Source: a virus (taxonomy: Duplodnaviria; Caudoviricetes). Taken from it: a stretch of DNA of 64,000 bases. The position numbers and the translations under genes were made by a program. The stretch lies in IMG/VR virus record IMGVR_UViG_3300021376_000006. One strand, written 5' to 3'. Shown here one piece after another: positions 1 to 64,000 of this stretch. A model generated the notes under the pieces. It did not search any database. It had not been told where the DNA came from and was given only the letters and a program-made list of their open reading frames with translations. How positions within the stretch are numbered: the stretch's first letter is position 1; every line of letters begins with the position of its first letter.

Positions 1-113
1 TACTATTTCTGTACACCCATAAAGTTTAGAAATTTTGTACCAATAATGATCTTGTATACTTGGGCACCATATTCCGTTGTTATATGTGTGGCTGTCACCA
101 AGATTGTATAAAA

Positions 114-1541
114 TCATTCGGTTTTTGTTTTAAGGCTTGCCAGCATACTTTTTAGTCGCGAGCTGTCAACTGTAGCCTGAGCTGATTTATCTAAGTCAAG
201 TCCAGGTTTGGGTCGGGCTGCGACCATGGGGCTGGTTGTTGTGGTAGATGTTTTGATTTGATCAAGTATCTGATTACTTGTACGGAAACCTTGTCCGCCA
301 TTCTCACTTTGTGCATCCGGTCCAGGATCGGTAATACGCATGGTTTCGATATTGTATTCTAAATCCACTTTCATACCTACGCCAGTACTGCTACGACTTT
401 TCATACATTGTATCTGATATCGACCACGCTCACGCATGGCTCGACTTGTAAAAATACCAAACACATTATCTGCTGTATTAATTTTACTGATACCACCTGA
501 TATATGACTGTGATCAAATTCTACTTCTTCGACTGCCGATCGATTTAATTGACTTGCTGTTACCATTAACATGCCTAGTTCTTTGGCTAAATTGCGTAGT
601 TCTTCACTGACATACTTGTCCTTTACAAACAAGTCATTGGGACTAACCTTGGCGCTTACTGGCATTAACAAGTCCAAGTAGTCAATCATAATAAAGTCTA
701 CCTGTCGACCTGTTTGAATTTGATATTCTTTAAGATAAGAACGTATATCATTGATATTGCTTTGGGCAGGTAGGCCTTTAACTTGATAAGTTCCTGCTTT
801 TTTTCCTACCATTTTTACTTTTAGTGTGGTGGTATCAATATCCTTACGAATATCTTTAGTACTCATGTTAGACAACATGGCATCAGTACGCAAGCTGGTC
901 AGTTCTTCACTCAGTTCCAGTGTAATATAAACGCCGTTCAATCCTGCTTGTAGCCAGTTTAGCGCAATGTTCATCATAACAAGCGACTTACCTGATCCTG
1001 ATCCACCGGCAAAGATGTTCAGTTCTCCTCTACTGAATCCACCATATAGCAACTTGTCAAGACTAGGCCATCCTGTGCTCACTTGCCCGCCTGAATTGAA
1101 ATATCGGTTGATACGAGTAGCCGGATCAGCAAAATAGTCTGTACCCATGTCTTTGGTCAAACTGATCTGTACAGCATCTTTTATCAGTTTTTCTACAGGA
1201 TCGAAGTCACCTCGTTCAATCATGTCCGCTGCTTTGAGAATAGCTCGCTCTAGTTCTTGCTTGCGACTAAATCCTTCAAACTCCTCTAGAAACCAATCAT
1301 AGTGTCCGTCTCTGAGATCAGGAACAGATCGTAATTCTATACCAGTTGCAGCCTGTATCTGTTCTCTAGTAGGCAGGGTTTTATGATCATCACTGTGTTT
1401 TTTTATAAACTTTGCAGCTTCCCGTAAACTTCTATCAAAATTTTCTGCATTGTAAATGTTCTGAACACGCACATAAGTTTCTGCGTCTTCCAACATCATT
1501 TCTAAAAATAATTTCTGTACTTCTGGATTATAATCTTTCAT
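114..1541 (-). CDS. Replicative DNA helicase, DnaB/T4 gp41-like
   Basis: Walker A GGSGSGKS, IDYLDLL Walker B, TASQLNR motif; start overlaps primase stop. Confidence 0.93.
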   Translation of the reverse strand: MKDYNPEVQKLFLEMMLEDAETYVRVQNIYNAENFDRSLREAAKFIKKHSDDHKTLPTREQIQAATGIELRSVPDLRDGHYDWFLEEFEGFSRKQELERAILKAADMIERGDFDPVEKLIKDAVQISLTKDMGTDYFADPATRINRYFNSGGQVSTGWPSLDKLLYGGFSRGELNIFAGGSGSGKSLVMMNIALNWLQAGLNGVYITLELSEELTSLRTDAMLSNMSTKDIRKDIDTTTLKVKMVGKKAGTYQVKGLPAQSNINDIRSYLKEYQIQTGRQVDFIMIDYLDLLMPVSAKVSPNDLFVKDKYVSEELRNLAKELGMLMVTASQLNRSAVEEVEFDHSHISGGISKINTADNVFGIFTSRAMRERGRYQIQCMKSRSSTGVGMKVDLEYNIETMRITDPGPDAQSENGGQGFRTSNQILDQIKTSTTTTSPMVAARPKPGLDLDKSAQATVDSSRLKSMLASLKTKTE

Positions 1542-2566
1542 GTTGTATATAGTTTTTTCTTTTTAAGTTGAATTTTTAACTTGCTTGTTTCTCTTGACGC
1601 TAATATGCTTTTTAACACAAACAATTTGCCGTATTGAACTACAGCGTCATTGATATCTTTACAGGTTTCCTGCCATACAGGAAAACTTACTGTCCATCCT
1701 GCCTCAATCGCACGATCTACTAACTTTCTTCCTGCACGATCTGTATCTGGCACAACTATAACTTCACGCTGTAGCCTATCTATCTGTTCAACTTGCGTAT
1801 CTGAAAATTCGGAACCATTAAGTGCCACACCATCCACGCTCATAGCGTCAAATGGACCTTCACATACTATGACAAATCGACTATCTGGCAGTTGATTATC
1901 TAAATTGAACACAAAATCTGCTGGATGACTTGACCAATATTTTGGTTTAATACCGTCAACGATAGCTCTTGCTGTATATCCTACTATACTTTGCTTGTAA
2001 TAAAACGGGATAATTATTCGTCGATGCAAATTGTATGCTTCTTCGGGTGTCCAGTAGAATTTATATTTGTCTATATCAATATTTCTACGATGTACATATT
2101 CAATTGCAGCAAGTAATTCTGCGGGCACATTATTGTAATCACCTATGCTGTAAAAATTAGCTAATTCAACTACATTCCTTGCTTGCTCAGGTAATGTTCT
2201 TGCCTCATAATGAATTTCTTCTTCTGGTACCTGCTCAAGCTCTTCAGGGGCTACAAGTTCTTTAAGTCTTACCGCCTCAATTACCAAGCGTCTTATTGTT
2301 AAATCATCAGCACCCAACCAGGCGAGTAATTTTCTAAACTTAAATGTAAGATGCCTTCCTGGCACATAACTGGCCTTGTAGCCACAGTTGAAGCAATGAT
2401 ACGACACCGCACCTGCATTAGTTTTTATGCCACCTCTACCTCGAGCATCAGACGATTCACCATTGTGCGGGCAGCATACAGCATTGAATGATATCCAGCC
2501 ATTCTGACCCGTTTTACGACGGGCAGGCAGTAGTTGCAAAACTGATTGCTGGATAGAGTCTAACAT
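1538..2566 (-). CDS. DNA primase, T4 gp61-like
   Basis: Zn ribbon (CCPH...HCFNC), TOPRIM motifs EGPFDA, PDTDRAG, KDIND. Confidence 0.9.
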   Translation of the reverse strand: MLDSIQQSVLQLLPARRKTGQNGWISFNAVCCPHNGESSDARGRGGIKTNAGAVSYHCFNCGYKASYVPGRHLTFKFRKLLAWLGADDLTIRRLVIEAVRLKELVAPEELEQVPEEEIHYEARTLPEQARNVVELANFYSIGDYNNVPAELLAAIEYVHRRNIDIDKYKFYWTPEEAYNLHRRIIIPFYYKQSIVGYTARAIVDGIKPKYWSSHPADFVFNLDNQLPDSRFVIVCEGPFDAMSVDGVALNGSEFSDTQVEQIDRLQREVIVVPDTDRAGRKLVDRAIEAGWTVSFPVWQETCKDINDAVVQYGKLFVLKSILASRETSKLKIQLKKKKLYTT

Positions 2567-2580
2567 ACTGCTATTGTATA

Positions 2581-3282
2581 TTAATTTTTAACAGCGGCCA
2601 ATCTTAATGATTGTAATACTCGAATATAAAACCAACCAATATCAAATTCAAACCACCGACGGCTTAAACGAGGACTAGCTGGATCCAAATGATGATTATT
2701 GTGTAATTCCTCGCCGCCAATTAATATACCAATGGGCACGATATTACGACTTTGGTCTCTGGTCTCACCGTTGCGATATCCCCAAAAATGTCCAATACCG
2801 TTAATTACTCCTGCTGCCCAGAAGGGTATCCAGATCATTTGTATACCCCATATTATGGCGCCCACCCAACCGAATAGTAAGATGTTGAACACAAGGAGAA
2901 TAGTAATGCCAAGTCTGGAGTGAGGCGTGTATAACTTATGCTCAATCCAATCATTAGGAGTGCCAACACCGTATGTATTAACCATGTCTTTATCTTTGCT
3001 TGCCTCATGATACAACAATGCTCCTTTAAGTAAAACATGCCAGATACCATAGTGTACTGGACTATGTGGATCTTCTGCTTGTTCGCAAAATCTATGATGC
3101 TTTCTATGAACCGCCACCCACTGTCGAGTGACCATTCCTGTAGTTAACCATAACCAAAAACGCATGGCATGACTGACCATGGGATGAAATTCCACTGCTC
3201 TATGTGCCTGACTGCGATGTAGGTATAGCGTCACACAGTCTATGGTGATGTGTGTGACTAAAAAAGTGTATAGTATGATCAT
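2581..3282 (-). CDS. Membrane fatty acid (delta-9 type) desaturase
   Basis: Three His boxes HRSQAH, HRKHH, HNNHH; hydrophobic segments; FDIGW near C-terminus. Confidence 0.9.
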   Translation of the reverse strand: MIILYTFLVTHITIDCVTLYLHRSQAHRAVEFHPMVSHAMRFWLWLTTGMVTRQWVAVHRKHHRFCEQAEDPHSPVHYGIWHVLLKGALLYHEASKDKDMVNTYGVGTPNDWIEHKLYTPHSRLGITILLVFNILLFGWVGAIIWGIQMIWIPFWAAGVINGIGHFWGYRNGETRDQSRNIVPIGILIGGEELHNNHHLDPASPRLSRRWFEFDIGWFYIRVLQSLRLAAVKN

Positions 3283-3315
3283 GTAATACTTATTAATTTA
3301 CGCTTATCACACAAG

Positions 3316-5700
3316 TTATCCTATATACCAATAAACCCCATCGGACCATACAGGGGCAACATTTGAGCCACCGCCACTGATTGTAGCACCAAAGTTGCCC
3401 GCGGCCGTAATGTTGCCATCTGACACAAAGGCCCTGGCTCCGGACACTGCTGTGAGGCTATCAAATGCCGCAGGAGATGTAATAGTTGTTTTTGCAAAAA
3501 CATTGCTGACAGCTCTTATATTTCCTGTGACCATAAGATTACCTGCCTGCACATTGCCAGTGTAAGTGGTCAAATAGGCAGCGGTATTTGCATTTGCTTG
3601 AGATACTATGTTATTGATATCATTTTGAAGGCTGGCAGCATTGGCATTGGCATATGTTTGATAGGCACTAAGATTAGCAGAAACAAAAGTAGCGGGTGGT
3701 AAAATTACGATGCTTCCAACCATACCGCCGTGTACGGAACATTGATACACGTAGGTGGAACCAACTAAATCAAAAGGAACTTTCCAATATAGTGTTCCAC
3801 TGACTTTTCCTTGGGCACTAGAATCTGTGCTAACAGTTCCATCTGTTGCAACATGAGTCAGACCTGTGTCGTAATTTGAACCACCAGATGATACACGAAT
3901 CATAAACGGGTGACCACTGACACTTAAAGCAAATGATATTGTTTCACCGCCGGTTACATAAATGGTTGGATTACTGCCAGAATATTGGTCAAACAGATAA
4001 CCCGAGGCACCGCTGTTTGTCACACTTAAACGTGAGACAGAAGGCAAGTACATTTGACTAGCTTGAGTGTTTGCATATGACTGATAGGCACCAAGATTTG
4101 CCTGTATAGCAACTACGTTGGCATTTGCAAAAGTTTGATATGCATTGATTGTGTTAATTGATGTTGCTTGTGATGCTGCATTGGCATTACTGAAAGTCTG
4201 GAAGGCACCAAGATTTGCCTGTATAGCAACTACATTGGCATTTGCAAAAGTTTGATATAAACCAATGTTTGCATTGATCAAATTGATACTTGTGGCCTGT
4301 GTGGCTGCATTTGCTGTGAGACTATCTAATGATTGTGCTTGCGTAGCAGCATTTGCAATTAAAGTAGTTAACGAAGTAGCTTGTACTGCGGCATTGGCAT
4401 TTGCAAAAGTTTGATAAGCACCTATATTGGCATTTATACTGTCAATTGCAGCACCTTGTGTGCCTGCGTTGGCCTGCAAGGCAGTTATGTTTGTTGACGC
4501 CGTTCCTAAATTTGCATCTATATTGATAATAGATGCTCCTTGTGCGGCAGCATTGGTGGTCAAACTGTCTAAAAACTGTGCCTGGACAGCGGCGTTACTC
4601 AATAAAGTTGTGATTGAGGTAGCCTGCGCTGCTGCATTGGCATTTGCAAAAGTTTGAAAAGCACCTATGTTTGCATTGATGCTGTCAATTGCGGTGCTTT
4701 GAGCAGCAGCGTTACTAACCAAAACTGTTAAACTAGATTCTTGACTGACTGCATTTGCAAGTAGAACGGTTAAGTTAGCAGCTTGCACTGCGGCGTTGCT
4801 TGTTAACTGTTGTAATTCTAAAGTTTGTGTTACGGCATTTCCCGACAATACATCTAACACACCTTGTTGTACGGCGGCGTTGCTCTGTAAACTAGCGATG
4901 GCCGTATTGGCCGCAGTTACATTGGCATTAACAGAAGTAATTAGACCAGCCTGTGTAGCAGCATTGGCAGTCAGTGCAGTAATTGCACCATTGGCAGCAG
5001 TTACATTTGCATTTACAAGATTTATACTTGTGGCTTGCACTCCAGCATTAGAAAATAAATTATTGATTTCGTTTGTTTGTGCAGCAGCATTGGCATTGGC
5101 ATAAGTCTGATATGCACCCAAATTGGCTTGTATGGATACTACATTTGCATTTGCATAAGTTTGATAGGCACCTAAATTGGCCTGTATGACCAAAACATTG
5201 GCGTTGGCAAAAGTTTGATATGCACCAATATTAGCATTCAAATTATTAATACTGGTTGCCTGCGTGCCTGCGTTGGCATTGCTGTACACCTGGAATGCAC
5301 CAACATTTGCACTAATTGTGTTGATGTTGGCAATCAATTGATCCAGTGTGGCAAATCCGGTATTGGCTGCAAAATTGTTTATTTGAATTTGTTGCGCTGC
5401 TGCGTTGGCTTTTAGACTGGTTATTTCAACATTGGCCGCAGTGATGTTGGCTCTTAGGCTGTCAGTTTGTACATTAGCTGCTGCAACATTGGCATTCACT
5501 GGGCTTAGATTACCCGAGTCATTAATTTGTGTAACATTGGCCAATACATGACCGCCTGCAGTAACACCATCGTGTACCCTGACAGTATCTAAATCTGTAT
5601 CAATGGTAATTTCGCCCACTAACCCAGTATAGGTAGAACTCACACTGGTATTGGCTCTTTTTAATAGTAAGTAGTTTGTTAAAGTTACATTGGCAGTCAT
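3316..5700 (-). CDS. Tail fibre / fibrous virion protein with Asn-Ala-rich repeats
   Basis: Mtd-N-like start (LLKRA...GEITIDTDLDTVRVHDGVTAGG), many GAYQT(F/Y)ANAN repeats, C-terminal YQCSVHGGM domain. Confidence 0.75.
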   Translation of the reverse strand: MTANVTLTNYLLLKRANTSVSSTYTGLVGEITIDTDLDTVRVHDGVTAGGHVLANVTQINDSGNLSPVNANVAAANVQTDSLRANITAANVEITSLKANAAAQQIQINNFAANTGFATLDQLIANINTISANVGAFQVYSNANAGTQATSINNLNANIGAYQTFANANVLVIQANLGAYQTYANANVVSIQANLGAYQTYANANAAAQTNEINNLFSNAGVQATSINLVNANVTAANGAITALTANAATQAGLITSVNANVTAANTAIASLQSNAAVQQGVLDVLSGNAVTQTLELQQLTSNAAVQAANLTVLLANAVSQESSLTVLVSNAAAQSTAIDSINANIGAFQTFANANAAAQATSITTLLSNAAVQAQFLDSLTTNAAAQGASIINIDANLGTASTNITALQANAGTQGAAIDSINANIGAYQTFANANAAVQATSLTTLIANAATQAQSLDSLTANAATQATSINLINANIGLYQTFANANVVAIQANLGAFQTFSNANAASQATSINTINAYQTFANANVVAIQANLGAYQSYANTQASQMYLPSVSRLSVTNSGASGYLFDQYSGSNPTIYVTGGETISFALSVSGHPFMIRVSSGGSNYDTGLTHVATDGTVSTDSSAQGKVSGTLYWKVPFDLVGSTYVYQCSVHGGMVGSIVILPPATFVSANLSAYQTYANANAASLQNDINNIVSQANANTAAYLTTYTGNVQAGNLMVTGNIRAVSNVFAKTTITSPAAFDSLTAVSGARAFVSDGNITAAGNFGATISGGGSNVAPVWSDGVYWYIG
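4086..4257. repeat. Near-identical 55-bp direct repeat (4086-4140 and 4203-4257) in fibre gene
   Basis: AGGCACCAAGATTTGCCTGTATAGCAACTAC(G/A)TTGGCATTTGCAAAAGTTTGATA, one mismatch; more degenerate copies extend to ~5230. Confidence 0.9.
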
Positions 5701-6188
5701 TATATTGTTCCTACATCAATTACAGCATTTGCACTGAAGTTCAACGGATCAGATTCATAGTATGCTGGTAGCACTTCTAAATCCAATGGAACTCCATAAT
5801 TTGCATCTGTATAAAGTGGACGTTCAGTATTGGTCGCCACAGTGATTAACTTTAGTGTTAATTTATAAAATCTTTGATCTAATGCAACTGTTACAGCTCG
5901 AGGAATAGTTACTGTGCCTTGACCTTTGCTGATATCAGTCATTGATACCGTAAAAGCATCAACGGCGCCTTGAATTAAAGGATCCTGTATTTGCATTTGT
6001 ACTTGATATCCGGTCAAATTGACCGGTTTTTGATCTTGATTCAAAATTGAAATTTGTAAGGGATTGTCTATTCCCTGATAGATTTTAATTGGGCGACTGT
6101 ACACGACTCTGTTCCTTGGTGAAAATACAGCAGGATCCCATAATTGGACCGTGACTGTATTCGGATATAAATAAGCTAGAATTTGCAT
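5700..6188 (-). CDS. Probable structural/baseplate-associated protein (BppU-N-like)
   Basis: IKIYQGIDN..ISILNQDQKPVNLTG pattern; adjacent to the fibre gene; late-type motif upstream. Confidence 0.5.
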   Translation of the reverse strand: MQILAYLYPNTVTVQLWDPAVFSPRNRVVYSRPIKIYQGIDNPLQISILNQDQKPVNLTGYQVQMQIQDPLIQGAVDAFTVSMTDISKGQGTVTIPRAVTVALDQRFYKLTLKLITVATNTERPLYTDANYGVPLDLEVLPAYYESDPLNFSANAVIDVGTI

Positions 6189-6195
6189 TATCTTG

Positions 6196-6202
6196 TATTT
6201 AT
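6196..6202 (-). promoter_or_regulatory. T4-late-like promoter motif ATAAATA
   Basis: 7 nt upstream of ATG at 6188; same motif recurs before many genes. Confidence 0.6.
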
Positions 6203-6208
6203 TGAAAA

Positions 6209-6586
6209 ATGGACGAACCCAACTACCAGCAGTTATTAAAAAAATATCCCTTTTTGACTTACCTTGTATATGGTGGCAATGAATACATAGGCGTTATTCA
6301 AAACCTAGATGAAGTAATTACTACAATTTATGACTACGGTGCGCTTAGAACGCTAGAACAAAAACAACAATTTCTAGAGCTGGCAGAGACTTGGTGGTGG
6401 GAAAGCAACAGGCTGATACCTATCAATGTGTTCTTGAAAACAGAATGGACTCCGTTTAGAACTGTGGTTAAAACAATGAATTCAAAAGATGTGGAAATCA
6501 AGTTCGGCCCGCAAGTGAGCCTAAAAGAAATTGCCGCCAAACGTAGCAAGCGAAGAAGTATTACTCTAGTTAGAAAATTAGGTTAG
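6209..6586 (+). CDS. Hypothetical phage protein
   Basis: Clean ORF divergent from the structural genes; TATAAATA at 6166-6173 upstream. Confidence 0.7.
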   Translation: MDEPNYQQLLKKYPFLTYLVYGGNEYIGVIQNLDEVITTIYDYGALRTLEQKQQFLELAETWWWESNRLIPINVFLKTEWTPFRTVVKTMNSKDVEIKFGPQVSLKEIAAKRSKRRSITLVRKLG

Positions 6587-7209
6587 CTATAACTGTAACT
6601 GATTTGCTCGCATATTAAGTTCATATTAACCGCAACCAGATGTGCATATCCAACTGAATGCGACTTCTTGAAGTAGTAGCTGTCATCTGCAGGACGCTTC
6701 CAGACTGACTCTGCAACTTCCTGCCATGTTCTACCAATCAAATGACGCTTGGCTGGACGTATCACTGCAAGAAACATAGCCAATCTAGGAATACTATCAA
6801 CGGGCTCGGGCATTTTTGCTAGTGTATCGTAATGTGAACCAATGTGTATTAGTTGACTACAAAAATCTCTGGCCTGTAATAAATCCCACAAGGGCTCTTG
6901 ATTCATTAACTCCTGTAAATGCTGATCATTTTTAATTTGTTGATATAACCCAACATTAAGAATATCTAATTTGATGTACCCTCGTTGTTCGGCAGCTTCA
7001 TAGTCTAAACTTGCGCGACCAGTGTAAGGATCTACAGGAATATCTGTGAAGTAAACACCTGTATTGTGTTTTGTGATTTTTTCGTCGCGTACAATACTTG
7101 CGGCTATGTGTTTCAAGCAAGACAATGCTTGATCTCTATCAGCTACATCAATGTCGATATCACTGGAAAATTTCATAGTCCAGCTTCCTTTAGCACATGT
7201 CTGCACCAT
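6583..7209 (-). CDS. Miniature DnaE (Pol III alpha)-like protein, palm/fingers core only
   Basis: SDIDIDV, H.TGVYF, GYIKLDILNV, FKKSHSVGYA correspond to DnaE PDIDxD, H..G, KxDxLGL, FNKSHxxxYA. Confidence 0.75.
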   Translation of the reverse strand: MVQTCAKGSWTMKFSSDIDIDVADRDQALSCLKHIAASIVRDEKITKHNTGVYFTDIPVDPYTGRASLDYEAAEQRGYIKLDILNVGLYQQIKNDQHLQELMNQEPLWDLLQARDFCSQLIHIGSHYDTLAKMPEPVDSIPRLAMFLAVIRPAKRHLIGRTWQEVAESVWKRPADDSYYFKKSHSVGYAHLVAVNMNLICEQISYSYS

Positions 7210-7871
7210 TCTACATCGGCCACGTAATCCTTGAACTTACGATTCCAGTAATCAGGATCAATCCAAGGAAGAACAATGGCCAAATGCTCTGTAGAAATAG
7301 ACTCAAGAAACTCAATGCCACTATTGCAGTTATATACAAGCCAAGGGCTAACGCGACCAGTGGTAATATGATGACAAATCCTATTATGATTGCCGTACTT
7401 AAAATAATGGCTGTAACTAGCAAGCCCACTATCTCCATTGGAGTATTCCTCCATTTGTTTGAGGCCGCGTTCGAGTGCGTCCTGCACTGCTTCTCGTCTA
7501 ACATATTCATGTAACCATTCTTCGTAAAATTTGTCTTTACACCAATGGTCTAATTTTTTGTTGTTCTTCAGTAACCAAGCTGTATAGCTGTTGCTGTTAA
7601 CACAGCGAATAGCAACCAAGTGTCTGCCGAACCTAACAAAAGCATTGTAATACGGACTTGTAACAAAGTCTGTATAACTCTTAAGCTGTGCGCTACCTTG
7701 TGTGGTTTCATAAAATTGTAGATACGCTCTAAGTCCAAACTGAACTCCTGTTTCGGTTTCCTGTTGCCAACGACGTTTTTCTGTACAAAGATGTGCAGCA
7801 AGAGTACTTTCTTTGCTGTAACTTTTATTACAGTATTTACACTTATAGCTCGGCTTTGATTCTTCTGTCAT
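7173..7871 (-). CDS. Hypothetical protein with N-terminal C2H2-like zinc finger
   Basis: YKCKYCNKSYSKESTLAAHLC; start refined to MTEES. Confidence 0.7.
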   Translation of the reverse strand: MTEESKPSYKCKYCNKSYSKESTLAAHLCTEKRRWQQETETGVQFGLRAYLQFYETTQGSAQLKSYTDFVTSPYYNAFVRFGRHLVAIRCVNSNSYTAWLLKNNKKLDHWCKDKFYEEWLHEYVRREAVQDALERGLKQMEEYSNGDSGLASYSHYFKYGNHNRICHHITTGRVSPWLVYNCNSGIEFLESISTEHLAIVLPWIDPDYWNRKFKDYVADVEWCRHVLKEAGL

Positions 7872-8307
7872 CCCACCCGTGTTCCTTGGCAAGTTGTTTA
7901 AGATCTGCTGTGTCGTTGATTTTGGCAAGTAATTCTAATTCATCTTCTTTGCGCTCAGGGAATATTTGTCGCAGAAACTTTACCGCTTTATTATTCGAAC
8001 CTTCACGCTTTTTTTGTTTGATCCAATCGTGCCTAAATGTACCCATGCCAGGACTGACTGTGGTAGCCAACAACCATTGTAATTCAGGATGTCGACTCAA
8101 TTCAAAGAAGTGTTTGTTAAAATTTTCGTTGCAGGCAAGTAAATAATACTGTTGTAGTTCTGTACTGCCCTGTACACTGCTGCCCCATCTAATCATTAGG
8201 TAATTGCTAAATTTCTTTCGTTCTTCATCAGTGAGATCACGATAAAAGTTTCGATCTTTAGTATCAAAGGCTCGCATTTCGTTGGCAATGTTTAATTTGT
8301 CTGTCAT
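7843..8307 (-). CDS. Clamp loader small subunit, T4 gp62-like
   Basis: KKFSNYLMIRW, N..FF.L..HPELQW.L, final helical segment typical of gp62-like proteins. Confidence 0.65.
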   Translation of the reverse strand: MTDKLNIANEMRAFDTKDRNFYRDLTDEERKKFSNYLMIRWGSSVQGSTELQQYYLLACNENFNKHFFELSRHPELQWLLATTVSPGMGTFRHDWIKQKKREGSNNKAVKFLRQIFPERKEDELELLAKINDTADLKQLAKEHGWDDRRIKAEL

Positions 8308-8579
8308 ACTGGATGGTGTGGTACTGTGTCTTCCTGATTGCTTAACGTATATATAAGTTTAACACGATCTAAGGCATCTTGTAAAGCGGCATTTGTTTTT
8401 GCAGCACGATGAATGTTTTCCCAAAGCCTTTCTTCATGCAATTCTGAAAACATTTTTTCTGTATCATAATCCCTGCCAATCTCAAATCTTTGATAAGGTG
8501 GGTCTCCTAGTTTACGTGCATAAACTATACCGTCTGCACGTTCGTATATGTAAGTAGCTCCAGGTTCTAATTGGCTCAT
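8304..8579 (-). CDS. Hypothetical protein
   Basis: Tightly packed in operon; start refined to MSQLE. Confidence 0.65.
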   Translation of the reverse strand: MSQLEPGATYIYERADGIVYARKLGDPPYQRFEIGRDYDTEKMFSELHEERLWENIHRAAKTNAALQDALDRVKLIYTLSNQEDTVPHHPV

Positions 8580-8580
8580 A

Positions 8581-9084
8581 TCACCAACATTTTGAATAAT
8601 CAACTACTTCGCTTTGTCTTGAAATGTCTTTAACAAAGTAGGCACACAAAGGTTTTTCAACACCGGTTTCCAATGGCACTGCTAACAGTTGACCTGGTTT
8701 AAGTTTTGGAAAATACCATTTAACATCTTGATAAATGTCAACTATTTCTATTTTAGCAAATTCTGGTCTAAAGCTAGTTATAGGGTTAAAACAAAACACA
8801 CTGAAGCCTCTATCATTAATACTGGTTAAAGGAACCACTTCTAGATCGCCTAGATCTGGTTCGCCGATCAACACATGCCAATCCACTGGCATTTTAACTG
8901 TGTGATCGCCTATACGTAATACCAAAGCCGGGCTATTAAAACTTTCTAAAAAGATAAGAGGAATATAAAAGTAGTCAGGTGTTCTAGAATCTGAATTATC
9001 TAGCACAGCAAATCGTAAATCCTCTATTTCGTCCGGAACTTCATTTAGCTCATAAGCTGTATTGTCAAGTGTTAGTATTCTCAT
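8581..9084 (-). CDS. Hypothetical protein
   Basis: Start refined to MRILTLDN; ATGA coupling with upstream small ORF. Confidence 0.7.
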   Translation of the reverse strand: MRILTLDNTAYELNEVPDEIEDLRFAVLDNSDSRTPDYFYIPLIFLESFNSPALVLRIGDHTVKMPVDWHVLIGEPDLGDLEVVPLTSINDRGFSVFCFNPITSFRPEFAKIEIVDIYQDVKWYFPKLKPGQLLAVPLETGVEKPLCAYFVKDISRQSEVVDYSKCW

Positions 9085-9203
9085 TGTTGTAAAAGTAAAA
9101 TTGCTGCTTTTTCTTGCCACCAACGAGCAATATCACGCATGTCAGTGCGATCTATCTGCACCCATTTTATGCCATTGCCTCGATCTTCAATTTGAAATAT
9201 CAT
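9081..9203 (-). CDS. 40-aa ORF (MIFQIEDRGN...LLLQQ), not in the supplied track
   Basis: Fills the gap exactly with ATGA overlaps at both ends. Confidence 0.5.
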   Translation of the reverse strand: MIFQIEDRGNGIKWVQIDRTDMRDIARWWQEKAAILLLQQ

Positions 9204-10654
9204 TGCCATTCTGCCTTTTCTACAGTGAAAGGATAATTAGCCTCTTTATAAAAAGTTTTGCGTTTTGTTAAATGTCGTTTTGCGAACTTACAGGTGGAGG
9301 TGATGTCCCAGATTTGAACAAAGTCCTTATCTTCTGCTCGACGTATGCCCCGCCCAATGCTTTGTATAACTCTAATAAAAGACTTCCCAGGCTCAATAAG
9401 AACAAGATTAAAAATACGGGGAATATTAATACCAACTGCTGCGACGCCGTAAGTAGCGATGATGATTTTGTTTGTTGCCTCTGCCACTTCGTCATAGTGC
9501 TCTTTGCGCTCCCCGGCTTTAGTCGCCCCAGAAACAAACACACTGCCTGGTAGTCGTTTGGCTAATGCCCGTCCGGCGCTGATACGATCTACCAATATAA
9601 GTGTGTTGCCCGAATCAACTATAGTACTTATCAAACGACCAATATAGTCAAGTCTTTCAGCAGTTTCTATTAGATATTTTAGTTCGCTTTGATAGTTGTT
9701 ATATTCTTTGTGGTCCACTAACTGTACCACATTGACATGACACTGAGCCAAGTGTCCGGCTTCTTGTAGTTCGCTGGCGCTTAGTTGTCCTACTACAGGA
9801 CCCAGCATGCAGTTGATGCTTTGTCTTGCGTAATCTTCTTTGGGTATGGTACCAGTCAAGCCCCAACGTATAGGAACCTGTGCAAACGGTCCGCTCAGTA
9901 GTGCTTTTAATGCATCGGCTTTGGCCTGATGTACCTCGTCTACTATAACTGCTACTACACCCTCCAAGAACTCGCCTATAGTGATATCAGCCTCGGCGTT
10001 ATTGGTCGTCTTTAATAAATTGTTTAAGCTTTGCCAAGTACATATAGTATGTGTTCTATTGTATTCTTTTCTATCTCCAAAATACACACCGGTATCTAAT
10101 TCAAGATTAACAAAATCATCTTCTGTCTGTGTCACTAAACTTTTGTTAGGCACAATAACTATTGTACGCCCATACTGGCTCACAGAATCTGCCAGTGCTG
10201 CTGTGATGATAGTTTTACCGGCACCGGTGGCTACTTCCTGCACACACTGTGGATTGGCCAAAAATCTATTGATAATTTCTGGTTGATAGTCTCGTAGTAC
10301 TATAGGTTGGCCAGCCTTTGGATGATTTTGGGGCCACTGTTTGTGTTGATAAGTGTTTTCATCTACCGGAACAAATTCAAACGTGGTGCGATACTGTCTT
10401 GTATCCTCTACCTCAACATCGTAGCCTTGTTCATCAAGATAGGGCAGGATCTCTGGCAACAAGTTGATGTAAGTGGTGCCGCCAAGATTGAAGAAAGGAA
10501 CCTTGCCATCCCAGCGTCCAAGTTTTACACTGGGTTGATAACGAGCGCCCGGTATTTCATATTTGTATCGTTTTACTAAGGCTGTCCTTGTGTTAAGTTC
10601 AAGGCCTTCAATTTTTACATTGACTTCGTCTTTGATTAATAATCGAGCCTGCAT
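9200..10654 (-). CDS. uvsW: SF2 DNA helicase, UvsW-like
   Basis: LRDYQ Q-motif, ATGAGKT, VDEVH, GLTGT, QSIGRGIR. Confidence 0.9.
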   Translation of the reverse strand: MQARLLIKDEVNVKIEGLELNTRTALVKRYKYEIPGARYQPSVKLGRWDGKVPFFNLGGTTYINLLPEILPYLDEQGYDVEVEDTRQYRTTFEFVPVDENTYQHKQWPQNHPKAGQPIVLRDYQPEIINRFLANPQCVQEVATGAGKTIITAALADSVSQYGRTIVIVPNKSLVTQTEDDFVNLELDTGVYFGDRKEYNRTHTICTWQSLNNLLKTTNNAEADITIGEFLEGVVAVIVDEVHQAKADALKALLSGPFAQVPIRWGLTGTIPKEDYARQSINCMLGPVVGQLSASELQEAGHLAQCHVNVVQLVDHKEYNNYQSELKYLIETAERLDYIGRLISTIVDSGNTLILVDRISAGRALAKRLPGSVFVSGATKAGERKEHYDEVAEATNKIIIATYGVAAVGINIPRIFNLVLIEPGKSFIRVIQSIGRGIRRAEDKDFVQIWDITSTCKFAKRHLTKRKTFYKEANYPFTVEKAEWQ

Positions 10655-11805
10655 TAGTTTTTACGCTTCATAGTTGCAACATTATACACTTCTGTAGCAA
10701 AGTATACAACCTTTTCTGCTCGTTGTAACAAAATAGTTTTGTCACCGCCATGCATCATGCCTTGGCCACTAATCAATAACGGTATAGGTTCATCCCAAAG
10801 TGCAGTAAACTTGTTGAAGTAAACAACTTTTTTGTCAGTGATAAGATCTTTTTGTTTTAAACTTTGTGTCCGATAAATATCATCTTTATCAAAGCATTTA
10901 GCTACAAAATTGTTATACAGTCTTTCGCTCATGTCGGGTTCATAAACATAGATAGGATATCTGCCAACTGTGTCTGCGTACCGGACAAGATCTTGAAACA
11001 CAGTCTCATCACTGGTGGGTGCAAACTTGGTTTCTTGAGTAGTCATAAGATTGGCCACACGTGGTCCGTACTTGGAAACAATGTCTAAAACAAGCGGCTC
11101 ATCCACTGTGTAACCGTATACAGCACTACGATCAATCAAATGCTCTAAATTAGTCCAGTCGTTGACAGCTTCAATCAAGGTACGAGCGGCGTTTGTGATA
11201 GTGTAACTTTCTTTAGTGTCCGCGATCAATTTGATTTCATATTGTTGTGATTCACAGTCTTCAACTGCCCGTATGTAACGTTCGAATTCTGGTGCAAGTT
11301 CAAACTTGTGATTTTGTGCAAAGCCGTTGGCCGCTACCACATTCATTTCAGTCAAAGCCAATGCCCAGCTGCGATTTTGGCTATCAAATTTCCAACTGCC
11401 TTGGCTGACCATGGCCAAGTCTCTCAAGTCATTTATTAGTGTAGTATCGTACGGAAACTTTAACATAATGCTGTTGTTATCGATGTACAAAAGTCTACGT
11501 CGATCAATTTGTCTTATGCCCAATCTAAACGTAGGAGTTTCAACAGGACTAACATCAACCAAATGAGCAGCCAACTGTTTGCGATATTTGAGCACAATCT
11601 TGACTGCCAACTCTGCCTGTTTGTCTGTTAAAGCTCGCCCGCTTTGTGTAGCCTGACTCATGCTGTCTAAGATTTTAACATCGTATCTGGCAAGGCTAAT
11701 TATGGGCGGACGGCTATCAAACAAGCCGTACAACTTGCCAGTCACAATATCACGATCACCATTGATAACTTCGATATAATCTTCAACTGACGGAAATTTT
11801 TTCAT
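10654..11805 (-). CDS. Hypothetical protein with HARP-like segment
   Basis: LKFPYDTTLINDLR...WKFDSQNRSW resembles the HARP consensus; start refined to MKKFPS. Confidence 0.5.
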   Translation of the reverse strand: MKKFPSVEDYIEVINGDRDIVTGKLYGLFDSRPPIISLARYDVKILDSMSQATQSGRALTDKQAELAVKIVLKYRKQLAAHLVDVSPVETPTFRLGIRQIDRRRLLYIDNNSIMLKFPYDTTLINDLRDLAMVSQGSWKFDSQNRSWALALTEMNVVAANGFAQNHKFELAPEFERYIRAVEDCESQQYEIKLIADTKESYTITNAARTLIEAVNDWTNLEHLIDRSAVYGYTVDEPLVLDIVSKYGPRVANLMTTQETKFAPTSDETVFQDLVRYADTVGRYPIYVYEPDMSERLYNNFVAKCFDKDDIYRTQSLKQKDLITDKKVVYFNKFTALWDEPIPLLISGQGMMHGGDKTILLQRAEKVVYFATEVYNVATMKRKN

Positions 11806-11838
11806 AGTGTAAGTGTAATACTTATAAATGTAAAAGTC

Positions 11839-11862
11839 AAAAAAACCCCCGCCTAAGCGGGG
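11839..11862 (-). terminator. Rho-independent terminator
   Basis: CCCCGC-TTAG-GCGGGG hairpin followed by G and T7, downstream of the AAA ATPase gene. Confidence 0.8.
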
Positions 11863-11909
11863 CAAAGAACCGGAGTAAAAGGAGCTATCAAAAACCCCGG
11901 GCGATCTGC

Positions 11910-12947
11910 TTACGCAGATTTCATACAGGTTGATTGTGCAAGTGCCACCCACTTGGTAGGAAAACTCTTGTACAGCTGACCAATTTTTATAGCCATACGC
12001 AAGCTCATTTCACGTAGACTGTTCTTGTTAACGTTCATAAATTCAATGATCTCGTCCTGTGCAATATCACCAAGTTCAAGATCCGCAAACAGTTCACCAG
12101 AGCGAGCGATTTGGCGGATACGCAAGATCTTGTCGCGCATGGTGTCTAGTGTAAGGTCCAAGTAATGGCAGCGTGATTGCAGTGCATCCAAGTGATCACG
12201 CAGTTTCTGGCTCTTCATTTTGTCGAACTTGAGGTTAGTAATAAAGATAACCGAACCTTTAAATTCAAAACTGTTAGGAATACCTTCGTCACGCAAGATA
12301 CGCGATTCTGCGATCCATGATATCTTACGTTTCTTACCCGAGTCTAGAGCACCTTTAAGCAAGTTAAGGCACACATCATCAAGTAAAATACTGTCGCAGT
12401 CGTCGAACACAACCACGCAGTTTGGATCCGAATACTTGTATAAGGCTTGATACAAGCCGATAGCAGTGGCCGAACCTTTTACTACTTCGGCTCTAAGACG
12501 ACGGCCCGCGATTTGGTCGAACAAGCACGCCTTTTCAATCTCGGCTTCTACGCCATAACTCTTGCCCACACCCGGAGGACCGCTTACGATCATAGCACGG
12601 ATGTCACCGGTAGTAGCAGCCTTAGTCATCTCTGTCAGAATCTCAAAACGCCCGGCAATCTCAGCCATACGCTCTTCATCCGACTTCGAATCATTCACTA
12701 CGGCAGCAACATCTGTATCCATTGCCACCACTTGGCCATCAAACTCATCGGAACTCACGAACTCGTAATCACTCATGCTATTAACTTTGACACGGATATC
12801 TTCTGGGAAGCCAGGGAATTGGCCACCGTTCTTGACTGTGACATAGCCACCTTTGGCACCGGCCTTGTATTGTTCTACAAGTTGGAACACACGGTTGGAT
12901 ACATCGGTGGTGCGATATGCACCGGATCGAATTCTTACGAAACTCAT
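11910..12947 (-). CDS. AAA-family ATPase
   Basis: GPPGVGKS, VVFDDCD, IFITN; AGGAG RBS before MSFVR. Confidence 0.8.
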   Translation of the reverse strand: MSFVRIRSGAYRTTDVSNRVFQLVEQYKAGAKGGYVTVKNGGQFPGFPEDIRVKVNSMSDYEFVSSDEFDGQVVAMDTDVAAVVNDSKSDEERMAEIAGRFEILTEMTKAATTGDIRAMIVSGPPGVGKSYGVEAEIEKACLFDQIAGRRLRAEVVKGSATAIGLYQALYKYSDPNCVVVFDDCDSILLDDVCLNLLKGALDSGKKRKISWIAESRILRDEGIPNSFEFKGSVIFITNLKFDKMKSQKLRDHLDALQSRCHYLDLTLDTMRDKILRIRQIARSGELFADLELGDIAQDEIIEFMNVNKNSLREMSLRMAIKIGQLYKSFPTKWVALAQSTCMKSA

Positions 12948-12988
12948 AACAGCTCCTGTAGTTGATGTTGTATTGTTATTATTCAAGT

Positions 12989-13017
12989 ATTATACGAAAA
13001 AACGGAATTAGTGTCAA
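12989..13017 (-). promoter_or_regulatory. Consensus sigma70 promoter
   Basis: TTGACA-17-TATAAT exact. Confidence 0.9.
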
Positions 13018-13033
13018 GCACTAACTTTGCTCC

Positions 13034-13225
13034 TTATTTAAAAATTGCAGCGTTTACACTCTCACGAACACCGGTATTGCCGGCTTCATGTAAGCCACGC
13101 GCAGTTGAAATCATATCCATGATTTCGGTGACTTCGGTTAGAGTCCAGTGTAGTTGTTTTGCAGCAATTACAACACCATCCACTACACGATTACCGTTAT
13201 CGGTACTCATTCCGTAATGTATCAT
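13034..13225 (-). CDS. Small hypothetical protein
   Basis: AAGGAG RBS and its own promoter. Confidence 0.7.
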   Translation of the reverse strand: MIHYGMSTDNGNRVVDGVVIAAKQLHWTLTEVTEIMDMISTARGLHEAGNTGVRESVNAAIFK

Positions 13226-13257
13226 TTGGTACGCTCCTTATTAGTTACTATACCAAT

Positions 13258-13286
13258 ATTATAGCAAAATGGTAAATTATGGTCAA
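13258..13286 (-). promoter_or_regulatory. Sigma70 promoter
   Basis: TTGACC-17-TATAAT. Confidence 0.8.
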
Positions 13287-13348
13287 CGGTTGTTATTTTT
13301 GCAACAAAAGTTGGTATCTTTGCAACAGTTGCTATCTTTGTAATGTTG

Positions 13349-13612
13349 CTAATCTTTTAACGCATGCCAAATTTCCGGATTCGCACCCAGGTAAATGCGA
13401 TATAGCAATTTGTTGCGCCATACGCTAAACTCGTTGATCCTGTTCTCAAACCATATCAACAAATCATCCCTAAACCAAAGTGGATTTAGTAGAAACATAC
13501 ATAGGATTACAAAAATAGGCGGAAACAGGACGGCTAGTATAGTCCAATGTACCACACGCATACGCCACCAGCGACCGCCTTCGGGAGTCATTGTCACGGT
13601 TTGTTTTTTCAT
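13349..13612 (-). CDS. Small membrane protein
   Basis: One TM segment; ATG 6 nt after a TATAAT (probably leaderless). Confidence 0.65.
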   Translation of the reverse strand: MKKQTVTMTPEGGRWWRMRVVHWTILAVLFPPIFVILCMFLLNPLWFRDDLLIWFENRINEFSVWRNKLLYRIYLGANPEIWHALKD

Positions 13613-13638
13613 ACTGTTATTATACACTAACAAATCAA

Positions 13639-14814
13639 TTAGAACAATGCTTGATAACGCCAGAAATCGCTGGCTGCTGCAACACCACTGCCTGGTTCAA
13701 CTTTTATGCCTGTATCCAACATGGCCATTTCGGCTCCGGCAATTGCTGCCATAAGATGCACTTCATTCATATCACCCAGGTGACCAATACGGAATAACTT
13801 GCCTGCCATTCGGCTTAAGCCAGCACCCAAGCTCAAGTTATATCTCTTGTATGCTCGTGCAATTACATCAGCACCATTGATGCCATTGGGCACCATGATG
13901 GCACTTACTGTATCCGAATACCATTTTGGCTCTTGAGCACATAGTTCTAGGCCCCAACCTTCTTGTACTGCTGCTCTTACACCTGCGGCCAGATAGTGAT
14001 GTCGGCGTATGATGTTGTCGAGGCCTTCTTCGTTAATCATTTTTAACGATTCAATTAAGCCATATAACAAACTTAGTGCTGGTGTGTATGGATAGTAGCC
14101 TGTGCTAGTACTTTTAAGCATGTCATCTAAATCAAAGTATGCTCGTTTTAGTTTGGCTGTATGACGCTGCTCCAGTGCCTTTGGACTAGCACATAGTATA
14201 CCCAGACCAGCTGGTAGCATCAGACCTTTCTGTGAACCTGATACAGCCATGTCTACTCCCCAGTCGTCAAATCTCAAATCAATTGAGGCAAGACTAGATA
14301 CACAATCTACAAATAGTAATGCCGGATGATTAGCGTTGTCCAATACTCTACGAACTCCTTCAATATCAGAAGTCACTCCGGTCGCTGTTTCATTATGGCA
14401 AGCCAATACCGCTTTGATTGAATGATTGGTGTCTGTTTCTAATCTATCAAGATATAGATCCAATGGAACGCCGGTGCCCCACTCACAATCTATAACTTCT
14501 ACATCTAAACCTAATTTGACGCACATTTCAATCCATAAGTGACTGAACTGTCCAAACCTTGCAGCAAGAACATGGTCTCCGGGTGATAGTGTATTGGTGA
14601 GTGCTGCTTCCCAACAGCCGGTGCCCGAACTGGGAAACACAAAAGGTGTTCCTGCGTCAGTGCGGAACACCCGTTTTAGTCCTTGGGTAATTTGATCGGT
14701 AATCGCGGGGAAGTCTGGTGATCTATGGTCTTCCATACTTGCAACCATAGCTCTCAATACACGATCTGGTATATTGGTAGGTCCAGGCACAAATAAAAAA
14801 TTCCGTCCAGCCAT
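13639..14814 (-). CDS. sgaA: Serine-glyoxylate aminotransferase (class V PLP enzyme, SgaA-like)
   Basis: GRNFLFVPGPTNIPDRV, HNETATGVTS, GSQKGLMLPAGLG (PLP lysine), FRIGHLGD, GSGVAAA; tracks methylotroph SgaA as recalled along its length. Confidence 0.88.
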   Translation of the reverse strand: MAGRNFLFVPGPTNIPDRVLRAMVASMEDHRSPDFPAITDQITQGLKRVFRTDAGTPFVFPSSGTGCWEAALTNTLSPGDHVLAARFGQFSHLWIEMCVKLGLDVEVIDCEWGTGVPLDLYLDRLETDTNHSIKAVLACHNETATGVTSDIEGVRRVLDNANHPALLFVDCVSSLASIDLRFDDWGVDMAVSGSQKGLMLPAGLGILCASPKALEQRHTAKLKRAYFDLDDMLKSTSTGYYPYTPALSLLYGLIESLKMINEEGLDNIIRRHHYLAAGVRAAVQEGWGLELCAQEPKWYSDTVSAIMVPNGINGADVIARAYKRYNLSLGAGLSRMAGKLFRIGHLGDMNEVHLMAAIAGAEMAMLDTGIKVEPGSGVAAASDFWRYQALF

Positions 14815-14855
14815 GTTGCCTCCTGTAATGGTCTGGACCGAATCCAGATCATGAT

Positions 14856-14884
14856 AGTATATATTGTATAGTCAAGCTTGTCAA
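14856..14884 (-). promoter_or_regulatory. Sigma70 promoter of sgaA
   Basis: TTGACA-17-TATACT; AGGAGG RBS before ATG. Confidence 0.85.
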
Positions 14885-14888
14885 TTTT

Positions 14889-15107
14889 TTATTTTAAAAC
14901 TTTTCGAGTAAACCGCCAAATTGGACCAATTTCAGGATGATTACGATCACCGCCTACAGCTAGTTGTGCATCTAACGGAGCACCATAACTGTAATAATTT
15001 ACATAATCGGCAATTTTTCTGTTACGAGTTCTAATCAAACAAAGTCCCGCATCGTTGGTAACCATGAAGTGGGATATTCCGTCGTCATCTCGGTCAATGA
15101 AGAGCAT
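14889..15107 (-). CDS. Hypothetical protein
   Basis: ATAAATA motif 4 nt upstream of ATG. Confidence 0.6.
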   Translation of the reverse strand: MLFIDRDDDGISHFMVTNDAGLCLIRTRNRKIADYVNYYSYGAPLDAQLAVGGDRNHPEIGPIWRFTRKVLK

Positions 15108-15511
15108 ACCATATTTATTGCCTGGTCAATTTGATCAACAGGCACACCATTTTGTTCGTAACCTTCGCGTACCATTTCTAAATAGCCCACACCAGGTTGT
15201 TGTAAGTAGGTTTGATCCGTCATTTGATAAGTTATTGCAAAGACAAAACTTTTGCCGGTGTTGACTTTTACAAGAAATCTAGTGTAATAATATGGATACC
15301 CTTCGAGGGTATCAAGAGCTTGTAAATCTTGCATGGATATATCCCAAAGCACCCCATGGCAGATATTGCCCGGTGATCGGGCAATATCTGCATGAGTACG
15401 AAATACCAATTCATGATCGTCAATCCAAGCAGGTCCAACACATTCGGCCGTTGGACAGCGTCGATTCATTTCATCCTTATTGGTATTCATCCCATAAGCA
15501 AAGTATTTCAT
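15035..15511 (-). CDS. Gamma-glutamylcyclotransferase family protein
   Basis: YFAYGMN, GVLW, ALDTLEGYP; ATGA overlap with upstream gene. Confidence 0.85.
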   Translation of the reverse strand: MKYFAYGMNTNKDEMNRRCPTAECVGPAWIDDHELVFRTHADIARSPGNICHGVLWDISMQDLQALDTLEGYPYYYTRFLVKVNTGKSFVFAITYQMTDQTYLQQPGVGYLEMVREGYEQNGVPVDQIDQAINMVCSSLTEMTTEYPTSWLPTMRDFV

Positions 15512-16074
15512 ACTGGTATTCCAAAATGTTGATAATGTTTTTCCAGAGTCCACGCATGTAAATCATTTATTGATTGTCCATTATAGGTTTCAATTTCTGT
15601 AGTAAACACTTGAGTGTATCTATCAAAAAAATGATACACACTGGGTGTTTTACTAGCCCAGCCTGCTTTTTTTAAAGCCACATGATTTACTTTTTTAATC
15701 AGACAGGTCGGCGGATTCATTGCTTGAATAACAGTGAGCACGCCTTGAATCAGCATATCGCGAATTACTTTTTGTGGTATCACGTGCTCAAAGTCGTAGT
15801 CCTTTTTTTGTAAACCTTTTTCTCGATAGTGAGCTTTTATGTTACCGGCAATATTATAATCATGCGATCGCCTCAACGCATCATCAATTCGATCTCGAAC
15901 CAGTCTGGCTGTTTGATTCATTTCTGTCAACCCGCTATACTCTTTGAGTAAACGAGTCAGTTCACGACTTATTGACTCCGTGGTTTGATCATAAGCACCT
16001 TGATCTCTTTTGACCTTGCGATATTCTACGGGTTGGTAAGATTCAACCAGTGACTGAAATTTGGATTTAGCCAT
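15508..16074 (-). CDS. Putative HNH / His-Me finger nuclease (DUF1524-like)
   Basis: YDFEHVIPQ followed by NPPTCLI and NH. Confidence 0.5.
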   Translation of the reverse strand: MAKSKFQSLVESYQPVEYRKVKRDQGAYDQTTESISRELTRLLKEYSGLTEMNQTARLVRDRIDDALRRSHDYNIAGNIKAHYREKGLQKKDYDFEHVIPQKVIRDMLIQGVLTVIQAMNPPTCLIKKVNHVALKKAGWASKTPSVYHFFDRYTQVFTTEIETYNGQSINDLHAWTLEKHYQHFGIPV

Positions 16075-16075
16075 A

Positions 16076-17239
16076 TTATGCCTTCATCTCCATAAACTTT
16101 TTGCCTTCGATTGTTGTGCCGTTTTGTATTGCAAAAAAAGTCTTGTCGGCGCCCGTTAATTTAAAACAGTCTATGGACACTTGTGGGATAAGATTTGGTT
16201 CGCACCAGGTCTTACCCAGTACACCGATGTCTAAGTTTTCACTAGGTATTGCTAATTTACCACCGTTAATAAGGTACACTTCTCGCATAAACTTAAACAT
16301 TCCTTGCGGGGCAGACCAAGCACTGCCAACAAAAAAGTCCCATTGACGCTTGGCAGCGGTATGGCAGTCGTGACTAGACGAAAAACTTACTGCACAAGTT
16401 TCAGTGATATCCTGCATCCAATTCTTTGGCATCTTTTTGTTTAAACTTTTAACAATACTGTTCATATAATAGAGTCCAATAAACACGCCCTGATCAATTT
16501 CTTGATCAGCTGGCCAAGCAATTGTGATTGCGTCAAGAATTTGTCGAGTAGTAGCAGCCGTTTTATCAACGCTGGCAGATTTGTAGGCATAGTCAAAATG
16601 ACTAAACCAATAATCGTTGATGTTTCTGGCTTTGGTTGATTCAATTAATTGTACACGGGCATTATCAAATGCATCTTGTAGATTTCGAGCCAGTTCAGTT
16701 TCCTGCGTGCTCAAACCCAGCTTGTGTTGATACAACCAGTTTTGGTGCAGGTCTGGTTTTCCAACTTTCTTGATACCACTGTGGTTGTTGATGATAAACG
16801 CAACTGAAGGAAACGCAAGATCTTCGGTATCGTTAATAATAACCGGAACTTTAGTGTAGCCTAGTAGGCTTAACAAAACGCAACGGTGCTGACCATTATA
16901 TGCAAACAACTTGTCTTGACGCCAAGGTTCTTTTGTTAGGGCCTTGCCTATAAAGTTGGCGGTAGCAGCAGGTTCAATAATTCTAATATCAAATTTTTTA
17001 ATGATGTCAATCAAGTGCTTGATAATAACGTTGCGTTGAACTTCATAGTCCAACCAAACGTTATTAACATCTTCATAATGCATGCCTCGTGCAAAATTCA
17101 AATTTAGAGCAGTCATTCTTGCTCTAATTTGCTGCATCATTGAATTAAATTGCTTGTCTGAAAGTTTGAGGGCCGCTTTGATGTCACGACGAGCGTCGTT
17201 AACAACATCAATCAGTGGCCGCGATACCCGGGCTGACAT
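16076..17239 (-). CDS. ParB/Srx-superfamily protein (DUF262/DndB-like, DGQHR type)
   Basis: Ordered motifs EVQRNV, YNGQHR, AFIINN. Confidence 0.65.
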   Translation of the reverse strand: MSARVSRPLIDVVNDARRDIKAALKLSDKQFNSMMQQIRARMTALNLNFARGMHYEDVNNVWLDYEVQRNVIIKHLIDIIKKFDIRIIEPAATANFIGKALTKEPWRQDKLFAYNGQHRCVLLSLLGYTKVPVIINDTEDLAFPSVAFIINNHSGIKKVGKPDLHQNWLYQHKLGLSTQETELARNLQDAFDNARVQLIESTKARNINDYWFSHFDYAYKSASVDKTAATTRQILDAITIAWPADQEIDQGVFIGLYYMNSIVKSLNKKMPKNWMQDITETCAVSFSSSHDCHTAAKRQWDFFVGSAWSAPQGMFKFMREVYLINGGKLAIPSENLDIGVLGKTWCEPNLIPQVSIDCFKLTGADKTFFAIQNGTTIEGKKFMEMKA

Positions 17240-17290
17240 GATGGTAATTCTCCAATTGTAAATAGTAACTGGAATTAGTTACTGAATCTT

Positions 17291-17319
17291 AGTATATGCA
17301 AAATATAGTTATGTGTCAA
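17291..17319 (-). promoter_or_regulatory. Sigma70 promoter of the ParB-like/HNH/GGCT operon
   Basis: TTGACA-17-TATACT; GGAG RBS. Confidence 0.85.
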
Positions 17320-18110
17320 CCCGTGTATTTGCCAAAAGTTTGTTGCAATTTTGTTAAGTCTGCACAGGTATACTTTTGATAGCTATGCGCTAGATGTTCA
17401 GGAAAAGGTATTATCTGAATCAGTGCTCCATATTGATTGGCTTTGTCTCGCGCAATGTCGGCGAATGATTGTGCTTGTCCTGTACCAATGTTCCATACAC
17501 CGTTTTCATCAATTTTGCGCCGGACAAATTCGTATTGAACATCTAACAAACGCTCAACAGGAACAAAGTCTCTTTGAAAATGGTCGCTGCCTTCGAATAT
17601 TTTTATAATACCAGTGGATTGAGCTTGTACAGCAAACTGATAGTGCGGGCTGGCTTGATTACCTTTATGGGTTTCGTTCGCACCATATACATTAAAGTAT
17701 CTAAATCCCTGGCACCGAACATGCGTCGGATGGTGTTCGATGTAGTGTTCGAATAGATATTTACTCCATGCGTATGGACTTCTAGGATCAACTGGTGCGG
17801 TCTCTGTAAAGTCTCGGCCCATGCCATACACGCTAGCCGAGCTGCTCCATTGAAGATTGACATCATGTCGTCTGCACTCCTCATATAGCCAAACGCTAAA
17901 GTCATAATTCTGACGCATCACTTTGTCAACATCACGCTCAGTGGTACTGCTTATGGCTCCAAAATGAAAAACCCAATCCAGGCCTTCGATACGCGGTAAT
18001 AGATTTTCGTCCCATTCGTATGTGACAATTTCATGGCCGCCAATTTTATGCCAACGACTTACAGCGTGGCTACCAATAAAGCCTCTACTTCCGGTTATTA
18101 ATATTTTCAA
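17316..18110 (-). CDS. hldD: ADP-L-glycero-D-manno-heptose 6-epimerase
   Basis: GSRGFIG, FHFGAISSTTERD, SSSASVYG, YAWSK, FRYFNVYG, KYTCADLTKL. Confidence 0.85.
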   Translation of the reverse strand: MKILITGSRGFIGSHAVSRWHKIGGHEIVTYEWDENLLPRIEGLDWVFHFGAISSTTERDVDKVMRQNYDFSVWLYEECRRHDVNLQWSSSASVYGMGRDFTETAPVDPRSPYAWSKYLFEHYIEHHPTHVRCQGFRYFNVYGANETHKGNQASPHYQFAVQAQSTGIIKIFEGSDHFQRDFVPVERLLDVQYEFVRRKIDENGVWNIGTGQAQSFADIARDKANQYGALIQIIPFPEHLAHSYQKYTCADLTKLQQTFGKYTG

Positions 18111-18504
18111 TTATTTTACTCGTTGAATAATTGGGTACTAGATCGTAATATTTAATACTGTCGCAGTATTCAGCACCGGTAATTTTTTTACCACGATAGT
18201 CTGAACCTTTGACCATTAAACTAGGTTTATACAATTTACAAATATGTGCCAGTTCTTCCTGTGTATCAAAAATCCACACAGCATCTACACATTTAAGATT
18301 GTCCAATGCAAACTTGCGGTCTTCCTGTTTATTAACAGGACGCTGTTCACCTTTTAACTCTCTCACCTCACGATCTGAATCTATTGCAACCAACAAATAG
18401 GTTCCTTGACTTTTTGCAAAGTTGAGCATTTCAATGTGCCCACGATGCAGGATGTCAAAGGTCCCGTTAACTATTACTCTTCTGGCTATCCCCGGGCTGT
18501 ACAC
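18085..18504 (-). CDS. Heptose-1-phosphate adenylyltransferase-like (RfaE domain II / HldC)
   Basis: NGTFDILHRGH, KGEQRP, VKGSDY, STSKII. Confidence 0.85.
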   Translation of the reverse strand: MYSPGIARRVIVNGTFDILHRGHIEMLNFAKSQGTYLLVAIDSDREVRELKGEQRPVNKQEDRKFALDNLKCVDAVWIFDTQEELAHICKLYKPSLMVKGSDYRGKKITGAEYCDSIKYYDLVPNYSTSKIIENINNRK

Positions 18505-18835
18505 GATAATTGTCCTCTACGGAATCTGGTGTGGAAACTTCTACTACTGTGCCTTGTTCTAGGCAAATTAATTGATGTGGCATACAAGGTGGATTGTGCC
18601 AAGTATCGCCCACATTCAATTCTTGTTCAATCTGTGCAGCAGTATTTGTATCAATATATTTTACAATGAATTTTCCAGATTGTATGTACCAAGTTTCTTC
18701 TTTTTCTCTATGGAAGTGCATACTAAATCTGGCACCGATATTGAAGTGCATCATCTTACCACAGTATCTATCGTTGGTGGCCCAGATTTCTTCAAACCCC
18801 CAACCTTTTTCAACTCTTCCTGATAATCTTGTCAT
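18467..18835 (-). CDS. Cupin, sugar isomerase-like
   Basis: KGWGFE, SMHFH..K.ETWY, EVSTPD...DNYRV. Confidence 0.8.
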   Translation of the reverse strand: MTRLSGRVEKGWGFEEIWATNDRYCGKMMHFNIGARFSMHFHREKEETWYIQSGKFIVKYIDTNTAAQIEQELNVGDTWHNPPCMPHQLICLEQGTVVEVSTPDSVEDNYRVQPGDSQKSNS

Positions 18836-19605
18836 GCTTGCTCAATCTCCGCTAAGGTGGGACTGTATACTCCGATGTGCTGAACAGTGACACTGGCTGC
18901 ACGAGCTGCAAATTTGATTGCCACGGCGATGTCATTTGATAAAACGTAGTTGTATGCGAGAGCAGACAAAAATGTATCGCCTGCCCCGCATACATCAAAC
19001 GCCTCTACTTGTGGAGTAGAAAACCGATGTTCTTTATACTTTACGCCATCTCTACCAAGGGTAACAATAAGATCGGCAGGATATGTTCGAGCCGCTTCAT
19101 ATTCCACTTGATTAATTTTAACGAAACAACCTTGGAAGCGGGCCAGGTCGCTTTTCTTCGTATCAACAAATATTGGACCCAAATAACGCCGGCGAAGCTC
19201 TTCGACGGTTTCATACTCTACTGATCCTTTGTTATAATCACTTACTATAATACAATTATACTGGTCTAAGTTGTTGTAGTCAATTTTTACGGCACGACTA
19301 GGTGAATCTTGATCTATTCTAACTAGATGTTGCTTGGTCCTTGAATCAATTACTCGAGTCTTTATACATGTTTTTATGCCGTGTACAAAAGTTACTTCGC
19401 ATCCTAGTCGTTGTAAATTCTCTTTTACATTAGCGGCCATGCCAGGTCTAATTTCTGTATGTGTGTAGTTGACTACCGGCACAGGAGCCTCAGGACTAAT
19501 TCTTGTAACTGTACCATATTGATATTGATCAATACCGTTGTCACCTACAAGTAATATTCGTACCTTAGAAGTATTGGCAGTTTGATCTTGGAAAATAACA
19601 CTCAT
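18832..19605 (-). CDS. PfkB kinase, heptose-7-phosphate kinase-like (RfaE domain I / HldA)
   Basis: RISPEAPVPV, GMAANV, SDYNKG, DVCGAGDTF. Confidence 0.88.
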   Translation of the reverse strand: MSVIFQDQTANTSKVRILLVGDNGIDQYQYGTVTRISPEAPVPVVNYTHTEIRPGMAANVKENLQRLGCEVTFVHGIKTCIKTRVIDSRTKQHLVRIDQDSPSRAVKIDYNNLDQYNCIIVSDYNKGSVEYETVEELRRRYLGPIFVDTKKSDLARFQGCFVKINQVEYEAARTYPADLIVTLGRDGVKYKEHRFSTPQVEAFDVCGAGDTFLSALAYNYVLSNDIAVAIKFAARAASVTVQHIGVYSPTLAEIEQA

Positions 19606-20314
19606 TGTTTGCTAGTGGTTTAATCTTAATTGTTTCTAATACCGAGCTTTTGCCTAGACCCATTGCTAAACTGTATGCAGCACTCTGGTTGCCCATGAAC
19701 AAATCTGCACCAGCGATCACATCCGCCAGCTCTTTGAAATCTTGAACACAGTAATATTGTACACGAAAGCCAGTGCTTTTTTCAAAATCTTCATGCTCGT
19801 CTTGAGTGCCAACAAACACACCTGTCTGAGATATGTTTGCTTGCTCTAGCAGGCCTTGCCAGGTACCTGTACCTTCAGGACATCTGTATCTAAATGTTCT
19901 GTTTATGACCACAGGTGCGACTTGCTTTGCATCAGCCTCTAGCCATGTTTCATTATACACTTCTGGTTCAAATGGTAGGTTAAATGTACGATGATACGCT
20001 TCAACATAGTTACCTTCAAAACCTCTAAATAATACGCCACGAAATCGATCTAGATCAACATCGTGGTCGCCTAACCAAACTGTCACTTGGTCAATATAGC
20101 TCTGCCTGGACAGCAAAGGTCGTAACAAATCAAAATCAGCAATCTTGAATCTGCCCTGATGTGCGGAATCTACTTCGTTGGGTTTATATCCGTATCGTGC
20201 TACACACTTTTCAATGTTTTCAAGATGAATAGCAAATGTGCCACCACCCATTTTTTTAACTACAGATAGACTGTAAATTAAATCGCCAAATGTTCCTGAG
20301 TGTCTATATATCAT
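19565..20314 (-). CDS. GT9-like glycosyltransferase
   Basis: HSGTFGDLIYSL; ADLFMGNQS. Confidence 0.6.
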   Translation of the reverse strand: MIYRHSGTFGDLIYSLSVVKKMGGGTFAIHLENIEKCVARYGYKPNEVDSAHQGRFKIADFDLLRPLLSRQSYIDQVTVWLGDHDVDLDRFRGVLFRGFEGNYVEAYHRTFNLPFEPEVYNETWLEADAKQVAPVVINRTFRYRCPEGTGTWQGLLEQANISQTGVFVGTQDEHEDFEKSTGFRVQYYCVQDFKELADVIAGADLFMGNQSAAYSLAMGLGKSSVLETIKIKPLANNECYFPRSNCQYF

Positions 20315-21198
20315 AGTATTTCTGAAATATTGTTTGCGATACGTTCGGCATCAAAACTGTCTTTGCAACGATAATCACCGTGTTTGCAAATTACTTGCCT
20401 TACTGGTCGAGCCTGATGGTCATTACATCCCACACAATCAACTGCACTCATAATTGCGGTTGTGTTATGTCCAAACATTTCTCTTCTATACGGCAGTATT
20501 CTTTCTGGCAGCAGGTGTGTCTGTAGTGCAATTATATGCGTCTTGCTGGCACCTGCTACATGAAATGGCCCGCTGTCTATGCCAACAAAACATCTAGCTC
20601 GATCCATCACGAGTTTTTGTTGTTGTATGTTCAATTGTTCTCTTGCATCCACAAACAATGGATGATCAACATACCCATCACTTGCGCTGCCAACACAAAC
20701 TATTTTGAAATCCGTACGTTCAGTAAACAGGTGTTCAAAAACAGCAAACCAAGTTTCCCAAGCCATGTTTTTTAATGGCCAATGCCATTGTCGAATATGC
20801 ACCACAATGAAACTGTCAAGCTCATTGTCCTGGCAAAATAAGCTTACCGCATCTTTATCAAACTCATTAGCAAACAGTTCTACCGATTTGTTATCCACAT
20901 CTGATGTGCCAAAAGCGCGATAGAAATAACTGTCCACATAATGATTAAGAGGACTATGTTCGTAGGCATCATCCAGGTTAATATATAAATCATAATTTTT
21001 AGCCTCGGGCATAGCGTCAGTATGATATATCGCCCTGACGTGTGGATTGTTGGCATAAACATTGGGAAATTCTGTCGCTACATCAATGTAGCAGTTGTAC
21101 TTGTTTTTTAATTCTCTCACAACACCGGTGCTCATAATCACATCACCGAGTGCTGCTCTGCGTCTAACTAATATTTGTACAGGTCGTTCTATTTTCAT
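20311..21198 (-). CDS. GT9 heptosyltransferase-like
   Basis: ILVRRRAALGDVIMST; FVGIDSGPFHVAGA. Confidence 0.8.
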   Translation of the reverse strand: MKIERPVQILVRRRAALGDVIMSTGVVRELKNKYNCYIDVATEFPNVYANNPHVRAIYHTDAMPEAKNYDLYINLDDAYEHSPLNHYVDSYFYRAFGTSDVDNKSVELFANEFDKDAVSLFCQDNELDSFIVVHIRQWHWPLKNMAWETWFAVFEHLFTERTDFKIVCVGSASDGYVDHPLFVDAREQLNIQQQKLVMDRARCFVGIDSGPFHVAGASKTHIIALQTHLLPERILPYRREMFGHNTTAIMSAVDCVGCNDHQARPVRQVICKHGDYRCKDSFDAERIANNISEIL

Positions 21199-22234
21199 TT
21201 AAAAAGTCTCGAATGTATTCAGTAAATTGCAAATCTGGTCTTTGTTGTTGTAATAACTGTTTATTGTGTTTTATAGACGGAACACTTTTTTCGTATGCTA
21301 GTTTAATTGTTTTTGCGGACTGCGTCAAGAATTCAAGCAAACTACGTCTAGCACACACAAGTCTTGACCCTGGTTCTTCAATCTTGTCATAGCTGGTGTC
21401 AATAATGTCGTCAAAGGTGCTGTACCCTTGCGATCTTAAATATGCCAAACTGTTATGATATCCAATGTAAAAAAACAGTTGTTGATAATTGATGGCATTA
21501 AAAATTTTTTCACTGAAGAATATTCCATTATCAAAAAAAGTATCTGTAACAATTCCCAAACAACTATCAAGATAAAAATTTACGTTGGTCTGTGTAAACT
21601 CCACTGTGTTGTCTATAGCTGGTAGAGGAATTTGATTGGCAACGGAATGACATTCTTGATCTATATGAGCTGCCCAAATTGATTCAATGCGATGTTGAAT
21701 CCAGAGTCCAGGTATGTCCGAGTGTACACATTTGTAATTTACTAAATTATTTGATAGTAAATTATTGTGTATTAACCCAGCAAGAACGTATCTTCGAGTG
21801 TACCAATCTTTGCTGCTAGCCCAATAAAATTTGTACGGTCTTGCTCGATAGCAATCGTTGTCCCATACCCTTTGTTGATTTTCTTTTCGTTGATACCAAT
21901 GCTGATTGCTTACTAAGTCAAATAACCCAATTGATTTATAACCAAATTTTGTGTTGGGTTTTTGATAGTCTGCATCTTGTGTAAGTTTCCCTGTAAAAAC
22001 AATTACTGGATTATCAATCGATCGACAATATTCATCTAGCGGCAGTATCCAAAAATCTCTTTCCTGTATGCATTGAAATGCTCCCAACAGTATTATTAAC
22101 GTATTTTTGTCTTTGACTGCAATTTGTTTAACACAATCAACTATTGTTTCTAAATGTGAAGGAAACAAATTACAAACTACGTAATTGTCTAAGGGTATGT
22201 CTAGATGGATATCGTATTCGCCAGTATCATACAT
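21164..22234 (-). CDS. Putative glycosyltransferase ('(S/T)EK' family), paralog 1
   Basis: IVTDT..FFSEKIFNAI..LFFYIG..LRSQGYSTFDDIIDTSYD, shared with two ORFs at 46-48 kb. Confidence 0.45.
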   Translation of the reverse strand: MYDTGEYDIHLDIPLDNYVVCNLFPSHLETIVDCVKQIAVKDKNTLIILLGAFQCIQERDFWILPLDEYCRSIDNPVIVFTGKLTQDADYQKPNTKFGYKSIGLFDLVSNQHWYQRKENQQRVWDNDCYRARPYKFYWASSKDWYTRRYVLAGLIHNNLLSNNLVNYKCVHSDIPGLWIQHRIESIWAAHIDQECHSVANQIPLPAIDNTVEFTQTNVNFYLDSCLGIVTDTFFDNGIFFSEKIFNAINYQQLFFYIGYHNSLAYLRSQGYSTFDDIIDTSYDKIEEPGSRLVCARRSLLEFLTQSAKTIKLAYEKSVPSIKHNKQLLQQQRPDLQFTEYIRDFLNENRTTCTNIS

Positions 22235-22586
22235 TTGTTTTTACTTCTCTTACTGGGTCATTTAATTTTTCTGCCACTGTATTTTTTAATTGTACTCGAA
22301 AGTTATTGTAATCTCTAATTTCCAAAGCACGACGTCCAACTTCGGTTAAATCTGTACCATCAATTCGACATTTTTTGAAATCATCTTCTAGGCTCCAAAT
22401 TTTATCATGTAAAATTTTAAATGCCTGTAGTTCATGCCAAATCAAGGATTTATCTATTCCCAACATTTGTTGTTCATAAAAGTCCAATTCAGCCTGATTG
22501 GCTCCACCAGTGCGACTGTGTTTGACTTGTGCAATAGTGTATCTATCAACCAATTCCATTACAGGAAACTTAAACTCCAACTTCAA
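22227..22586 (-). CDS. Hypothetical protein (DUF6165-like)
   Basis: ELVDRYTIAQVK...N..RVQLKN pattern. Confidence 0.5.
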   Translation of the reverse strand: MKLEFKFPVMELVDRYTIAQVKHSRTGGANQAELDFYEQQMLGIDKSLIWHELQAFKILHDKIWSLEDDFKKCRIDGTDLTEVGRRALEIRDYNNFRVQLKNTVAEKLNDPVREVKTNV

Positions 22587-23781
22587 CCTCCGGAAAATAT
22601 CGCATGAAACGATCGTTGCTGTTAGTCCTGTGTTTTAATATTCGACCTTTGATTTCTTTAAAAAAGTTCCAGGCCAACGGAACAAATAAAATTTTATCAT
22701 CGTCTTTGTAGAGAGACAAATGACCAATAGACACCACAGGAATATCTTGCCCTGGACTGTATGTGTCTTGCTTGGTTGGATTGTCATCGATGATGTAATC
22801 TAGACGTACATCAGCAAAATTAAGCAAGGTCATTCCTTTGGCTGCGGCGCCATATCCCACAATGTGATATCCTTGTTCTCTAAACAAATTGATTCTTGAA
22901 CTAAATTCACTAGAAATTTTTCTCGCTCGAGCAGCCCATGCACGATATGTGTCATTGTTTAACAAGTCTGCTTCCATGTTAATTAAATTAGCTACATGTT
23001 CTCTGCGAACACGGTTAGGTGTAAGTACAAACACATAACTGGTTCCATGAATAGGCGTTTTAACCACATCTATCAATTCCCAACCAGCTCGTCGACACAA
23101 TTGATTCATTGAATTAATGTTGTAAAAATTCACATGTTCGTGATAGATAGTGTCAAATTCACCGTTTCTCACCATGTTGGCCTGACTAGTTTGAACAAAA
23201 AACATCCCATTGGGTTTCATTAACGGTTGCAATAATTTAAGATAGGCAAGTGGATCTGGGTTGTGTGCAAAACTATTTTGCGCCACTACTATATCAAATT
23301 GCCTGTCATCCAGATTCCTTATAGATTGTTCATCCCAAAATCCACATACTACCCGATGACCTTTTGCTGTGCTGGTTGCGTGAATATTTTTTGCTGGGTC
23401 TACTCCATAAGTGCGAAATCCCAACTTTTCAAAATAATCTAACTGACTGCCATCATTGCAGCCAATATCCAACACACTACCAAATTGTATATCACTGTAT
23501 TCTCTTACCCATTTGGCGAACCACCACATGTAATCTAAATAAGTCTGACTGGTTCCACTTACATATGCATAGTCTTGATAGATTACTGCTGGATCAACCA
23601 CATGAGTTAATTGCAAATGAAAACAGTCAACACATTGATTTACTGCCAATGGATACCGTTGATTTTTACCAGGTTCATGTAAAAAATTGTTTGCTAGAGG
23701 TTGATGGCCTAAATTAATAGCAGGTAATAAGTTGTTTCCACCGCAGGCCAAACATGCTTTTAATTCTGTACAATTTTCCAT
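22570..23781 (-). CDS. SAM-dependent NDP-sugar C-methyltransferase-like
   Basis: Zn site CLACG...CVDC, DIGCNDG, YHEH, GYGAAAKG, LAWNF. Confidence 0.85.
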   Translation of the reverse strand: MENCTELKACLACGGNNLLPAINLGHQPLANNFLHEPGKNQRYPLAVNQCVDCFHLQLTHVVDPAVIYQDYAYVSGTSQTYLDYMWWFAKWVREYSDIQFGSVLDIGCNDGSQLDYFEKLGFRTYGVDPAKNIHATSTAKGHRVVCGFWDEQSIRNLDDRQFDIVVAQNSFAHNPDPLAYLKLLQPLMKPNGMFFVQTSQANMVRNGEFDTIYHEHVNFYNINSMNQLCRRAGWELIDVVKTPIHGTSYVFVLTPNRVRREHVANLINMEADLLNNDTYRAWAARARKISSEFSSRINLFREQGYHIVGYGAAAKGMTLLNFADVRLDYIIDDNPTKQDTYSPGQDIPVVSIGHLSLYKDDDKILFVPLAWNFFKEIKGRILKHRTNSNDRFMRYFPEVEVGV

Positions 23782-23782
23782 G

Positions 23783-24493
23783 TTAATTTTTAATAGGTAC
23801 TCCGTTTGGTGCAATAAATCCTTCGACTCCTAGCACTGGTAATTCTTGTACAAGTTCTTGTGGAAGAAATTTATACAGCACATGCTCAATATCTGCGTAA
23901 CCACCTTGACTGACTCGCTGACCTATATAAGCCAAACTGTCATTGTACACTTGAATCACTCGTTCAGTTTGTTCAACTGGCCACGACCAAAGTCTGGCCA
24001 TGTATTGTAATTCAATGCCGGTTACATCAAACGGGAATTGACTTCGATGTTTGGACCCAATAACAATTTTATCGGCGAATTGTTCATAAACATCTAAATT
24101 AAATTCGTCATTCAAGATGTAACGGCCTGACATTTTGTGGATTCGATCGTAACCTACGAAATCACCGTCTTTGCTACACATAGCAAGTGTACGGCCAAAG
24201 CACATGATTTCTGTAGAATTCTTAACCACATCCCAATTGTCGCTTTGGTAAATTGCTTGTACGTCTGCGTCTTGACTGAAATCCAACAAAAGATCTGAAT
24301 TGACTTCTAAAGTTTCGCTTTGTCCCGGCGTAAGTGCTGTACCGGCACACTCCATGACTACTATTTTGGCACCAGGAACACGCATGCGAATACTTTGTAA
24401 AGTGATTACAGTTTGAGTCAGTCGCTCTACAGCATTATAAATGCCAAACTTGCTATTAATGGCCGATGTTACTACAAATAAATGTCTAATCAT
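23783..24493 (-). CDS. Hypothetical protein in glycan cluster
   Basis: Intact, tightly packed ORF; K.SGRY motif. Confidence 0.6.
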   Translation of the reverse strand: MIRHLFVVTSAINSKFGIYNAVERLTQTVITLQSIRMRVPGAKIVVMECAGTALTPGQSETLEVNSDLLLDFSQDADVQAIYQSDNWDVVKNSTEIMCFGRTLAMCSKDGDFVGYDRIHKMSGRYILNDEFNLDVYEQFADKIVIGSKHRSQFPFDVTGIELQYMARLWSWPVEQTERVIQVYNDSLAYIGQRVSQGGYADIEHVLYKFLPQELVQELPVLGVEGFIAPNGVPIKN

Positions 24494-25524
24494 TTACGTA
24501 ACCATCTTTCATTGGCCAATGTCCAATCTACAACTTTTTTAATACGTTCGCTTAATTTGATTTTTGGTTCCCAACCTAGTGACTTTAGTAAGCCGCCATC
24601 TAATGCATAACGCATGTCATGTCCAGGTCGACTGGTATGGAAGTCGGTCATTTCGTATTTCAGTTCTTTACCTACTGCAACAGCGATCATTTGTGCTAGG
24701 GTAAGGTTATCAATTTCTTCAGTACCAACGAGATTAAACTTGGGGCAGTGTGCATGGCCGTAGTCCCCTGTATGAACATAATCCTTGAGTGAGAGTATGA
24801 ACATAAGACCCTCAGCAACATCTTGGGCATGTATGTACATTCGACTACCTGCTGTTGTTCTTGTTGGATCAGCATGAATGATGACTGTCTCCCCATCTCT
24901 CACCTTTTGAATAGTTGCTGGAATAAATTTTTCTGGATGCTGTCGTTCGCCAAACACATTCATGGTGTGTGTAACAACGATAGGCAACTTGTAGGTGTTT
25001 TCGTAGGCAACACAAAACTCCTCCGCAGCCGCCTTACTCGCGGAGTAGGGATTTGTGCTGTTGTAACGATCATATTCCTTATAGGCGACACCAGGTGGCG
25101 CAATCCCAAATATCTCGTCGGTGGAAAAATAAACAAATCGTTCCAGATTTGGTAAGTTCTTCCTTGCATAATCTAACATGTTAACTGTGCCGACTACATT
25201 GTCTTGCACAAACTCCATTGGATAGGCAATACTACGATCCACATGACTGCCTGCTGCAAGATGTAAAACAATATCAATTGGTCCAATATCCTGAACTATT
25301 TGACTATTGATTTCGGCTTTAAGATCATGGAATACGATACGCAGTCTCTGACTTACTTTTTTTGGGTCATGATTCTGTAGCACATCATGAAGTCTATTTA
25401 GATTACCAGAAATATCTAATCTGTCTAGACAAACAACTTTCCAATTTGTGATTTGTAAAATTAAATCAATTACATGGTGTGCAATGAATCCAGCACCGCC
25501 GGTGATCAATACTGTTTTTGACAT
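24490..25524 (-). CDS. rfbB: dTDP-glucose 4,6-dehydratase-like
   Basis: GGAGFIA, HLAAGSHVDRSI, STDE, YSASK, RPGHDMRY. Confidence 0.88.
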   Translation of the reverse strand: MSKTVLITGGAGFIAHHVIDLILQITNWKVVCLDRLDISGNLNRLHDVLQNHDPKKVSQRLRIVFHDLKAEINSQIVQDIGPIDIVLHLAAGSHVDRSIAYPMEFVQDNVVGTVNMLDYARKNLPNLERFVYFSTDEIFGIAPPGVAYKEYDRYNSTNPYSASKAAAEEFCVAYENTYKLPIVVTHTMNVFGERQHPEKFIPATIQKVRDGETVIIHADPTRTTAGSRMYIHAQDVAEGLMFILSLKDYVHTGDYGHAHCPKFNLVGTEEIDNLTLAQMIAVAVGKELKYEMTDFHTSRPGHDMRYALDGGLLKSLGWEPKIKLSERIKKVVDWTLANERWLRK

Positions 25525-25555
25525 GAATCCTCATTTTTTATTGAATATAAACTAT

Positions 25556-25705
25556 TTATTCGCCTGATTTTGGGGCGATAAATTGCTTGATATGACTCAT
25601 TGCTTTACGAGCAGTATCAAAAACATATTCTCTAGTTTCATCTTCAAGATTAACAGTTACAATAAAACCATTTGCTACTTTACGAATTTCAATTGATTCA
25701 AACAT
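25556..25705 (-). CDS. 49-aa protein (MFESIEIRKVANGF...), not in the supplied track
   Basis: GGAG RBS and its own sigma70 promoter. Confidence 0.65.
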   Translation of the reverse strand: MFESIEIRKVANGFIVTVNLEDETREYVFDTARKAMSHIKQFIAPKSGE

Positions 25706-25731
25706 AAACACTCCAGAGTGGTTGAAATATT

Positions 25732-25760
25732 ATTATATCACAGTTTTTTTGTAAAGTCAA
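25732..25760 (-). promoter_or_regulatory. Sigma70 promoter
   Basis: TTGACT-17-TATAAT. Confidence 0.8.
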
Positions 25761-25762
25761 AC

Positions 25763-26644
25763 TTATGCAGCTTCTAAAATATATCTTTTGTCTGGGATGG
25801 CATCAACACAACTTTTGCATAAAGTTTCATTGGTGTAGTAATGAAGTTTGTTTAACTCTAAAAGTTTTTGCATTGCTGTACCGTTTAATATTTCATCATA
25901 GGATTCTGTTAGTAAATTGCCCATAACATGTTTTTTATCATAATCCATACAACATAATAAAACTTCACCGTTTGGTAATAATACACCTTGATTATACAAA
26001 GTGGTTTTACTACAAACTACCGGTCCGGCATGATGTGGAGTTATTTTAATGACTTGTCCTTTGATTTGTTCTTTATTTAATAAACCAGCACGATCATGTG
26101 CGGCGATATCCCATCTATGACTAGGTACGGCGCCTGGTAAGTGTCTAATAGTAGGGTGTATACCATCGTCACTCATTGTCATTGCTTCGTAGTGAACACC
26201 AGCTGCTTGAAGAATTGTACGCATACCTATGTAAGCGTATTCCCATTCCTCACTGTGTTTCCATCCTTTCATATTTCCTGCCGCGTCAGGAAAGTGTATT
26301 TTAAAAATATCAAACTTATCTGCATATTTTAAAATTATTTCACCTACCCTATGAACTGTGTCATTGTCCCAATTATACAACGTACTAAAAACTGCTACTC
26401 TATGTCCTTTATCTAATACATATTCTAACATATCTGTACAACTTGGATTAATCCAAGGTTCAGCTTGCCCACTAAAATCTATTCTTACATAGTCAGGAAC
26501 TTTGTCTATCATGATTTTAAAATCATTAAGACTCATGTATTTTACATCATCGCCATAGGCATCACGCAAATTATCTTGCGGGCAATATGTACACATTAAA
26601 GGGCAACCTATCATGGTTGTAATTTCAAGTTGATAAAAATTCAT
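25763..26644 (-). CDS. Radical SAM protein with SPASM/twitch tail
   Basis: CPLMCTYC; C-terminal C...LLCCMD...CKSC. Confidence 0.85.
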   Translation of the reverse strand: MNFYQLEITTMIGCPLMCTYCPQDNLRDAYGDDVKYMSLNDFKIMIDKVPDYVRIDFSGQAEPWINPSCTDMLEYVLDKGHRVAVFSTLYNWDNDTVHRVGEIILKYADKFDIFKIHFPDAAGNMKGWKHSEEWEYAYIGMRTILQAAGVHYEAMTMSDDGIHPTIRHLPGAVPSHRWDIAAHDRAGLLNKEQIKGQVIKITPHHAGPVVCSKTTLYNQGVLLPNGEVLLCCMDYDKKHVMGNLLTESYDEILNGTAMQKLLELNKLHYYTNETLCKSCVDAIPDKRYILEAA

Positions 26645-26645
26645 A

Positions 26646-27500
26646 TCAGTTAAATGGTAAAAAATCTCTTACAGTATGTGTTTGGTTAGTTGCTATGTAT
26701 TTGCTATATTTATTAACATCATTTACAACAGTTTTTGGCATGTACTCATCTAATTTTATATTAACAAAAACTTCGGTATTATTAGGTCCTAGTCCATATC
26801 CTTTTTCAACGCTAGTCTCTACATCAATTTGATCTAAGACATCAGGGCGATTAGTCTCTTGATGAGCAAAACTGCGAATCTTAGTTTTAGCAAATTCAGT
26901 ATCGCCAAGATAACTAAATTGCCAGCCTGCATGTTCCATTACTCTTACACCATTATTGGAATATCCATAAGGTAAATTAGCTAATTGAAACCGTTGAAAT
27001 CTAAATTCATCTGCCGGAACCATAAGTTTTTTCCTAGTTGCCATACCCCAAACCATATACTGACTAAGAGTTGTTGTTAACATATGATTAAACTTGAAAT
27101 AAAACAGCGGCATTCTCAAACCCCAAACTTGAGTTTCGTCGTCTAAACGCATAATATCTACAGTTTCTGGTCTAGGAATTTCATCTAAATCCGATATAAT
27201 TATTATATCATCGTCGTCAGCATCTACAATACCACGATTGATACTATTTCTTTGCCATATATCATTATCCCATGCTTCTGTACTATGAGGCATATCATCT
27301 ACTTTTACATGTATAATTTTATCTACCCATTTAGAGTATCTTGTTTTATTTTCTTCAAAATAATAAGGTTTTGGAATATCTGTAAATGTTGTCGATGCTT
27401 CTACTAAAACAAAATGATCCACATAATCATAAAGTTCTTGAAATCTTACCTCTAGTAAATCTAGTTCATTGAAAAATGGAAAGCAATCGTATATTTTCAT
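26646..27500 (-). CDS. GT17 (beta-1,4-GlcNAc transferase-like)
   Basis: YDCFPFFNELDLLEVR, FVLVEA, QRN, SDLDEIP, GWQFSY. Confidence 0.85.
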   Translation of the reverse strand: MKIYDCFPFFNELDLLEVRFQELYDYVDHFVLVEASTTFTDIPKPYYFEENKTRYSKWVDKIIHVKVDDMPHSTEAWDNDIWQRNSINRGIVDADDDDIIIISDLDEIPRPETVDIMRLDDETQVWGLRMPLFYFKFNHMLTTTLSQYMVWGMATRKKLMVPADEFRFQRFQLANLPYGYSNNGVRVMEHAGWQFSYLGDTEFAKTKIRSFAHQETNRPDVLDQIDVETSVEKGYGLGPNNTEVFVNIKLDEYMPKTVVNDVNKYSKYIATNQTHTVRDFLPFN

Positions 27501-27523
27501 AATGATACTTATTTTAAAAATTG

Positions 27524-27553
27524 TTGACTTAGAGATTTCTTAAATAGTATAAT
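27524..27553 (+). promoter_or_regulatory. Sigma70 promoter with embedded TAAATA, driving the plus-strand sugar operon
   Basis: TTGACT-18-TATAAT; TAAATA at 27541-27546. Confidence 0.7.
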
Positions 27554-27577
27554 AACATTCAACGATAAGGTATTCAA

Positions 27578-28234
27578 TTGAAATTTGCACTAGTCACTGC
27601 TTTTGATGAAAATTACCAACCGCTAGCAGATCTTACCTGGGATAAAAATAAAAAGTTGTACGCCAAACGATGGGGATACGATACCTATGAAGTCACTGAC
27701 GGATTTGCCAATCTTGGAGACATTGCCTGGGCTAGAACCAGAAAGGTAGTAGAACTATTAGAATCTGGCTACGATTGGGTACATGCAGTTGGTTGCGATA
27801 CCATGATTACCAATTTTAATATCAGGTTAGAAGATATTGTAGACAACACAGCAGATTTTATCATTGCCACAGACTGCTTTAATATCAACAATGACAGCTA
27901 TCTAGCGCACAATACTGAGAACTGTATTGCATGGTTAAAGTATTTGGACACACAACAGGATCAATACTGCATGAAGCATCCATGGAATGATCAGCAATGC
28001 ATGATCGACAACATTGAACGTCTGGGTGATGGATTACGAATTGTTCCACAACGCATGATCAATTCATACGATTACGATCAGTATCCAGGATCTGTTCCGC
28101 ATGTGTATAAACGAGATATTTTTGGCAATGACGGGCAATGGCAACCAGGAGATTTCCTGATTCAGTGGCCTGGTATTCCCAACGATCGCAGAATTCCACT
28201 AGCTCAACAAATGTTAACTCAAATAATACAATGA
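27578..28234 (+). CDS. GT34-like glycosyltransferase
   Basis: YAKRWGYD, D.MITN, DQQCM, DFLIQWPG; TTG start. Confidence 0.65.
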   Translation: MKFALVTAFDENYQPLADLTWDKNKKLYAKRWGYDTYEVTDGFANLGDIAWARTRKVVELLESGYDWVHAVGCDTMITNFNIRLEDIVDNTADFIIATDCFNINNDSYLAHNTENCIAWLKYLDTQQDQYCMKHPWNDQQCMIDNIERLGDGLRIVPQRMINSYDYDQYPGSVPHVYKRDIFGNDGQWQPGDFLIQWPGIPNDRRIPLAQQMLTQIIQ

Positions 28235-29550
28235 AAGAAATCTTAGATTTAGTCAAGAAACACATAGAAGAAAAGCAGTCTGCAAAAACATGGACTGCTG
28301 GCCGAGACTTTGTCAACTATGCAGGTGCCTACTATGATTCAGACGAGTATGTGGCCGGTGTTGAAAGCCTACTCAAAGGTTGGCTTGCCATGGGCAACGA
28401 AAGTCTACGCTTTGAACGTGAGTTCCCAAAACAATTTGGAAAAACCCGTGGCATTGTAACTAATTCAGGAAGCTCTAGTAACCTGCTGATGATGTCGGCT
28501 CTTACCAGTAAACGTGGTTATAACTTGCCTAAAAGCACCAAGGTACTGATGCCTATTGCAGGATTTCCAACAACGCTTAATCCAACACTGCAAGTTGGCT
28601 TTACTCCTGTGTTTGTAGATATCGAACTTAACACACTCAACTTGGATGTAAGGCAATGTGAACGTGTTTTGGAAGCCGACCCAGATATTCGTGTTATTAC
28701 TTTTGCACATGTACTAGGCAATCCTCCCAACATGGATCAGGTAATGGCCCTAGTCGACAGGTATAAACTTATTCTGCTTGAAGATTGCTGTGATGCATTG
28801 GGTAGCACATACAACGGCCGACCATTGGGTAGTTTTGGATTAATGGCCAGTTGCTCGTTCTATCCAGCACACCATATGACCATGGGTGAAGGTGGGTATG
28901 TTGCAACCAACGATGCCAATCATGATGTCATACTACGCAGCTTCCGTGAATGGGGTCGAGGTTGTTACTGTGTAGGACCAGATGCCAACAAACTCAAATG
29001 CGGTACATGCGGTAAACGTTTTAATAACTGGATTCCTGAATTACCAGATGAAATCTTTGATCACAAATACGTTTATGATGAAATTGGGTATAATTTAAAA
29101 CCAATTGAACTACAGTGTGCCATGGGCATGCAGCAGTTAAAAAAGCTTCCTGAAATTCATGCCCTGCGTAGACGAAACTATCAATTGTTATTTGCCATAT
29201 ACGAACGGTACGAAGAATTTTTCCACTTGCCTAGAGCACAAGAAAACAGTGATCCATCGTGGTTTGCTTTTCCTCTCACTGTGCGTCAAGGTGCACCATT
29301 CACAAGAGCAGACATTGTGGACTACTTGGAAGAAAATTTAATTCAAACTCGTCCTTACTTTGCTGGTAATATCATGCTGCAACCAGCATACAGCCATTTA
29401 ATGGATCCACGGAATGCAAGAGACAATTATCCAAATGCAACACACGCCATGACGCATACTTATTTCCATGGCACCAGTCCGGTTATTACGCCAGAACAAA
29501 TTGCCTACATTGGCGAAAAGGTTGATGGCTTTATGAGTTTATTCATTTAA
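28231..29550 (+). CDS. rfbH: NDP-4-keto-6-deoxyglucose 3-dehydrase (RfbH/DdhC, E1-type)
   Basis: SFYPAHHMTMGEGG (His in place of PLP Lys), GRGCYC...CGKRF Fe-S motif, DHKYVY; start refined to MKEIL. Confidence 0.88.
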   Translation: MKEILDLVKKHIEEKQSAKTWTAGRDFVNYAGAYYDSDEYVAGVESLLKGWLAMGNESLRFEREFPKQFGKTRGIVTNSGSSSNLLMMSALTSKRGYNLPKSTKVLMPIAGFPTTLNPTLQVGFTPVFVDIELNTLNLDVRQCERVLEADPDIRVITFAHVLGNPPNMDQVMALVDRYKLILLEDCCDALGSTYNGRPLGSFGLMASCSFYPAHHMTMGEGGYVATNDANHDVILRSFREWGRGCYCVGPDANKLKCGTCGKRFNNWIPELPDEIFDHKYVYDEIGYNLKPIELQCAMGMQQLKKLPEIHALRRRNYQLLFAIYERYEEFFHLPRAQENSDPSWFAFPLTVRQGAPFTRADIVDYLEENLIQTRPYFAGNIMLQPAYSHLMDPRNARDNYPNATHAMTHTYFHGTSPVITPEQIAYIGEKVDGFMSLFI

Positions 29551-29558
29551 GGAAAAAT

Positions 29559-30665
29559 ATGTCATATCGTAAAAAAGGCAACGAGATTTTTGAAAATCTA
29601 TTTGTACTAGAACTAGCAAACAATCATTGGGGCAGTGTGGAACGCGGCCTTAAGATCATTTATGAACACGGTAGCATTGCTAGAATTAACAATGTCAAGG
29701 CTGCAATTAAACTACAGTTTAGAGATGTTGATGAGTTTGTGCATCCTGAGTTCAAAGGCGATCAGGATAACAGATATATCAAGAAAACCGAACAAACCAA
29801 ATTAAGCAGGGATGATTTTGCTGTTATGGTTAACAAGATTCGGGACATGAGCTGTATTCCAATGAGTACTCCATTTGACGAAAAGTCGGTGGACCTTTGT
29901 CTTGAATTTGATATGCCAATTATCAAAATTGCTTCTAGCGATGTCAACGATTGGCCGCTGATTAGCAAGATTGCTAGTACACGCCGTCCAACAATTATAA
30001 GTAGCGGCGGTGCCAGTGAAAAAGATCTGGATGATATTGTTGCTTACTTTGCCAAACGCGATATTCCGCTAGCAATCAATCATTGCGTTAGTTTATATCC
30101 TAGCGAGGACAATGAGCTAGAACTAGATCAAATTGATTACCTACGCAATCGTTATCAGGATAATGTAATAGGTCTAAGCACACACGAATATCACGATTGG
30201 TCATCCAGTATGTTAATTTCATATGCCAAAGGTGCTAGAACTTGGGAACGTCATATTGATATCGACTACAATGCAGTTCCTGTCAGTTCGTATTGTTCAT
30301 TACCGGAACAGTGCGACACATGGTTTAAAGCATATCACAGGGCAATAGAAATGTGTGGAGGACGCACAACCACACGCCGCGTTATTTCTCGAAAAGAGAC
30401 AGAATATCTGGATCAATTGGTTCGAGGTGCTTATGCTCGTAGAAATTTAGAGCCTGGTTACCGGATTCACAAAGATAGTTTTGAAAAAGACTTTTACCTT
30501 GCCATTCCTCTACGCAAAGGTCAGCTCAGTTGCAGAGAAATCATGAACGGCGAAACACTTACGCAGGCAATACAGGCAGACGAGCCGTTAACAATTGATC
30601 ATATCGACGGACCATATGCAACCAATTCAACTCTTAAAAATTTAATTAAAAATCGCGGATTATGA
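29559..30665 (+). CDS. N-acetylneuraminate synthase (NeuB) family with SAF-like tail
   Basis: ELANNH, KIASSD, HCVSLYP, GLSTHE, ERH. Confidence 0.85.
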   Translation: MSYRKKGNEIFENLFVLELANNHWGSVERGLKIIYEHGSIARINNVKAAIKLQFRDVDEFVHPEFKGDQDNRYIKKTEQTKLSRDDFAVMVNKIRDMSCIPMSTPFDEKSVDLCLEFDMPIIKIASSDVNDWPLISKIASTRRPTIISSGGASEKDLDDIVAYFAKRDIPLAINHCVSLYPSEDNELELDQIDYLRNRYQDNVIGLSTHEYHDWSSSMLISYAKGARTWERHIDIDYNAVPVSSYCSLPEQCDTWFKAYHRAIEMCGGRTTTRRVISRKETEYLDQLVRGAYARRNLEPGYRIHKDSFEKDFYLAIPLRKGQLSCREIMNGETLTQAIQADEPLTIDHIDGPYATNSTLKNLIKNRGL

Positions 30666-32512
30666 GACTAGCTGATTATGTGGCACAAAGGTGTGTGGAT
30701 GCAGGCGCTAGGCATACCTTTTTAGTTACCGGAGGTGGTGCCATGCATCTTAACGATGCTTTTGGGCGCCATCCCGATATGACCGCAGTATGCTTTCATC
30801 ACGAGCAAGCGGCAGCTATTGCCGCAGAAAGTTATTATCGTATTAATAATCAACTCTGTGTGCTAAATGTAACCACAGGACCCGGCGGTATCAATGCACT
30901 TAACGGTGTGTTTGGTGCTTATGTAGATAGCTGCGGCATGTTAATAGTTAGTGGACAAGTTAAAAATGAAACTTATCTACGCAATTACGATGTTCCTGTG
31001 CGGCAACTGGGTGATCAAGAAGTAGACATTGTTTCAATGGTTCGCCCAATTACAAAATATGCCACTACGTTAAAAGATCCTAAACAAATACGTGAAGTTA
31101 TGGATAAGGCTATATTTCTAGCTACAAATGGTAGACCAGGTCCTGTTTGGGTAGATATTCCAATTGATATGCAAGGTACAAAGATAGCTCCCGAACTGTT
31201 ACGAGGCTGGGATGGTAGCGAGATTGAATTGGGTCTTGACAATGATGTAACTCCGAACACTCGTTTAGAACTAACTGGCACGAGAGATGATCCTGAGTTC
31301 AGTGCCGACGATCTAGTTGAGAGATTGAAATCTGCCAAACGACCAGTTATATATGCAGGCACTGGAGTAAGAATATCAAATAGCCATAAAGAATTTTTAC
31401 AGTTGGTAGAAACATTGGGTATTCCTGTTGTGACCAGTTTCAATGCCTACGACACATTGACCAATGACCATCCGCAGTATGCAGGCCATCCGGGCATGGT
31501 TGGTGATCGTGCCGGTAACTTTGCTGTACAAAATGCCGACTTTGTTTTGATACTTGGTAGTAGGCTTAACATAAGAATGATCAGCTATAACTTTAAAAAT
31601 TTTGCAAGCCGTGCCTACAAAGTCATGGTTGATATTGACCGTGCCGAATTAGATAAACCTACACTAGCAATTGATGAAAAAATAAACATGGATCTCCGGC
31701 ATTTTATTCTCGAAATGTTAGGTAGCACACACAATTATTCAATTCCACAGGCGCACACCAAATATCTTGATTGGTGTCGTGAGCGTGTGACAAAATACGA
31801 TCCTGTATTGTCAGAATATCAACACACATCAGACAGTTTGAATCCTTATTTGTTTTTTAGAGAATTTTTTGATCAATTGGATAACACAGCAATTGTGGTG
31901 TGTGGTAATGGTAGTGCCAGCGTAATTAGTGGGCAAGCCGGTCGACTAAAACAAGGACAAAGGTTTTATTCCAACAGCGGTAATGCCAGTATGGGATATG
32001 ATTTGCCTGCGGCCATTGGCGCCTGTATTGCCAGCAGGCAGCCAGTTTATTGCATAGCCGGTGACGGTAGCATTATGATGAATTTACAAGAACTATCAAC
32101 TGTGGTAGGGTATCGTCTACCGATAAAAATTATCGTGGTCAACAACCAAGGGTATCATTCCATAAAACAAACGCAGCGAGCTTACTTTAGCGATAATGTG
32201 TTTGGTACTAGTCCCCAAGACGGAGTATGCTTGCCTGATTTTGTAGCACTAGGCATTGCATTAGGCATCATGTCACATAGGGTATCTCACATGGATGCCT
32301 GGAATAGCGACATGGTGCAAATGTTGTTAAAAAGTGATTTGCCTGCATTGATTGAAGTCATAGTAGATCCGGATCAAATGTTTGCACCCAAGCTTGCCGC
32401 AAGAAAATTAGAAGACGGTACATTACTGGCACCCAGTTTAGAATACATGAGCCCATTCTTGCCTGATTCAGAAATGGAACAAAATATTATTAAGGATCAA
32501 CATGAACTTTGA
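30662..32512 (+). CDS. ThDP-dependent acetolactate-synthase-like enzyme (YerE-like candidate)
   Basis: HHEQAAAIAAE, TTGPG..N, GDGSIMMN...NN ThDP motif. Confidence 0.85.
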   Translation: MRLADYVAQRCVDAGARHTFLVTGGGAMHLNDAFGRHPDMTAVCFHHEQAAAIAAESYYRINNQLCVLNVTTGPGGINALNGVFGAYVDSCGMLIVSGQVKNETYLRNYDVPVRQLGDQEVDIVSMVRPITKYATTLKDPKQIREVMDKAIFLATNGRPGPVWVDIPIDMQGTKIAPELLRGWDGSEIELGLDNDVTPNTRLELTGTRDDPEFSADDLVERLKSAKRPVIYAGTGVRISNSHKEFLQLVETLGIPVVTSFNAYDTLTNDHPQYAGHPGMVGDRAGNFAVQNADFVLILGSRLNIRMISYNFKNFASRAYKVMVDIDRAELDKPTLAIDEKINMDLRHFILEMLGSTHNYSIPQAHTKYLDWCRERVTKYDPVLSEYQHTSDSLNPYLFFREFFDQLDNTAIVVCGNGSASVISGQAGRLKQGQRFYSNSGNASMGYDLPAAIGACIASRQPVYCIAGDGSIMMNLQELSTVVGYRLPIKIIVVNNQGYHSIKQTQRAYFSDNVFGTSPQDGVCLPDFVALGIALGIMSHRVSHMDAWNSDMVQMLLKSDLPALIEVIVDPDQMFAPKLAARKLEDGTLLAPSLEYMSPFLPDSEMEQNIIKDQHEL

Positions 32513-33584
32513 ACAATTTGCACGAACCATTTCATATAATAATTTTGAAACACTGGATCATAGTAAACCTGTTTGGATATTTGGAGCAGGAGGATTTGCT
32601 CGAGCACTAGGTCAAGTTCTATTAGATGAAGGTTTTCAAGTTTATGGTTTTATTACATCTAGTCCAACCAATACAAAATTACTAGATTTACCCGTGGTGG
32701 ATTGGTCAGAGGTGACATGGGAAAACGTTCAATTGGCTATGGGTGTTTTTAGTCACATGACTTCATACACTAAAATTTTAAACGAAGCTGCTGATGCTGG
32801 ATTCAGTAAAGTTTTTATGCCTTGGGAACTATACGCACAATTTGGCGCTCAACTGGGATGGCGTTATTGGTTGACTCCATTAAATTACATTACAGATAAT
32901 CTTGCAAAAATACAATCGGCCACACACCTACTAGCCGATCAAGAAAGCGTAGATTGTTTGTTGAATGTATTACTATTTAGAACTGGGCAACTACCAGAGT
33001 ACGCGGATTACCGAAGTCAGGACCAACATTACTTTAATGAATTAAGCACTGCAAAATTCAAAAAGAAAAAAATACGAATCATTGATGGTGGTGCCTATAC
33101 TGGAGATAGCTATCAAGAAGCCAAAGAAAATTTAAACATTGATATGGCATATCTGTTTGAGCCTGATCCAAAAAACTTTGGTCAATTGACCCAATCCGTG
33201 GGCGACGATGCTATCTGTTATCCGTATGCACTTTCTGATTCAGAAAAAACAATTGTATTCGCCAGTGGAGTGGGCCCAAGTAGTGCAGCTATTGATCACG
33301 GTAATATCAAAATTGAAGCGTCTAGTATTGATAAACTATTTTCAAACACACACATAGATTTTGTTAAATTAGACATAGAAGGAAGCGAAGCAGATGCATT
33401 GCGTGGAGCAAAAAAACTACTAGAAAAATGCAGACCAGTGATAACCATGGCCTTGTATCATAGACCCGGAGACATGTGGGAATTACCTTTGCTAGTCAAT
33501 CAGTTGGTTAATGATTACAAATTTTACATAAGACAACACGACAACAATAGCTTTGATGTTGTGTTCTACGCAGTACCCAATTAA
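32502..33584 (+). CDS. FkbM family methyltransferase
   Basis: IDGGAYTGD, FEPD, KLDIEGSE, LYH. Confidence 0.85.
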   Translation: MNFEQFARTISYNNFETLDHSKPVWIFGAGGFARALGQVLLDEGFQVYGFITSSPTNTKLLDLPVVDWSEVTWENVQLAMGVFSHMTSYTKILNEAADAGFSKVFMPWELYAQFGAQLGWRYWLTPLNYITDNLAKIQSATHLLADQESVDCLLNVLLFRTGQLPEYADYRSQDQHYFNELSTAKFKKKKIRIIDGGAYTGDSYQEAKENLNIDMAYLFEPDPKNFGQLTQSVGDDAICYPYALSDSEKTIVFASGVGPSSAAIDHGNIKIEASSIDKLFSNTHIDFVKLDIEGSEADALRGAKKLLEKCRPVITMALYHRPGDMWELPLLVNQLVNDYKFYIRQHDNNSFDVVFYAVPN

Positions 33585-33586
33585 TT

Positions 33587-34396
33587 ATGAAAATAGCCGT
33601 CCTTGGCGCTAGAGGTTTTGTTGGATCTAGCATAGCAAAGTATTTTGCAGGAGATAATTTAGTTATTCCTGTGACTAGAGAAACATTAAGTTTATTGGAA
33701 CCTGTAGTAGTTGCTAAATGGTTACAAGCCAATCGTTTTGACGTCGTTATCAATGCTGCTACCACTATGAACGATCCTGACTTGCTTGGTGATACTAGAA
33801 ATAATCTAGGACTGTTCATGAATTTTTATAACCATAGAGACACTTTTGGTAAATTCGTAAACTTCAGTTCAGGTGCAGAATTTGATCGTAGAAATGATAT
33901 CGATCAGTACAGCGAAAAAAATATTTTTACGGTATTGCCTACGGACAGCTATGGATTTGGCCAAAACATGAAAAGCAGAATTTCGTGGGATACTCCAAAC
34001 TTTTATACTATCAGAATTTTCAACTGCTTTGGTAAAGGCGAAATCGTTACAAGAATATTTCCAAAACTACTACAGGCCGTATCAGGACAACCGATAAAGA
34101 TAACCAATGATCGAGAGTTTGATTATTTTGGCATTAGAGATCTTTGTAGATTGACTGATTATGTAGTTCACCATTCACCGGCAGCTAAAGATATTAATGC
34201 TGTATACAATACCAAATACAAAATAAGTGAAGTATTAGATCAATTTTGTACACTTAATGATTTAGATAAAAATTATATAATTGAATCGACGGGTGGTCCT
34301 AGATACACAGGTAGTGGTAGAATTTTAAGTGAACTTCCTGTACAATTGTTAGGATTACAACATGAACTTAGATATTACAATGAACCCTTATATTAA
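33587..34396 (+). CDS. NAD-dependent epimerase/reductase (extended SDR)
   Basis: GARGFVG, SSGAEF, YGFGQN, RIFNCFG. Confidence 0.8.
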   Translation: MKIAVLGARGFVGSSIAKYFAGDNLVIPVTRETLSLLEPVVVAKWLQANRFDVVINAATTMNDPDLLGDTRNNLGLFMNFYNHRDTFGKFVNFSSGAEFDRRNDIDQYSEKNIFTVLPTDSYGFGQNMKSRISWDTPNFYTIRIFNCFGKGEIVTRIFPKLLQAVSGQPIKITNDREFDYFGIRDLCRLTDYVVHHSPAAKDINAVYNTKYKISEVLDQFCTLNDLDKNYIIESTGGPRYTGSGRILSELPVQLLGLQHELRYYNEPLY

Positions 34397-34535
34397 CCAA
34401 TTATTTGATTTAACAAACAAACACGTTGTTGTAACTGGTGCCGGTGGACATTTGTGTGGTGCTATGGCTAGCGACGCTGCAAGTGCAATTACTAGTCAAA
34501 ATATAAATGTTGATTGCGGAGTTTTACCACAATAA
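34380..34535 (+). pseudogene. Internally deleted short-chain dehydrogenase remnant (51 aa)
   Basis: SDR N-terminus (LFDLTNKHVVVTGAGGHLCGAMA) fused in frame to SDR C-terminus (SDAASAITSQNINVDCG). Confidence 0.7.
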
Positions 34536-35275
34536 TGTACGTTCAATTGACTTGTCCGTGCTGCGATGCTCAAACAACTTCTCAACCTGCATACTTTTCG
34601 CAGTTTGTGGTATGGCGTGCTACTGGAACTAAACCTGAATGCAATCAACCTACTCAGTTAGGTCATTGCGAAAATTGTGATTTTTATTTTTCAACTACAC
34701 GATTTGATGATGTAGAATTAGATAGATTATATGCGGGCTACCGAGATGAGACATATAATCGCCAAAGACAAGAATGTGAACCTAATTACAAACTTGATGT
34801 TTACTCCACTGAATATATTCAACAAAGAAAAGATTTTATTACTGCTGTAATCAACCAACATGTGAACAATCTAACTTCTGTATTAGATTATGGCGGAGAT
34901 GACGGAACATATATTCCAGATGTGCCTATTAAATTTGTATATGATATTAGTGGTGTAAATCCAATTCCAGGTGTGCATCAGTATCATTTAAGAAATTTTG
35001 ACAATTTTGATTTGGTTATGAGTTGTCAAGTGTTAGAGCATGTTTCTAATATTGATGAATTAATAGATCAATTAAAATCAAGAACAAAAAAATATTTGTA
35101 CATTGAAGTACCAGCATATTGTGTACCACCACCAGAAAATATAATTATAGGTGAGCATATTAACTTCTTTAGAGAACAGTCACTTCACGCACTGTTAAAT
35201 AAACACAATATCAATATAGTAGATACCGCAGTTGATTATGATTTACGGGTATTAGCAGTTCTAGGAAAAATATGA
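34535..35275 (+). CDS. Class I SAM methyltransferase with N-terminal Zn ribbon
   Basis: CPCC...CENC, LDYGGDDG, QVLEH, EHINFF. Confidence 0.8.
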   Translation: MYVQLTCPCCDAQTTSQPAYFSQFVVWRATGTKPECNQPTQLGHCENCDFYFSTTRFDDVELDRLYAGYRDETYNRQRQECEPNYKLDVYSTEYIQQRKDFITAVINQHVNNLTSVLDYGGDDGTYIPDVPIKFVYDISGVNPIPGVHQYHLRNFDNFDLVMSCQVLEHVSNIDELIDQLKSRTKKYLYIEVPAYCVPPPENIIIGEHINFFREQSLHALLNKHNINIVDTAVDYDLRVLAVLGKI

Positions 35276-36213
35276 GCAAAATTGTATATGTAACTGGTTG
35301 TTTAGGTTTAATTGGCGCAGAAGTAACTAGAAAATTATTAGCCGAAGGTAACTATGTGCTAGGTGTAGATAACGAGACCTATGCAAGTAATCGCAATTTC
35401 TTAGATGAATTTCAACAAAATTTACGTTTTAAATATATCAAATCCGACATCAATAACCTCGAAAGACTAGTTGATTGCGACTATGTAGTTAATACAGCAG
35501 CAGAAACACATGTAGATAACAGCATTGTTGGCTCAGATGTATTTCTAAAGAGTAATGTAAACGGCGTACACAATTTACTTAATCTTATTCAACAGAAAAG
35601 CAGATTTAAAATGCCCACCTTGATTCATTTCAGCACAGACGAAGTGTATGGCGATATAGTAAATGGTGCTCATGTGGAAACTGACCTGCTTAAACCTAGT
35701 AATCCCTATTCGGCAACAAAGGCCGCGGCAGACATGTTGGTCCAGGCATGGGCAAGAACTTTTAACATTCCTTACATTATTGTTCGTCCAACTAACAATT
35801 ACGGCATAGGGCAATATGTTGAGAAACTGATTCCAAAGACTGTAAAATATCTACAACTGGATAGAACAATTGATTTACACGATCGAGGTGAACCACGTAG
35901 AACCTGGCTTCATGTCAACGACACTGCTAATGCTGTGAATGTGATTATTCAATCTGGTGTACAAAATGAGATATTTAATATTTCCGGAAACTACGAAGAT
36001 TCAAACTTGAATGTAGTTAAAAAAATATTTAATAACTTTGAAATAACATTTGATTATCAAAAACATATTACCGATCTTGTACGCCCCGGGCAAGATGTAA
36101 GATATTCCATAAATGATATGAAATTAAAGCAGCTGGGATGGCAACCACAAGCCAATTTTGACCAAGAATTAATTAAGATTGTTAAGTACTATCGTCATAC
36201 GTTTGTGTGGTAA
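35272..36213 (+). CDS. rfbB: Second dTDP-glucose 4,6-dehydratase-like
   Basis: AAETHVDNSI, STDEVYG, YSATK, RPGQDVRY. Confidence 0.85.
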   Translation: MSKIVYVTGCLGLIGAEVTRKLLAEGNYVLGVDNETYASNRNFLDEFQQNLRFKYIKSDINNLERLVDCDYVVNTAAETHVDNSIVGSDVFLKSNVNGVHNLLNLIQQKSRFKMPTLIHFSTDEVYGDIVNGAHVETDLLKPSNPYSATKAAADMLVQAWARTFNIPYIIVRPTNNYGIGQYVEKLIPKTVKYLQLDRTIDLHDRGEPRRTWLHVNDTANAVNVIIQSGVQNEIFNISGNYEDSNLNVVKKIFNNFEITFDYQKHITDLVRPGQDVRYSINDMKLKQLGWQPQANFDQELIKIVKYYRHTFVW

Positions 36214-36676
36214 CTTCTTTCCAAGTATAATCACCTAACCATTTTACCTGAGCAATATAGCTGTAATGCTCGGGTGGTCCAGTGGTCCATTCTTTAGGCC
36301 CTTGATGGCATAATCTAGTACGATTTATTTTGCTATCAAAACACAACCAATATGTTTGTCCGTGATAGATTTGAAATTGATATTCAGCTGCATGTACTGC
36401 ATCTGTGATATACAATCTACGTTTGATATCATCTGCTTGTTTTTGTAACACTCTCACCAGGTCCATGATACGATTGTATTCTTGCTCGGCATGCATACGA
36501 GCAACATTGACCATGATGTCTTTTTGTTTTTCTATGGGTATTAAATCAAAGGCAGGACCACCTACTTCGGTGGCGTAAGGAGTGATGTTTTTATTAAAAA
36601 AGGCGACTAATTCGCCGCCTATTTCTGCATCGTAACTGTCTTTGCCTTTGGCAACGTTACTTTTTTTCTTGGCCAT
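36182..36676 (-). CDS. DUF2452-like hypothetical protein
   Basis: PYATEVGGPAF, EYNRIM, G.TYWL, P.EW pattern. Confidence 0.6.
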   Translation of the reverse strand: MAKKKSNVAKGKDSYDAEIGGELVAFFNKNITPYATEVGGPAFDLIPIEKQKDIMVNVARMHAEQEYNRIMDLVRVLQKQADDIKRRLYITDAVHAAEYQFQIYHGQTYWLCFDSKINRTRLCHQGPKEWTTGPPEHYSYIAQVKWLGDYTWKEVTTQTYDDST

Positions 36677-37010
36677 CTGAGGTCTTGATAATTACCGGGC
36701 TTTCAGATTCTGGGGCAGGATTTCTTGTATTTTTTAACAACCAAGCACCATAGTTGATAAATGCTGCAAATGGATAAAATGCTATTGCTAATGAGGCAGC
36801 AACTATAATACCTGCAGTTAGAAAAATTACACTTAAAAGTGTAAACACTGTTTCTAACATTAGATTCCAAAATCCTGCTACTCCGATATCTAATTCAAAG
36901 TGCTTGGCGCAACCAGAGTTATGTGATCTAATGTGCGTTCTAAATGATTCAATTTGTTCTATGCAACGCATTACTAAAATTTGCAACAATCCTCGATACA
37001 AATCAGTCAT
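36657..37010 (-). CDS. Hypothetical membrane protein (start uncertain)
   Basis: Hydrophobic C-terminal half; packed between neighbours. Confidence 0.45.
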   Translation of the reverse strand: MTDLYRGLLQILVMRCIEQIESFRTHIRSHNSGCAKHFELDIGVAGFWNLMLETVFTLLSVIFLTAGIIVAASLAIAFYPFAAFINYGAWLLKNTRNPAPESESPVIIKTSDGQEKK

Positions 37011-37272
37011 ATATTTTGCTCCATTTTTTTAATTTGATTTCTTTGGCCTGTACAGATTGATTTATACCTTGTTGTGTTACAACGCCATATTCTGTTAATA
37101 AATTTATCATACAAATTAAATCGCCAATTTCCATTTCAAGTTTAAGTTGATGTGGCATTCCGTCTTTGTGCAACTGATTGATTCCAAATCTAAAGATTTT
37201 AGAAATTTCTTGTATGACCTCTGCACATTCTTCTTGCGTGATCACAAGAATTTCTCGTTGCTTATCATTCAT
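37003..37272 (-). CDS. MazG-like nucleotide pyrophosphohydrolase
   Basis: ITQEECAEVIQEISK..RFG, EIGDL. Confidence 0.75.
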   Translation of the reverse strand: MNDKQREILVITQEECAEVIQEISKIFRFGINQLHKDGMPHQLKLEMEIGDLICMINLLTEYGVVTQQGINQSVQAKEIKLKKWSKIYD

Positions 37273-37277
37273 AATGT

Positions 37278-37306
37278 ATTATAGTTGAAATTACAGAGAA
37301 ACTCAA
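37278..37306 (-). promoter_or_regulatory. Sigma70 promoter, probably leaderless transcript
   Basis: TTGAGT-17-TATAAT, ATG 5 nt downstream. Confidence 0.7.
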
Positions 37307-38481
37307 TCTCTTTTTTGTCTAGGAGTAGTATCTTTGTCTCGAGGTTCAGCCAGTCGTCCAGGATGTGTTATTTTAACTCTAGTTTTTTCTGGGTCAAACT
37401 GTTTTAATTCTTTACTACTTACTTCTTGATCTTGTTCACCATTTGGATCGTAATTTTTATCTACAAGATTACCATCTTTATCAACTAATATAGGATTTTT
37501 TTTACCTGTTTTACCAATACCTCTGGACAATGTTACTGCCATAGTTCTAATGCCACGGATTCCGAGAGATTTATTATTCCTGCCTGGATCGTTGCGTATC
37601 AACCAAACCATGGCATGGCTTTCAGGAATATCTTGTCTTGTAGCTATAACAGCATGACATTCAACCCGAACTTGATTGCCGTTTTGCACAAAATGTTCTG
37701 GTTTGAATGTCTGAATAACTATACCACCCCGAGGATTCAAATCGCTACCAAAAATTGCCTCCAAGGCTTCTTGTTCAGTAGGCTCTACAACAATCTCTCT
37801 GCTTAGTCTAAACACCGGGTTATAGGATGGGCTATTTTCTAGTTGAATTAATTCGACTACACCTTTATCTCTTAGTCGATCTATAATGTCTCGAGCCTTT
37901 TGACCAAAGGCAGTATCTGCACTTTCCCATGCTTCAGCATTCAACTTTTTAATACTAATAGGAAGATTACTGTCAGGACTTACCAGAACTACATCAGCCT
38001 TTTTCCTTGCTTTTGTATCTCTGCCAGATATATTAACTTTGTTACAGTTGTTTAATGTCAGGGTTTTTCCCCGCGGATCAACAAAAGTAGTGTGTACGGA
38101 TCCGTATTTTTCAATTACGCTTTGTAATATACCAGCAAGTTCAATTTCATTGGCAACACCTGCACTTTTGTCCCCTTGCTTACCAATATCTTTTACAAAT
38201 AATTTTACCTTACTCTGCCAAAATTCTACATGACCAAGGCTGCTTCCCCCATAAGGACTGTATCTGGCGTCCAAATCAGGATTTGCTGCATTAATAGTTT
38301 GTGGCAGGTCTTGCAAAACTTTCATTCTAAAATCGTCTTTAATTTGTCCGTCAGGAATTTGTACAAGCACAGCTATCTTATTTCCATCAATTTTTAAGTC
38401 TGTATAGCCGTTTTGAGCAAGTATATCCTGAATTTCTTGCTTGGTAGCTGCTTCTGTGAGAATGTTGATTAGTTCGCGCAT
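37303..38481 (-). CDS. Putative PD-(D/E)xK nuclease-like, possibly virion-packaged
   Basis: ANEIEL...KKADVVL...ISIKK; N-terminus MRELINILTE; GTAAATA motif upstream. Confidence 0.45.
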   Translation of the reverse strand: MRELINILTEAATKQEIQDILAQNGYTDLKIDGNKIAVLVQIPDGQIKDDFRMKVLQDLPQTINAANPDLDARYSPYGGSSLGHVEFWQSKVKLFVKDIGKQGDKSAGVANEIELAGILQSVIEKYGSVHTTFVDPRGKTLTLNNCNKVNISGRDTKARKKADVVLVSPDSNLPISIKKLNAEAWESADTAFGQKARDIIDRLRDKGVVELIQLENSPSYNPVFRLSREIVVEPTEQEALEAIFGSDLNPRGGIVIQTFKPEHFVQNGNQVRVECHAVIATRQDIPESHAMVWLIRNDPGRNNKSLGIRGIRTMAVTLSRGIGKTGKKNPILVDKDGNLVDKNYDPNGEQDQEVSSKELKQFDPEKTRVKITHPGRLAEPRDKDTTPRQKRD

Positions 38482-38556
38482 AATAACATATTTACCGGTT
38501 TTTTATATTCTGTTTATTCATGTTGCAGCGCAATAAATACCGTACAAGGAGAAAAA

Positions 38557-38724
38557 ATGAATTTTCAAGGTTTGATAGAACATTTGCACAAACTATTACC
38601 AAAATTTAAAAGTGATTTAGAAATTTATATTGAATCAAAAGACCCAAAAAATGCTGCTGATATAGAGCATTGGTTACAACAGTATAGCTATAAAAAACAT
38701 CAAGACTGGTTTCCAAATGCGTAA
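38557..38724 (+). CDS. 55-aa hypothetical protein, not in the supplied track
   Basis: AAGGAG RBS; ATAAATA at 38533-38539. Confidence 0.65.
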   Translation: MNFQGLIEHLHKLLPKFKSDLEIYIESKDPKNAADIEHWLQQYSYKKHQDWFPNA

Positions 38725-38773
38725 ATTAATTCAAGCTATCATTGACTATCGTCAGAAACAAGCAGACCTATAT

Positions 38774-39553
38774 TTACGCTGTCTTATCAACAGAAATTAA
38801 TCGTTCAATATCTTCTTCTACGCACCGTTCACCATACTGTATTTCAACAATGGTACAGGGATGAGTGAATGGATTTGTCAACTGGTGCCAAGAATTTCGC
38901 GGAACACGCCATTCATCATATTTGCTTAATATTTTAGGTGGATTAGAAAGATCCCCGGGAAGCGCCATGTTAATCATACAAGTGCCTTCAGTAACCATCC
39001 AGAACTCGCTTCGATATTGATGTCTTTGCATACTTAAGGTTTGCCCGGGCATTACGGTAAGAGTTTTAACTTTAGCGCCAGGTATTTCGTTCAAAACTGT
39101 GTATGAGCCCCAGGCTCTTTCGACTTCATATGATCGCCATTGTTTAAGAATATCACTGCTACTGTTTTTTTTATCTTCTCCGCCTACACCAAACACAAAT
39201 TCAATGTTTGTGTCATTGACTGGCATTTCTGGTGTATTTTCGGCTGTTCTATCTCCACCATTGGCAAAAACGATTTTGTCGCCAGGGAACATATCCTTAA
39301 CTTTTCTTATAGCGTCACATGCAGTGCCGTCGCTGTCATCAAATTCAATTACACGATCTACCATGTGTAAGTTGTCTAGAATTGTCATGCGTTCGTACCA
39401 TGTCATGAACGCCCGCCCTTTCTTTCGTGCAAGCCAGGCATCTGAATTTAAACCAACCACAAGCCAATCGCCTAAATGATCACAATGATTTAGATAAGAG
39501 ATATGCCCTGAATGTAGCGGATCAAATCCTCCGGTTGCTAATACAATTTTCAT
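38774..39553 (-). CDS. Cytidylyltransferase-like domain fused to mannose-6-phosphate isomerase-like cupin
   Basis: GGFDPLHSGH, ANGGDR, KKNSSS; RAWG, SMQRHQYRSEFW, EIQYG..C.EEDIER. Confidence 0.85.
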   Translation of the reverse strand: MKIVLATGGFDPLHSGHISYLNHCDHLGDWLVVGLNSDAWLARKKGRAFMTWYERMTILDNLHMVDRVIEFDDSDGTACDAIRKVKDMFPGDKIVFANGGDRTAENTPEMPVNDTNIEFVFGVGGEDKKNSSSDILKQWRSYEVERAWGSYTVLNEIPGAKVKTLTVMPGQTLSMQRHQYRSEFWMVTEGTCMINMALPGDLSNPPKILSKYDEWRVPRNSWHQLTNPFTHPCTIVEIQYGERCVEEDIERLISVDKTA

Positions 39554-40311
39554 TCTTGAATTCTGTAATAATCTTTATTCAACCAGGTTGTTAGTAAGGT
39601 TTCTTGCCTCACATATCCATAGCGATCCAGGCATTGCCGTACACTTTCATTGACTAAATTAGCATTAACTAAGTCATGCCATGTTGTAGTTTGTGGATTC
39701 ATGGGTGCAATGTCACTTTTATAAACAGCAATGTGCAACCACATATCGTTCATGTCTTTATAAAAATAGGCATCCCTACAATCAAATCCGTTTACTGCTA
39801 ACATGTACATCATGTTCACCACATTGTGATTAAAGTACCATCCGTTGTGACTGAGGTTGTTTAATCTATTGTGTTCATAATGAACTGCCTGCGGAAGTGA
39901 TAAAACCAACATACCATTTACGTTCATCATGTCGTTCCATTGTCGTAATGTGCCTAATGGATTAGTAATATATTGAAAAACATCGTGACACCAAACTAAA
40001 TCAATTTGTCGGGAAATAAATCTATCTGCATCTTCTAAATTGGCTTCTACCAGTCGAACGTTTGGTAAATTTGCAACTTCTTTTTTAATTTGTTTAATAT
40101 TTCTATCTACCGCGTAACACAAATAATTCCTAGGTTCGGGAGGCTCGTCTCTAGTTTCAAGTAGTGCCCACCATTCTAAATCCAATCCTTCGCCACAACC
40201 AAAGTCTGCTACAACTTCTAAACTATCTAAAAAACTGTCATATTGATACAATAGATCTCGAATAAATTGTGTGTGTTGGAAACTAGCTTCAGAATTCTTA
40301 AAAAGTGCCAT
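39550..40311 (-). CDS. Class I SAM methyltransferase-like
   Basis: ADFGCGEG, DLVWCHDVFQY. Confidence 0.75.
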   Translation of the reverse strand: MALFKNSEASFQHTQFIRDLLYQYDSFLDSLEVVADFGCGEGLDLEWWALLETRDEPPEPRNYLCYAVDRNIKQIKKEVANLPNVRLVEANLEDADRFISRQIDLVWCHDVFQYITNPLGTLRQWNDMMNVNGMLVLSLPQAVHYEHNRLNNLSHNGWYFNHNVVNMMYMLAVNGFDCRDAYFYKDMNDMWLHIAVYKSDIAPMNPQTTTWHDLVNANLVNESVRQCLDRYGYVRQETLLTTWLNKDYYRIQE

Positions 40312-40549
40312 TTGTTAACACCTCAATGATAATTTTTTCTTTTAATGTTTTTAATCTTGATTCAAATTGTATGCATGCTTCTGCTAATTCTATATTGGAT
40401 CCCCAATTAAGATTATAAATGAGATTAGTGGCCCAACGACCACAAGCATCTTTTTCTATTTGTATATCAACTGCATTATTCTTAGGACGGGCATTCGAGC
40501 ATAATGTCCATTCTCTTAAAATATTTTTAGCGTGTTCTTGATAATCCAT
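40298..40549 (-). CDS. Hypothetical protein
   Basis: Packed ORF in operon. Confidence 0.55.
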   Translation of the reverse strand: MDYQEHAKNILREWTLCSNARPKNNAVDIQIEKDACGRWATNLIYNLNWGSNIELAEACIQFESRLKTLKEKIIIEVLTNGTF

Positions 40550-41001
40550 TATACAACAATATCTTCCATACCTGCGGTACGTAATCTAACCACATGTCCT
40601 AGCATAAAATTCTTGCTCTCAAGGCCTTTCATAACTCCAAGCCATTTGTTTCTAAGAAGAGCAACTTCGTTAATGATAGTTTCAAAGTCAATGACTTCGT
40701 CTTCACCATCTGTATATTTTTCTGCGTCGCGACTTGTAAGAGCTCGGGCATAAGATTCCAGGTATTTTTGAAAATGCTTTCGTCTAATCTTGCGGAGTTG
40801 TATATTAAGATAGTTAAGTATAGCCTCAATCTCTTGAAGCTGGTTAAATCTTTGCTCTGTAATACCCGGTAAATTCGCAGCGGACTTTTCAACATTACCT
40901 CGTATAAATGTCTCTGTTTTTGCCTGTACAAGTTCACCTTCATAATAATTAATGAAGGCTGGAATTTCGCCAAGATCTGCAACAACACGATTATACCACA
41001 T
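40549..41001 (-). CDS. uvsY: Recombination mediator, UvsY-like
   Basis: Helical protein, LSS/LTSRDAEKY.DGE, K..MLG.IV.LR.AG tail; near recA. Confidence 0.7.
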   Translation of the reverse strand: MWYNRVVADLGEIPAFINYYEGELVQAKTETFIRGNVEKSAANLPGITEQRFNQLQEIEAILNYLNIQLRKIRRKHFQKYLESYARALTSRDAEKYTDGEDEVIDFETIINEVALLRNKWLGVMKGLESKNFMLGHVVRLRTAGMEDIVV

Positions 41002-42175
41002 TATCAAGCCAGTCAACAAAGTGTTTGGGATAGGTATCTAGTATACTAATGTTTCTTCTTTTTGTAAATTCTTTCACAAAGGTTTTTAGATTTTGCAGTT
41101 GTGACATAGTGGGATCAGGTTGTAAACTTTCAATTATGTGCTTTGACCAAGGCAAAGGATTGTTTTCAAATAATTTGATTATATCACTTTTGCTTTTTGG
41201 ATCCATTACATACGGCGACATAAAATCTGGCTTGTAAACAAAATCGTATTCTTTTTTAGACTCGGAAAAATATTCCAAAAATTCATGATACCCAAATAAA
41301 CTTAAATTACTCAAAGTTGAATGAAACATGTAATCAATTTGAAATTGATTTAGTATATCAAGTTTGGCTTTATACTGATCCCAAATTATACCATATCTAT
41401 TAAATTCTAAATATGATCCTATGTTCTCACAACTGAGTTTTATAATTACGTTTTTATATTTTTGTAGTTTTGATAAAAATTTTTCGAATCTACTGATACT
41501 TAGACCTAATCCACTAAACACCTTTACTTCAGATACACCACTAAGTGAATCTAGAATGTCAAACAAATTATTGTTTAATAAAGATTCTCCACCTGTGATA
41601 TATACGGTTTGTAGATGAGGCGTCATTAATTCTATTTCTTTAAGAATCAATTTATAATGTTTAGTATTGTTTTTTTTAGATTGAGATAGTTTATGAATGA
41701 TGAGATCTTTAGAGTCTATTTGATACCTATCATCATCGATCGTGACCGGATAGTTACCATTATTTAAAATGTCTTTTCTCCATGCACTGCTGTATTCTTT
41801 TGTACAATAGCTGCATGACAAATTACAATCGCTTCCTAATGTTATATCTACAATTTTAGGATGTGTAATTGTATCAAAATGTGTTTTTTCATAACCTTTT
41901 CGAATAATTCTTGGACTAATAGCGCCAACATCTTCTGCCTTGAAGCAATTATTTTCGCAACTGTGATTTCGCGTGTTAGATAACATCATTCCACGTTCGT
42001 TAACGTTTAATGGCGTATTAAATAGCTGTCCTGGATTAAGTTCTATCCAATTTAAATCAACATGTTGCGGGTAAGCAGCGTCACAATTGTAAATAACTCT
42101 CTTTTCAATGTCAATTTTTATGCATTGAAATTTATAATTACAGTAATAGTCTCTGATGTGAGTATTATTCCTCAT
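40991..42175 (-). CDS. Radical SAM protein with N-terminal twitch-like Cys segment
   Basis: CNLSCSYC, TGGESLL. Confidence 0.8.
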   Translation of the reverse strand: MRNNTHIRDYYCNYKFQCIKIDIEKRVIYNCDAAYPQHVDLNWIELNPGQLFNTPLNVNERGMMLSNTRNHSCENNCFKAEDVGAISPRIIRKGYEKTHFDTITHPKIVDITLGSDCNLSCSYCTKEYSSAWRKDILNNGNYPVTIDDDRYQIDSKDLIIHKLSQSKKNNTKHYKLILKEIELMTPHLQTVYITGGESLLNNNLFDILDSLSGVSEVKVFSGLGLSISRFEKFLSKLQKYKNVIIKLSCENIGSYLEFNRYGIIWDQYKAKLDILNQFQIDYMFHSTLSNLSLFGYHEFLEYFSESKKEYDFVYKPDFMSPYVMDPKSKSDIIKLFENNPLPWSKHIIESLQPDPTMSQLQNLKTFVKEFTKRRNISILDTYPKHFVDWLDNVV

Positions 42176-42386
42176 AATCTACTTCGTCATCTTCGTCGTC
42201 TAAATACTCTTCCAGTGATCTTTTGGTATAATTGTCAGCACTACCAAACTCTCTGAGTTCTTTATCGCTTAAATTATCTACCAGCATGCTTACTAAATTG
42301 TCAGTAGCAGCCTGTCTTTCTTTGGCAGGAATATATTCTTTTAATGTAATGTAAGTTTCTATTAGAACTTCAACATCAATGCTCAT
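42165..42386 (-). CDS. Small acidic hypothetical protein
   Basis: Directly downstream of recA; acidic tail. Confidence 0.65.
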   Translation of the reverse strand: MSIDVEVLIETYITLKEYIPAKERQAATDNLVSMLVDNLSDKELREFGSADNYTKRSLEEYLDDEDDEVDYEE

Positions 42387-43450
42387 TCAACTGTTTCCTC
42401 TTCTGGTTGATCAGCAGATTGTTTATGTGGATTGACAGAATAATCTGCCATTACACTATCAAGACTACCGCCTTCGTTACGCTCCCAGGCTTTACGAAAC
42501 TGCTTAATTACAGTACCATCTGCTAGCGTGTATTTAAGACTGTTGCCTTCTTTCTGTAATAAACCTTTACCTTCAAACATGTCTACCAATCCACTATAAG
42601 GATTCATCCCCTGCTCGTAAGGAATCTTAACCTGTACACTTTCAAATGGTTTGGCATAGCGTGTTTTCATAATCTTACAGGCTGCACGAATACCTTTTAC
42701 TTCCGAAATCTTGTTTCCATCCTCATCTTCTTTTAGCTTCAACTTACGCATGGCAACAACAATTGAACTGGCATAGATAAAACCTTGACCACCTGAGATC
42801 TTGTCATCTGGATCAAACATGTCTTGACTAGCGTATGTGTGGTTGGTTGCTACTAAGCCAATATTCAAACTACCGAACATATTAACACAATTACGAACAA
42901 GTGCTGTTAGTGCCTTGGGCTTACGACCCATGTCACCTTTTAAGTCTCCGGCTTCGAACTGATTGACATCGGTAGGTGTTAGCAACATTCCCAAACTGTC
43001 AATCACAAACAATACTTTTGGTCTTTGATCTTCTGGAAGTGTTCGATATTCTTTAACAAAGTCATGAATAACCTTAGCTACATCATCAATCATAGCCATA
43101 TTAATCTTGAGGAGTCTATTCTCACTGGTATCAACTTCAAGCGCATGTAACCACGCCTCATCAAGTGCGTTTTCACTATCGATAAGAATAACGTAAATGC
43201 CTTGTTCTTGTGCGTTTTTGACAAGATTTCCTGAGCAGATAAAGGATTTGCCTGCACCAGATTCGCCAGCAAATACTGTAACTTTACCCAATGGAATGCC
43301 CTTATTAAAGTCCCCGCTGATAAGATAGTTGAGAGCGTAATTGTTGGTTGAGATCCAGTCTGTGGGGTCATTGAATCCCACGCTGATACCGTCAATACTT
43401 TTTGTAATACTTTTGCGAAATTTTGATACATCAAAGGGTTTGGTTGCCAT
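42383..43450 (-). CDS. uvsX: RecA/UvsX recombinase
   Basis: GESGAGKS, IDSENALD, VIDSLGML, DMGRKPK, SGGQG, KTR. Confidence 0.93.
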   Translation of the reverse strand: MATKPFDVSKFRKSITKSIDGISVGFNDPTDWISTNNYALNYLISGDFNKGIPLGKVTVFAGESGAGKSFICSGNLVKNAQEQGIYVILIDSENALDEAWLHALEVDTSENRLLKINMAMIDDVAKVIHDFVKEYRTLPEDQRPKVLFVIDSLGMLLTPTDVNQFEAGDLKGDMGRKPKALTALVRNCVNMFGSLNIGLVATNHTYASQDMFDPDDKISGGQGFIYASSIVVAMRKLKLKEDEDGNKISEVKGIRAACKIMKTRYAKPFESVQVKIPYEQGMNPYSGLVDMFEGKGLLQKEGNSLKYTLADGTVIKQFRKAWERNEGGSLDSVMADYSVNPHKQSADQPEEETVE

Positions 43451-44453
43451 GATTATTTTCCTTTATTTTAATAAAATTATCTATGCTTATGTTTCTGATC
43501 TTGTCCTGCTCTTCAATAAATGTGTTTAAAAATAAACTATTATCGTCGCCTGTTGCAACCAAATTATCAAATTCTGGTAAAGAATTTTTGGCAGCAATTG
43601 TAAATTGATTTCTATGTTGAACACTTAGCTCCGCTGGATAATGAAGTAATCCATATGACATTGGAATATTAACCTCGCGTGAGAATTCTTTAATCCTTGA
43701 AAAATCATTTACATTTAACACACTCAAAGTAGTCCAAATGTTCAATTTTAAATTTTCAAATTTTGTTTGTAAATTTTTATACTTTTGTATAACTTCAAGT
43801 GTTGTTGCCCATTTTAAAGGCCATCTAGTATATTCAAATACCTTTTCTACACCGTCAATACTAAACGTTATAGTTATTTCAATGTTTTTTTCTAATAGAT
43901 TCTCTATTTCTGGCATAAATTTGCTTGCGTTTGTGTTTATTCGTATAAACTTGGCATGCTTTAATGACATCAATTTTTCTTTATACAACTTACTAAATGT
44001 TGGTTCTCCACCGGTTATTTCAAAAACTAAAATCTTGTCTGCTGATATTTGATTGAAAATGTTTGAATTATCTATTTTTATTACAGTCTTGGATAACTTT
44101 CCAATGTAAGTGCTATTTTTATTTGAACAACTTATGCATGCTGAATTACAAACATTATCGAGTATTCCCGAAACAAACAAATAATCTGGATTTAATTGTA
44201 TATATTTTGTATGCGCTTCAACCGAATGTTCTCTCACACTCTTTTGATGATTAGTATTTTCTACTTCTTTACAACGCTTACATTCGTCTGGCCACTCATT
44301 GTTAGTAAACTTATTAAGGGTGTTTTTTAACCAAGAACTATTTCGTAAATTTTCAATACTATTAAATGATGGCGCATTTATCATATGACCACATACCTGA
44401 AACATTGAATTTTCAGCTAGTCTTATATTATGCGTTAATCTAGGACAAAACAT
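43431..44453 (-). CDS. Radical SAM protein
   Basis: CNSACISC, TGGEPT, INTNAS, SIDG, YTRWPLKW. Confidence 0.8.
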   Translation of the reverse strand: MFCPRLTHNIRLAENSMFQVCGHMINAPSFNSIENLRNSSWLKNTLNKFTNNEWPDECKRCKEVENTNHQKSVREHSVEAHTKYIQLNPDYLFVSGILDNVCNSACISCSNKNSTYIGKLSKTVIKIDNSNIFNQISADKILVFEITGGEPTFSKLYKEKLMSLKHAKFIRINTNASKFMPEIENLLEKNIEITITFSIDGVEKVFEYTRWPLKWATTLEVIQKYKNLQTKFENLKLNIWTTLSVLNVNDFSRIKEFSREVNIPMSYGLLHYPAELSVQHRNQFTIAAKNSLPEFDNLVATGDDNSLFLNTFIEEQDKIRNISIDNFIKIKENNHGNQTL

Positions 44454-45082
44454 TATTGTATTAAATCAATTAGCGATAAAGGTATATTGATAATATCATA
44501 ATAGCCACTATCTTTATCATTTTTTATGATAGTCATTATTTCTTGAAAAGTTAATTTATTTCCTATCTGATTATAAAGTATAGTATCTAATTGCAAATAA
44601 AGATCTTGTGCGATTTGATAATCTACATTTATTCCGTTAGCTTTCCGTGGAGTTTCATTTAATGAAGTTATTTTTTTCAAATACTGCATTGATCGGAAAT
44701 GAAATTTAACTTCAGGTTTTATGAAGCGTGACAAATTCAGTATCCAATGAAATTGCGGAATATAGTGAATATCCAGGTACAAGTATTTTTTCAATAAAAA
44801 CTCAATGGTGTTAGAATCTAACTCTGGATTTTGAGTTTTAAGATTAAAAATTACTGTTGCCAATCCTGACTGGAATCTTTCAATTGGATCTCTTAAAATC
44901 ACAGTAATGTCATCAGAAATACTATGTAAATCAGAATGATAAAGTTGCATTCCACTCACATTTTGACAGTGACGAAGTAAACTGCTTGATCCATTTTTAT
45001 ATATAGGAAAAATATACTCTTTCCCTATTTTGACAACTGTAATGTTATCAGAATACAAAAATTTATCTATTGGTGTAAACAT
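44453..45082 (-). CDS. Sulfotransferase-family-like protein
   Basis: PIYKNGSSSL (5'-PSB-like), LRDPIERFQSG (3'-PB-like), DIHYIPQ. Confidence 0.65.
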   Translation of the reverse strand: MFTPIDKFLYSDNITVVKIGKEYIFPIYKNGSSSLLRHCQNVSGMQLYHSDLHSISDDITVILRDPIERFQSGLATVIFNLKTQNPELDSNTIEFLLKKYLYLDIHYIPQFHWILNLSRFIKPEVKFHFRSMQYLKKITSLNETPRKANGINVDYQIAQDLYLQLDTILYNQIGNKLTFQEIMTIIKNDKDSGYYDIINIPLSLIDLIQ

Positions 45083-45126
45083 AATCCGAAAGGGTACGCA
45101 AGAATTACGTACCCTTTTTATCTAAC

Positions 45127-46134
45127 TTACTGTTTGCTGCGATTACGAATCATGGCCAAGATGTCCTCGGCTCGTTGACTGGAAGGTTTAGTAGCAGCGG
45201 CTTGCACAGGTGCAGTGGCTACAGGAGGAGCATCATCTTCTTCATCATCGCCAACAAAGGAACTAGAAGATTGTACTGGTGCAGGTGCTGCTTTGACTAC
45301 TGGTGCAGACGCTGTTGTTTCTGTATCGTCGTTACCGCCTTTACCCTGGAATCCGCTAGGCTTAAAGTATTGGCTCCAACGATCAGGATCGTATGCTTGA
45401 CCATCCACCGACGCTTCAAACATTTCTTTGATAACCTTGAGTTCTACCTCACCAGGACGCCTGGGTAGGAAGTCACTTAGATTGTAAAGACCAAAGCTAT
45501 CAATCGCACTTTGTTCTTGTGCTGTCAGTGCAGTCTCTTTTCGGCTCCACTTACTGGTGCTGTAGTCTGCATAGCCACCTTTGCTAGTTTTTGTAACAGT
45601 AAAATCTAAACCGGCGGTGTAATCGGTTGGCATGCTTTCTAGTTCTGGGTCCATTAGTGCAGCCTTGATCAAATTAAAAATCTGGGGACTAATAACGAAT
45701 CTACGAATAGGATTCTCAGGTGTTTTGTCGTCCGCTAGTGGATTTTCTCTTACAAAACCTTGGAACAGGTATGATTTCTTTTTCCAGTACTTACGACCCA
45801 TTTCTTCCAGGCCTGGATCTTTGAACCATGTTCTTACTTCGGCCAAGACAGGACATGCGTCACCATACATTTCTACGCAAGGAACTTGTACCACAACAGG
45901 TTTTGAGTCTGCTTGTCCTTTGATTCCTGCGAACGGAAGTTTGATCATCAATCGTTCGACCCAGAAGAATGAGTTCTGTGTATTAGCGTCTGGTAGAAAA
46001 CGGATTTTTGCACTTGAGCCTTCTGGAATGTTCCAGTGTGCATAGATGGCGTTGTCGCCTTGTGATTGACCGCCCGATTGACGGTTTTCTTGCGCTTGTA
46101 GTTTAGCGCGAATTTCTGCTAGTGATGTGGCCAT
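45127..46134 (-). CDS. ssDNA-binding protein, T4 gp32-like
   Basis: IRFLPD, C...C, KYWKK, NPIRRF, D...G.DF, acidic tail. Confidence 0.88.
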   Translation of the reverse strand: MATSLAEIRAKLQAQENRQSGGQSQGDNAIYAHWNIPEGSSAKIRFLPDANTQNSFFWVERLMIKLPFAGIKGQADSKPVVVQVPCVEMYGDACPVLAEVRTWFKDPGLEEMGRKYWKKKSYLFQGFVRENPLADDKTPENPIRRFVISPQIFNLIKAALMDPELESMPTDYTAGLDFTVTKTSKGGYADYSTSKWSRKETALTAQEQSAIDSFGLYNLSDFLPRRPGEVELKVIKEMFEASVDGQAYDPDRWSQYFKPSGFQGKGGNDDTETTASAPVVKAAPAPVQSSSSFVGDDEEDDAPPVATAPVQAAATKPSSQRAEDILAMIRNRSKQ

Positions 46135-46194
46135 AATGTTTCTCCTTATAAAATGCCATAATGTTTGTGCCTAGATATACAACTGCACCGTGCA

Positions 46195-46224
46195 ATTGTA
46201 TAACAAGTATATTTAGCAAGTCAA
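46195..46224 (-). promoter_or_regulatory. Overlapping sigma70 and late-type promoter for the ssb operon
   Basis: TTGACT-18-TACAAT with CTAAATA (46210-46216) in the spacer. Confidence 0.65.
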
Positions 46225-46241
46225 ATAAAAAACTGTTAATT

Positions 46242-47315
46242 TTAACCTAATTTAAGTTGATTAAATTTAAGTCTGTTATGCTCAAAAATTGGCGTCAATT
46301 GATGTAAAATAGTTTGTAAATCAAAATTTGACAGCTGGGCCAATCTATCTATTTCATTGATTATAGCATGGTATCTAGCATGAGGACAATCAATAATATC
46401 ATAATGTTCATTGATAAATGGATCAAATGTTAAAAATCCCTTAGATCTTAGATGTTCTAAACTGCCTGGACCGGAAAAAAGTAAGAAAGGCTTTCCCAAA
46501 TGAAAATTTTTCAAACTTTTTTCTGTAAAAAATCTATTTGAGTATATATCAGTCTCGCAAACAATTTCAACAAAATAAGAATTGTAATATTTGCCTATGT
46601 TGGCTAAACTATCTTGAAAAGGTACCCAACCGCTGGCCTTTTCAAAATCTAATAGTACTGGACAATTTTCATTGTACCATTGTATGTCATGACCAAAATC
46701 TTGTTCAAATCTATAGTGCCATGTAGCCTTGGTAGCATTATAACTGAGTATGCTATCTTGTTTGTAATTATCGTATAAATGTTTAAAGAACTTGAGTCTA
46801 TAGATATCATGTCTTCCAAAAAGCCCGGCAAACTTCTTGTTACAAAATGGACGAGAAAGTGGTAGGTTAAGGTGTTGACCAATATTACCACACCACATCT
46901 GAATTGCATCTAATTCTATAAATGTGGTATCATTTATTTCAAGATTTTCGTAACTGTAAATATAACAGGTGTCCCGGTTGAGATTGAAATTTTTAATAGT
47001 TGTGCTTATTAAATTGTTTAGTCCTGTGTATTTGCAATTTACACCATCTCTTATCAAAAAAACAAAAATTTTGTTCTTATACTGTCCTAATACGTAAAGC
47101 AATTCGTTGACCCCTTGATTTTGATACTCTCGATTAGTGAGCCAATCAAGATTAACAAAAACAAAATTTTCGACTAAAGTCACTACCTTTTCAAAATTCA
47201 AATTTGAAATTAGTTGATTGATTTGATGCGTATGCATAAAAAAGTTCTCGATTATAATGCAGTCTATCTTTAATTTGAGCAAAAAGCTCCATGCAATTTT
47301 TGTTTTGAAATTCAC
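46242..47315 (-). CDS. Putative glycosyltransferase ('(S/T)EK' family), paralog 2 (start uncertain)
   Basis: VEIVCET..FFTEKS..GKPFLLF..LRSKGF.TF..FINEHYD. Confidence 0.45.
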   Translation of the reverse strand: MNFKTKIAWSFLLKLKIDCIIIENFFMHTHQINQLISNLNFEKVVTLVENFVFVNLDWLTNREYQNQGVNELLYVLGQYKNKIFVFLIRDGVNCKYTGLNNLISTTIKNFNLNRDTCYIYSYENLEINDTTFIELDAIQMWCGNIGQHLNLPLSRPFCNKKFAGLFGRHDIYRLKFFKHLYDNYKQDSILSYNATKATWHYRFEQDFGHDIQWYNENCPVLLDFEKASGWVPFQDSLANIGKYYNSYFVEIVCETDIYSNRFFTEKSLKNFHLGKPFLLFSGPGSLEHLRSKGFLTFDPFINEHYDIIDCPHARYHAIINEIDRLAQLSNFDLQTILHQLTPIFEHNRLKFNQLKLG

Positions 47316-48171
47316 TAATAGAGTTTACTATTAGTTGATGATTTCTAAATTTCCACTCGTGATTTGAATTTTCATCTTGTAATTGCTGAACAGGAAATAA
47401 ATCTTGAAAACAATCAAACCCTGCTTGTTTTAATAATCTGTATATGCCCGGACTACCGTTAATTATAAACGGCCTTAGACCAATTATTGGTTTGAATACT
47501 TTTTCGCTTAGAAAAACATTTTTACTGTATTCATATTGTGTTTCACTGACTACATTAATAAAACTTGCGTTCCATATTTTTAATTGACCTAAGCTATAAA
47601 CATCATTTGGGATGCCTACATCACCAACGACATCGTCTGCTCCATAATTTTGGTAATCCAAGTCATGGTCGTTTACTGTATACTTGCTATTACCTAGAGT
47701 TACACAACCATGTTTGATACATCCTGAAGTTTCAAACAATGCCACTAATTCTGTTCTGTGTGTGTGCGGCTTGCGATTGTAATTCAAAAACAAATTGTCA
47801 AATGTATTAGGTTCTAGATCTAGTATTGAATATTGCTTGAAAAATCTAGCACATGCCACTGCCCAGAAATCAAAAAAATAGTCGCCGTTTACGTAACCAA
47901 CCAAAATTACCTGACCTGGTATTTGATCAATTAAATTTTCAATTGGCCCTAAAGGATCAGTTAAACTGCAAAGCATAGTTACTTCGGGCTGTAATTTTTG
48001 CAGTTGCGAAATTAATTCTTTGGGTTCGTGCCAGCTGGTTACAACAACTGCTTTTCTCAGTTTGGGATATTGATTGTTAAAATTTTGTACTAGACAGTTC
48101 ACTAATTCACGTTCCAATTGCCCAGCACGCCATGCAGGATTAAATCCTCCATATATGACTTTGCAGTTCAT
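47191..48171 (-). CDS. Putative glycosyltransferase ('(S/T)EK' family), paralog 3
   Basis: INVVSET..FLSEKVFKPI..RPFIING..LKQAGFDCF. Confidence 0.45.
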   Translation of the reverse strand: MNCKVIYGGFNPAWRAGQLERELVNCLVQNFNNQYPKLRKAVVVTSWHEPKELISQLQKLQPEVTMLCSLTDPLGPIENLIDQIPGQVILVGYVNGDYFFDFWAVACARFFKQYSILDLEPNTFDNLFLNYNRKPHTHRTELVALFETSGCIKHGCVTLGNSKYTVNDHDLDYQNYGADDVVGDVGIPNDVYSLGQLKIWNASFINVVSETQYEYSKNVFLSEKVFKPIIGLRPFIINGSPGIYRLLKQAGFDCFQDLFPVQQLQDENSNHEWKFRNHQLIVNSISEFQNKNCMELFAQIKDRLHYNRELFYAYASNQSTNFKFEF

Positions 48172-48175
48172 ATTT

Positions 48176-49615
48176 TTACAGCCCGGCTAACTTGCGAATT
48201 GATTGTAATTCTTCTTGCACAACCGGTTCGTCTATTTTACTTACACCTACTGGCAGTGGTTGTGGTTGGGGTTGTGTAGGCGCTGGCTGAGTATTGGCGT
48301 TTTGTTGTTGCAAAATTTGAAACAAGCTTTGAGCTAATGCTCGTTCGCCATTGGACATCAACCAACCTATAATGGTATTGCGTACATCTGCATCTGGTCC
48401 TTGTACGCTGGCCAATTTTTTGATTGAATTTTTAAGATCGTCTGCATCAAGTTCTTGAATGTCAGCAATGGCTGCTACTGCATCTACACCGTCCATACCG
48501 GCTGCAATTGGTTTTTGAAACAATCTTGTTAGATTTTCTTCGTCCATATCATCTGTGTCTGCATCCCATGTGTTTTCGGTAACACTATTGGCCCAAGATT
48601 CAAATTCATTAGTTTCTGCGGTGTTCATTCGTTTCCTAGTTTGATAGGCTTTATATACATATGGTAATGCTTCGTTGAAGCGGTCGTCATAGATTTTCTT
48701 AACAAATCTTTCTCTCAAGCCATCTACATCAACTTCATCAAGTGGTTCACCAGGATCTGCCATCATATTCATTAACAATGCTTGTCCATGGCGTCCTTGG
48801 AATTTTTTTAGATTCTCTCTAACTTCATTGTACCTGTGCATGGCTGCTTCTACCATACCAGTGGTTTCCGCATCTTCGAATGTACGATTACGCATGGCAC
48901 GAACAAAATGTCTCATTGATGCCATTTCTTTGACCATTTCATTAATTAATTGGCCACCTTCATCCATGTGTTTTCCACCATGGCGCATGTGATTGGCAAG
49001 TGCCCTGGCACCGTGTAGGTTAGTATGATCTAGTAAAAATCTTTCCCCTACAGGAGTTTCAATAAAAACATGTTCAATTTGTCTGCCACGATCGCCACGC
49101 TTTTCTGGGTCAATTTGATCTCTGTGTTTGATAATAATTTTGTGCGTACCAACATCGCCAAAACTCATACGCTTGTTGTTACCCATACCGTATAAACGAC
49201 CTTCACTGATAGCCAGTTCGTCTTTGTTAAATGTAGCATCTGAACCTGCTTGTTGTCTAATGTCTTTTAAGTCTAAGTTGCTGCGATTAATATCTCTAGT
49301 GTCAAATGTTAACATATTTCTGCGGGCAAAATTCTTTAAGTCGCGTAAAAAACCGAACCACTCTTTGCTTTGTGCTTCATCTAAACTATCTGTTATATTT
49401 GATCCATAATAGATTTTTAAACTATTTTCGTCGATTAAGCTGATGGTAACATTTCCAAAGTTTTCGCCGTCACTACTAATGTAATCAAAGTTAAAGAATC
49501 TAGCCTGTTCAGGATCGGTAATTCTTTGAGCTTTTTTGTCTCCAATGTTAACACTGTCAAATCTACTACGGATTTTGTCAAAGAGTTCTGATGCTGTTTT
49601 GTTTAGTTCGCGCAT
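48176..49615 (-). CDS. Probable virion/head-associated protein
   Basis: Adjacent to terL, late-type motif upstream, ends IRKLAGL. Confidence 0.5.
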   Translation of the reverse strand: MRELNKTASELFDKIRSRFDSVNIGDKKAQRITDPEQARFFNFDYISSDGENFGNVTISLIDENSLKIYYGSNITDSLDEAQSKEWFGFLRDLKNFARRNMLTFDTRDINRSNLDLKDIRQQAGSDATFNKDELAISEGRLYGMGNNKRMSFGDVGTHKIIIKHRDQIDPEKRGDRGRQIEHVFIETPVGERFLLDHTNLHGARALANHMRHGGKHMDEGGQLINEMVKEMASMRHFVRAMRNRTFEDAETTGMVEAAMHRYNEVRENLKKFQGRHGQALLMNMMADPGEPLDEVDVDGLRERFVKKIYDDRFNEALPYVYKAYQTRKRMNTAETNEFESWANSVTENTWDADTDDMDEENLTRLFQKPIAAGMDGVDAVAAIADIQELDADDLKNSIKKLASVQGPDADVRNTIIGWLMSNGERALAQSLFQILQQQNANTQPAPTQPQPQPLPVGVSKIDEPVVQEELQSIRKLAGL

Positions 49616-49631
49616 AATATATTATTTATCG

Positions 49632-51197
49632 TTAGATCATTATAAAAGGCATAGGTGCTATGTAGTCATCTGTGTTATCGCGAAGTTTTTCATCTAGATC
49701 TGCGTCATAGCTTTGTAAGGCTTGTATTATCCTTAAACTAAGCAGCGTAGCAGAGACTAAATCATCCGTTTCTCCTATTTTGGCTGCAAATCCTGCGCCG
49801 CTAGCAACAAATGTTTTCAATTCGCTGATCAAGTTTTTACTGCAAATAATCATTTTGCGATTTTCAATGAGATTTTTAAATTTAGCACACACTGCTAGTT
49901 TGCTTTTGTTTGTGGTAGTAAAACCTTTTCTGTGTAGTCTTGCTTGACCGGGTTTTATGGGCTGGCTTAAGAATGTTCCTTTTATATTTTCTTCGCCAAA
50001 TTCCGCTATAACAATTAGTGCTGCTTCTCCTAATGTATTGTTTTCTACACTGTAATAAATGTCATTTTGCGTACCAATTGTGTCATGTATATACTCGCAA
50101 ATTTCTTTAAGGATTGTGATTTGTCTTTGTATAGGTGTACGGTTGTGTTGCCATTCTGCTACTTGAATCATGGTAGGAAGTTCAATTACTTGTATAGCAG
50201 CGGGGTCTCCACCTGTTCCCAAACTAGGATCTAATCCAATAACATAAGTGCGATTTGGTTGCGGTCGTTGATACCAACGAACTTGTCCTTGGCATTCAAT
50301 TGGATCTCTACCTTCTAGCTCTGATAATGCAATGCTGTTTATTAAAGTTTCATCGTAAATTAAAAATTCACAGCCGTGCTCGCGTCTAAAGCGTTCTTCA
50401 CCAATACGACCAATTTCTTCTGACTTCCATTTTTCATCACGGTCCGGATGTTCCCACCAACTGGACTGATATGCTCGAAATCCGTTAATACCTAGTGGTG
50501 TAGGATTTCCAAATTCATCCACACACCTGTTTGCCTGTTTCCATATAAATGCAAATTGGTCTTCATCTGAATTTGGAGTGCTGGTTATTATAGCTTTACC
50601 ACCTGTGCTTAGTGTAGGTGAAATACTTGTCCAAAATTCTTTTGCAATAGTGGGTCTAACAAACGCAAATTCGTCACAGTAAAGTAGTGTTATACTCATA
50701 CCACGACCAGTAGTTTCCGTAGTGGTTTGACTTACTATTCTTGAACCATTTTCAAAATCAATTGATCCTTTGTTATAACTGGTAACTCCGGCTCTTATCC
50801 AGTTAGGACACAACTCATAGGCATATCTCACACGCTGCATGATTTCCTGTGCGCCTTGATATTTGTGTGCTGCGATTAGTATTGTTGAATCTGGACGGAA
50901 CATGGCAAACCATAGTAAATAACCTGCTGCCGATGTTGTCTTACCAGTTTGTCGAGGCATCAACGAAACACTAAATCTATTGTTATGATAAGTATCTATA
51001 AGTTTCCGTTGATACTCAAAAGGTTGATATAGCATTTTTCCCCGTACCGGGTGCTGAATGTAGAAATAATTGCTTATAAAATACTCAGGTCCTGTGTCAG
51101 GATCTGCACACCGCATAAACTCTACAATTTGCTCTTCAGAAAAGTTGACCTTTTGATACGGCGACTTTATAATACTAGCTGTATCATTGTTTTTCAT
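49632..51197 (-). CDS. terL: Terminase large subunit (gp17-like)
   Basis: PRQTGKTT, GRG, LLYCDEFAF, TSTPN, GLDPS, VENN, DDLV. Confidence 0.95.
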   Translation of the reverse strand: MKNNDTASIIKSPYQKVNFSEEQIVEFMRCADPDTGPEYFISNYFYIQHPVRGKMLYQPFEYQRKLIDTYHNNRFSVSLMPRQTGKTTSAAGYLLWFAMFRPDSTILIAAHKYQGAQEIMQRVRYAYELCPNWIRAGVTSYNKGSIDFENGSRIVSQTTTETTGRGMSITLLYCDEFAFVRPTIAKEFWTSISPTLSTGGKAIITSTPNSDEDQFAFIWKQANRCVDEFGNPTPLGINGFRAYQSSWWEHPDRDEKWKSEEIGRIGEERFRREHGCEFLIYDETLINSIALSELEGRDPIECQGQVRWYQRPQPNRTYVIGLDPSLGTGGDPAAIQVIELPTMIQVAEWQHNRTPIQRQITILKEICEYIHDTIGTQNDIYYSVENNTLGEAALIVIAEFGEENIKGTFLSQPIKPGQARLHRKGFTTTNKSKLAVCAKFKNLIENRKMIICSKNLISELKTFVASGAGFAAKIGETDDLVSATLLSLRIIQALQSYDADLDEKLRDNTDDYIAPMPFIMI

Positions 51198-51207
51198 ATT
51201 AATACTT

Positions 51208-51738
51208 ATGAGTCATACTTTACTTTTAAACAAAGATTACACACCAATCAGCGTACTACCGCTAAGTGTTATCCACTGGCAGCATGCTGTCAAATTGATG
51301 TATTTAGGTAGAATACAGGTAATTGAAACATATCCAAATTGGATTGTGCATAGCGAAAAATTAGCATTAAATGTGCCTAGTGTTGCCATTACACTTGAAT
51401 ATTTTAATTTCAAACGTAGAGTTAATTTTACTCGTTACAACATGTACCTACGTGATTTGTATCAATGCCAATACTGTTTAGATACATTTGATTTTGATCA
51501 ATTGACGATTGACCATGTGGTTCCTATTAGTCGTGGCGGAAAAACTGAATGGACAAATTGTGTGACGTGCTGCAAATCATGTAACTGGCACAAAGCAGAC
51601 AAACACAATGTAAAACCTCTTCGAAAACCATATAAGCCAGACTATTATGCGTTGGCCGCTGCTTGGAAGCATAGTCCGTTTAGAGTTAGAGATCCCAAAT
51701 GGAATCAATATTTAGGTAAAAATGCGGATGTGGCTTAA
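51208..51738 (+). CDS. HNH endonuclease (McrA-like)
   Basis: CQYC, TIDHVVPISRGG, NCVTCCKSCN; start refined to MSHTL. Confidence 0.9.
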   Translation: MSHTLLLNKDYTPISVLPLSVIHWQHAVKLMYLGRIQVIETYPNWIVHSEKLALNVPSVAITLEYFNFKRRVNFTRYNMYLRDLYQCQYCLDTFDFDQLTIDHVVPISRGGKTEWTNCVTCCKSCNWHKADKHNVKPLRKPYKPDYYALAAAWKHSPFRVRDPKWNQYLGKNADVA

Positions 51739-51944
51739 ATGGGCTGTTCGCCTGTGAGATATGGACGGGCAAACCAAAGTCGAAACCACTCTTCTGTACC
51801 GGGGCGAATATTATGTTTTTTCATAAGTTCGCCTTTTTCATTTCCGGTTACACTTATGTTACTACCAGCAAAGCCCCGGTATTCTTGCATCACTGCACGA
51901 TTACCAATGCCAGCTAATACTCTTAATTGCTCTATGTCATTCAT
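51735..51944 (-). CDS. Small hypothetical protein
   Basis: MNDIEQLRVLAGI; I.PGTEEWF.LWF motif. Confidence 0.7.
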   Translation of the reverse strand: MNDIEQLRVLAGIGNRAVMQEYRGFAGSNISVTGNEKGELMKKHNIRPGTEEWFRLWFARPYLTGEQPI

Positions 51945-52104
51945 TGATTTCTTTAGCTAAACAATAGGCTTTAATTTTATCTTCCCTGTGGGTTGTAAGA
52001 ACCTTGATTACTTCTTCGCAGGCACCTAGAGTTGGATATGTGTTCCAAGCACGCCATACACCATCATCAACCACTAATACCATCACAACATAAACCCATT
52101 TCAT
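51937..52104 (-). CDS. 55-aa protein with hydrophobic N-terminus, not in the supplied track
   Basis: MKWVYVVMVLVV...; stop overlaps next start. Confidence 0.5.
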   Translation of the reverse strand: MKWVYVVMVLVVDDGVWRAWNTYPTLGACEEVIKVLTTHREDKIKAYCLAKEINE

Positions 52105-52156
52105 TAGTGTTCGCCATACGGTATTACAGGGCGATCGTCATCCGGTGTGTCTGGTC

Positions 52157-52591
52157 CTAGTTGCACCATGACTGTTTGGCATCTCCGTAGTATTCTCTAG
52201 CAAAACCATTTGCAATCAACATAGCTCGCAAACTTTGTCCGTCCAGAATCATGTCACCCAGTACACGCCCACCAAATTTGTCCCAACCGTATAATACCAC
52301 TTGATGTTTAACACTTTTTGCCACTGCGTTTTTAGTAAATGCGCTGGCAGCTTGACCACGCTGATCTTCGCTAGCACATTGAGCTCTATGCCCTTTTTCT
52401 GGAGTATCTACGCCGTACACTCTAATTGCCAATTCGGGCTTTAACGGCTGTGGTAAAAATGGTGCTGCAATAACCACCGTGTCGCCATCGCTGACTCTAA
52501 CAACTTGTGCATCATACATGACACCTTTAGGAGCCTTTTGTGCTAGAACTAATCCTGGCACTAATACTAGCATTGCTAATAATTTTTTCAT
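52157..52591 (-). CDS. Thermonuclease (SNase-like) with signal peptide
   Basis: VSDGDT, IRVYGVDTPE, DKFGGRVL; MKKLLAMLVLVPGLVLA signal. Confidence 0.88.
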   Translation of the reverse strand: MKKLLAMLVLVPGLVLAQKAPKGVMYDAQVVRVSDGDTVVIAAPFLPQPLKPELAIRVYGVDTPEKGHRAQCASEDQRGQAASAFTKNAVAKSVKHQVVLYGWDKFGGRVLGDMILDGQSLRAMLIANGFAREYYGDAKQSWCN

Positions 52592-52601
52592 TGAATTTCC
52601 T

Positions 52602-53033
52602 TTATGATTTTGTATAAGTTGTTTGTGTGTTTTGACCAGGTTGAATATTTTTACCTGCTCCACCAAATCCTACACCTTTGTCAATTCGTAAATTGTGTGT
52701 TTGACCGGCAGTGTCTGTTTGTGCTGCACGAAGCTGGCTTGTAGGTGCCATTTGTCCTTTGTAACCTGTTTGTGTTTGTGTTACTCCAACTGTGGAACCA
52801 GGAGCAACTTTGTAATCAGCTGCAACTGAAGTTGCACCTTTGGTCACATCGGTAGTTGCTTGCAGATTAAGATCTCCAATTTGGCTTTTTGCTGCAATAG
52901 TTTTTGCGTTAGGGTCAGCAGTTACAGTAGTGTTATCGCCAACATTTAGTGTCGCCGGTTGATTGACGCCGGCTGGCAGTGGTTGTTCATCAAGAATATC
53001 TAAATAGCGTCTAAAAAATCTTGGGTCTGTCAT
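52602..53033 (-). CDS. Hypothetical, probable internal head protein
   Basis: N-terminus FFRRYLDILDE. Confidence 0.5.
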   Translation of the reverse strand: MTDPRFFRRYLDILDEQPLPAGVNQPATLNVGDNTTVTADPNAKTIAAKSQIGDLNLQATTDVTKGATSVAADYKVAPGSTVGVTQTQTGYKGQMAPTSQLRAAQTDTAGQTHNLRIDKGVGFGGAGKNIQPGQNTQTTYTKS

Positions 53034-54298
53034 TACCAACTCCTACACGACCAATAACGTGCTTTCCATCTTGGACCTGGATTGGCACAGTTGTGTCTGG
53101 CTCTAAAACTTTTACGGCGTGCGGGATTTGACTTTTTAATTGTCATGTTGGGATCACCAAACTCAACTTTGACCACATTGCCATTTGGCTTTCTCACATA
53201 CACTTTACTTTTTTTAACATCCCCGGCCATTTTCTTGCCCAAGGGAACTTCACGACCGCGATATTTGGCTTCATTGGTTGGCGCTGTGGTTGATTTGTTA
53301 AGAAGATCCCACTGAGCATTGGCTGGAAGATTTGGGTTGTATTTGGGGTTCTTGCCGACTTCTACCGCTTGTGCATGACTCATACGCTGATAACCTTTGT
53401 CATCAAAATGCGTGCTGTATTGTGCGTTTGCTGACAGATTTGGATCATAATTTGGATGCTTTTGCACCTTGGCAGCTCCAGCCGGACTGAGTTGTAAGTG
53501 ACCGCGGTTATCTACATCGCCGGTAAAATCATTTTCGTCCAAGGGTTCATCAGGCAGTTCAGCCAGCATTCGGATAACTTCGCGAGTCCAGGCTGACACA
53601 TCACTGCTGCCAATTTCTTCAACATCGCCCACGGTGTCTGCCAATTCGTCTACCGCCTGCATCACATGCTCAGGACCATGAGTAGCCAACACACCAGGAT
53701 GTTGCATCATGATGCGATGTAATACAGCACTGGCTACTGGATTTTTATAATCTTCGTTTACAGATGGCTTTGGTCCAAACCCCTGTCTTCGCAATTCTTC
53801 TTGCTCAATGGGAGACATCTCACTCCATTTTTTTCCTTTGAGTTGGCCAGTCTGAGCTCTTCTAGAAACATCGTCCGCATATTTTTCTAATGAATTGGTT
53901 GTAGCTGCTTGTCCAGATTTACTAGCACTAATAGCAGCATCTAACTCGTCAAATGCGCTACGTGCTCTTGGGTCCGATATGCCTTGTTGTTCTTCTAAAT
54001 CCGTATCTGCTGAATGCTGAAACTTGAATTCTTTATAAACATCTTTACGCCCACTTAGTGGACTGGTACTTTCTTGAGCAGGGGGCATGTTTGAATGTTC
54101 TATTAAATATCCAACATGCATCAAAATTCTCATCATTGTTTCGTCTGCTTCAATTACAATCCCATCTTCTACGATGTCTACAACAGTTGTTTCTAGTACA
54201 ATTTCTTCTCTGGCAATTTCAATATCAAATCCATCACCAACAGCAGGATTTTCTGCTAGGTGTTCAGATTCTTGCAAGTAGTGTTTAAATGTTTTCAT
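53033..54298 (-). CDS. Probable internal head protein with basic C-terminal RKSFRARHNC...YWSC domain
   Basis: N-terminus MKTFKHYLQE resembles the T4 capsid-targeting sequence. Confidence 0.6.
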   Translation of the reverse strand: MKTFKHYLQESEHLAENPAVGDGFDIEIAREEIVLETTVVDIVEDGIVIEADETMMRILMHVGYLIEHSNMPPAQESTSPLSGRKDVYKEFKFQHSADTDLEEQQGISDPRARSAFDELDAAISASKSGQAATTNSLEKYADDVSRRAQTGQLKGKKWSEMSPIEQEELRRQGFGPKPSVNEDYKNPVASAVLHRIMMQHPGVLATHGPEHVMQAVDELADTVGDVEEIGSSDVSAWTREVIRMLAELPDEPLDENDFTGDVDNRGHLQLSPAGAAKVQKHPNYDPNLSANAQYSTHFDDKGYQRMSHAQAVEVGKNPKYNPNLPANAQWDLLNKSTTAPTNEAKYRGREVPLGKKMAGDVKKSKVYVRKPNGNVVKVEFGDPNMTIKKSNPARRKSFRARHNCANPGPRWKARYWSCRSW

Positions 54299-54320
54299 TG
54301 GTTGCCAACTTTCTTTATTT

Positions 54321-56153
54321 TTACATTCCGGGTTTCAGTGGATTCATAATAAAATCCTTAATACCTTGCACAATACTCTTGTTGGGGTTGTTGGTAGGAT
54401 TCAGTTTTTGCTGTGGCGTCAGTGCATCTTGTCCCACTGGGTAAGGATTGGGCTGATTACCGCTTTGCTCGTCAACACCTTTCTCGCCTCTGTGCCATTC
54501 TACTTTTTCTCCATGGTTTTTAATTGTAGCACCAGTCACATCATCTGGTGCTAATGGATCTGCAGCATAGTATTCTGTTTCTTTGCCGGGCTCCATTCTT
54601 GCACCAACTCGGCCTGTGCGAGGTGATGTAATATCATACCCACTCAAATCTGATCCTGTTTCAGGATCAATTGATTTTGGAGTAAACAGTAGTTTAGCAG
54701 GAGTATCATCATCGCGAATCAAAATGCTTTCAAGAATGTCATTTAGATCACTATCTAACATGCTCTCAGCCATTGGGTTATCACCGGGATATTCTTTTTT
54801 GTACTGACGCTTTTCACGGTTAAGATCTGCACCTTGGCGCAGGATACTGTCCACAGTCTGATATTTTTCATCAGGTGTGTTGGAATGGCGTGTAATCCGC
54901 TTTTTCTTTGCTTCATCAATGGCATCTATTTGTTCAAAATCGCCCAAGCCTCCTAATACATTACCATCGTCGGGTACAGGAGTTTCTTCTTTTTCCATCA
55001 TTTTTTCGTCTGTATCAATCATGGCCACTGCTGGACGACTAGATCCACCCATACCTGCCAGTTTCAACATTTGCATAAGTGCTTCAGCTTGATCACCTTC
55101 TGCAGAAACAGTAACATTCTTTGTGCCGTCGCTGCTCATGTTTGTACTCACGTTTATTGAATCTTTGTCGTGACTCATTGACATCTCACCGCATTCTTCT
55201 AGGTCTTGTTCTTTTACTTCACTCTTTCTTGGACCAAAAGGTTTACGAGGATCTGCTGGTGTATATTTGTCCGGAGGCATACCTAGGCCGGTCATGTATA
55301 AGTCTTTGTAAGCTTCGGCACCTTTAGTAAAAAAATCTTTAACTGTGTCTGCACCGCTTTGCATTTTATCAGCAGTTGATTCTTTGCTGTATAAGGCTGG
55401 TGCACCAGGACCGTCTTCTTCAAGTCCTGCCAATGCTGCTAGTTCATTTAATGCATCATCTTCGTACACCATGTTGGCTTCGCCCATTAACTTGTTCTTG
55501 CTGTGACGATGCAGTTCCATGGCATCGCGCAGCTTGTCGCCCATGTGTCCGGTCATTTTAAATTCAGTTATCTCGTCATGCAGTTCCGTGAGCATTTCTT
55601 CCAGAGTCTGCTCAGTTTCACGCATCATTTCAACAAAGTTGACACCTTCGCTGACCTTTTGCGGCAGTCCTTTGTGCTTGGTATTAGCAAAATCTTTTGC
55701 GTCTTTTTTGCCCATAGTCTTGGCCACTTTTTTCAGTTCAGGACTGGCACCTTTGACCTTTTCGCCTTTTTGCATGGCATGCACCATGCCCATGAATTTT
55801 TGCTGTTGCTTGCTTACTGCTTTTTCGTTTAACTGTAATCCGCTCAATCTCATCATTTCAGCCAAATCAGCATCTGCAGTTTCTTGCATGCTTTCTTCAA
55901 AATCTTTTGTGGGATCGTTTACCATTTTGGATCCTGTGCCAGGGATAGCTGCACTGGTGTCCGGCACTTGGGCGGTGGCATCAACAGGTCCGCCCACATA
56001 TGCAGATGCACTGCCTGGGCGCACTGTTTTTCCTGCATTAGGAGTAGCCGCTCCAGTTGATCCTTGAACTGGTTTAGCAGTCGAAGGCAAAGCTGTTGAT
56101 GTAACAGGCATGGGTGCTGCTTCAAAAAGGTCTAGGTATTTTTTCATTGTCAT
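54321..56153 (-). CDS. Probable internal head / scaffold-like protein
   Basis: Acidic low-complexity sequence, many Glu sites, AVSKQQQKFMGMV motif, three LxxLAG-type motifs. Confidence 0.55.
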   Translation of the reverse strand: MTMKKYLDLFEAAPMPVTSTALPSTAKPVQGSTGAATPNAGKTVRPGSASAYVGGPVDATAQVPDTSAAIPGTGSKMVNDPTKDFEESMQETADADLAEMMRLSGLQLNEKAVSKQQQKFMGMVHAMQKGEKVKGASPELKKVAKTMGKKDAKDFANTKHKGLPQKVSEGVNFVEMMRETEQTLEEMLTELHDEITEFKMTGHMGDKLRDAMELHRHSKNKLMGEANMVYEDDALNELAALAGLEEDGPGAPALYSKESTADKMQSGADTVKDFFTKGAEAYKDLYMTGLGMPPDKYTPADPRKPFGPRKSEVKEQDLEECGEMSMSHDKDSINVSTNMSSDGTKNVTVSAEGDQAEALMQMLKLAGMGGSSRPAVAMIDTDEKMMEKEETPVPDDGNVLGGLGDFEQIDAIDEAKKKRITRHSNTPDEKYQTVDSILRQGADLNREKRQYKKEYPGDNPMAESMLDSDLNDILESILIRDDDTPAKLLFTPKSIDPETGSDLSGYDITSPRTGRVGARMEPGKETEYYAADPLAPDDVTGATIKNHGEKVEWHRGEKGVDEQSGNQPNPYPVGQDALTPQQKLNPTNNPNKSIVQGIKDFIMNPLKPGM

Positions 56154-59100
56154 TTCGTTCTTCCGGCTAATCTTAAAATATCATGCAATTCAGCAAGTGT
56201 TTGTTTATTTATGGATTCTTTTAATTCGGCATCTTTGTCAACTGACTGTCGAATAATACGCTCGATTGGGTCTTCATCGCTGCCATCAGTTGTACTATAT
56301 TCAGGATTGGCATTTGTTGAAGCAGATTGACGAATAATACGCTCAATTGGATCTTCGTCACTGTCATCAGTATCGTTAATACCAAGATTTCGAAACAGTT
56401 GTTCCTTGGCCAATTCTTTGTCACTTGCAGTAAATAGCGCGCCTGATGCGGCGTTGTCTTTGTTGCTAGTGTCTTGTTCACGTTTAAAGTCCTTTAATGC
56501 TGTTTGAATTTCACTGGGCTTGGGTGGTTCCAGTTCAGGTTTTGAAGTTGTGAATCTATCTGTGGCACTGGTGCTTGTTACTGCAGGTAAATCAATCAAT
56601 TCTTCACCTTGTCCCAGTGACGGACTTGCAGAAACAGCGGAAGGAGCAGACGTTTTCATTTTTCGTGCTATTCGATCTAGCGTGTCGCCGGCTTTGATAG
56701 TATAGTCTTGACCATTTACTTTGATTGTGTCGCCTGCACGAATACGATTTACATCTTTTATTATGTCAGGATTTTGTTGCATTATCGCTTGAGCGCCTGC
56801 ACTGCCTTTATATGCGGTCTTTAATCCAGCTTGGTCTTTTTGTAACAGTGATGATACATCTTTATCAACTGATTTTTCTGCTGCTTTTTTCTCTCGAGCC
56901 AGTCTAGCTTCACGTTCGCGACTGTATTGATCGCCGGAGGCAATTTGTCGCTTTTCCATGTAGTCAGAGTATTCTTCCCATCCTTTTGGATCTAATTCTG
57001 GATCAAGCGAAGGTGGCTGCATAGGCAGATTTTTTTGTCTAGCTAGTTCTCTTTTTTCTCTTTCTCTCTTGAGTGTTTTGTCCTCAGTGCCTTGTAGGCC
57101 TGTACCAGATGTTGTTGTGGCTGTTGCTTTTTTAGGTGCTTGGTCTGTGCTGGGTGCCACAGCAGGCTGGTCAGGATATTCACTCGTGCCCGAGACCGAT
57201 TGTACAGTTCGAGGCTGTGCTTTTTTCTCTTGTTCTTTGCGTTTTTGTTCTCGTTTTTCAATTTCAGCTTTACGAGCTTGAATACGCTCTCTGGCCTGAG
57301 GAATTCCGTACAGTTTTTCAACCCAACTTGGCTCTGAATCTTTGGTCACTTGCTTGTCTTTGGACTGTTGTTTATCTTGAGTTGTGACTTGTGCCGAAGG
57401 TTGTGCAACTGGTTTCTTTTTATCCCCGAACACCTGACTTACAAGTTCTCCGCTGGCAACTCTTCCCAATTTGTCAACAAAGGTTTCTGGTTCTGTTTTT
57501 TTAGCGACAGGGGCTGCTGGCGGTTGATTTTTGGTGGTTTTGGTTGCTGTGGCTGAGCCAATGGGCAACATTAGGGTGATGTTGTTTGCTATACGCTGAT
57601 ATTCTTTGCGGTCAAGATGCAGATTCATTGGATCTTTTTTTGATGCTTGTCCTAGATCCATTATTGGAGCCAGGGTTTGATTGTTGATCATGGCCTGACG
57701 CAGTGCTTCACGTGTCTGTTGAGTTCTAGGATTGTCAGTGCTGGTAGGCAGCAAATGTATTACCTGCAATTCTCTGGCCTGGGCAGCAGCAATCAATTTG
57801 TTCAACTGATTGGCAATCACTTCAGGCTTGGCTGAATTAATGTCATTGCCACCACCGCTGATGGCTACCACACTGCCTTTTGGAATACGTTCTATGTTGG
57901 CCAAATGTGTTTCAAATTGTTTTGGGTCAAGAATACTGGCACCAGTGCGAGCAAATGTTCGATTCCAGTCTTTGCCTCCATAACCGGCCACACCCACCGC
58001 TTGACTGTCGCCAACTGCATAATATCCTGGTTTAAGTTCTGCTTTGGCTGCTGGCTGTTTGGTCACAGCAGATTTGTCAGCTTGAGCCACTTGTGTTGGG
58101 GTGTCTTCAATGCCATAGTCTTTTTTAATAGCAGCTAGATTGGCATCAACCCACTTCCAAGAGCGTGGTCCGTATCCTTGTACAACATCTGATGCGGGTA
58201 AACTGGTCCATTGGCTTTTGGTTTGTTTTATTGCCTTTTCAAAATTACCATCTAAAACACTGTTCAATGCACCTCGGTCAGCCAACATGGCCACTGCAAT
58301 TTTGTCTTGAGATTCCGGACTGAAATCAGTAAGACCCAATCTCTTGGAGTATGGTTCCCAATTGCGGCCCATAATTTGGTATCTTCCAGCGGCATCGCTA
58401 GTGATTGTTTGGTCTTTTGATTTTATTTTAACTACGGTTTTAGGATGTGAGCTGAAATCTTTAAACCTGCCACCACCGACTAGAGTATCATAATTGGTAT
58501 TGCCTTCGGCTCGCGAAATCAGATCAAGCATGACACGCACATTAGGATTGCGTATTAATGCGTCATAGTCTAGTTGTTGTTTTTCTTGCAATTGCAACTG
58601 ATCAATCGCTTCGTTTTTTTGATTTTTTTTTGATGTCTCGGGTGGTAATGTAGAGCCTGGTGTGGGTTCGGTTATCCAATTTTGAAATTCTTCTCCGGCT
58701 TGTTGAGTTGTAACATCAATTGGATTGGTAATTGCTTGGACAGGGTCTTTTTGAAATTGTTTATACCACATTTGTGGTACTCCTGACTTGTAGGCCAAGT
58801 ATGGCAAACCAACTGCGGCTCCACCTATTAGGGCTTTTGTACCCAAACTCATCTTTTCTGGTGCCAGGCCTTTAATCAATGCAAGACGTTCTAACTCATC
58901 TTTGCTTAGACTTTGTAAATATTTTTCCTGACTTTGTAAAAAAGGCTTTTTAGGTATAGGTTGAGTTGATGTTGTTGCAGCTGGTGCCTCAGGTTCTGCC
59001 TTTACGGTTGGCTTTACGGTTGGTTCAGGCTGTTTAGGTGCCACAGATGTGGTTTTTGGTTTTCCTGCCGCAGTTATTTCGCCAGTATAATACTGCCCAG

Positions 59101-60280
59101 GCATACCAGGTACAGGCTCACCCGGTTTTGGCATCCTTGATGCTAATGCAGCCAAGTCATCATCTGCTTTGCTGAAATATTTCTTTAATCTTTTACCAGC
59201 ACCTCTGAACAATTTTCCACCCGGAAGCATTGTGGCTCCCATTACTGCTGCCATTGGAAGGTCTCTGTCTTTTACTGATTGCACAAATTCTTCGGCGCCT
59301 GGAGAAATCATGCTGCCTACAAATTCTCCTCCGGGCGTTTTCACAAATGGAATATCTGCCGCAGGTGTTGATCGTCTAGGAACTGGCATGGGCTGCATCA
59401 TTTGTTTGGTTTTTGACTGAGTTTGTTCGGCCAGGCGAGCACGTAGATCTTGTTCAATTTCTTCCAAGGTGCGAGAGTTTTTGTTTTCTTTCATGGCTTT
59501 ATTTCTGTCTTTCTTGGCTCGCCGGTCAAGCACCTCTTGACTTTGTTTGATATTTTGTTCTCTTGCTTGCTGCTCTTGATCGCTTTTTTGTAAACCTGTA
59601 TCAAATTTCTTTAACCATTCGGCACGCTCTTTTTCAGCCGAGACAGGGTCTGACAACATTTCAAAACCTTTGAGCCCAACTCCTGCGCCAATTAAACCGC
59701 CTCCGGCCACAGTTCCTGCTATTTTTGTTTTTGTCAACCCTGGTACAGCGCGGACAAGATCACCAATGGTGGCTGGTTGGGCAGTGCCTTGGGCTAGTGC
59801 TTGTTGTACAAGTCTTTCTTGTTGACTCTGTGACATAGGAGAGACAGCGGGTTTATCTACGGATTGCTGTTGTGATTTAAATCCTTGACCTGACAGAAAA
59901 GCTTCTGCTTGCTTTCGCGCATCTTGTACACTGGATTCACCGCGTCGCCATACCTTTGGTGCTGGTTTAACTACGCCCATCTCCTGGCCTGTTTTAATGT
60001 CAACTTTAGGCTTCAACGGTTTTGGTAATATCTGGCTTCGTTCTTTACCAGGTACTCGCCAGACTCGAGGACCACCACGACTAGCACCGCCTATACCAAT
60101 GTCAATATTAAAAGGACCGCCAGTTTCTTTACTACCAATATTTAGTGGATCGTACGGATTCCTGAAAGGCAGATATTGACTTTCATCAGGAATGCCGTCA
60201 TTGTCTAGATCTTTTGATCCAGCCTCCGCTAACTTGCTGCGGAGACTTTCCTCAATTTGTTGACAACTGCGTTTAGCCAT
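56150..60280 (-). CDS. Large probable virion protein with lambda-type lytic transglycosylase, SGNH-like domain and permuted LysM
   Basis: LISRAEG..YD..VGG...HP...AAGRYQ...DFSPESQD; GDSQ/G/GGGND/H; NRIRAGDTI..YTIKAGDTLDRIA. Confidence 0.8.
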   Translation of the reverse strand: MAKRSCQQIEESLRSKLAEAGSKDLDNDGIPDESQYLPFRNPYDPLNIGSKETGGPFNIDIGIGGASRGGPRVWRVPGKERSQILPKPLKPKVDIKTGQEMGVVKPAPKVWRRGESSVQDARKQAEAFLSGQGFKSQQQSVDKPAVSPMSQSQQERLVQQALAQGTAQPATIGDLVRAVPGLTKTKIAGTVAGGGLIGAGVGLKGFEMLSDPVSAEKERAEWLKKFDTGLQKSDQEQQAREQNIKQSQEVLDRRAKKDRNKAMKENKNSRTLEEIEQDLRARLAEQTQSKTKQMMQPMPVPRRSTPAADIPFVKTPGGEFVGSMISPGAEEFVQSVKDRDLPMAAVMGATMLPGGKLFRGAGKRLKKYFSKADDDLAALASRMPKPGEPVPGMPGQYYTGEITAAGKPKTTSVAPKQPEPTVKPTVKAEPEAPAATTSTQPIPKKPFLQSQEKYLQSLSKDELERLALIKGLAPEKMSLGTKALIGGAAVGLPYLAYKSGVPQMWYKQFQKDPVQAITNPIDVTTQQAGEEFQNWITEPTPGSTLPPETSKKNQKNEAIDQLQLQEKQQLDYDALIRNPNVRVMLDLISRAEGNTNYDTLVGGGRFKDFSSHPKTVVKIKSKDQTITSDAAGRYQIMGRNWEPYSKRLGLTDFSPESQDKIAVAMLADRGALNSVLDGNFEKAIKQTKSQWTSLPASDVVQGYGPRSWKWVDANLAAIKKDYGIEDTPTQVAQADKSAVTKQPAAKAELKPGYYAVGDSQAVGVAGYGGKDWNRTFARTGASILDPKQFETHLANIERIPKGSVVAISGGGNDINSAKPEVIANQLNKLIAAAQARELQVIHLLPTSTDNPRTQQTREALRQAMINNQTLAPIMDLGQASKKDPMNLHLDRKEYQRIANNITLMLPIGSATATKTTKNQPPAAPVAKKTEPETFVDKLGRVASGELVSQVFGDKKKPVAQPSAQVTTQDKQQSKDKQVTKDSEPSWVEKLYGIPQARERIQARKAEIEKREQKRKEQEKKAQPRTVQSVSGTSEYPDQPAVAPSTDQAPKKATATTTSGTGLQGTEDKTLKREREKRELARQKNLPMQPPSLDPELDPKGWEEYSDYMEKRQIASGDQYSREREARLAREKKAAEKSVDKDVSSLLQKDQAGLKTAYKGSAGAQAIMQQNPDIIKDVNRIRAGDTIKVNGQDYTIKAGDTLDRIARKMKTSAPSAVSASPSLGQGEELIDLPAVTSTSATDRFTTSKPELEPPKPSEIQTALKDFKREQDTSNKDNAASGALFTASDKELAKEQLFRNLGINDTDDSDEDPIERIIRQSASTNANPEYSTTDGSDEDPIERIIRQSVDKDAELKESINKQTLAELHDILRLAGRTK
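56251..56371. repeat. 40-bp imperfect direct repeat, period 81 (TD(D/G)SDEDPIERIIRQS twice)
   Basis: Visible at both DNA and protein level. Confidence 0.85.
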
Positions 60281-60282
60281 GT

Positions 60283-61731
60283 TTAGTCTTTGGGTTTCTT
60301 AAAGCTGAATTTTGCTCCGCCACCGGTGCCTTTGGGACGACCTTTTTTCTTAGCTACTGGTTGTCCTTCGCCGTCGGTCTCTTCGTCATCGTCCCGCTGT
60401 GCAGAACCACCATAGCGTGTGCCGGCCTTCTTACCAGCACCGCCTTTTGATTCAGGTCCGCGTTTTTTCTCGAGATACTTCTGCATCTCGTCCCAACCTT
60501 CACGCATGGATTTTTTGCCTTCACGCATGGATCTCTGCATCATTGCTTTAGGGTCAAGTTCTGCCCCCATCTGCATGTCTCTAGTATCAGAAACTCCTCC
60601 ACCACCGGATCCACCACCGCCACCGCCGCCTCCACCTGCTGGCCTTGAACTTTTGTATAGTGGGTCTCCTAATGCATCTTTAGCAGTATTTGGAAGGCCA
60701 AGTGTACCTGCTACTCTTTGCATCATGGAAGGAGGAGTTGGGTTACCTCTCACCACTTCGCCGCCCGATCTGATTACATCACCTCTGGCATTTCGACCTT
60801 GATAATTTCTAGCATTATCATATCGTTCATTTTCTCTTCTGGCAGCAGCATCTCTTTCTTCACCGGTTTCTTCCTGTACAGGATAACTTTTACCACCAAC
60901 TTTAAAGCTGTTCTTGCCAGCATCACGAGCTGCATCTAATGCGCCACTGAATGCATTACCTTCGGCTTTTTTGTGTTTGCCAGCACGTAGTGCTTTGAGA
61001 TCGTTGGCGTCAATTTTGTCGGGATTGCCGGCCATACGTGCAATTTTTTGTTGCTTGGGACTCAGCATGTCCTCGTTGTAGTTGCCTTCGTCCATCTTGT
61101 CATGCTTGGCACGAAGTAAAGCCATTTTTTCTTTGCTGGCGCCTTCACGGCCTGCCTTCTGCAATGCCCGCATGCCTTGCTCGCCGTATTTCTTTTTGCC
61201 TAGGTAAGCTTGCAGGCCGCTTTCGTCAACCGCTTTGGTTTTGGGCTTGTCAGCAGGCTTGGATCTATTGTCAACTGGAGGCAGTTCGGGACCGGGTATT
61301 TCTTGTCTTTGCACTTTTTGATCTTTATTTCCATCAGGCTTGGTGTATCTATCTTCAATTGGAGGCAGTTCGCGACCTGGCATTTCTTGTCTTTTCACTT
61401 TTGATGCTTCGTGTTTATTGATACGCCCTTGTTCTTCTTTATATCCGCCTGGGCCATCAATTACACTGATAGGAATTTCTTTTCTTTCCTCGGACATCTT
61501 CTTCTTAAAACCCATGTACTTTTCGTTCAATTGCCGTTCAACCTGAGCAACTGCTTCAGCAATGGCACCTTTGTCTTTTTCTTTCGCAGCTTTTTTCATT
61601 GGCTCTTTCTTGTTGCCATCCCGGTCAAGGTCGGCAAAATCAGGCTTGGCTTTTTTGCCTTCTGTCAATGTTTGCTTGGGTGCTTCTAGGCCGGCCATCT
61701 TTTTCAAGATGTCGTAGATATTGTTGCTCAT
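60283..61731 (-). CDS. Probable internal head protein
   Basis: DFADLDRDGNKKEPMKKAA, KIDANDLKALR, internal peptide duplication, Gly run. Confidence 0.55.
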   Translation of the reverse strand: MSNNIYDILKKMAGLEAPKQTLTEGKKAKPDFADLDRDGNKKEPMKKAAKEKDKGAIAEAVAQVERQLNEKYMGFKKKMSEERKEIPISVIDGPGGYKEEQGRINKHEASKVKRQEMPGRELPPIEDRYTKPDGNKDQKVQRQEIPGPELPPVDNRSKPADKPKTKAVDESGLQAYLGKKKYGEQGMRALQKAGREGASKEKMALLRAKHDKMDEGNYNEDMLSPKQQKIARMAGNPDKIDANDLKALRAGKHKKAEGNAFSGALDAARDAGKNSFKVGGKSYPVQEETGEERDAAARRENERYDNARNYQGRNARGDVIRSGGEVVRGNPTPPSMMQRVAGTLGLPNTAKDALGDPLYKSSRPAGGGGGGGGGSGGGGVSDTRDMQMGAELDPKAMMQRSMREGKKSMREGWDEMQKYLEKKRGPESKGGAGKKAGTRYGGSAQRDDDEETDGEGQPVAKKKGRPKGTGGGAKFSFKKPKD

Positions 61732-62351
61732 TTGTTCTTTCCTTTAACTGGGGGTAATTTGTTTTGCTGACTGCCAATTGGGCTTTTGGTACCTTGAGGT
61801 AGTTGATTGGTTGTCTTTGCTGCGGGAGTTTTTTCCGTGGCACGAGTAGTGGTCAATTCTGGCTCGCCGGGTCCAGCAAGTACGACACTAGCCTCATCTA
61901 ATTCTTTTAACAAACTGTCTTTGCGTTTATCGCCTACTAGATCTTGCCCGCCTGGTACATCTTTTAGTTCGCCATCTAATAGCAAAGCACCGGTATGATC
62001 TTTTCCATAGGCTTCAGCATAGTCATTCTGATCTGCTTGTTGTTTACCGTACACACAAACCCATTCGGCCTGCATGCCGGTACGTTCTTTTAGTAGCTGT
62101 GCAATTTGTACCGTGGTAGTAGGATAAGCAACTGTGGCCTCAAATTGCCAACATTCGCATGCACCCCATTTGGGAAATTCTCTATGCTCTTGTACCGGCA
62201 TACTTTTTGGTGTGGTAATATCTACCAGTTCGTAAGCATCAAGAGCGTTCTTGATTTCTTCCATAACATCTTTGGGGTTATGTTTTGCTACTTTGATCCT
62301 GAAACTGTAGTTTGAGTTTCGTTCTGCTATATAATCGTGGAGACTTTTCAT
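61728..62351 (-). CDS. Probable head/virion protein
   Basis: N-terminus MKSLHDYIAE resembles the T4 capsid-targeting sequence; ATAAATA upstream. Confidence 0.55.
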   Translation of the reverse strand: MKSLHDYIAERNSNYSFRIKVAKHNPKDVMEEIKNALDAYELVDITTPKSMPVQEHREFPKWGACECWQFEATVAYPTTTVQIAQLLKERTGMQAEWVCVYGKQQADQNDYAEAYGKDHTGALLLDGELKDVPGGQDLVGDKRKDSLLKELDEASVVLAGPGEPELTTTRATEKTPAAKTTNQLPQGTKSPIGSQQNKLPPVKGKNK

Positions 62352-62376
62352 AGGTAAAATCCTGTTTATAGAGTAT

Positions 62377-62871
62377 TTATGTGTTTTTGTTCTTTTGGAG
62401 AATCTGTGCTAGCAACTGATTTCTATCCAACACCACACCTTGTCCAGTGACTGGTTGATCGTCTGGATTGTCCTTAGATATCTGATGATCCAGTCTGGCC
62501 TTCTGGAGCTGTAATTGCACCATACGGAGCTTTTTATCCATTTTGGCCGTTTTAGCTGTAATAGCGTGACCCAGTAAAGTACCTGCTGTTTGAAACACTA
62601 CTCCCCCAAATCTTGGATCCATATTCATGCCCAGTTCCATAAGATCTTCGAATTTATCCTTGGCAAGATTGGCTAACTCGTCCATTTCCTGGTCGCTAGC
62701 TTCTAAATCTCGTACGGTAGGTAAAGCCAAGTCAATTTTGTCTATTGCTTCGTCTACTTTGGTAATGGCATCTTTATTTTCAGCTATGGTTCTAAGTGCC
62801 TCATTGGTTTCTGCGCCGGGATTAAAACCTGCATTGGGCAGATCAAAAAGTTCTGATAGTTTTTTTGTCAT
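62377..62871 (-). CDS. Possible terminase small subunit (gp16-like)
   Basis: Helical core, C-terminal GVVLDRNQLL; lies next to the gp4-like gene. Confidence 0.45.
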   Translation of the reverse strand: MTKKLSELFDLPNAGFNPGAETNEALRTIAENKDAITKVDEAIDKIDLALPTVRDLEASDQEMDELANLAKDKFEDLMELGMNMDPRFGGVVFQTAGTLLGHAITAKTAKMDKKLRMVQLQLQKARLDHQISKDNPDDQPVTGQGVVLDRNQLLAQILQKNKNT

Positions 62872-62879
62872 GCTCGTAT

Positions 62880-63320
62880 TTACCGAGCAGGTTTGCCTTG
62901 ATGAAACATGTCAGATTCAGTTACAACTCTGAATCTTAGTCCTTGATCTCGTGCCCAAGTATTAGCTGCTTGCCACTTAAACATGTTAAGCACGGCTGCT
63001 GCTTGATCTCTAGGACTTGAACCAGCTGCCTCTAGGGTGGTTTGTTTACCTGGTTTAATTTCAATCAACTCGCCTATGCGTTCACCAGCTTTGTTTTGAT
63101 ATATTATTAGAAAATCTGGAACATATATTGTGTTACGATTGGTGAAAGGATTACGGTAAGGAATATGTACTGCTTCACTGGCCCATTGTAACACCGCAGG
63201 GTTATTGTCGCAGAACCTCATAAAGCTGTGTTCCCAACTGCTTCTATAATGCGGTGTTTTTTTGCCCACATACTTGTCAGGATTGAGTACCTGATAAAAA
63301 CCGTTAGCAAATTTACCCAT
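62880..63320 (-). CDS. Head completion nuclease, T4 gp4-like (TnsA fold)
   Basis: KYVG, YRSSWE, WASE..IPY, YVPDF, IEIKP. Confidence 0.88.
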   Translation of the reverse strand: MGKFANGFYQVLNPDKYVGKKTPHYRSSWEHSFMRFCDNNPAVLQWASEAVHIPYRNPFTNRNTIYVPDFLIIYQNKAGERIGELIEIKPGKQTTLEAAGSSPRDQAAAVLNMFKWQAANTWARDQGLRFRVVTESDMFHQGKPAR

Positions 63321-63724
63321 TATGGTAAGATACACCTTGTGACATATTTGTTTTGCAAAGGTCTATTTTTTAAACCAAGGAAACTTGTGCCTACCCGTTC
63401 AAAATTTAAAAACAATGCTGTGTAGGCATTAAGGTCGCCAGCAGGAATTCTCCTAAACTCATCCAAGGCACTCATGGGATTAATACCTTGTTTGATTGCG
63501 GTATAGATTACTGCGCTGGCTAGTGCTCTAGCTGATTCTTTGTTGTCAGCCACTTGTTCAAAGTAGGCCACAACGGCTGCATCAACATTACTGCTTACTT
63601 CAATTGGAAAATTAAAAAAATTATTAAAAAATTTATCCGGGTCAGGAGGATTAATCGCGTTGGTATTGATCCTGTTGACGTTTGTAGGATAAGGAGTATC
63701 TGGATATCGTGTCTGAACTGTCAT
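63320..63724 (-). CDS. Hypothetical protein
   Basis: Intact ORF with AAGGA RBS. Confidence 0.65.
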   Translation of the reverse strand: MTVQTRYPDTPYPTNVNRINTNAINPPDPDKFFNNFFNFPIEVSSNVDAAVVAYFEQVADNKESARALASAVIYTAIKQGINPMSALDEFRRIPAGDLNAYTALFLNFERVGTSFLGLKNRPLQNKYVTRCILP

Positions 63725-63768
63725 TTATGTGTCCTTTGCTATATTTTTTGGATAGGTTGTTTGTACCA

Positions 63769-64000
63769 TTAATAGTATCCACCACCGCCACCACCGCCAC
63801 CATACCCACCTCCACCGCCACCAGATCCACCTCCAGATCCACCACCTCCAGATCCACCACCTCCAGATCCTCCACCACCTGATCCACCTCCACCACTTGA
63901 CACACCACCAATAACTACTATGGTATTACCCATGCCGTTGCCATGTACTGTACAAAAATATCTTAAACTGCTTGGAGTGTTATACCGTATATCGATCACT
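63769..64000 (-). CDS. 3' end of a structural protein truncated by the window edge, with Gly-rich tail
   Basis: YFCTVHGNGMG motif like that of the fibre at 3316-5700; (GGGGS)n...GGYY end. Confidence 0.7.
   Translation of the reverse strand, partial: VIDIRYNTPSSLRYFCTVHGNGMGNTIVVIGGVSSGGGGSGGGGSGGGGSGGGGSGGGSGGGGGGYGGGGGGGGYY
63778..63895. repeat. 15-bp (GGGGS) tandem repeat
   Basis: CCACCACCTCCAGAT-type units. Confidence 0.9.

Follow-up and report, generated by a model that had tools for sequence, protein, structure and literature searches.

A highly reduced DnaE-like polymerase module of an uncultured jumbo phage, very probably one subunit of a two-gene minimal DNA polymerase III alpha

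How far can a family C DNA polymerase be cut down, and is what remains still able to act by itself? The question is raised by an open reading frame of 208 codons in the window analyzed here, by which we mean the whole 64-kb stretch of DNA, which reads as a portion of a large phage genome. The alpha subunit (DnaE) of Escherichia coli DNA polymerase III comprises about 1160 amino acids. The original prediction described the phage product as the stand-alone core of a miniature C-family (DnaE-like) polymerase, encoded last in an operon with UvsW, a gp62-like subunit and a zinc-finger protein. In this work we have analyzed the reading frame, its relatives and its genomic setting. The reading frame encodes a genuine family C polymerase module in highly reduced form. 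Very probably its product is the C-terminal partner in the minimal DNA polymerase III alpha that group 2.2 jumbo phages encode in two genes, and for this enzyme an accessory role is likely. The genes of the window on which the argument draws are as follows.

6583..7176, minus strand: very probably the C-terminal subunit of a split minimal Pol III alpha (Mg2+-binding palm strands and reduced fingers), on the evidence of phrog_11778, PDB profile matches, AF2 model and VIA-align
7173..7871, minus strand: protein of 232 aa with an N-terminal C2H2 zinc finger and an all-helical domain (zf-C2H2 E 5.5e-4, below the Pfam cut-off; phrog_11058 E 1e-57)
6209..6586, plus strand: convergent 125-aa gene (phrog_11637 E 1.7e-32)
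9200..10654, minus strand: helicase of the UvsW type, farther upstream in this run of minus-strand genes (ResIII 5e-19; Helicase_C and UvsW_N at the Pfam cut-off; PF21241)
114..1541: DnaB-like helicase
1538..2566: primase
42383..43450: UvsX
45127..46134: gp32-type SSB
49632..51197: large terminase

The reading frame 6583..7209 is intact and free of frameshift remnants, as had been predicted, and it lies on the minus strand, which the prediction had left unstated. Its length of 208 aa holds good as the longest reading. The real start is most likely the methionine M12 at 7176, giving 6583..7176 and a protein of 197 aa, because the ATG of this codon overlaps the TGA stop of the preceding C2H2 gene (ATGA) and because homologues and gene callers alike point to a 197-aa product starting with MKFSSDIDID. 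A length of 190-197 aa and a start just a few residues ahead of the DxDxD motif are also found in the identical database protein and in almost all of the top database matches. Residue numbers below refer to the 197-aa reading; adding 11 converts them to the 208-aa numbering. At the other end of the gene, the last 4 bases overlap the 3' end of the convergent gene 6209..6586, and an opposite-strand gene is found at the same spot 3' of the polymerase half in three relatives: the Sinorhizobium phage Phosso, the PA5oct-like phage PAC2 and the IMG/VR genome G001. The gene order of PAC2 matches that of the window (UvsW ... C2H2 - polymerase half - convergent ORF ... primase - DnaB). The proposed operon stands as far as UvsW and the C2H2 protein are concerned, both being encoded upstream on the same strand, but the gp62-like assignment of the ORF 7843..8307 is unsupported, the sole match of this ORF being phrog_11758, a family of unknown function.

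The relationship to DnaE becomes visible at the level of profiles. A Pfam search with the polymerase half gave no match, DnaE models included, and no PHP, thumb, clamp-binding, HhH or OB domain was matched either; a single-sequence search of PDB also found nothing, so that a profile was needed. Among the phage families, phrog_11778 ('DNA polymerase') matches the protein with an E value of 7.8e-64 over positions 5-194 of the 197 in the profile, and phrog_405, the family of full-length DnaE, matches it weakly. When a profile built of 83 sequences (A1) was compared with PDB, nine distinct sequences were recovered, all of them Pol III alpha, the best with an E value of 6.5e-6. Residues 539-641 of E. 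coli alpha were matched by profile positions 54-139, and residues 739-771 by positions 150-181.

The predicted structure leads to the same family. The AF2 model of the 197-aa protein has a pLDDT of 96.8 and a pTM of 0.89. In a Foldseek search with this model ranks 1-9, hence nine of the top ten, were all DnaE or PolC (probability 0.93-0.99, E about 5e-3). VIA-align superimposed the model on eleven C-family polymerases with Z scores of 6.2-9.4, covering 183-193 of the 197 residues. The highest scores came from Thermus aquaticus DnaE (3e0d, Z 9.4, with 191 of 197 residues aligned to residues 458-841) and PolC (3f2b, Z 9.2), and the E. coli enzyme (2hqa) gave Z 7.0 over residues 397-784; the next unrelated fold reached only Z 3.4.

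Set against DnaE (E. coli 2HNH/2HQA, T. aquaticus 2HPI/3E0D) and PolC (3F2B), the protein has in common with them the Pol-beta-like palm strands, the equivalents of D401, D403, K553 and D555, the RP motif and the fingers motif FNKSH. Its equivalent in E. coli alpha is the stretch 397-784, from which two large segments have been lost. One is the thumb, 58 residues between D10 and K69 standing where E. coli has 147 between D405 and K553; the other comprises about 90 residues of the fingers between E. coli positions 641 and 739. The PHP domain (E. coli 1-270) and indeed everything before residue 397 are lacking, as is all that follows E. coli residue 784 or so, that is the rest of the fingers and the clamp-binding, HhH, OB and tau-binding parts. 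The portion of the palm with the GRGS motif, which in DnaE and PolC belongs to the same polypeptide, is likewise absent.

The motifs follow one another in the order known from DnaE: DIDIDV at residues 6-11, KLDILNV at 69-75 and FKKSHSVGYA at 169-178 (17-22, 80-86 and 180-189 in the 208-aa reading). Their codons and E. coli equivalents are given below; the register of K69/D71 and of FKKSH was read by counting along the printed HMM alignment.

7147..7161, minus strand: encodes D6-I-D8-I-D10, the catalytic DxDxD strand, which corresponds to D401/D403/D405 of E. coli alpha (invariant in 83/83; register from the fused protein P0152, see below)
6964..6972, minus strand: encodes K69-L-D71, which corresponds to K553/D555 of E. 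coli, with D71 as the third catalytic aspartate (invariant in 83/83; HMM alignment to 2hnh, residues 553-555)
6658..6672, minus strand: encodes the fingers motif F169-K-K-S-H173, which corresponds to F756-N-K758-S-H760 of E. coli (second domain of the HMM alignment, chain residues 739-771)

Conservation was scored in 83 full-length cluster representatives with 30-61% identity to the query. D6, D8, D10, K69, D71 and P141 are invariant in all 83; H37, R140 and H173 are each kept in 82, and K170 in 78. The E. coli counterpart of H173 is H760, which we take to be the sugar-selecting residue. The family is large, with at least 7,954 proteins of about 190-200 aa at E <= 0.001 in a metagenomic database clustered at 90%, and 423 cluster representatives at 50% identity. 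For pairs of close relatives with measurable (unsaturated) dS, dN/dS was 0.05-0.14; none of the 13 genes in this comparison has an internal stop, two of them holding only their own terminal stop codon. The polymerase half is thus under strong purifying selection, and the invariance of the residues together with the low dN/dS means that the motifs are real and selected and not due to chance. In these respects the original prediction has been borne out: the order and register of the palm aspartates and fingers motif agree with the HMM alignment and with P0152, the structural match to the DnaE palm was obtained (Foldseek ranks 1-9; VIA-align Z 9.4), the checks of aspartate conservation (D6, D8, D10 and D71 in 83/83) and of dN/dS across homologues both came out in its favor, and profile, fold and residue conservation all support a miniature C-family module.

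The other part of the prediction, that this module is a core standing alone, fails on what is missing at its N-terminus. To our knowledge, the GRGS segment, which holds the triphosphate, precedes the DxD strand in all C-family polymerases. The window protein starts 5 residues before the DxD strand, and a reading frame that begins exactly there is therefore without the GRGS triphosphate-binding part (about residues 323-392 of E. coli alpha). No homologue of this part was found in the 64-kb window with the N-terminal part of P0152 as the query, nor does a G[RK]GS motif occur there in any frame. In four relatives it is encoded by a separate gene of about 170 aa (N-half), located 43 to 237 kb away from the gene for the polymerase half (C-half).

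G001 (IMG/VR relative): N-half at 331.4 kb, C-half at 94.2 kb
PAC2 (PA5oct-like phage): N-half at 173 kb, C-half at 129 kb
Phosso (Sinorhizobium phage): N-half at 97 kb, C-half at 321 kb
G003: N-half at 102 kb, C-half at about 17 kb

The genome G001 (338.5 kb, 97% complete) encodes a C-half 69% identical to the window protein and an N-half of 171 aa, ending ...GVGRGSSVASYVLYLIGVHKINSLYYDLDITEFLK. Across three genomes PF07733 scored above its cut-off only on N-halves, and the N-half profile aligns to residues 323-392 of E. coli alpha, R362-G363-S364 included. Among cultured phages the N-half was found in 103 records, a few of which are full-length DnaE from Clostridium-type phages, and the C-half in 96, the counts per host genus being nearly equal; 95 of the 96 records match over at least 80% of the query, with 39-47% identity among the matches listed. 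The cultured phage protein closest to the window C-half has 47% identity, and the best IMG/VR relative 82%. By analogy with the four relatives, a partner N-half is predicted for the phage of the window as well, presumably encoded at a similarly distant place in its genome.

Natural fusions show how the two halves correspond to one enzyme. They are rare, forming three clusters of 375-376 aa (P0152, P0392 and P0393) as against thousands of split forms. In P0152 (375 aa) residues 190-372 match the window protein and the N-terminal part contains VGRGSSSASL; it aligns to residues 319-417 of E. coli alpha in one stretch running through GRGS, ERFL and DFDVD. From this alignment it follows that D6, D8 and D10 are equivalent to D401, D403 and D405, and that the split falls in the loop equivalent to E. 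coli N393-P400. In the fusions the N-half stands directly before the C-half, with a linker of only about 12 residues, and these proteins would offer the simplest construct for biochemistry.

A C-family polymerase made from two distant genes is known also from cyanobacteria, where DnaE-n and DnaE-c carry a split intein. The cyanobacterial halves are joined by protein trans-splicing into the full-length enzyme, and their split site lies elsewhere. The phage N-half ends with ...EFLK and the C-half starts with MKFSSD, both being collinear with DnaE and devoid of any intein-sized extra segment. An intein-type split has therefore been rejected on the grounds of this collinearity and of the short linker in the fusions.

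Are the remaining domains of DnaE encoded elsewhere, as in a conventional split enzyme? In the complete relatives G001, Phosso and PAC2 neither PHP (PF02811) nor HHH_6 (PF14579) was matched, the sole match of PF17657 (fingers) was a weak one on the C-half itself, and no longer, PHP-less gene of DnaE type was detected with the PDIDLD pattern, PF07733 or the A1 profile. Since PHP and HhH are absent from complete relatives, the enzyme is not a conventional split DnaE; of the DnaE domains that might have been encoded elsewhere, the GRGS palm piece is the only one found. All three genomes do encode a family B polymerase (PF00136), which was not seen among the large ORFs scanned in the window. Judged by its gene content, the enzyme would be a minimal two-piece palm-plus-fingers polymerase beside a PolB replicase.

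An enzyme of this kind has already been described from sequence analysis, and the gene of the window is a member of that known family. Iyer, Anantharaman, Krishnan, Burroughs and Aravind (2021, Viruses 13:63; PMC7824862) reported a split minimal Pol III alpha in group 2.2 jumbo phages, in which a 'C-terminal Mg2+- and DNA-template-binding subdomain' has its N-terminal NTP-binding partner on a distant gene, the other Pol III domains are absent and a family B polymerase coexists. They suggested that it cooperates with the family B enzyme, in the synthesis of one strand or in repair, and put it forward as a model for the ancestral module of Pol III (PMC7824862). The window C-half resembles the published C unit in being a stand-alone polypeptide of about 190-200 aa that has the DxD strand at its start and the third aspartate and fingers motifs farther along, and the group 2.2 homologues (Atu_ph07, PA5oct-like and RaK2/121Q-like phages) share 39-47% identity with it and have the same neighbouring genes. 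It differs from the published copies in its origin, an uncultured jumbo phage from a freshwater metagenome (337,915 bp in the longest contig) with no close cultured match. Some copies are labelled 'DnaE-like DNA polymerase III alpha' in GenBank records; the enzyme goes unmentioned in a 2026 jumbo-phage review, and we found no biochemical or genetic data on any member of the family in the literature. To the published description the present analysis adds the AF2 model with its Z scores, the counts of invariant residues and the dN/dS values, as well as the rare natural fusions of N- and C-half and the near-universal C2H2 gene upstream. The family is very common in metagenomes, and the window contributes one more member without changing the picture. 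What deserves attention is the system as such: a C-family polymerase cut to about 370 residues and distributed over two genes, beside a family B replicase of archaeo-eukaryotic type.

The two proteins might work together in the following way. The C-half would bring the metal-binding D6, D8 and D71 on the Pol-beta-like palm sheet, along with cut-down fingers whose RP and FKKSH motifs would face the incoming nucleotide and the template as they do in DnaE. The separate protein of about 170 aa, from the distant gene, would supply the GRGS triphosphate-binding part of the palm, and by docking the two would rebuild one active site. Formation of this heterodimer, its catalytic activity, the use of DNA over another substrate and its biological role are what we infer for the enzyme. 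Because PHP, thumb, clamp-binding, HhH and OB parts are all lacking and a T4-like family B replicase coexists with it, the enzyme would most likely not be the main replicase but an accessory templated DNA polymerase, used in repair, in the filling of gaps or in a special replication step. The lack of thumb, clamp-binding and HhH/OB parts at the same time counts against the proposed enzyme, as it puts the hold on primer-template DNA in question.

That same lack opens the way to another reading of the two subunits, as a nucleotidyltransferase of Pol-beta fold for which templated DNA synthesis is not the reaction: an untemplated tailing enzyme, a primer-making RNA polymerase or a synthase of nucleotide signals in conflict with the host. 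The Pol-beta fold serves many non-replicative transferases, and every DnaE domain that grips DNA or the clamp is gone. We nevertheless consider such an activity quite unlikely, given that the RP and FKKSH fingers motifs peculiar to DnaE have been kept, with H173 near-invariant, and that the gene sits within a replication and recombination module, with UvsW, primase, DnaB, gp32 and UvsX in the window.

An enzyme consisting of the C-half alone, whether a self-sufficient miniature polymerase or a primer-synthesis enzyme, is still less probable, to a degree that we would call very slight. An intact ORF, a confident fold in isolation (pLDDT 96.8) and the retention of all three aspartates are what one would expect of it, and they are set against the missing GRGS nucleotide-binding segment, the presence of that segment as a separate gene in four relatives and in the same cultured jumbo-phage genera, and its position directly ahead of the C-half in the fusions. 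An inactive domesticated fragment, either a decoy or inhibitor of host replisome parts or the decaying remnant of a full-length phage dnaE, is suggested by the extreme reduction of the protein and is hardly credible, since the catalytic residues are invariant at 30-61% identity, dN/dS is as low as stated above, thousands of proteins keep the length of about 190-200 aa with no internal stop in the genes compared, and the clamp-, tau- and epsilon-binding regions that a decoy would need are absent. We therefore retain the two-subunit, DnaE-derived templated polymerase as the preferred explanation.

Within that explanation the C2H2 protein encoded immediately upstream calls for comment. In 79 of 80 IMG/VR loci its gene precedes that of the C-half, and the two frequently overlap by ATGA as they do in the window. 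Among cultured phages, 89 records contain the protein; where positions were compared, its distance from the C-half was no more than about 1.1 kb. The AF2 model (pLDDT 89.6) consists of the zinc finger plus a helical domain. Comparison of this fold with 48,161 PDB representatives gave a best Z of 4.8 and no nameable match, and a protein-atlas search returned only the viral clusters of the protein itself. When the N-half, the C-half and the C2H2 protein of G001 were predicted as three chains with the last as the scored partner, the score was 0.00, 'no answer', which speaks neither for nor against binding. A functional link between the C2H2 protein and the polymerase half is a reasonable guess, given that their adjacency is conserved and coupled; it stays a guess because synteny in these phages extends over the entire replication module. 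A minimal Pol III working as a three-part machine, in which the C2H2/helical protein would provide the grip on DNA given by the missing thumb, HhH and OB parts, is improbable on present evidence, if not negligibly so; were it true, no smaller templated holoenzyme of a C-family polymerase would be known, and it would serve as a working model for the ancestral bacterial replicase.

Several other genes of the window were noted in passing. Between the primase and the tail-fibre-like genes lies an ORF of 233 aa (2581..3282, minus strand) with the histidine boxes HRSQAH, HRKHHRF and HNNHH, by which it looks like a candidate membrane fatty-acid desaturase; if so, it would be an unusual auxiliary gene within a replication module. 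The adjoining 794-aa protein (3316..5700, minus strand) is made up mostly of degenerate 'N-A-N-x / A-A-Q-x-T-S-I' repeats followed by a distinct C-terminal beta region and is presumably a fibre. Farther on, the replication genes are separated from uvsX by a long run of genes for sugars and modification (about 17300..44500), which contains four nucleotide-sugar epimerase/dehydratase-like ORFs (phrog_540), an aminotransferase, several methyltransferases, radical-SAM proteins and a heptose-phosphate adenylyltransferase-like ORF.

Follow-up and report, generated by a model that had tools for sequence, protein, structure and literature searches.

What do two adjacent genes of a large lake-water phage, one encoding a protein with ParB-like motifs and the other a small HNH-like protein, do together, and do they constitute a split form of the restriction enzyme GmrSD? 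The pair lies in a window of 64,000 nucleotides, the whole stretch of DNA analyzed here, from IMG/VR record IMGVR_UViG_3300021376_000006. The window encodes a terminase, a primase and helicases, indicating that it is phage DNA. Gene A (positions 16076-17239, minus strand) is an open reading frame (ORF) of 387 amino acids (aa) with a predicted ParB/sulfiredoxin (Srx) fold. Gene B (15508-16074, minus strand) is a 188-aa HNH-like ORF, the ATG of which starts 1 nt past the TAA of A. The TGA of B in turn shares letters, through an ATGA overlap, with the ATG of a GGCT/AIG2-like gene (15035-15511, minus strand; 158 aa; PF06094, E = 1e-11; phrog_2520, E = 1e-23).

A sigma-70-type promoter, TTGACA-17-TATACT (17291-17319, minus strand), matches the sigma-70 consensus at 11 of 12 positions, and its -35 hexamer shares letters with the stop codon of an epimerase gene that lies upstream. 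The ORF pair, the 1-nt gap, the ATGA overlap and the promoter that the preliminary description had listed are thus all present in the sequence. Allowing at most one mismatch, the window contains 4 occurrences of the promoter pattern where 0.58 would be expected, a count attained in no shuffle. Its association with the pair extended beyond this phage: of 72 non-redundant loci, 51 (71%) have a promoter with 11 or 12 of 12 matching positions within the 150 nt that precede A, compared with 5% of random windows. These results bear out the proposal that the pair carries its own promoter. A leader hairpin downstream of the promoter was not significant (z = -0.9).

Conserved features of proteins A and B

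Protein A begins with a helical hairpin, followed by a ParB/Srx NTP-binding-type domain (approximately residues 50 to 160) and a helical domain (approximately residues 160 to 335) that is positioned like the DNA-binding domain of ParB. The C-terminal tail is variable and is modeled with low confidence. In this phage, the motifs of the ParB/Srx domain read DYEVQR, NGQHR and FPSVAFIINN. The QR motif and the F..S.AF...N motif were found in all 88 copies of A; in the D[AG]QHR motif, Q and R were likewise present in 88 of 88 copies, while the fourth position was H in 84 and Q in 4. The order QR, (D/N)GQHR, FxxxN that had been read from the single sequence is therefore conserved across 88 copies and is not due to chance.

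Comparison of the A model with solved structures by Foldseek recovered Noc, ParB, KorB and Srx at probabilities of 0.97 to 1.0, and comparison with the AlphaFold database (AFDB) recovered ParB/Srx clusters at E values of 2e-6 to 1e-4, together with one DGQHR-named cluster at rank 28. These structure comparisons uphold the earlier ParB-like assignment, and we are confident that the modeled A protein has the ParB/sulfiredoxin fold. Among the best 100 matches by language-model features, 62 were DUF6551, and comparison with DUF6551 by shape gave TM scores of 0.54 to 0.59 normalized by query and 0.67 to 0.68 by hit. With its cut-off at 26.8 bits, the DUF6551 HMM (PF20188) gave sub-threshold matches in 7 of 26 A members, the best at E = 0.037, and scans of genomes showed none at the A locus. 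Weak matches to TIGR03187 (DndB/DGQHR) were detected in 3 of 26 members, the best of them at E = 0.039, and no match to PF02195 or HTH_ParB was detected in A. Sequence-profile searches of solved structures with three family profiles returned nothing meaningful, and neither PADLOC nor PHROGs gave a family for A or B. As judged from modeled shape and language-model features, the nearest named family to A is DUF6551, with ParB_N also near, and not DUF262.

The AlphaFold2 model of B (pLDDT 95) contains an Arg-rich helical hairpin in its N-terminal part (residues 25 to 76), followed by a predicted beta-beta-alpha core. This core comprises strands 83 to 85 and 93 to 97, the latter ending in E96-H97, a helical insert, strand 123 to 127, preceded by N120, and helix 128 to 136, which contains H131. 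Conserved R152-Y153 and H180 lie past the core. The E, H and P of the E-H-x-x-P motif were present in 87 of 87 intact copies, and H97 was invariant over 67 sequences, with identity down to about 17%. Position 131 was H in 56 and D in 31 of the 87 intact copies, and N120 was not kept across the wider B family. E-H, N120 and the H or D at position 131, together with the predicted secondary structure, would suit a beta-beta-alpha-metal core, in which the catalytic His closes strand 1 and the helix bears a metal-binding H, N or D.

The top AFDB cluster for B was named 'HNH endonuclease' (E = 3e-4), and four rows of the Atlas comparison were HNH families, including HNH, HNH_2 and AI2M-HNH, with TM scores of 0.34 to 0.37 normalized by query and as high as 0.54 when normalized by hit. 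No Pfam family, HNH families included, matched B by hmmscan, and 2 of 35 distant B relatives touched HNH_4 (E = 0.016). The fold of B as an HNH-type protein was thus supported by its AFDB and Atlas neighbors, but not by solved structures: Foldseek against the PDB, the wide VIA search and VIA re-ranking gave no His-Me match and returned helical-hairpin look-alikes only, because the helical hairpin dominates the alignments. We consider B a probable His-Me (HNH-type) nuclease, as predicted from its model. The invariant R152, Y153 and H180 fall outside the classical HNH motif, and B could use a different chemistry. The distant B relatives lie on short contigs, and in one case the preceding gene is an EcsC gene, not a ParB-like one.

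Pairing, distribution and presence or absence of the cassette

A survey of gene neighborhoods found that, in all 87 of the 87 related loci, B comes directly after A and shares its strand, so the co-occurrence anticipated for the pair holds throughout. The two proteins co-diverge over a range of 23 to 100% identity (Mantel r = 0.89; none of 999 permutations as high). All other neighbors vary among loci, which have highly variable contexts, and no other neighbor family was present in more than 23 of the 87. Searches whose length range would admit a fused A-B protein found none. Prediction of an A+B complex gave a score of 0.29 relative to a mark of 0.32, which is no argument either way about binding.

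A presence/absence cassette of promoter, A and B was delimited at 15513-17337 on the minus strand from blastn collinearity and from the sequence at the junctions. A collinear relative, IMGVR_UViG_3300017917_002350, with approximately 76% nucleotide identity, lacks exactly these elements. The possibility that A is a core gene was rejected, since A was missing from 12 contigs whose terminase is related, in a search that included a positive control, and one of these contigs was collinear across the empty site. The A-B junction often carries homing-endonuclease-like genes; when the B profile was compared by hhalign with the HNH_3-type and other genes inserted there, no relation emerged.

The family numbers no fewer than 874 protein clusters and 212 IMG/VR loci, and the genomes that carry it reach 374 kb. 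Outside viral records it was found on 5 short contigs of metagenome-assembled genomes among 185,579 species genomes, and it is essentially confined to phages. Blastn and tblastn searches of cultured phages returned nothing for B or three distant B relatives, and returned only Sinorhizobium phage Phosso for A. The Phosso protein (XYS97711.1, gene 557, hypothetical) aligned to A by hhalign with a probability of 97% (E = 6e-11, 185 columns). This sole cultured-phage relative also has a weak DUF6551 match; it differs from A in carrying DGQHT in place of DGQHR, and the 268-aa product of its downstream gene is not B-like (hhalign probability 0.1%). Large aquatic phages most likely carry A-B as an accessory cassette that is self-contained and mobile.

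The coupling of the GGCT gene to the pair proved to be local. At this locus the ATGA overlap is present, and the GGCT gene is probably co-transcribed with A-B. However, the relative that lacks A-B keeps the GGCT gene behind a promoter of its own, and in most other loci the gene downstream of B is a different one. The GGCT gene is a neighbor of the module and not a component of it.

Comparison with GmrSD and other known systems

GmrSD, BrxU and SspE are type IV restriction enzymes that combine a DUF262 domain (PF03235) with a DUF1524 domain (PF07510), GmrS and GmrD representing the two-gene form. GmrSD cleaves modified DNA in an NTP-dependent manner, and its home is the bacterial defense island. 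The N part of GmrSD has a nearly invariant DGQQR flanked by QR and FxxxN, and GmrD carries the motifs (I/L/V)(E/D)H(I/L/V)xPQ, L(G/A)NLxLLxxxN and NxxFxxKK (PMC4619093). In Vibrio cholerae, TgvAB is encoded by two adjacent or overlapping genes, both of which are needed (PMC11014532).

The A-B pair resembles GmrSD in joining a ParB/Srx-fold module to a predicted His-Me (HNH-type) module, in the order QR, DGQ(Q/H)R, FxxxN and in the (E/D)HxxP(Q) motif, and it resembles GmrSD and TgvAB in the adjacency of its genes. The FEHVIPQ of B fits the first GmrD motif except at its first position, where Phe replaces the aliphatic residue. The second and third motifs have a loose parallel in A-M-N-P-P-T-C-L...N-H-x-x-L-K-K of B; the spacing differs, and LGNLxLLxxxN is not clear. 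In contrast to the DGQQR of GmrSD, A has D[AG]QHR, the DGQHR/DndB-type variant. A is also structurally nearer to ParB, Noc, KorB and DUF6551 than to BrxU. Finally, whereas GmrSD resides in bacterial defense islands, A-B is essentially confined to phages and stands behind a predicted early promoter.

Profile searches did not place either protein in the GmrSD families. PF03235 (GmrSD_N) had no match in A or 25 relatives at E ≤ 1. Relaxing the threshold to E ≤ 10 in 5 near-complete carrier genomes still left the A locus unmatched, whereas the model registered in 9 of 14 control genomes. PF07510 (GmrSD_C) had no match in B or 34 distant relatives and none in the 5 near-complete carrier genomes at E ≤ 10, and registered in 6 of 14 control genomes. 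The DUF262 likeness of A suggested in the preliminary description thus found no support from the family profile. The likeness of the EHVIP of B to the DUF1524 HNH survives as a fully conserved EHxxP with HNH-like structural neighbors, without a PF07510 match. Since the GmrSD_N and GmrSD_C models detect neither protein, the resemblance to a split GmrSD stands as an analogy of design and not as homology.

Other systems share parts of this arrangement. DUF6551 (PF20188) proteins are phage-borne, like A; we know of no HNH-like partner described for them. Phage ParB-fold proteins of the DUF6551 family have been found experimentally to bind CTP or ATP (PMC12704722). With ParB, Noc and KorB, A shares the N-domain fold and a P-motif-like strand-GxxR-helix followed by a helical domain, but identity is only 11 to 14%, A has no ParA partner, and its actual partner, in jumbo phage genomes of lytic type, is a nuclease-like protein. 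The promoter-flanked mobile cassettes (PeSL) in hyperplastic regions of T4-type phages contain accessory genes behind near-consensus early promoters, which are gained, lost and shuffled among close relatives (PMC2839356, PMC4122927). The clean indel of promoter, A and B is similar, although the leader hairpin after the promoter was not significant.

Proposed function of the A-B cassette

The best explanation of these findings, to which we give an even chance of being correct, is that A-B is a mobile early accessory cassette of large aquatic phages encoding a two-component NTP-regulated nuclease. Host RNA polymerase would transcribe the cassette early from its sigma-70-type promoter. In A, the QR, D[AG]QHR and FxxxN motifs would form a pocket that likely accepts a nucleotide triphosphate, and the helical domain would likely bind or clamp DNA; B, as the putative His-Me (HNH-type) nuclease, would contact A and be recruited or licensed by it. 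The likely use would be destruction of host DNA, or of the DNA of a co-infecting rival, early in infection. By analogy, A-B would share the design logic of GmrSD, BrxU and SspE through sequence families that no GmrSD model recognizes. An extended form of this explanation is speculative, and we judge it rather less than even: A-B would be a phage-exclusive 'restriction weapon', in which A, a ParB-type NTP-dependent clamp, scans DNA and, within minutes of infection, licenses B to destroy the DNA of the host or of a rival phage. The phage's own DNA would be spared, through base modification for instance, and the cassette would spread among jumbo phages as a promoter-bearing unit.

Several of the same observations admit other readings. 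A resembles the DNA-clamp proteins ParB, Noc and KorB more than BrxU or GmrS, and therefore may regulate instead of licensing a nuclease: it would be either a ParB/KorB/Noc-type NTP-dependent clamp or a DndB-like regulator that organizes or silences host or phage DNA, with B as a non-nucleolytic co-regulator or adaptor. We regard this as unlikely, as the most conserved residues of B (E96, H97, P100, R152, Y153 and H180) look like an active site and not a binding surface, and the named structural neighbors of B are mostly HNH families. The DGQHR motif set of A, with the weak TIGR03187 matches in 3 of 26 members, would also suit a DNA-modification accessory, in which a DndB/DpdB-like A aids a modifying enzyme or senses modified DNA and B processes DNA or nucleotides for the pathway. 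No modification genes are conserved beside the pair, however, and a match to the TGT/DpdA family was absent from the 5 near-complete carrier genomes at E ≤ 0.001; this reading is the least probable of those considered. An obligate link of A-B to 7-deazaguanine was likewise not supported, no TGT-family match being found in the 5 carrier genomes.

A further possibility is that A-B is a selfish homing element, with B a homing HNH endonuclease that cuts cassette-less genomes, A its helper or specificity subunit, and no benefit to the phage needed. Intronless homing is established in T4-type phages, and the precise presence/absence polymorphism between close relatives, the highly variable contexts of the pair and the HNH likeness of B are all as such an element would have them. 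Free-standing homing genes, however, are usually single genes, whereas A and B each retain their invariant motifs and have diverged together across 23 to 100% identity. The cassette also occupies many different sites and not one cognate target, and the invasion of the A-B junction by other homing-endonuclease-like genes marks the pair as a conserved target and not as the invader. We therefore consider homing improbable.

ParB/Srx-fold NTPases coupled to HNH nucleases are bacterial anti-phage enzymes, as in GmrSD, BrxU, SspE and TgvAB. The A-B pair represents a large family with a GmrSD-like design logic that is encoded by phages and has been missed by Pfam and PADLOC models. The A and B families merit domain definition, which would make them visible to metagenome annotation. 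Were the pair to prove an NTP-gated nuclease, aquatic jumbo phages would have in it a widespread means of taking over the host or fighting other phages, and it would offer a tractable two-protein system for the control of a nuclease by a ParB-type switch. Should the 'restriction weapon' hypothesis be true, A-B would represent a second, independently evolved lineage of ParB-plus-HNH nucleases, viral and not cellular.

Layout of the locus in the window

The ParB-like ORF A (16076-17239, 387 aa, stop TAA), the HNH-like ORF B (15508-16074, 188 aa, stop TGA) and a GGCT/AIG2-like gene (15035-15511, 158 aa; PF06094 E 1e-11, phrog_2520 E 1e-23) were all found on the minus strand with the positions, spacing and overlap given in the preliminary description: B starts one base past the TAA of A, and its TGA overlaps the ATG of the GGCT gene within an ATGA. 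The promoter assigned to the pair, TTGACA-17-TATACT, was likewise present on this strand (17319-17291), its -35 hexamer overlapping the stop of the NAD-dependent epimerase gene that lies upstream. With one mismatch allowed, this pattern occurred four times in the window against 0.58 expected, always on the minus strand, and no shuffle of the window contained four matches. The window encodes a large terminase, primase, DnaB-like helicase, second helicase, and tail and lysis proteins, and is phage DNA; the stretch was present in ~20 lake-water metagenome runs.

Minus-strand near-consensus sigma-70 promoters were located at 12989-13017, 13258-13286, 14856-14884 and 17291-17319, and the units headed by this series comprise an AAA ATPase gene, small ORFs, a class-V aminotransferase gene and A-B. 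Such serial promoter-headed short units are a layout typical of an early, hyperplastic region. Shortly upstream of the aminotransferase promoter, a 72-aa ORF (14889-15107, minus strand) overlaps the GGCT 3' end in a different reading frame. The stretch a few kb downstream from A-B (10654-12986) contains the AAA ATPase gene, identified by a Pfam match, and its 432-aa neighbour, labelled DUF2201/VWA-like putatively; the same pair was found in a 106-kb distant carrier (L004:7501-10010) and could be a recurrent neighbour of A-B. A 208-aa "mini DnaE" at 6583-7209 resembles a 176-aa gene with a DNA_pol3_alpha (PF07733) match near A-B on the 208-kb contig of another distant carrier (L001:4044-4574); since it occurs in both, a very short DnaE-like gene seems to be conserved in this group of phages.

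Folds and conserved residues of proteins A and B

Neither protein had a meaningful match to Pfam, PHROG, PADLOC or NCBIfam models. Both had many metagenomic relatives, none of them named: for A, 54 in a single-sequence search and 874 clusters in a profile search; for B, 47 in a word search and 150 representatives when clustered at 50%. The AlphaFold model of A was good (pLDDT 85). Foldseek, proposed in the preliminary description for both ORFs, placed A with Noc, ParB, KorB and sulfiredoxin in the PDB (top ParB-family rows at probability 0.97-1.0), and AFDB clusters named ParB/Sulfiredoxin matched at E 2e-6 to 1e-4. The nearest named family was DUF6551 (62 of the best 100 language-model matches; TM 0.54-0.59 by shape), followed by ParB_N, with a GmrSD_N cluster appearing once. 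At the sequence level, matches of the A family to DUF6551 (7/26 members, best E 0.037) and TIGR03187 DGQHR (3/26, best E 0.039) were sub-threshold. The QR, DGQHR-type and FxxxN motifs described earlier were real and conserved across 88 copies: QR and F..S.AF...N were invariant, as were Q and R of D[AG]QHR, whose H was present in 84. Phage ParB-fold proteins with DUF6551 were shown by experiment to bind CTP or ATP in a recent survey (PMC12704722).

The very confident model of B (pLDDT 95) has a long Arg-rich helical hairpin (25-76) and then a beta hairpin, the second strand of which ends at E96-H97; a short helical insert, a strand located after N120 and a helix with H131 follow. E, H and P of the EHxxP motif were kept in 87/87 intact copies and N120 in 85/87; position 131 was either H (56 copies) or D (31), and H97, R152, Y153 and H180 were invariant in 67 sequences down to ~17% identity. 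The FEHVIPQ of B agrees with the published first GmrD motif, (I/L/V)(E/D)H(I/L/V)xPQ (PMC4619093), save that its first residue is Phe and not an aliphatic one. The top AFDB cluster carried the name HNH endonuclease (E 3e-4, probability 1.0), and 4 of 7 non-self Atlas rows were HNH families (PF01844, PF13391, AI2M-like HNH). No sequence profile tied B to HNH, HNH_4 being touched by just 2 of 35 distant relatives (E 0.016), and its solved-structure searches were swamped by helical-hairpin matches. We regard a His-Me nuclease fold for B as probable, rather than established.

The pair had been proposed to be a split GmrSD (DUF262 + DUF1524) nuclease. The ParB/Srx fold of A and the EHxxP of B fit this proposal, but homology was not supported, since PF03235 (GmrSD_N) and PF07510 (GmrSD_C) matched neither protein: at E<=10, nothing was returned at the A or B loci of five carrier genomes (92-100% complete), whereas 9/14 and 6/14 control genomes, respectively, gave matches. 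No fused A-B protein was seen in searches with a length range wide enough for one. A-B would be functionally analogous to GmrSD, BrxU and SspE, although the sequence families differ.

Pairing, distribution and mobility

Co-occurrence, for which a neighbourhood survey had been suggested, was borne out: B followed A on the same strand in 87/87 loci, which came from IMG/VR and from further metagenome contigs and include genomes of 317-374 kb, two with terminal repeats. No other gene family occurred near A-B in more than 23 of these loci, and the immediate upstream and downstream neighbours were common to at most 14 and 7, respectively. Pairwise identities of A and B were strongly correlated (Mantel r 0.89; 0/999 permutations as high). 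A-B is an obligate, co-diverging unit within varying surroundings.

Outside phages the family was almost absent. A single scan across 185,579 species-representative genomes recovered it on just five short MAG contigs, and among 50,697 cultured-phage records an A homologue occurred only in Sinorhizobium phage Phosso (hhalign probability 97%). This homologue, which has DGQHT where A has DGQHR, is followed 2 nt later by a gene for a 268-aa hypothetical protein that is not B-like (genes 557-558, L180:2734-4513) and that might take the place of B as effector partner of this ParB-like scaffold.

Of 72 non-redundant loci, 51 had a sigma-70 promoter with at least 11 of 12 consensus positions in the 150 nt upstream of A, and 17 of the 51 were perfect matches; among random windows drawn from these loci, only 5% reached this level. 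The relative IMGVR_UViG_3300017917_002350 (G001), with a terminase 92% identical to that of the window and collinear at ~76% nucleotide identity over 57 kb, lacks window 17337-15513, exactly the promoter, A and B. At its empty site, the epimerase gene and a different TTGACA-17-TATAGT promoter lead directly to the GGCT start codon. GGCT, which this relative keeps, is thus just adjacent to the module, and A-B belongs to the accessory genes and not to the core. The cassette occupies the same site as in the window in L008, a locus with an 88% identical A; A was absent from 12 contigs with a related terminase, and the positive control worked. Shuffling of promoter-flanked cassettes has been described in T4-type phages (PMC2839356, PMC4122927), and A-B resembles these in its promoter and in its gain and loss as a cassette; a leader hairpin after its promoter was not significant. 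Further gaps or replacements against G001 (L168-L171) were seen at window 3268-6025, 36609-36984, 41002-41749 and 43463-45133; the largest other difference sets ~7.6 kb of G001 opposite ~2.7 kb of the window, near a 794-aa tail-fibre-like gene. We take these remaining differences for further variable cassettes or for host-range modules.

Candidate function of A-B

Inserts of 350-560 bp lie exactly between A and B in ~40 of the 87 loci (L024:5061-5546, L067:4607-5101, L025:5062-5544, L029:5038-5625 and about 35 further loci). They hold unrelated small genes, including HNH_3 (E 2e-6) and T5orf172/MUG113-type (GIY-YIG-like) genes, which are probably free-standing homing endonucleases landing on the conserved A-B junction. 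That A-B is itself a selfish homing cassette is consistent with its precise presence or absence relative to IMGVR_UViG_3300017917_002350, but the junction itself appears to be a landing site for other homing endonuclease genes, and we regard this reading as improbable. A role as a DNA-modification accessory is slightly more doubtful again: the five carrier genomes had no TGT/DpdA-family match at E<=0.001, so an obligate tie of A-B to 7-deazaguanine modification was not supported. Somewhat less remote than either, though still unlikely, is a regulatory ParB-clamp module in which B is a non-nuclease partner.

The best-supported reading takes A-B for a mobile module of two components, exclusive to phages and expressed early. 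In this reading B would be a His-Me nuclease acting on host DNA, rival phage DNA or another target, and A would be a ParB-type NTP-binding and DNA-binding protein that controls or recruits B.
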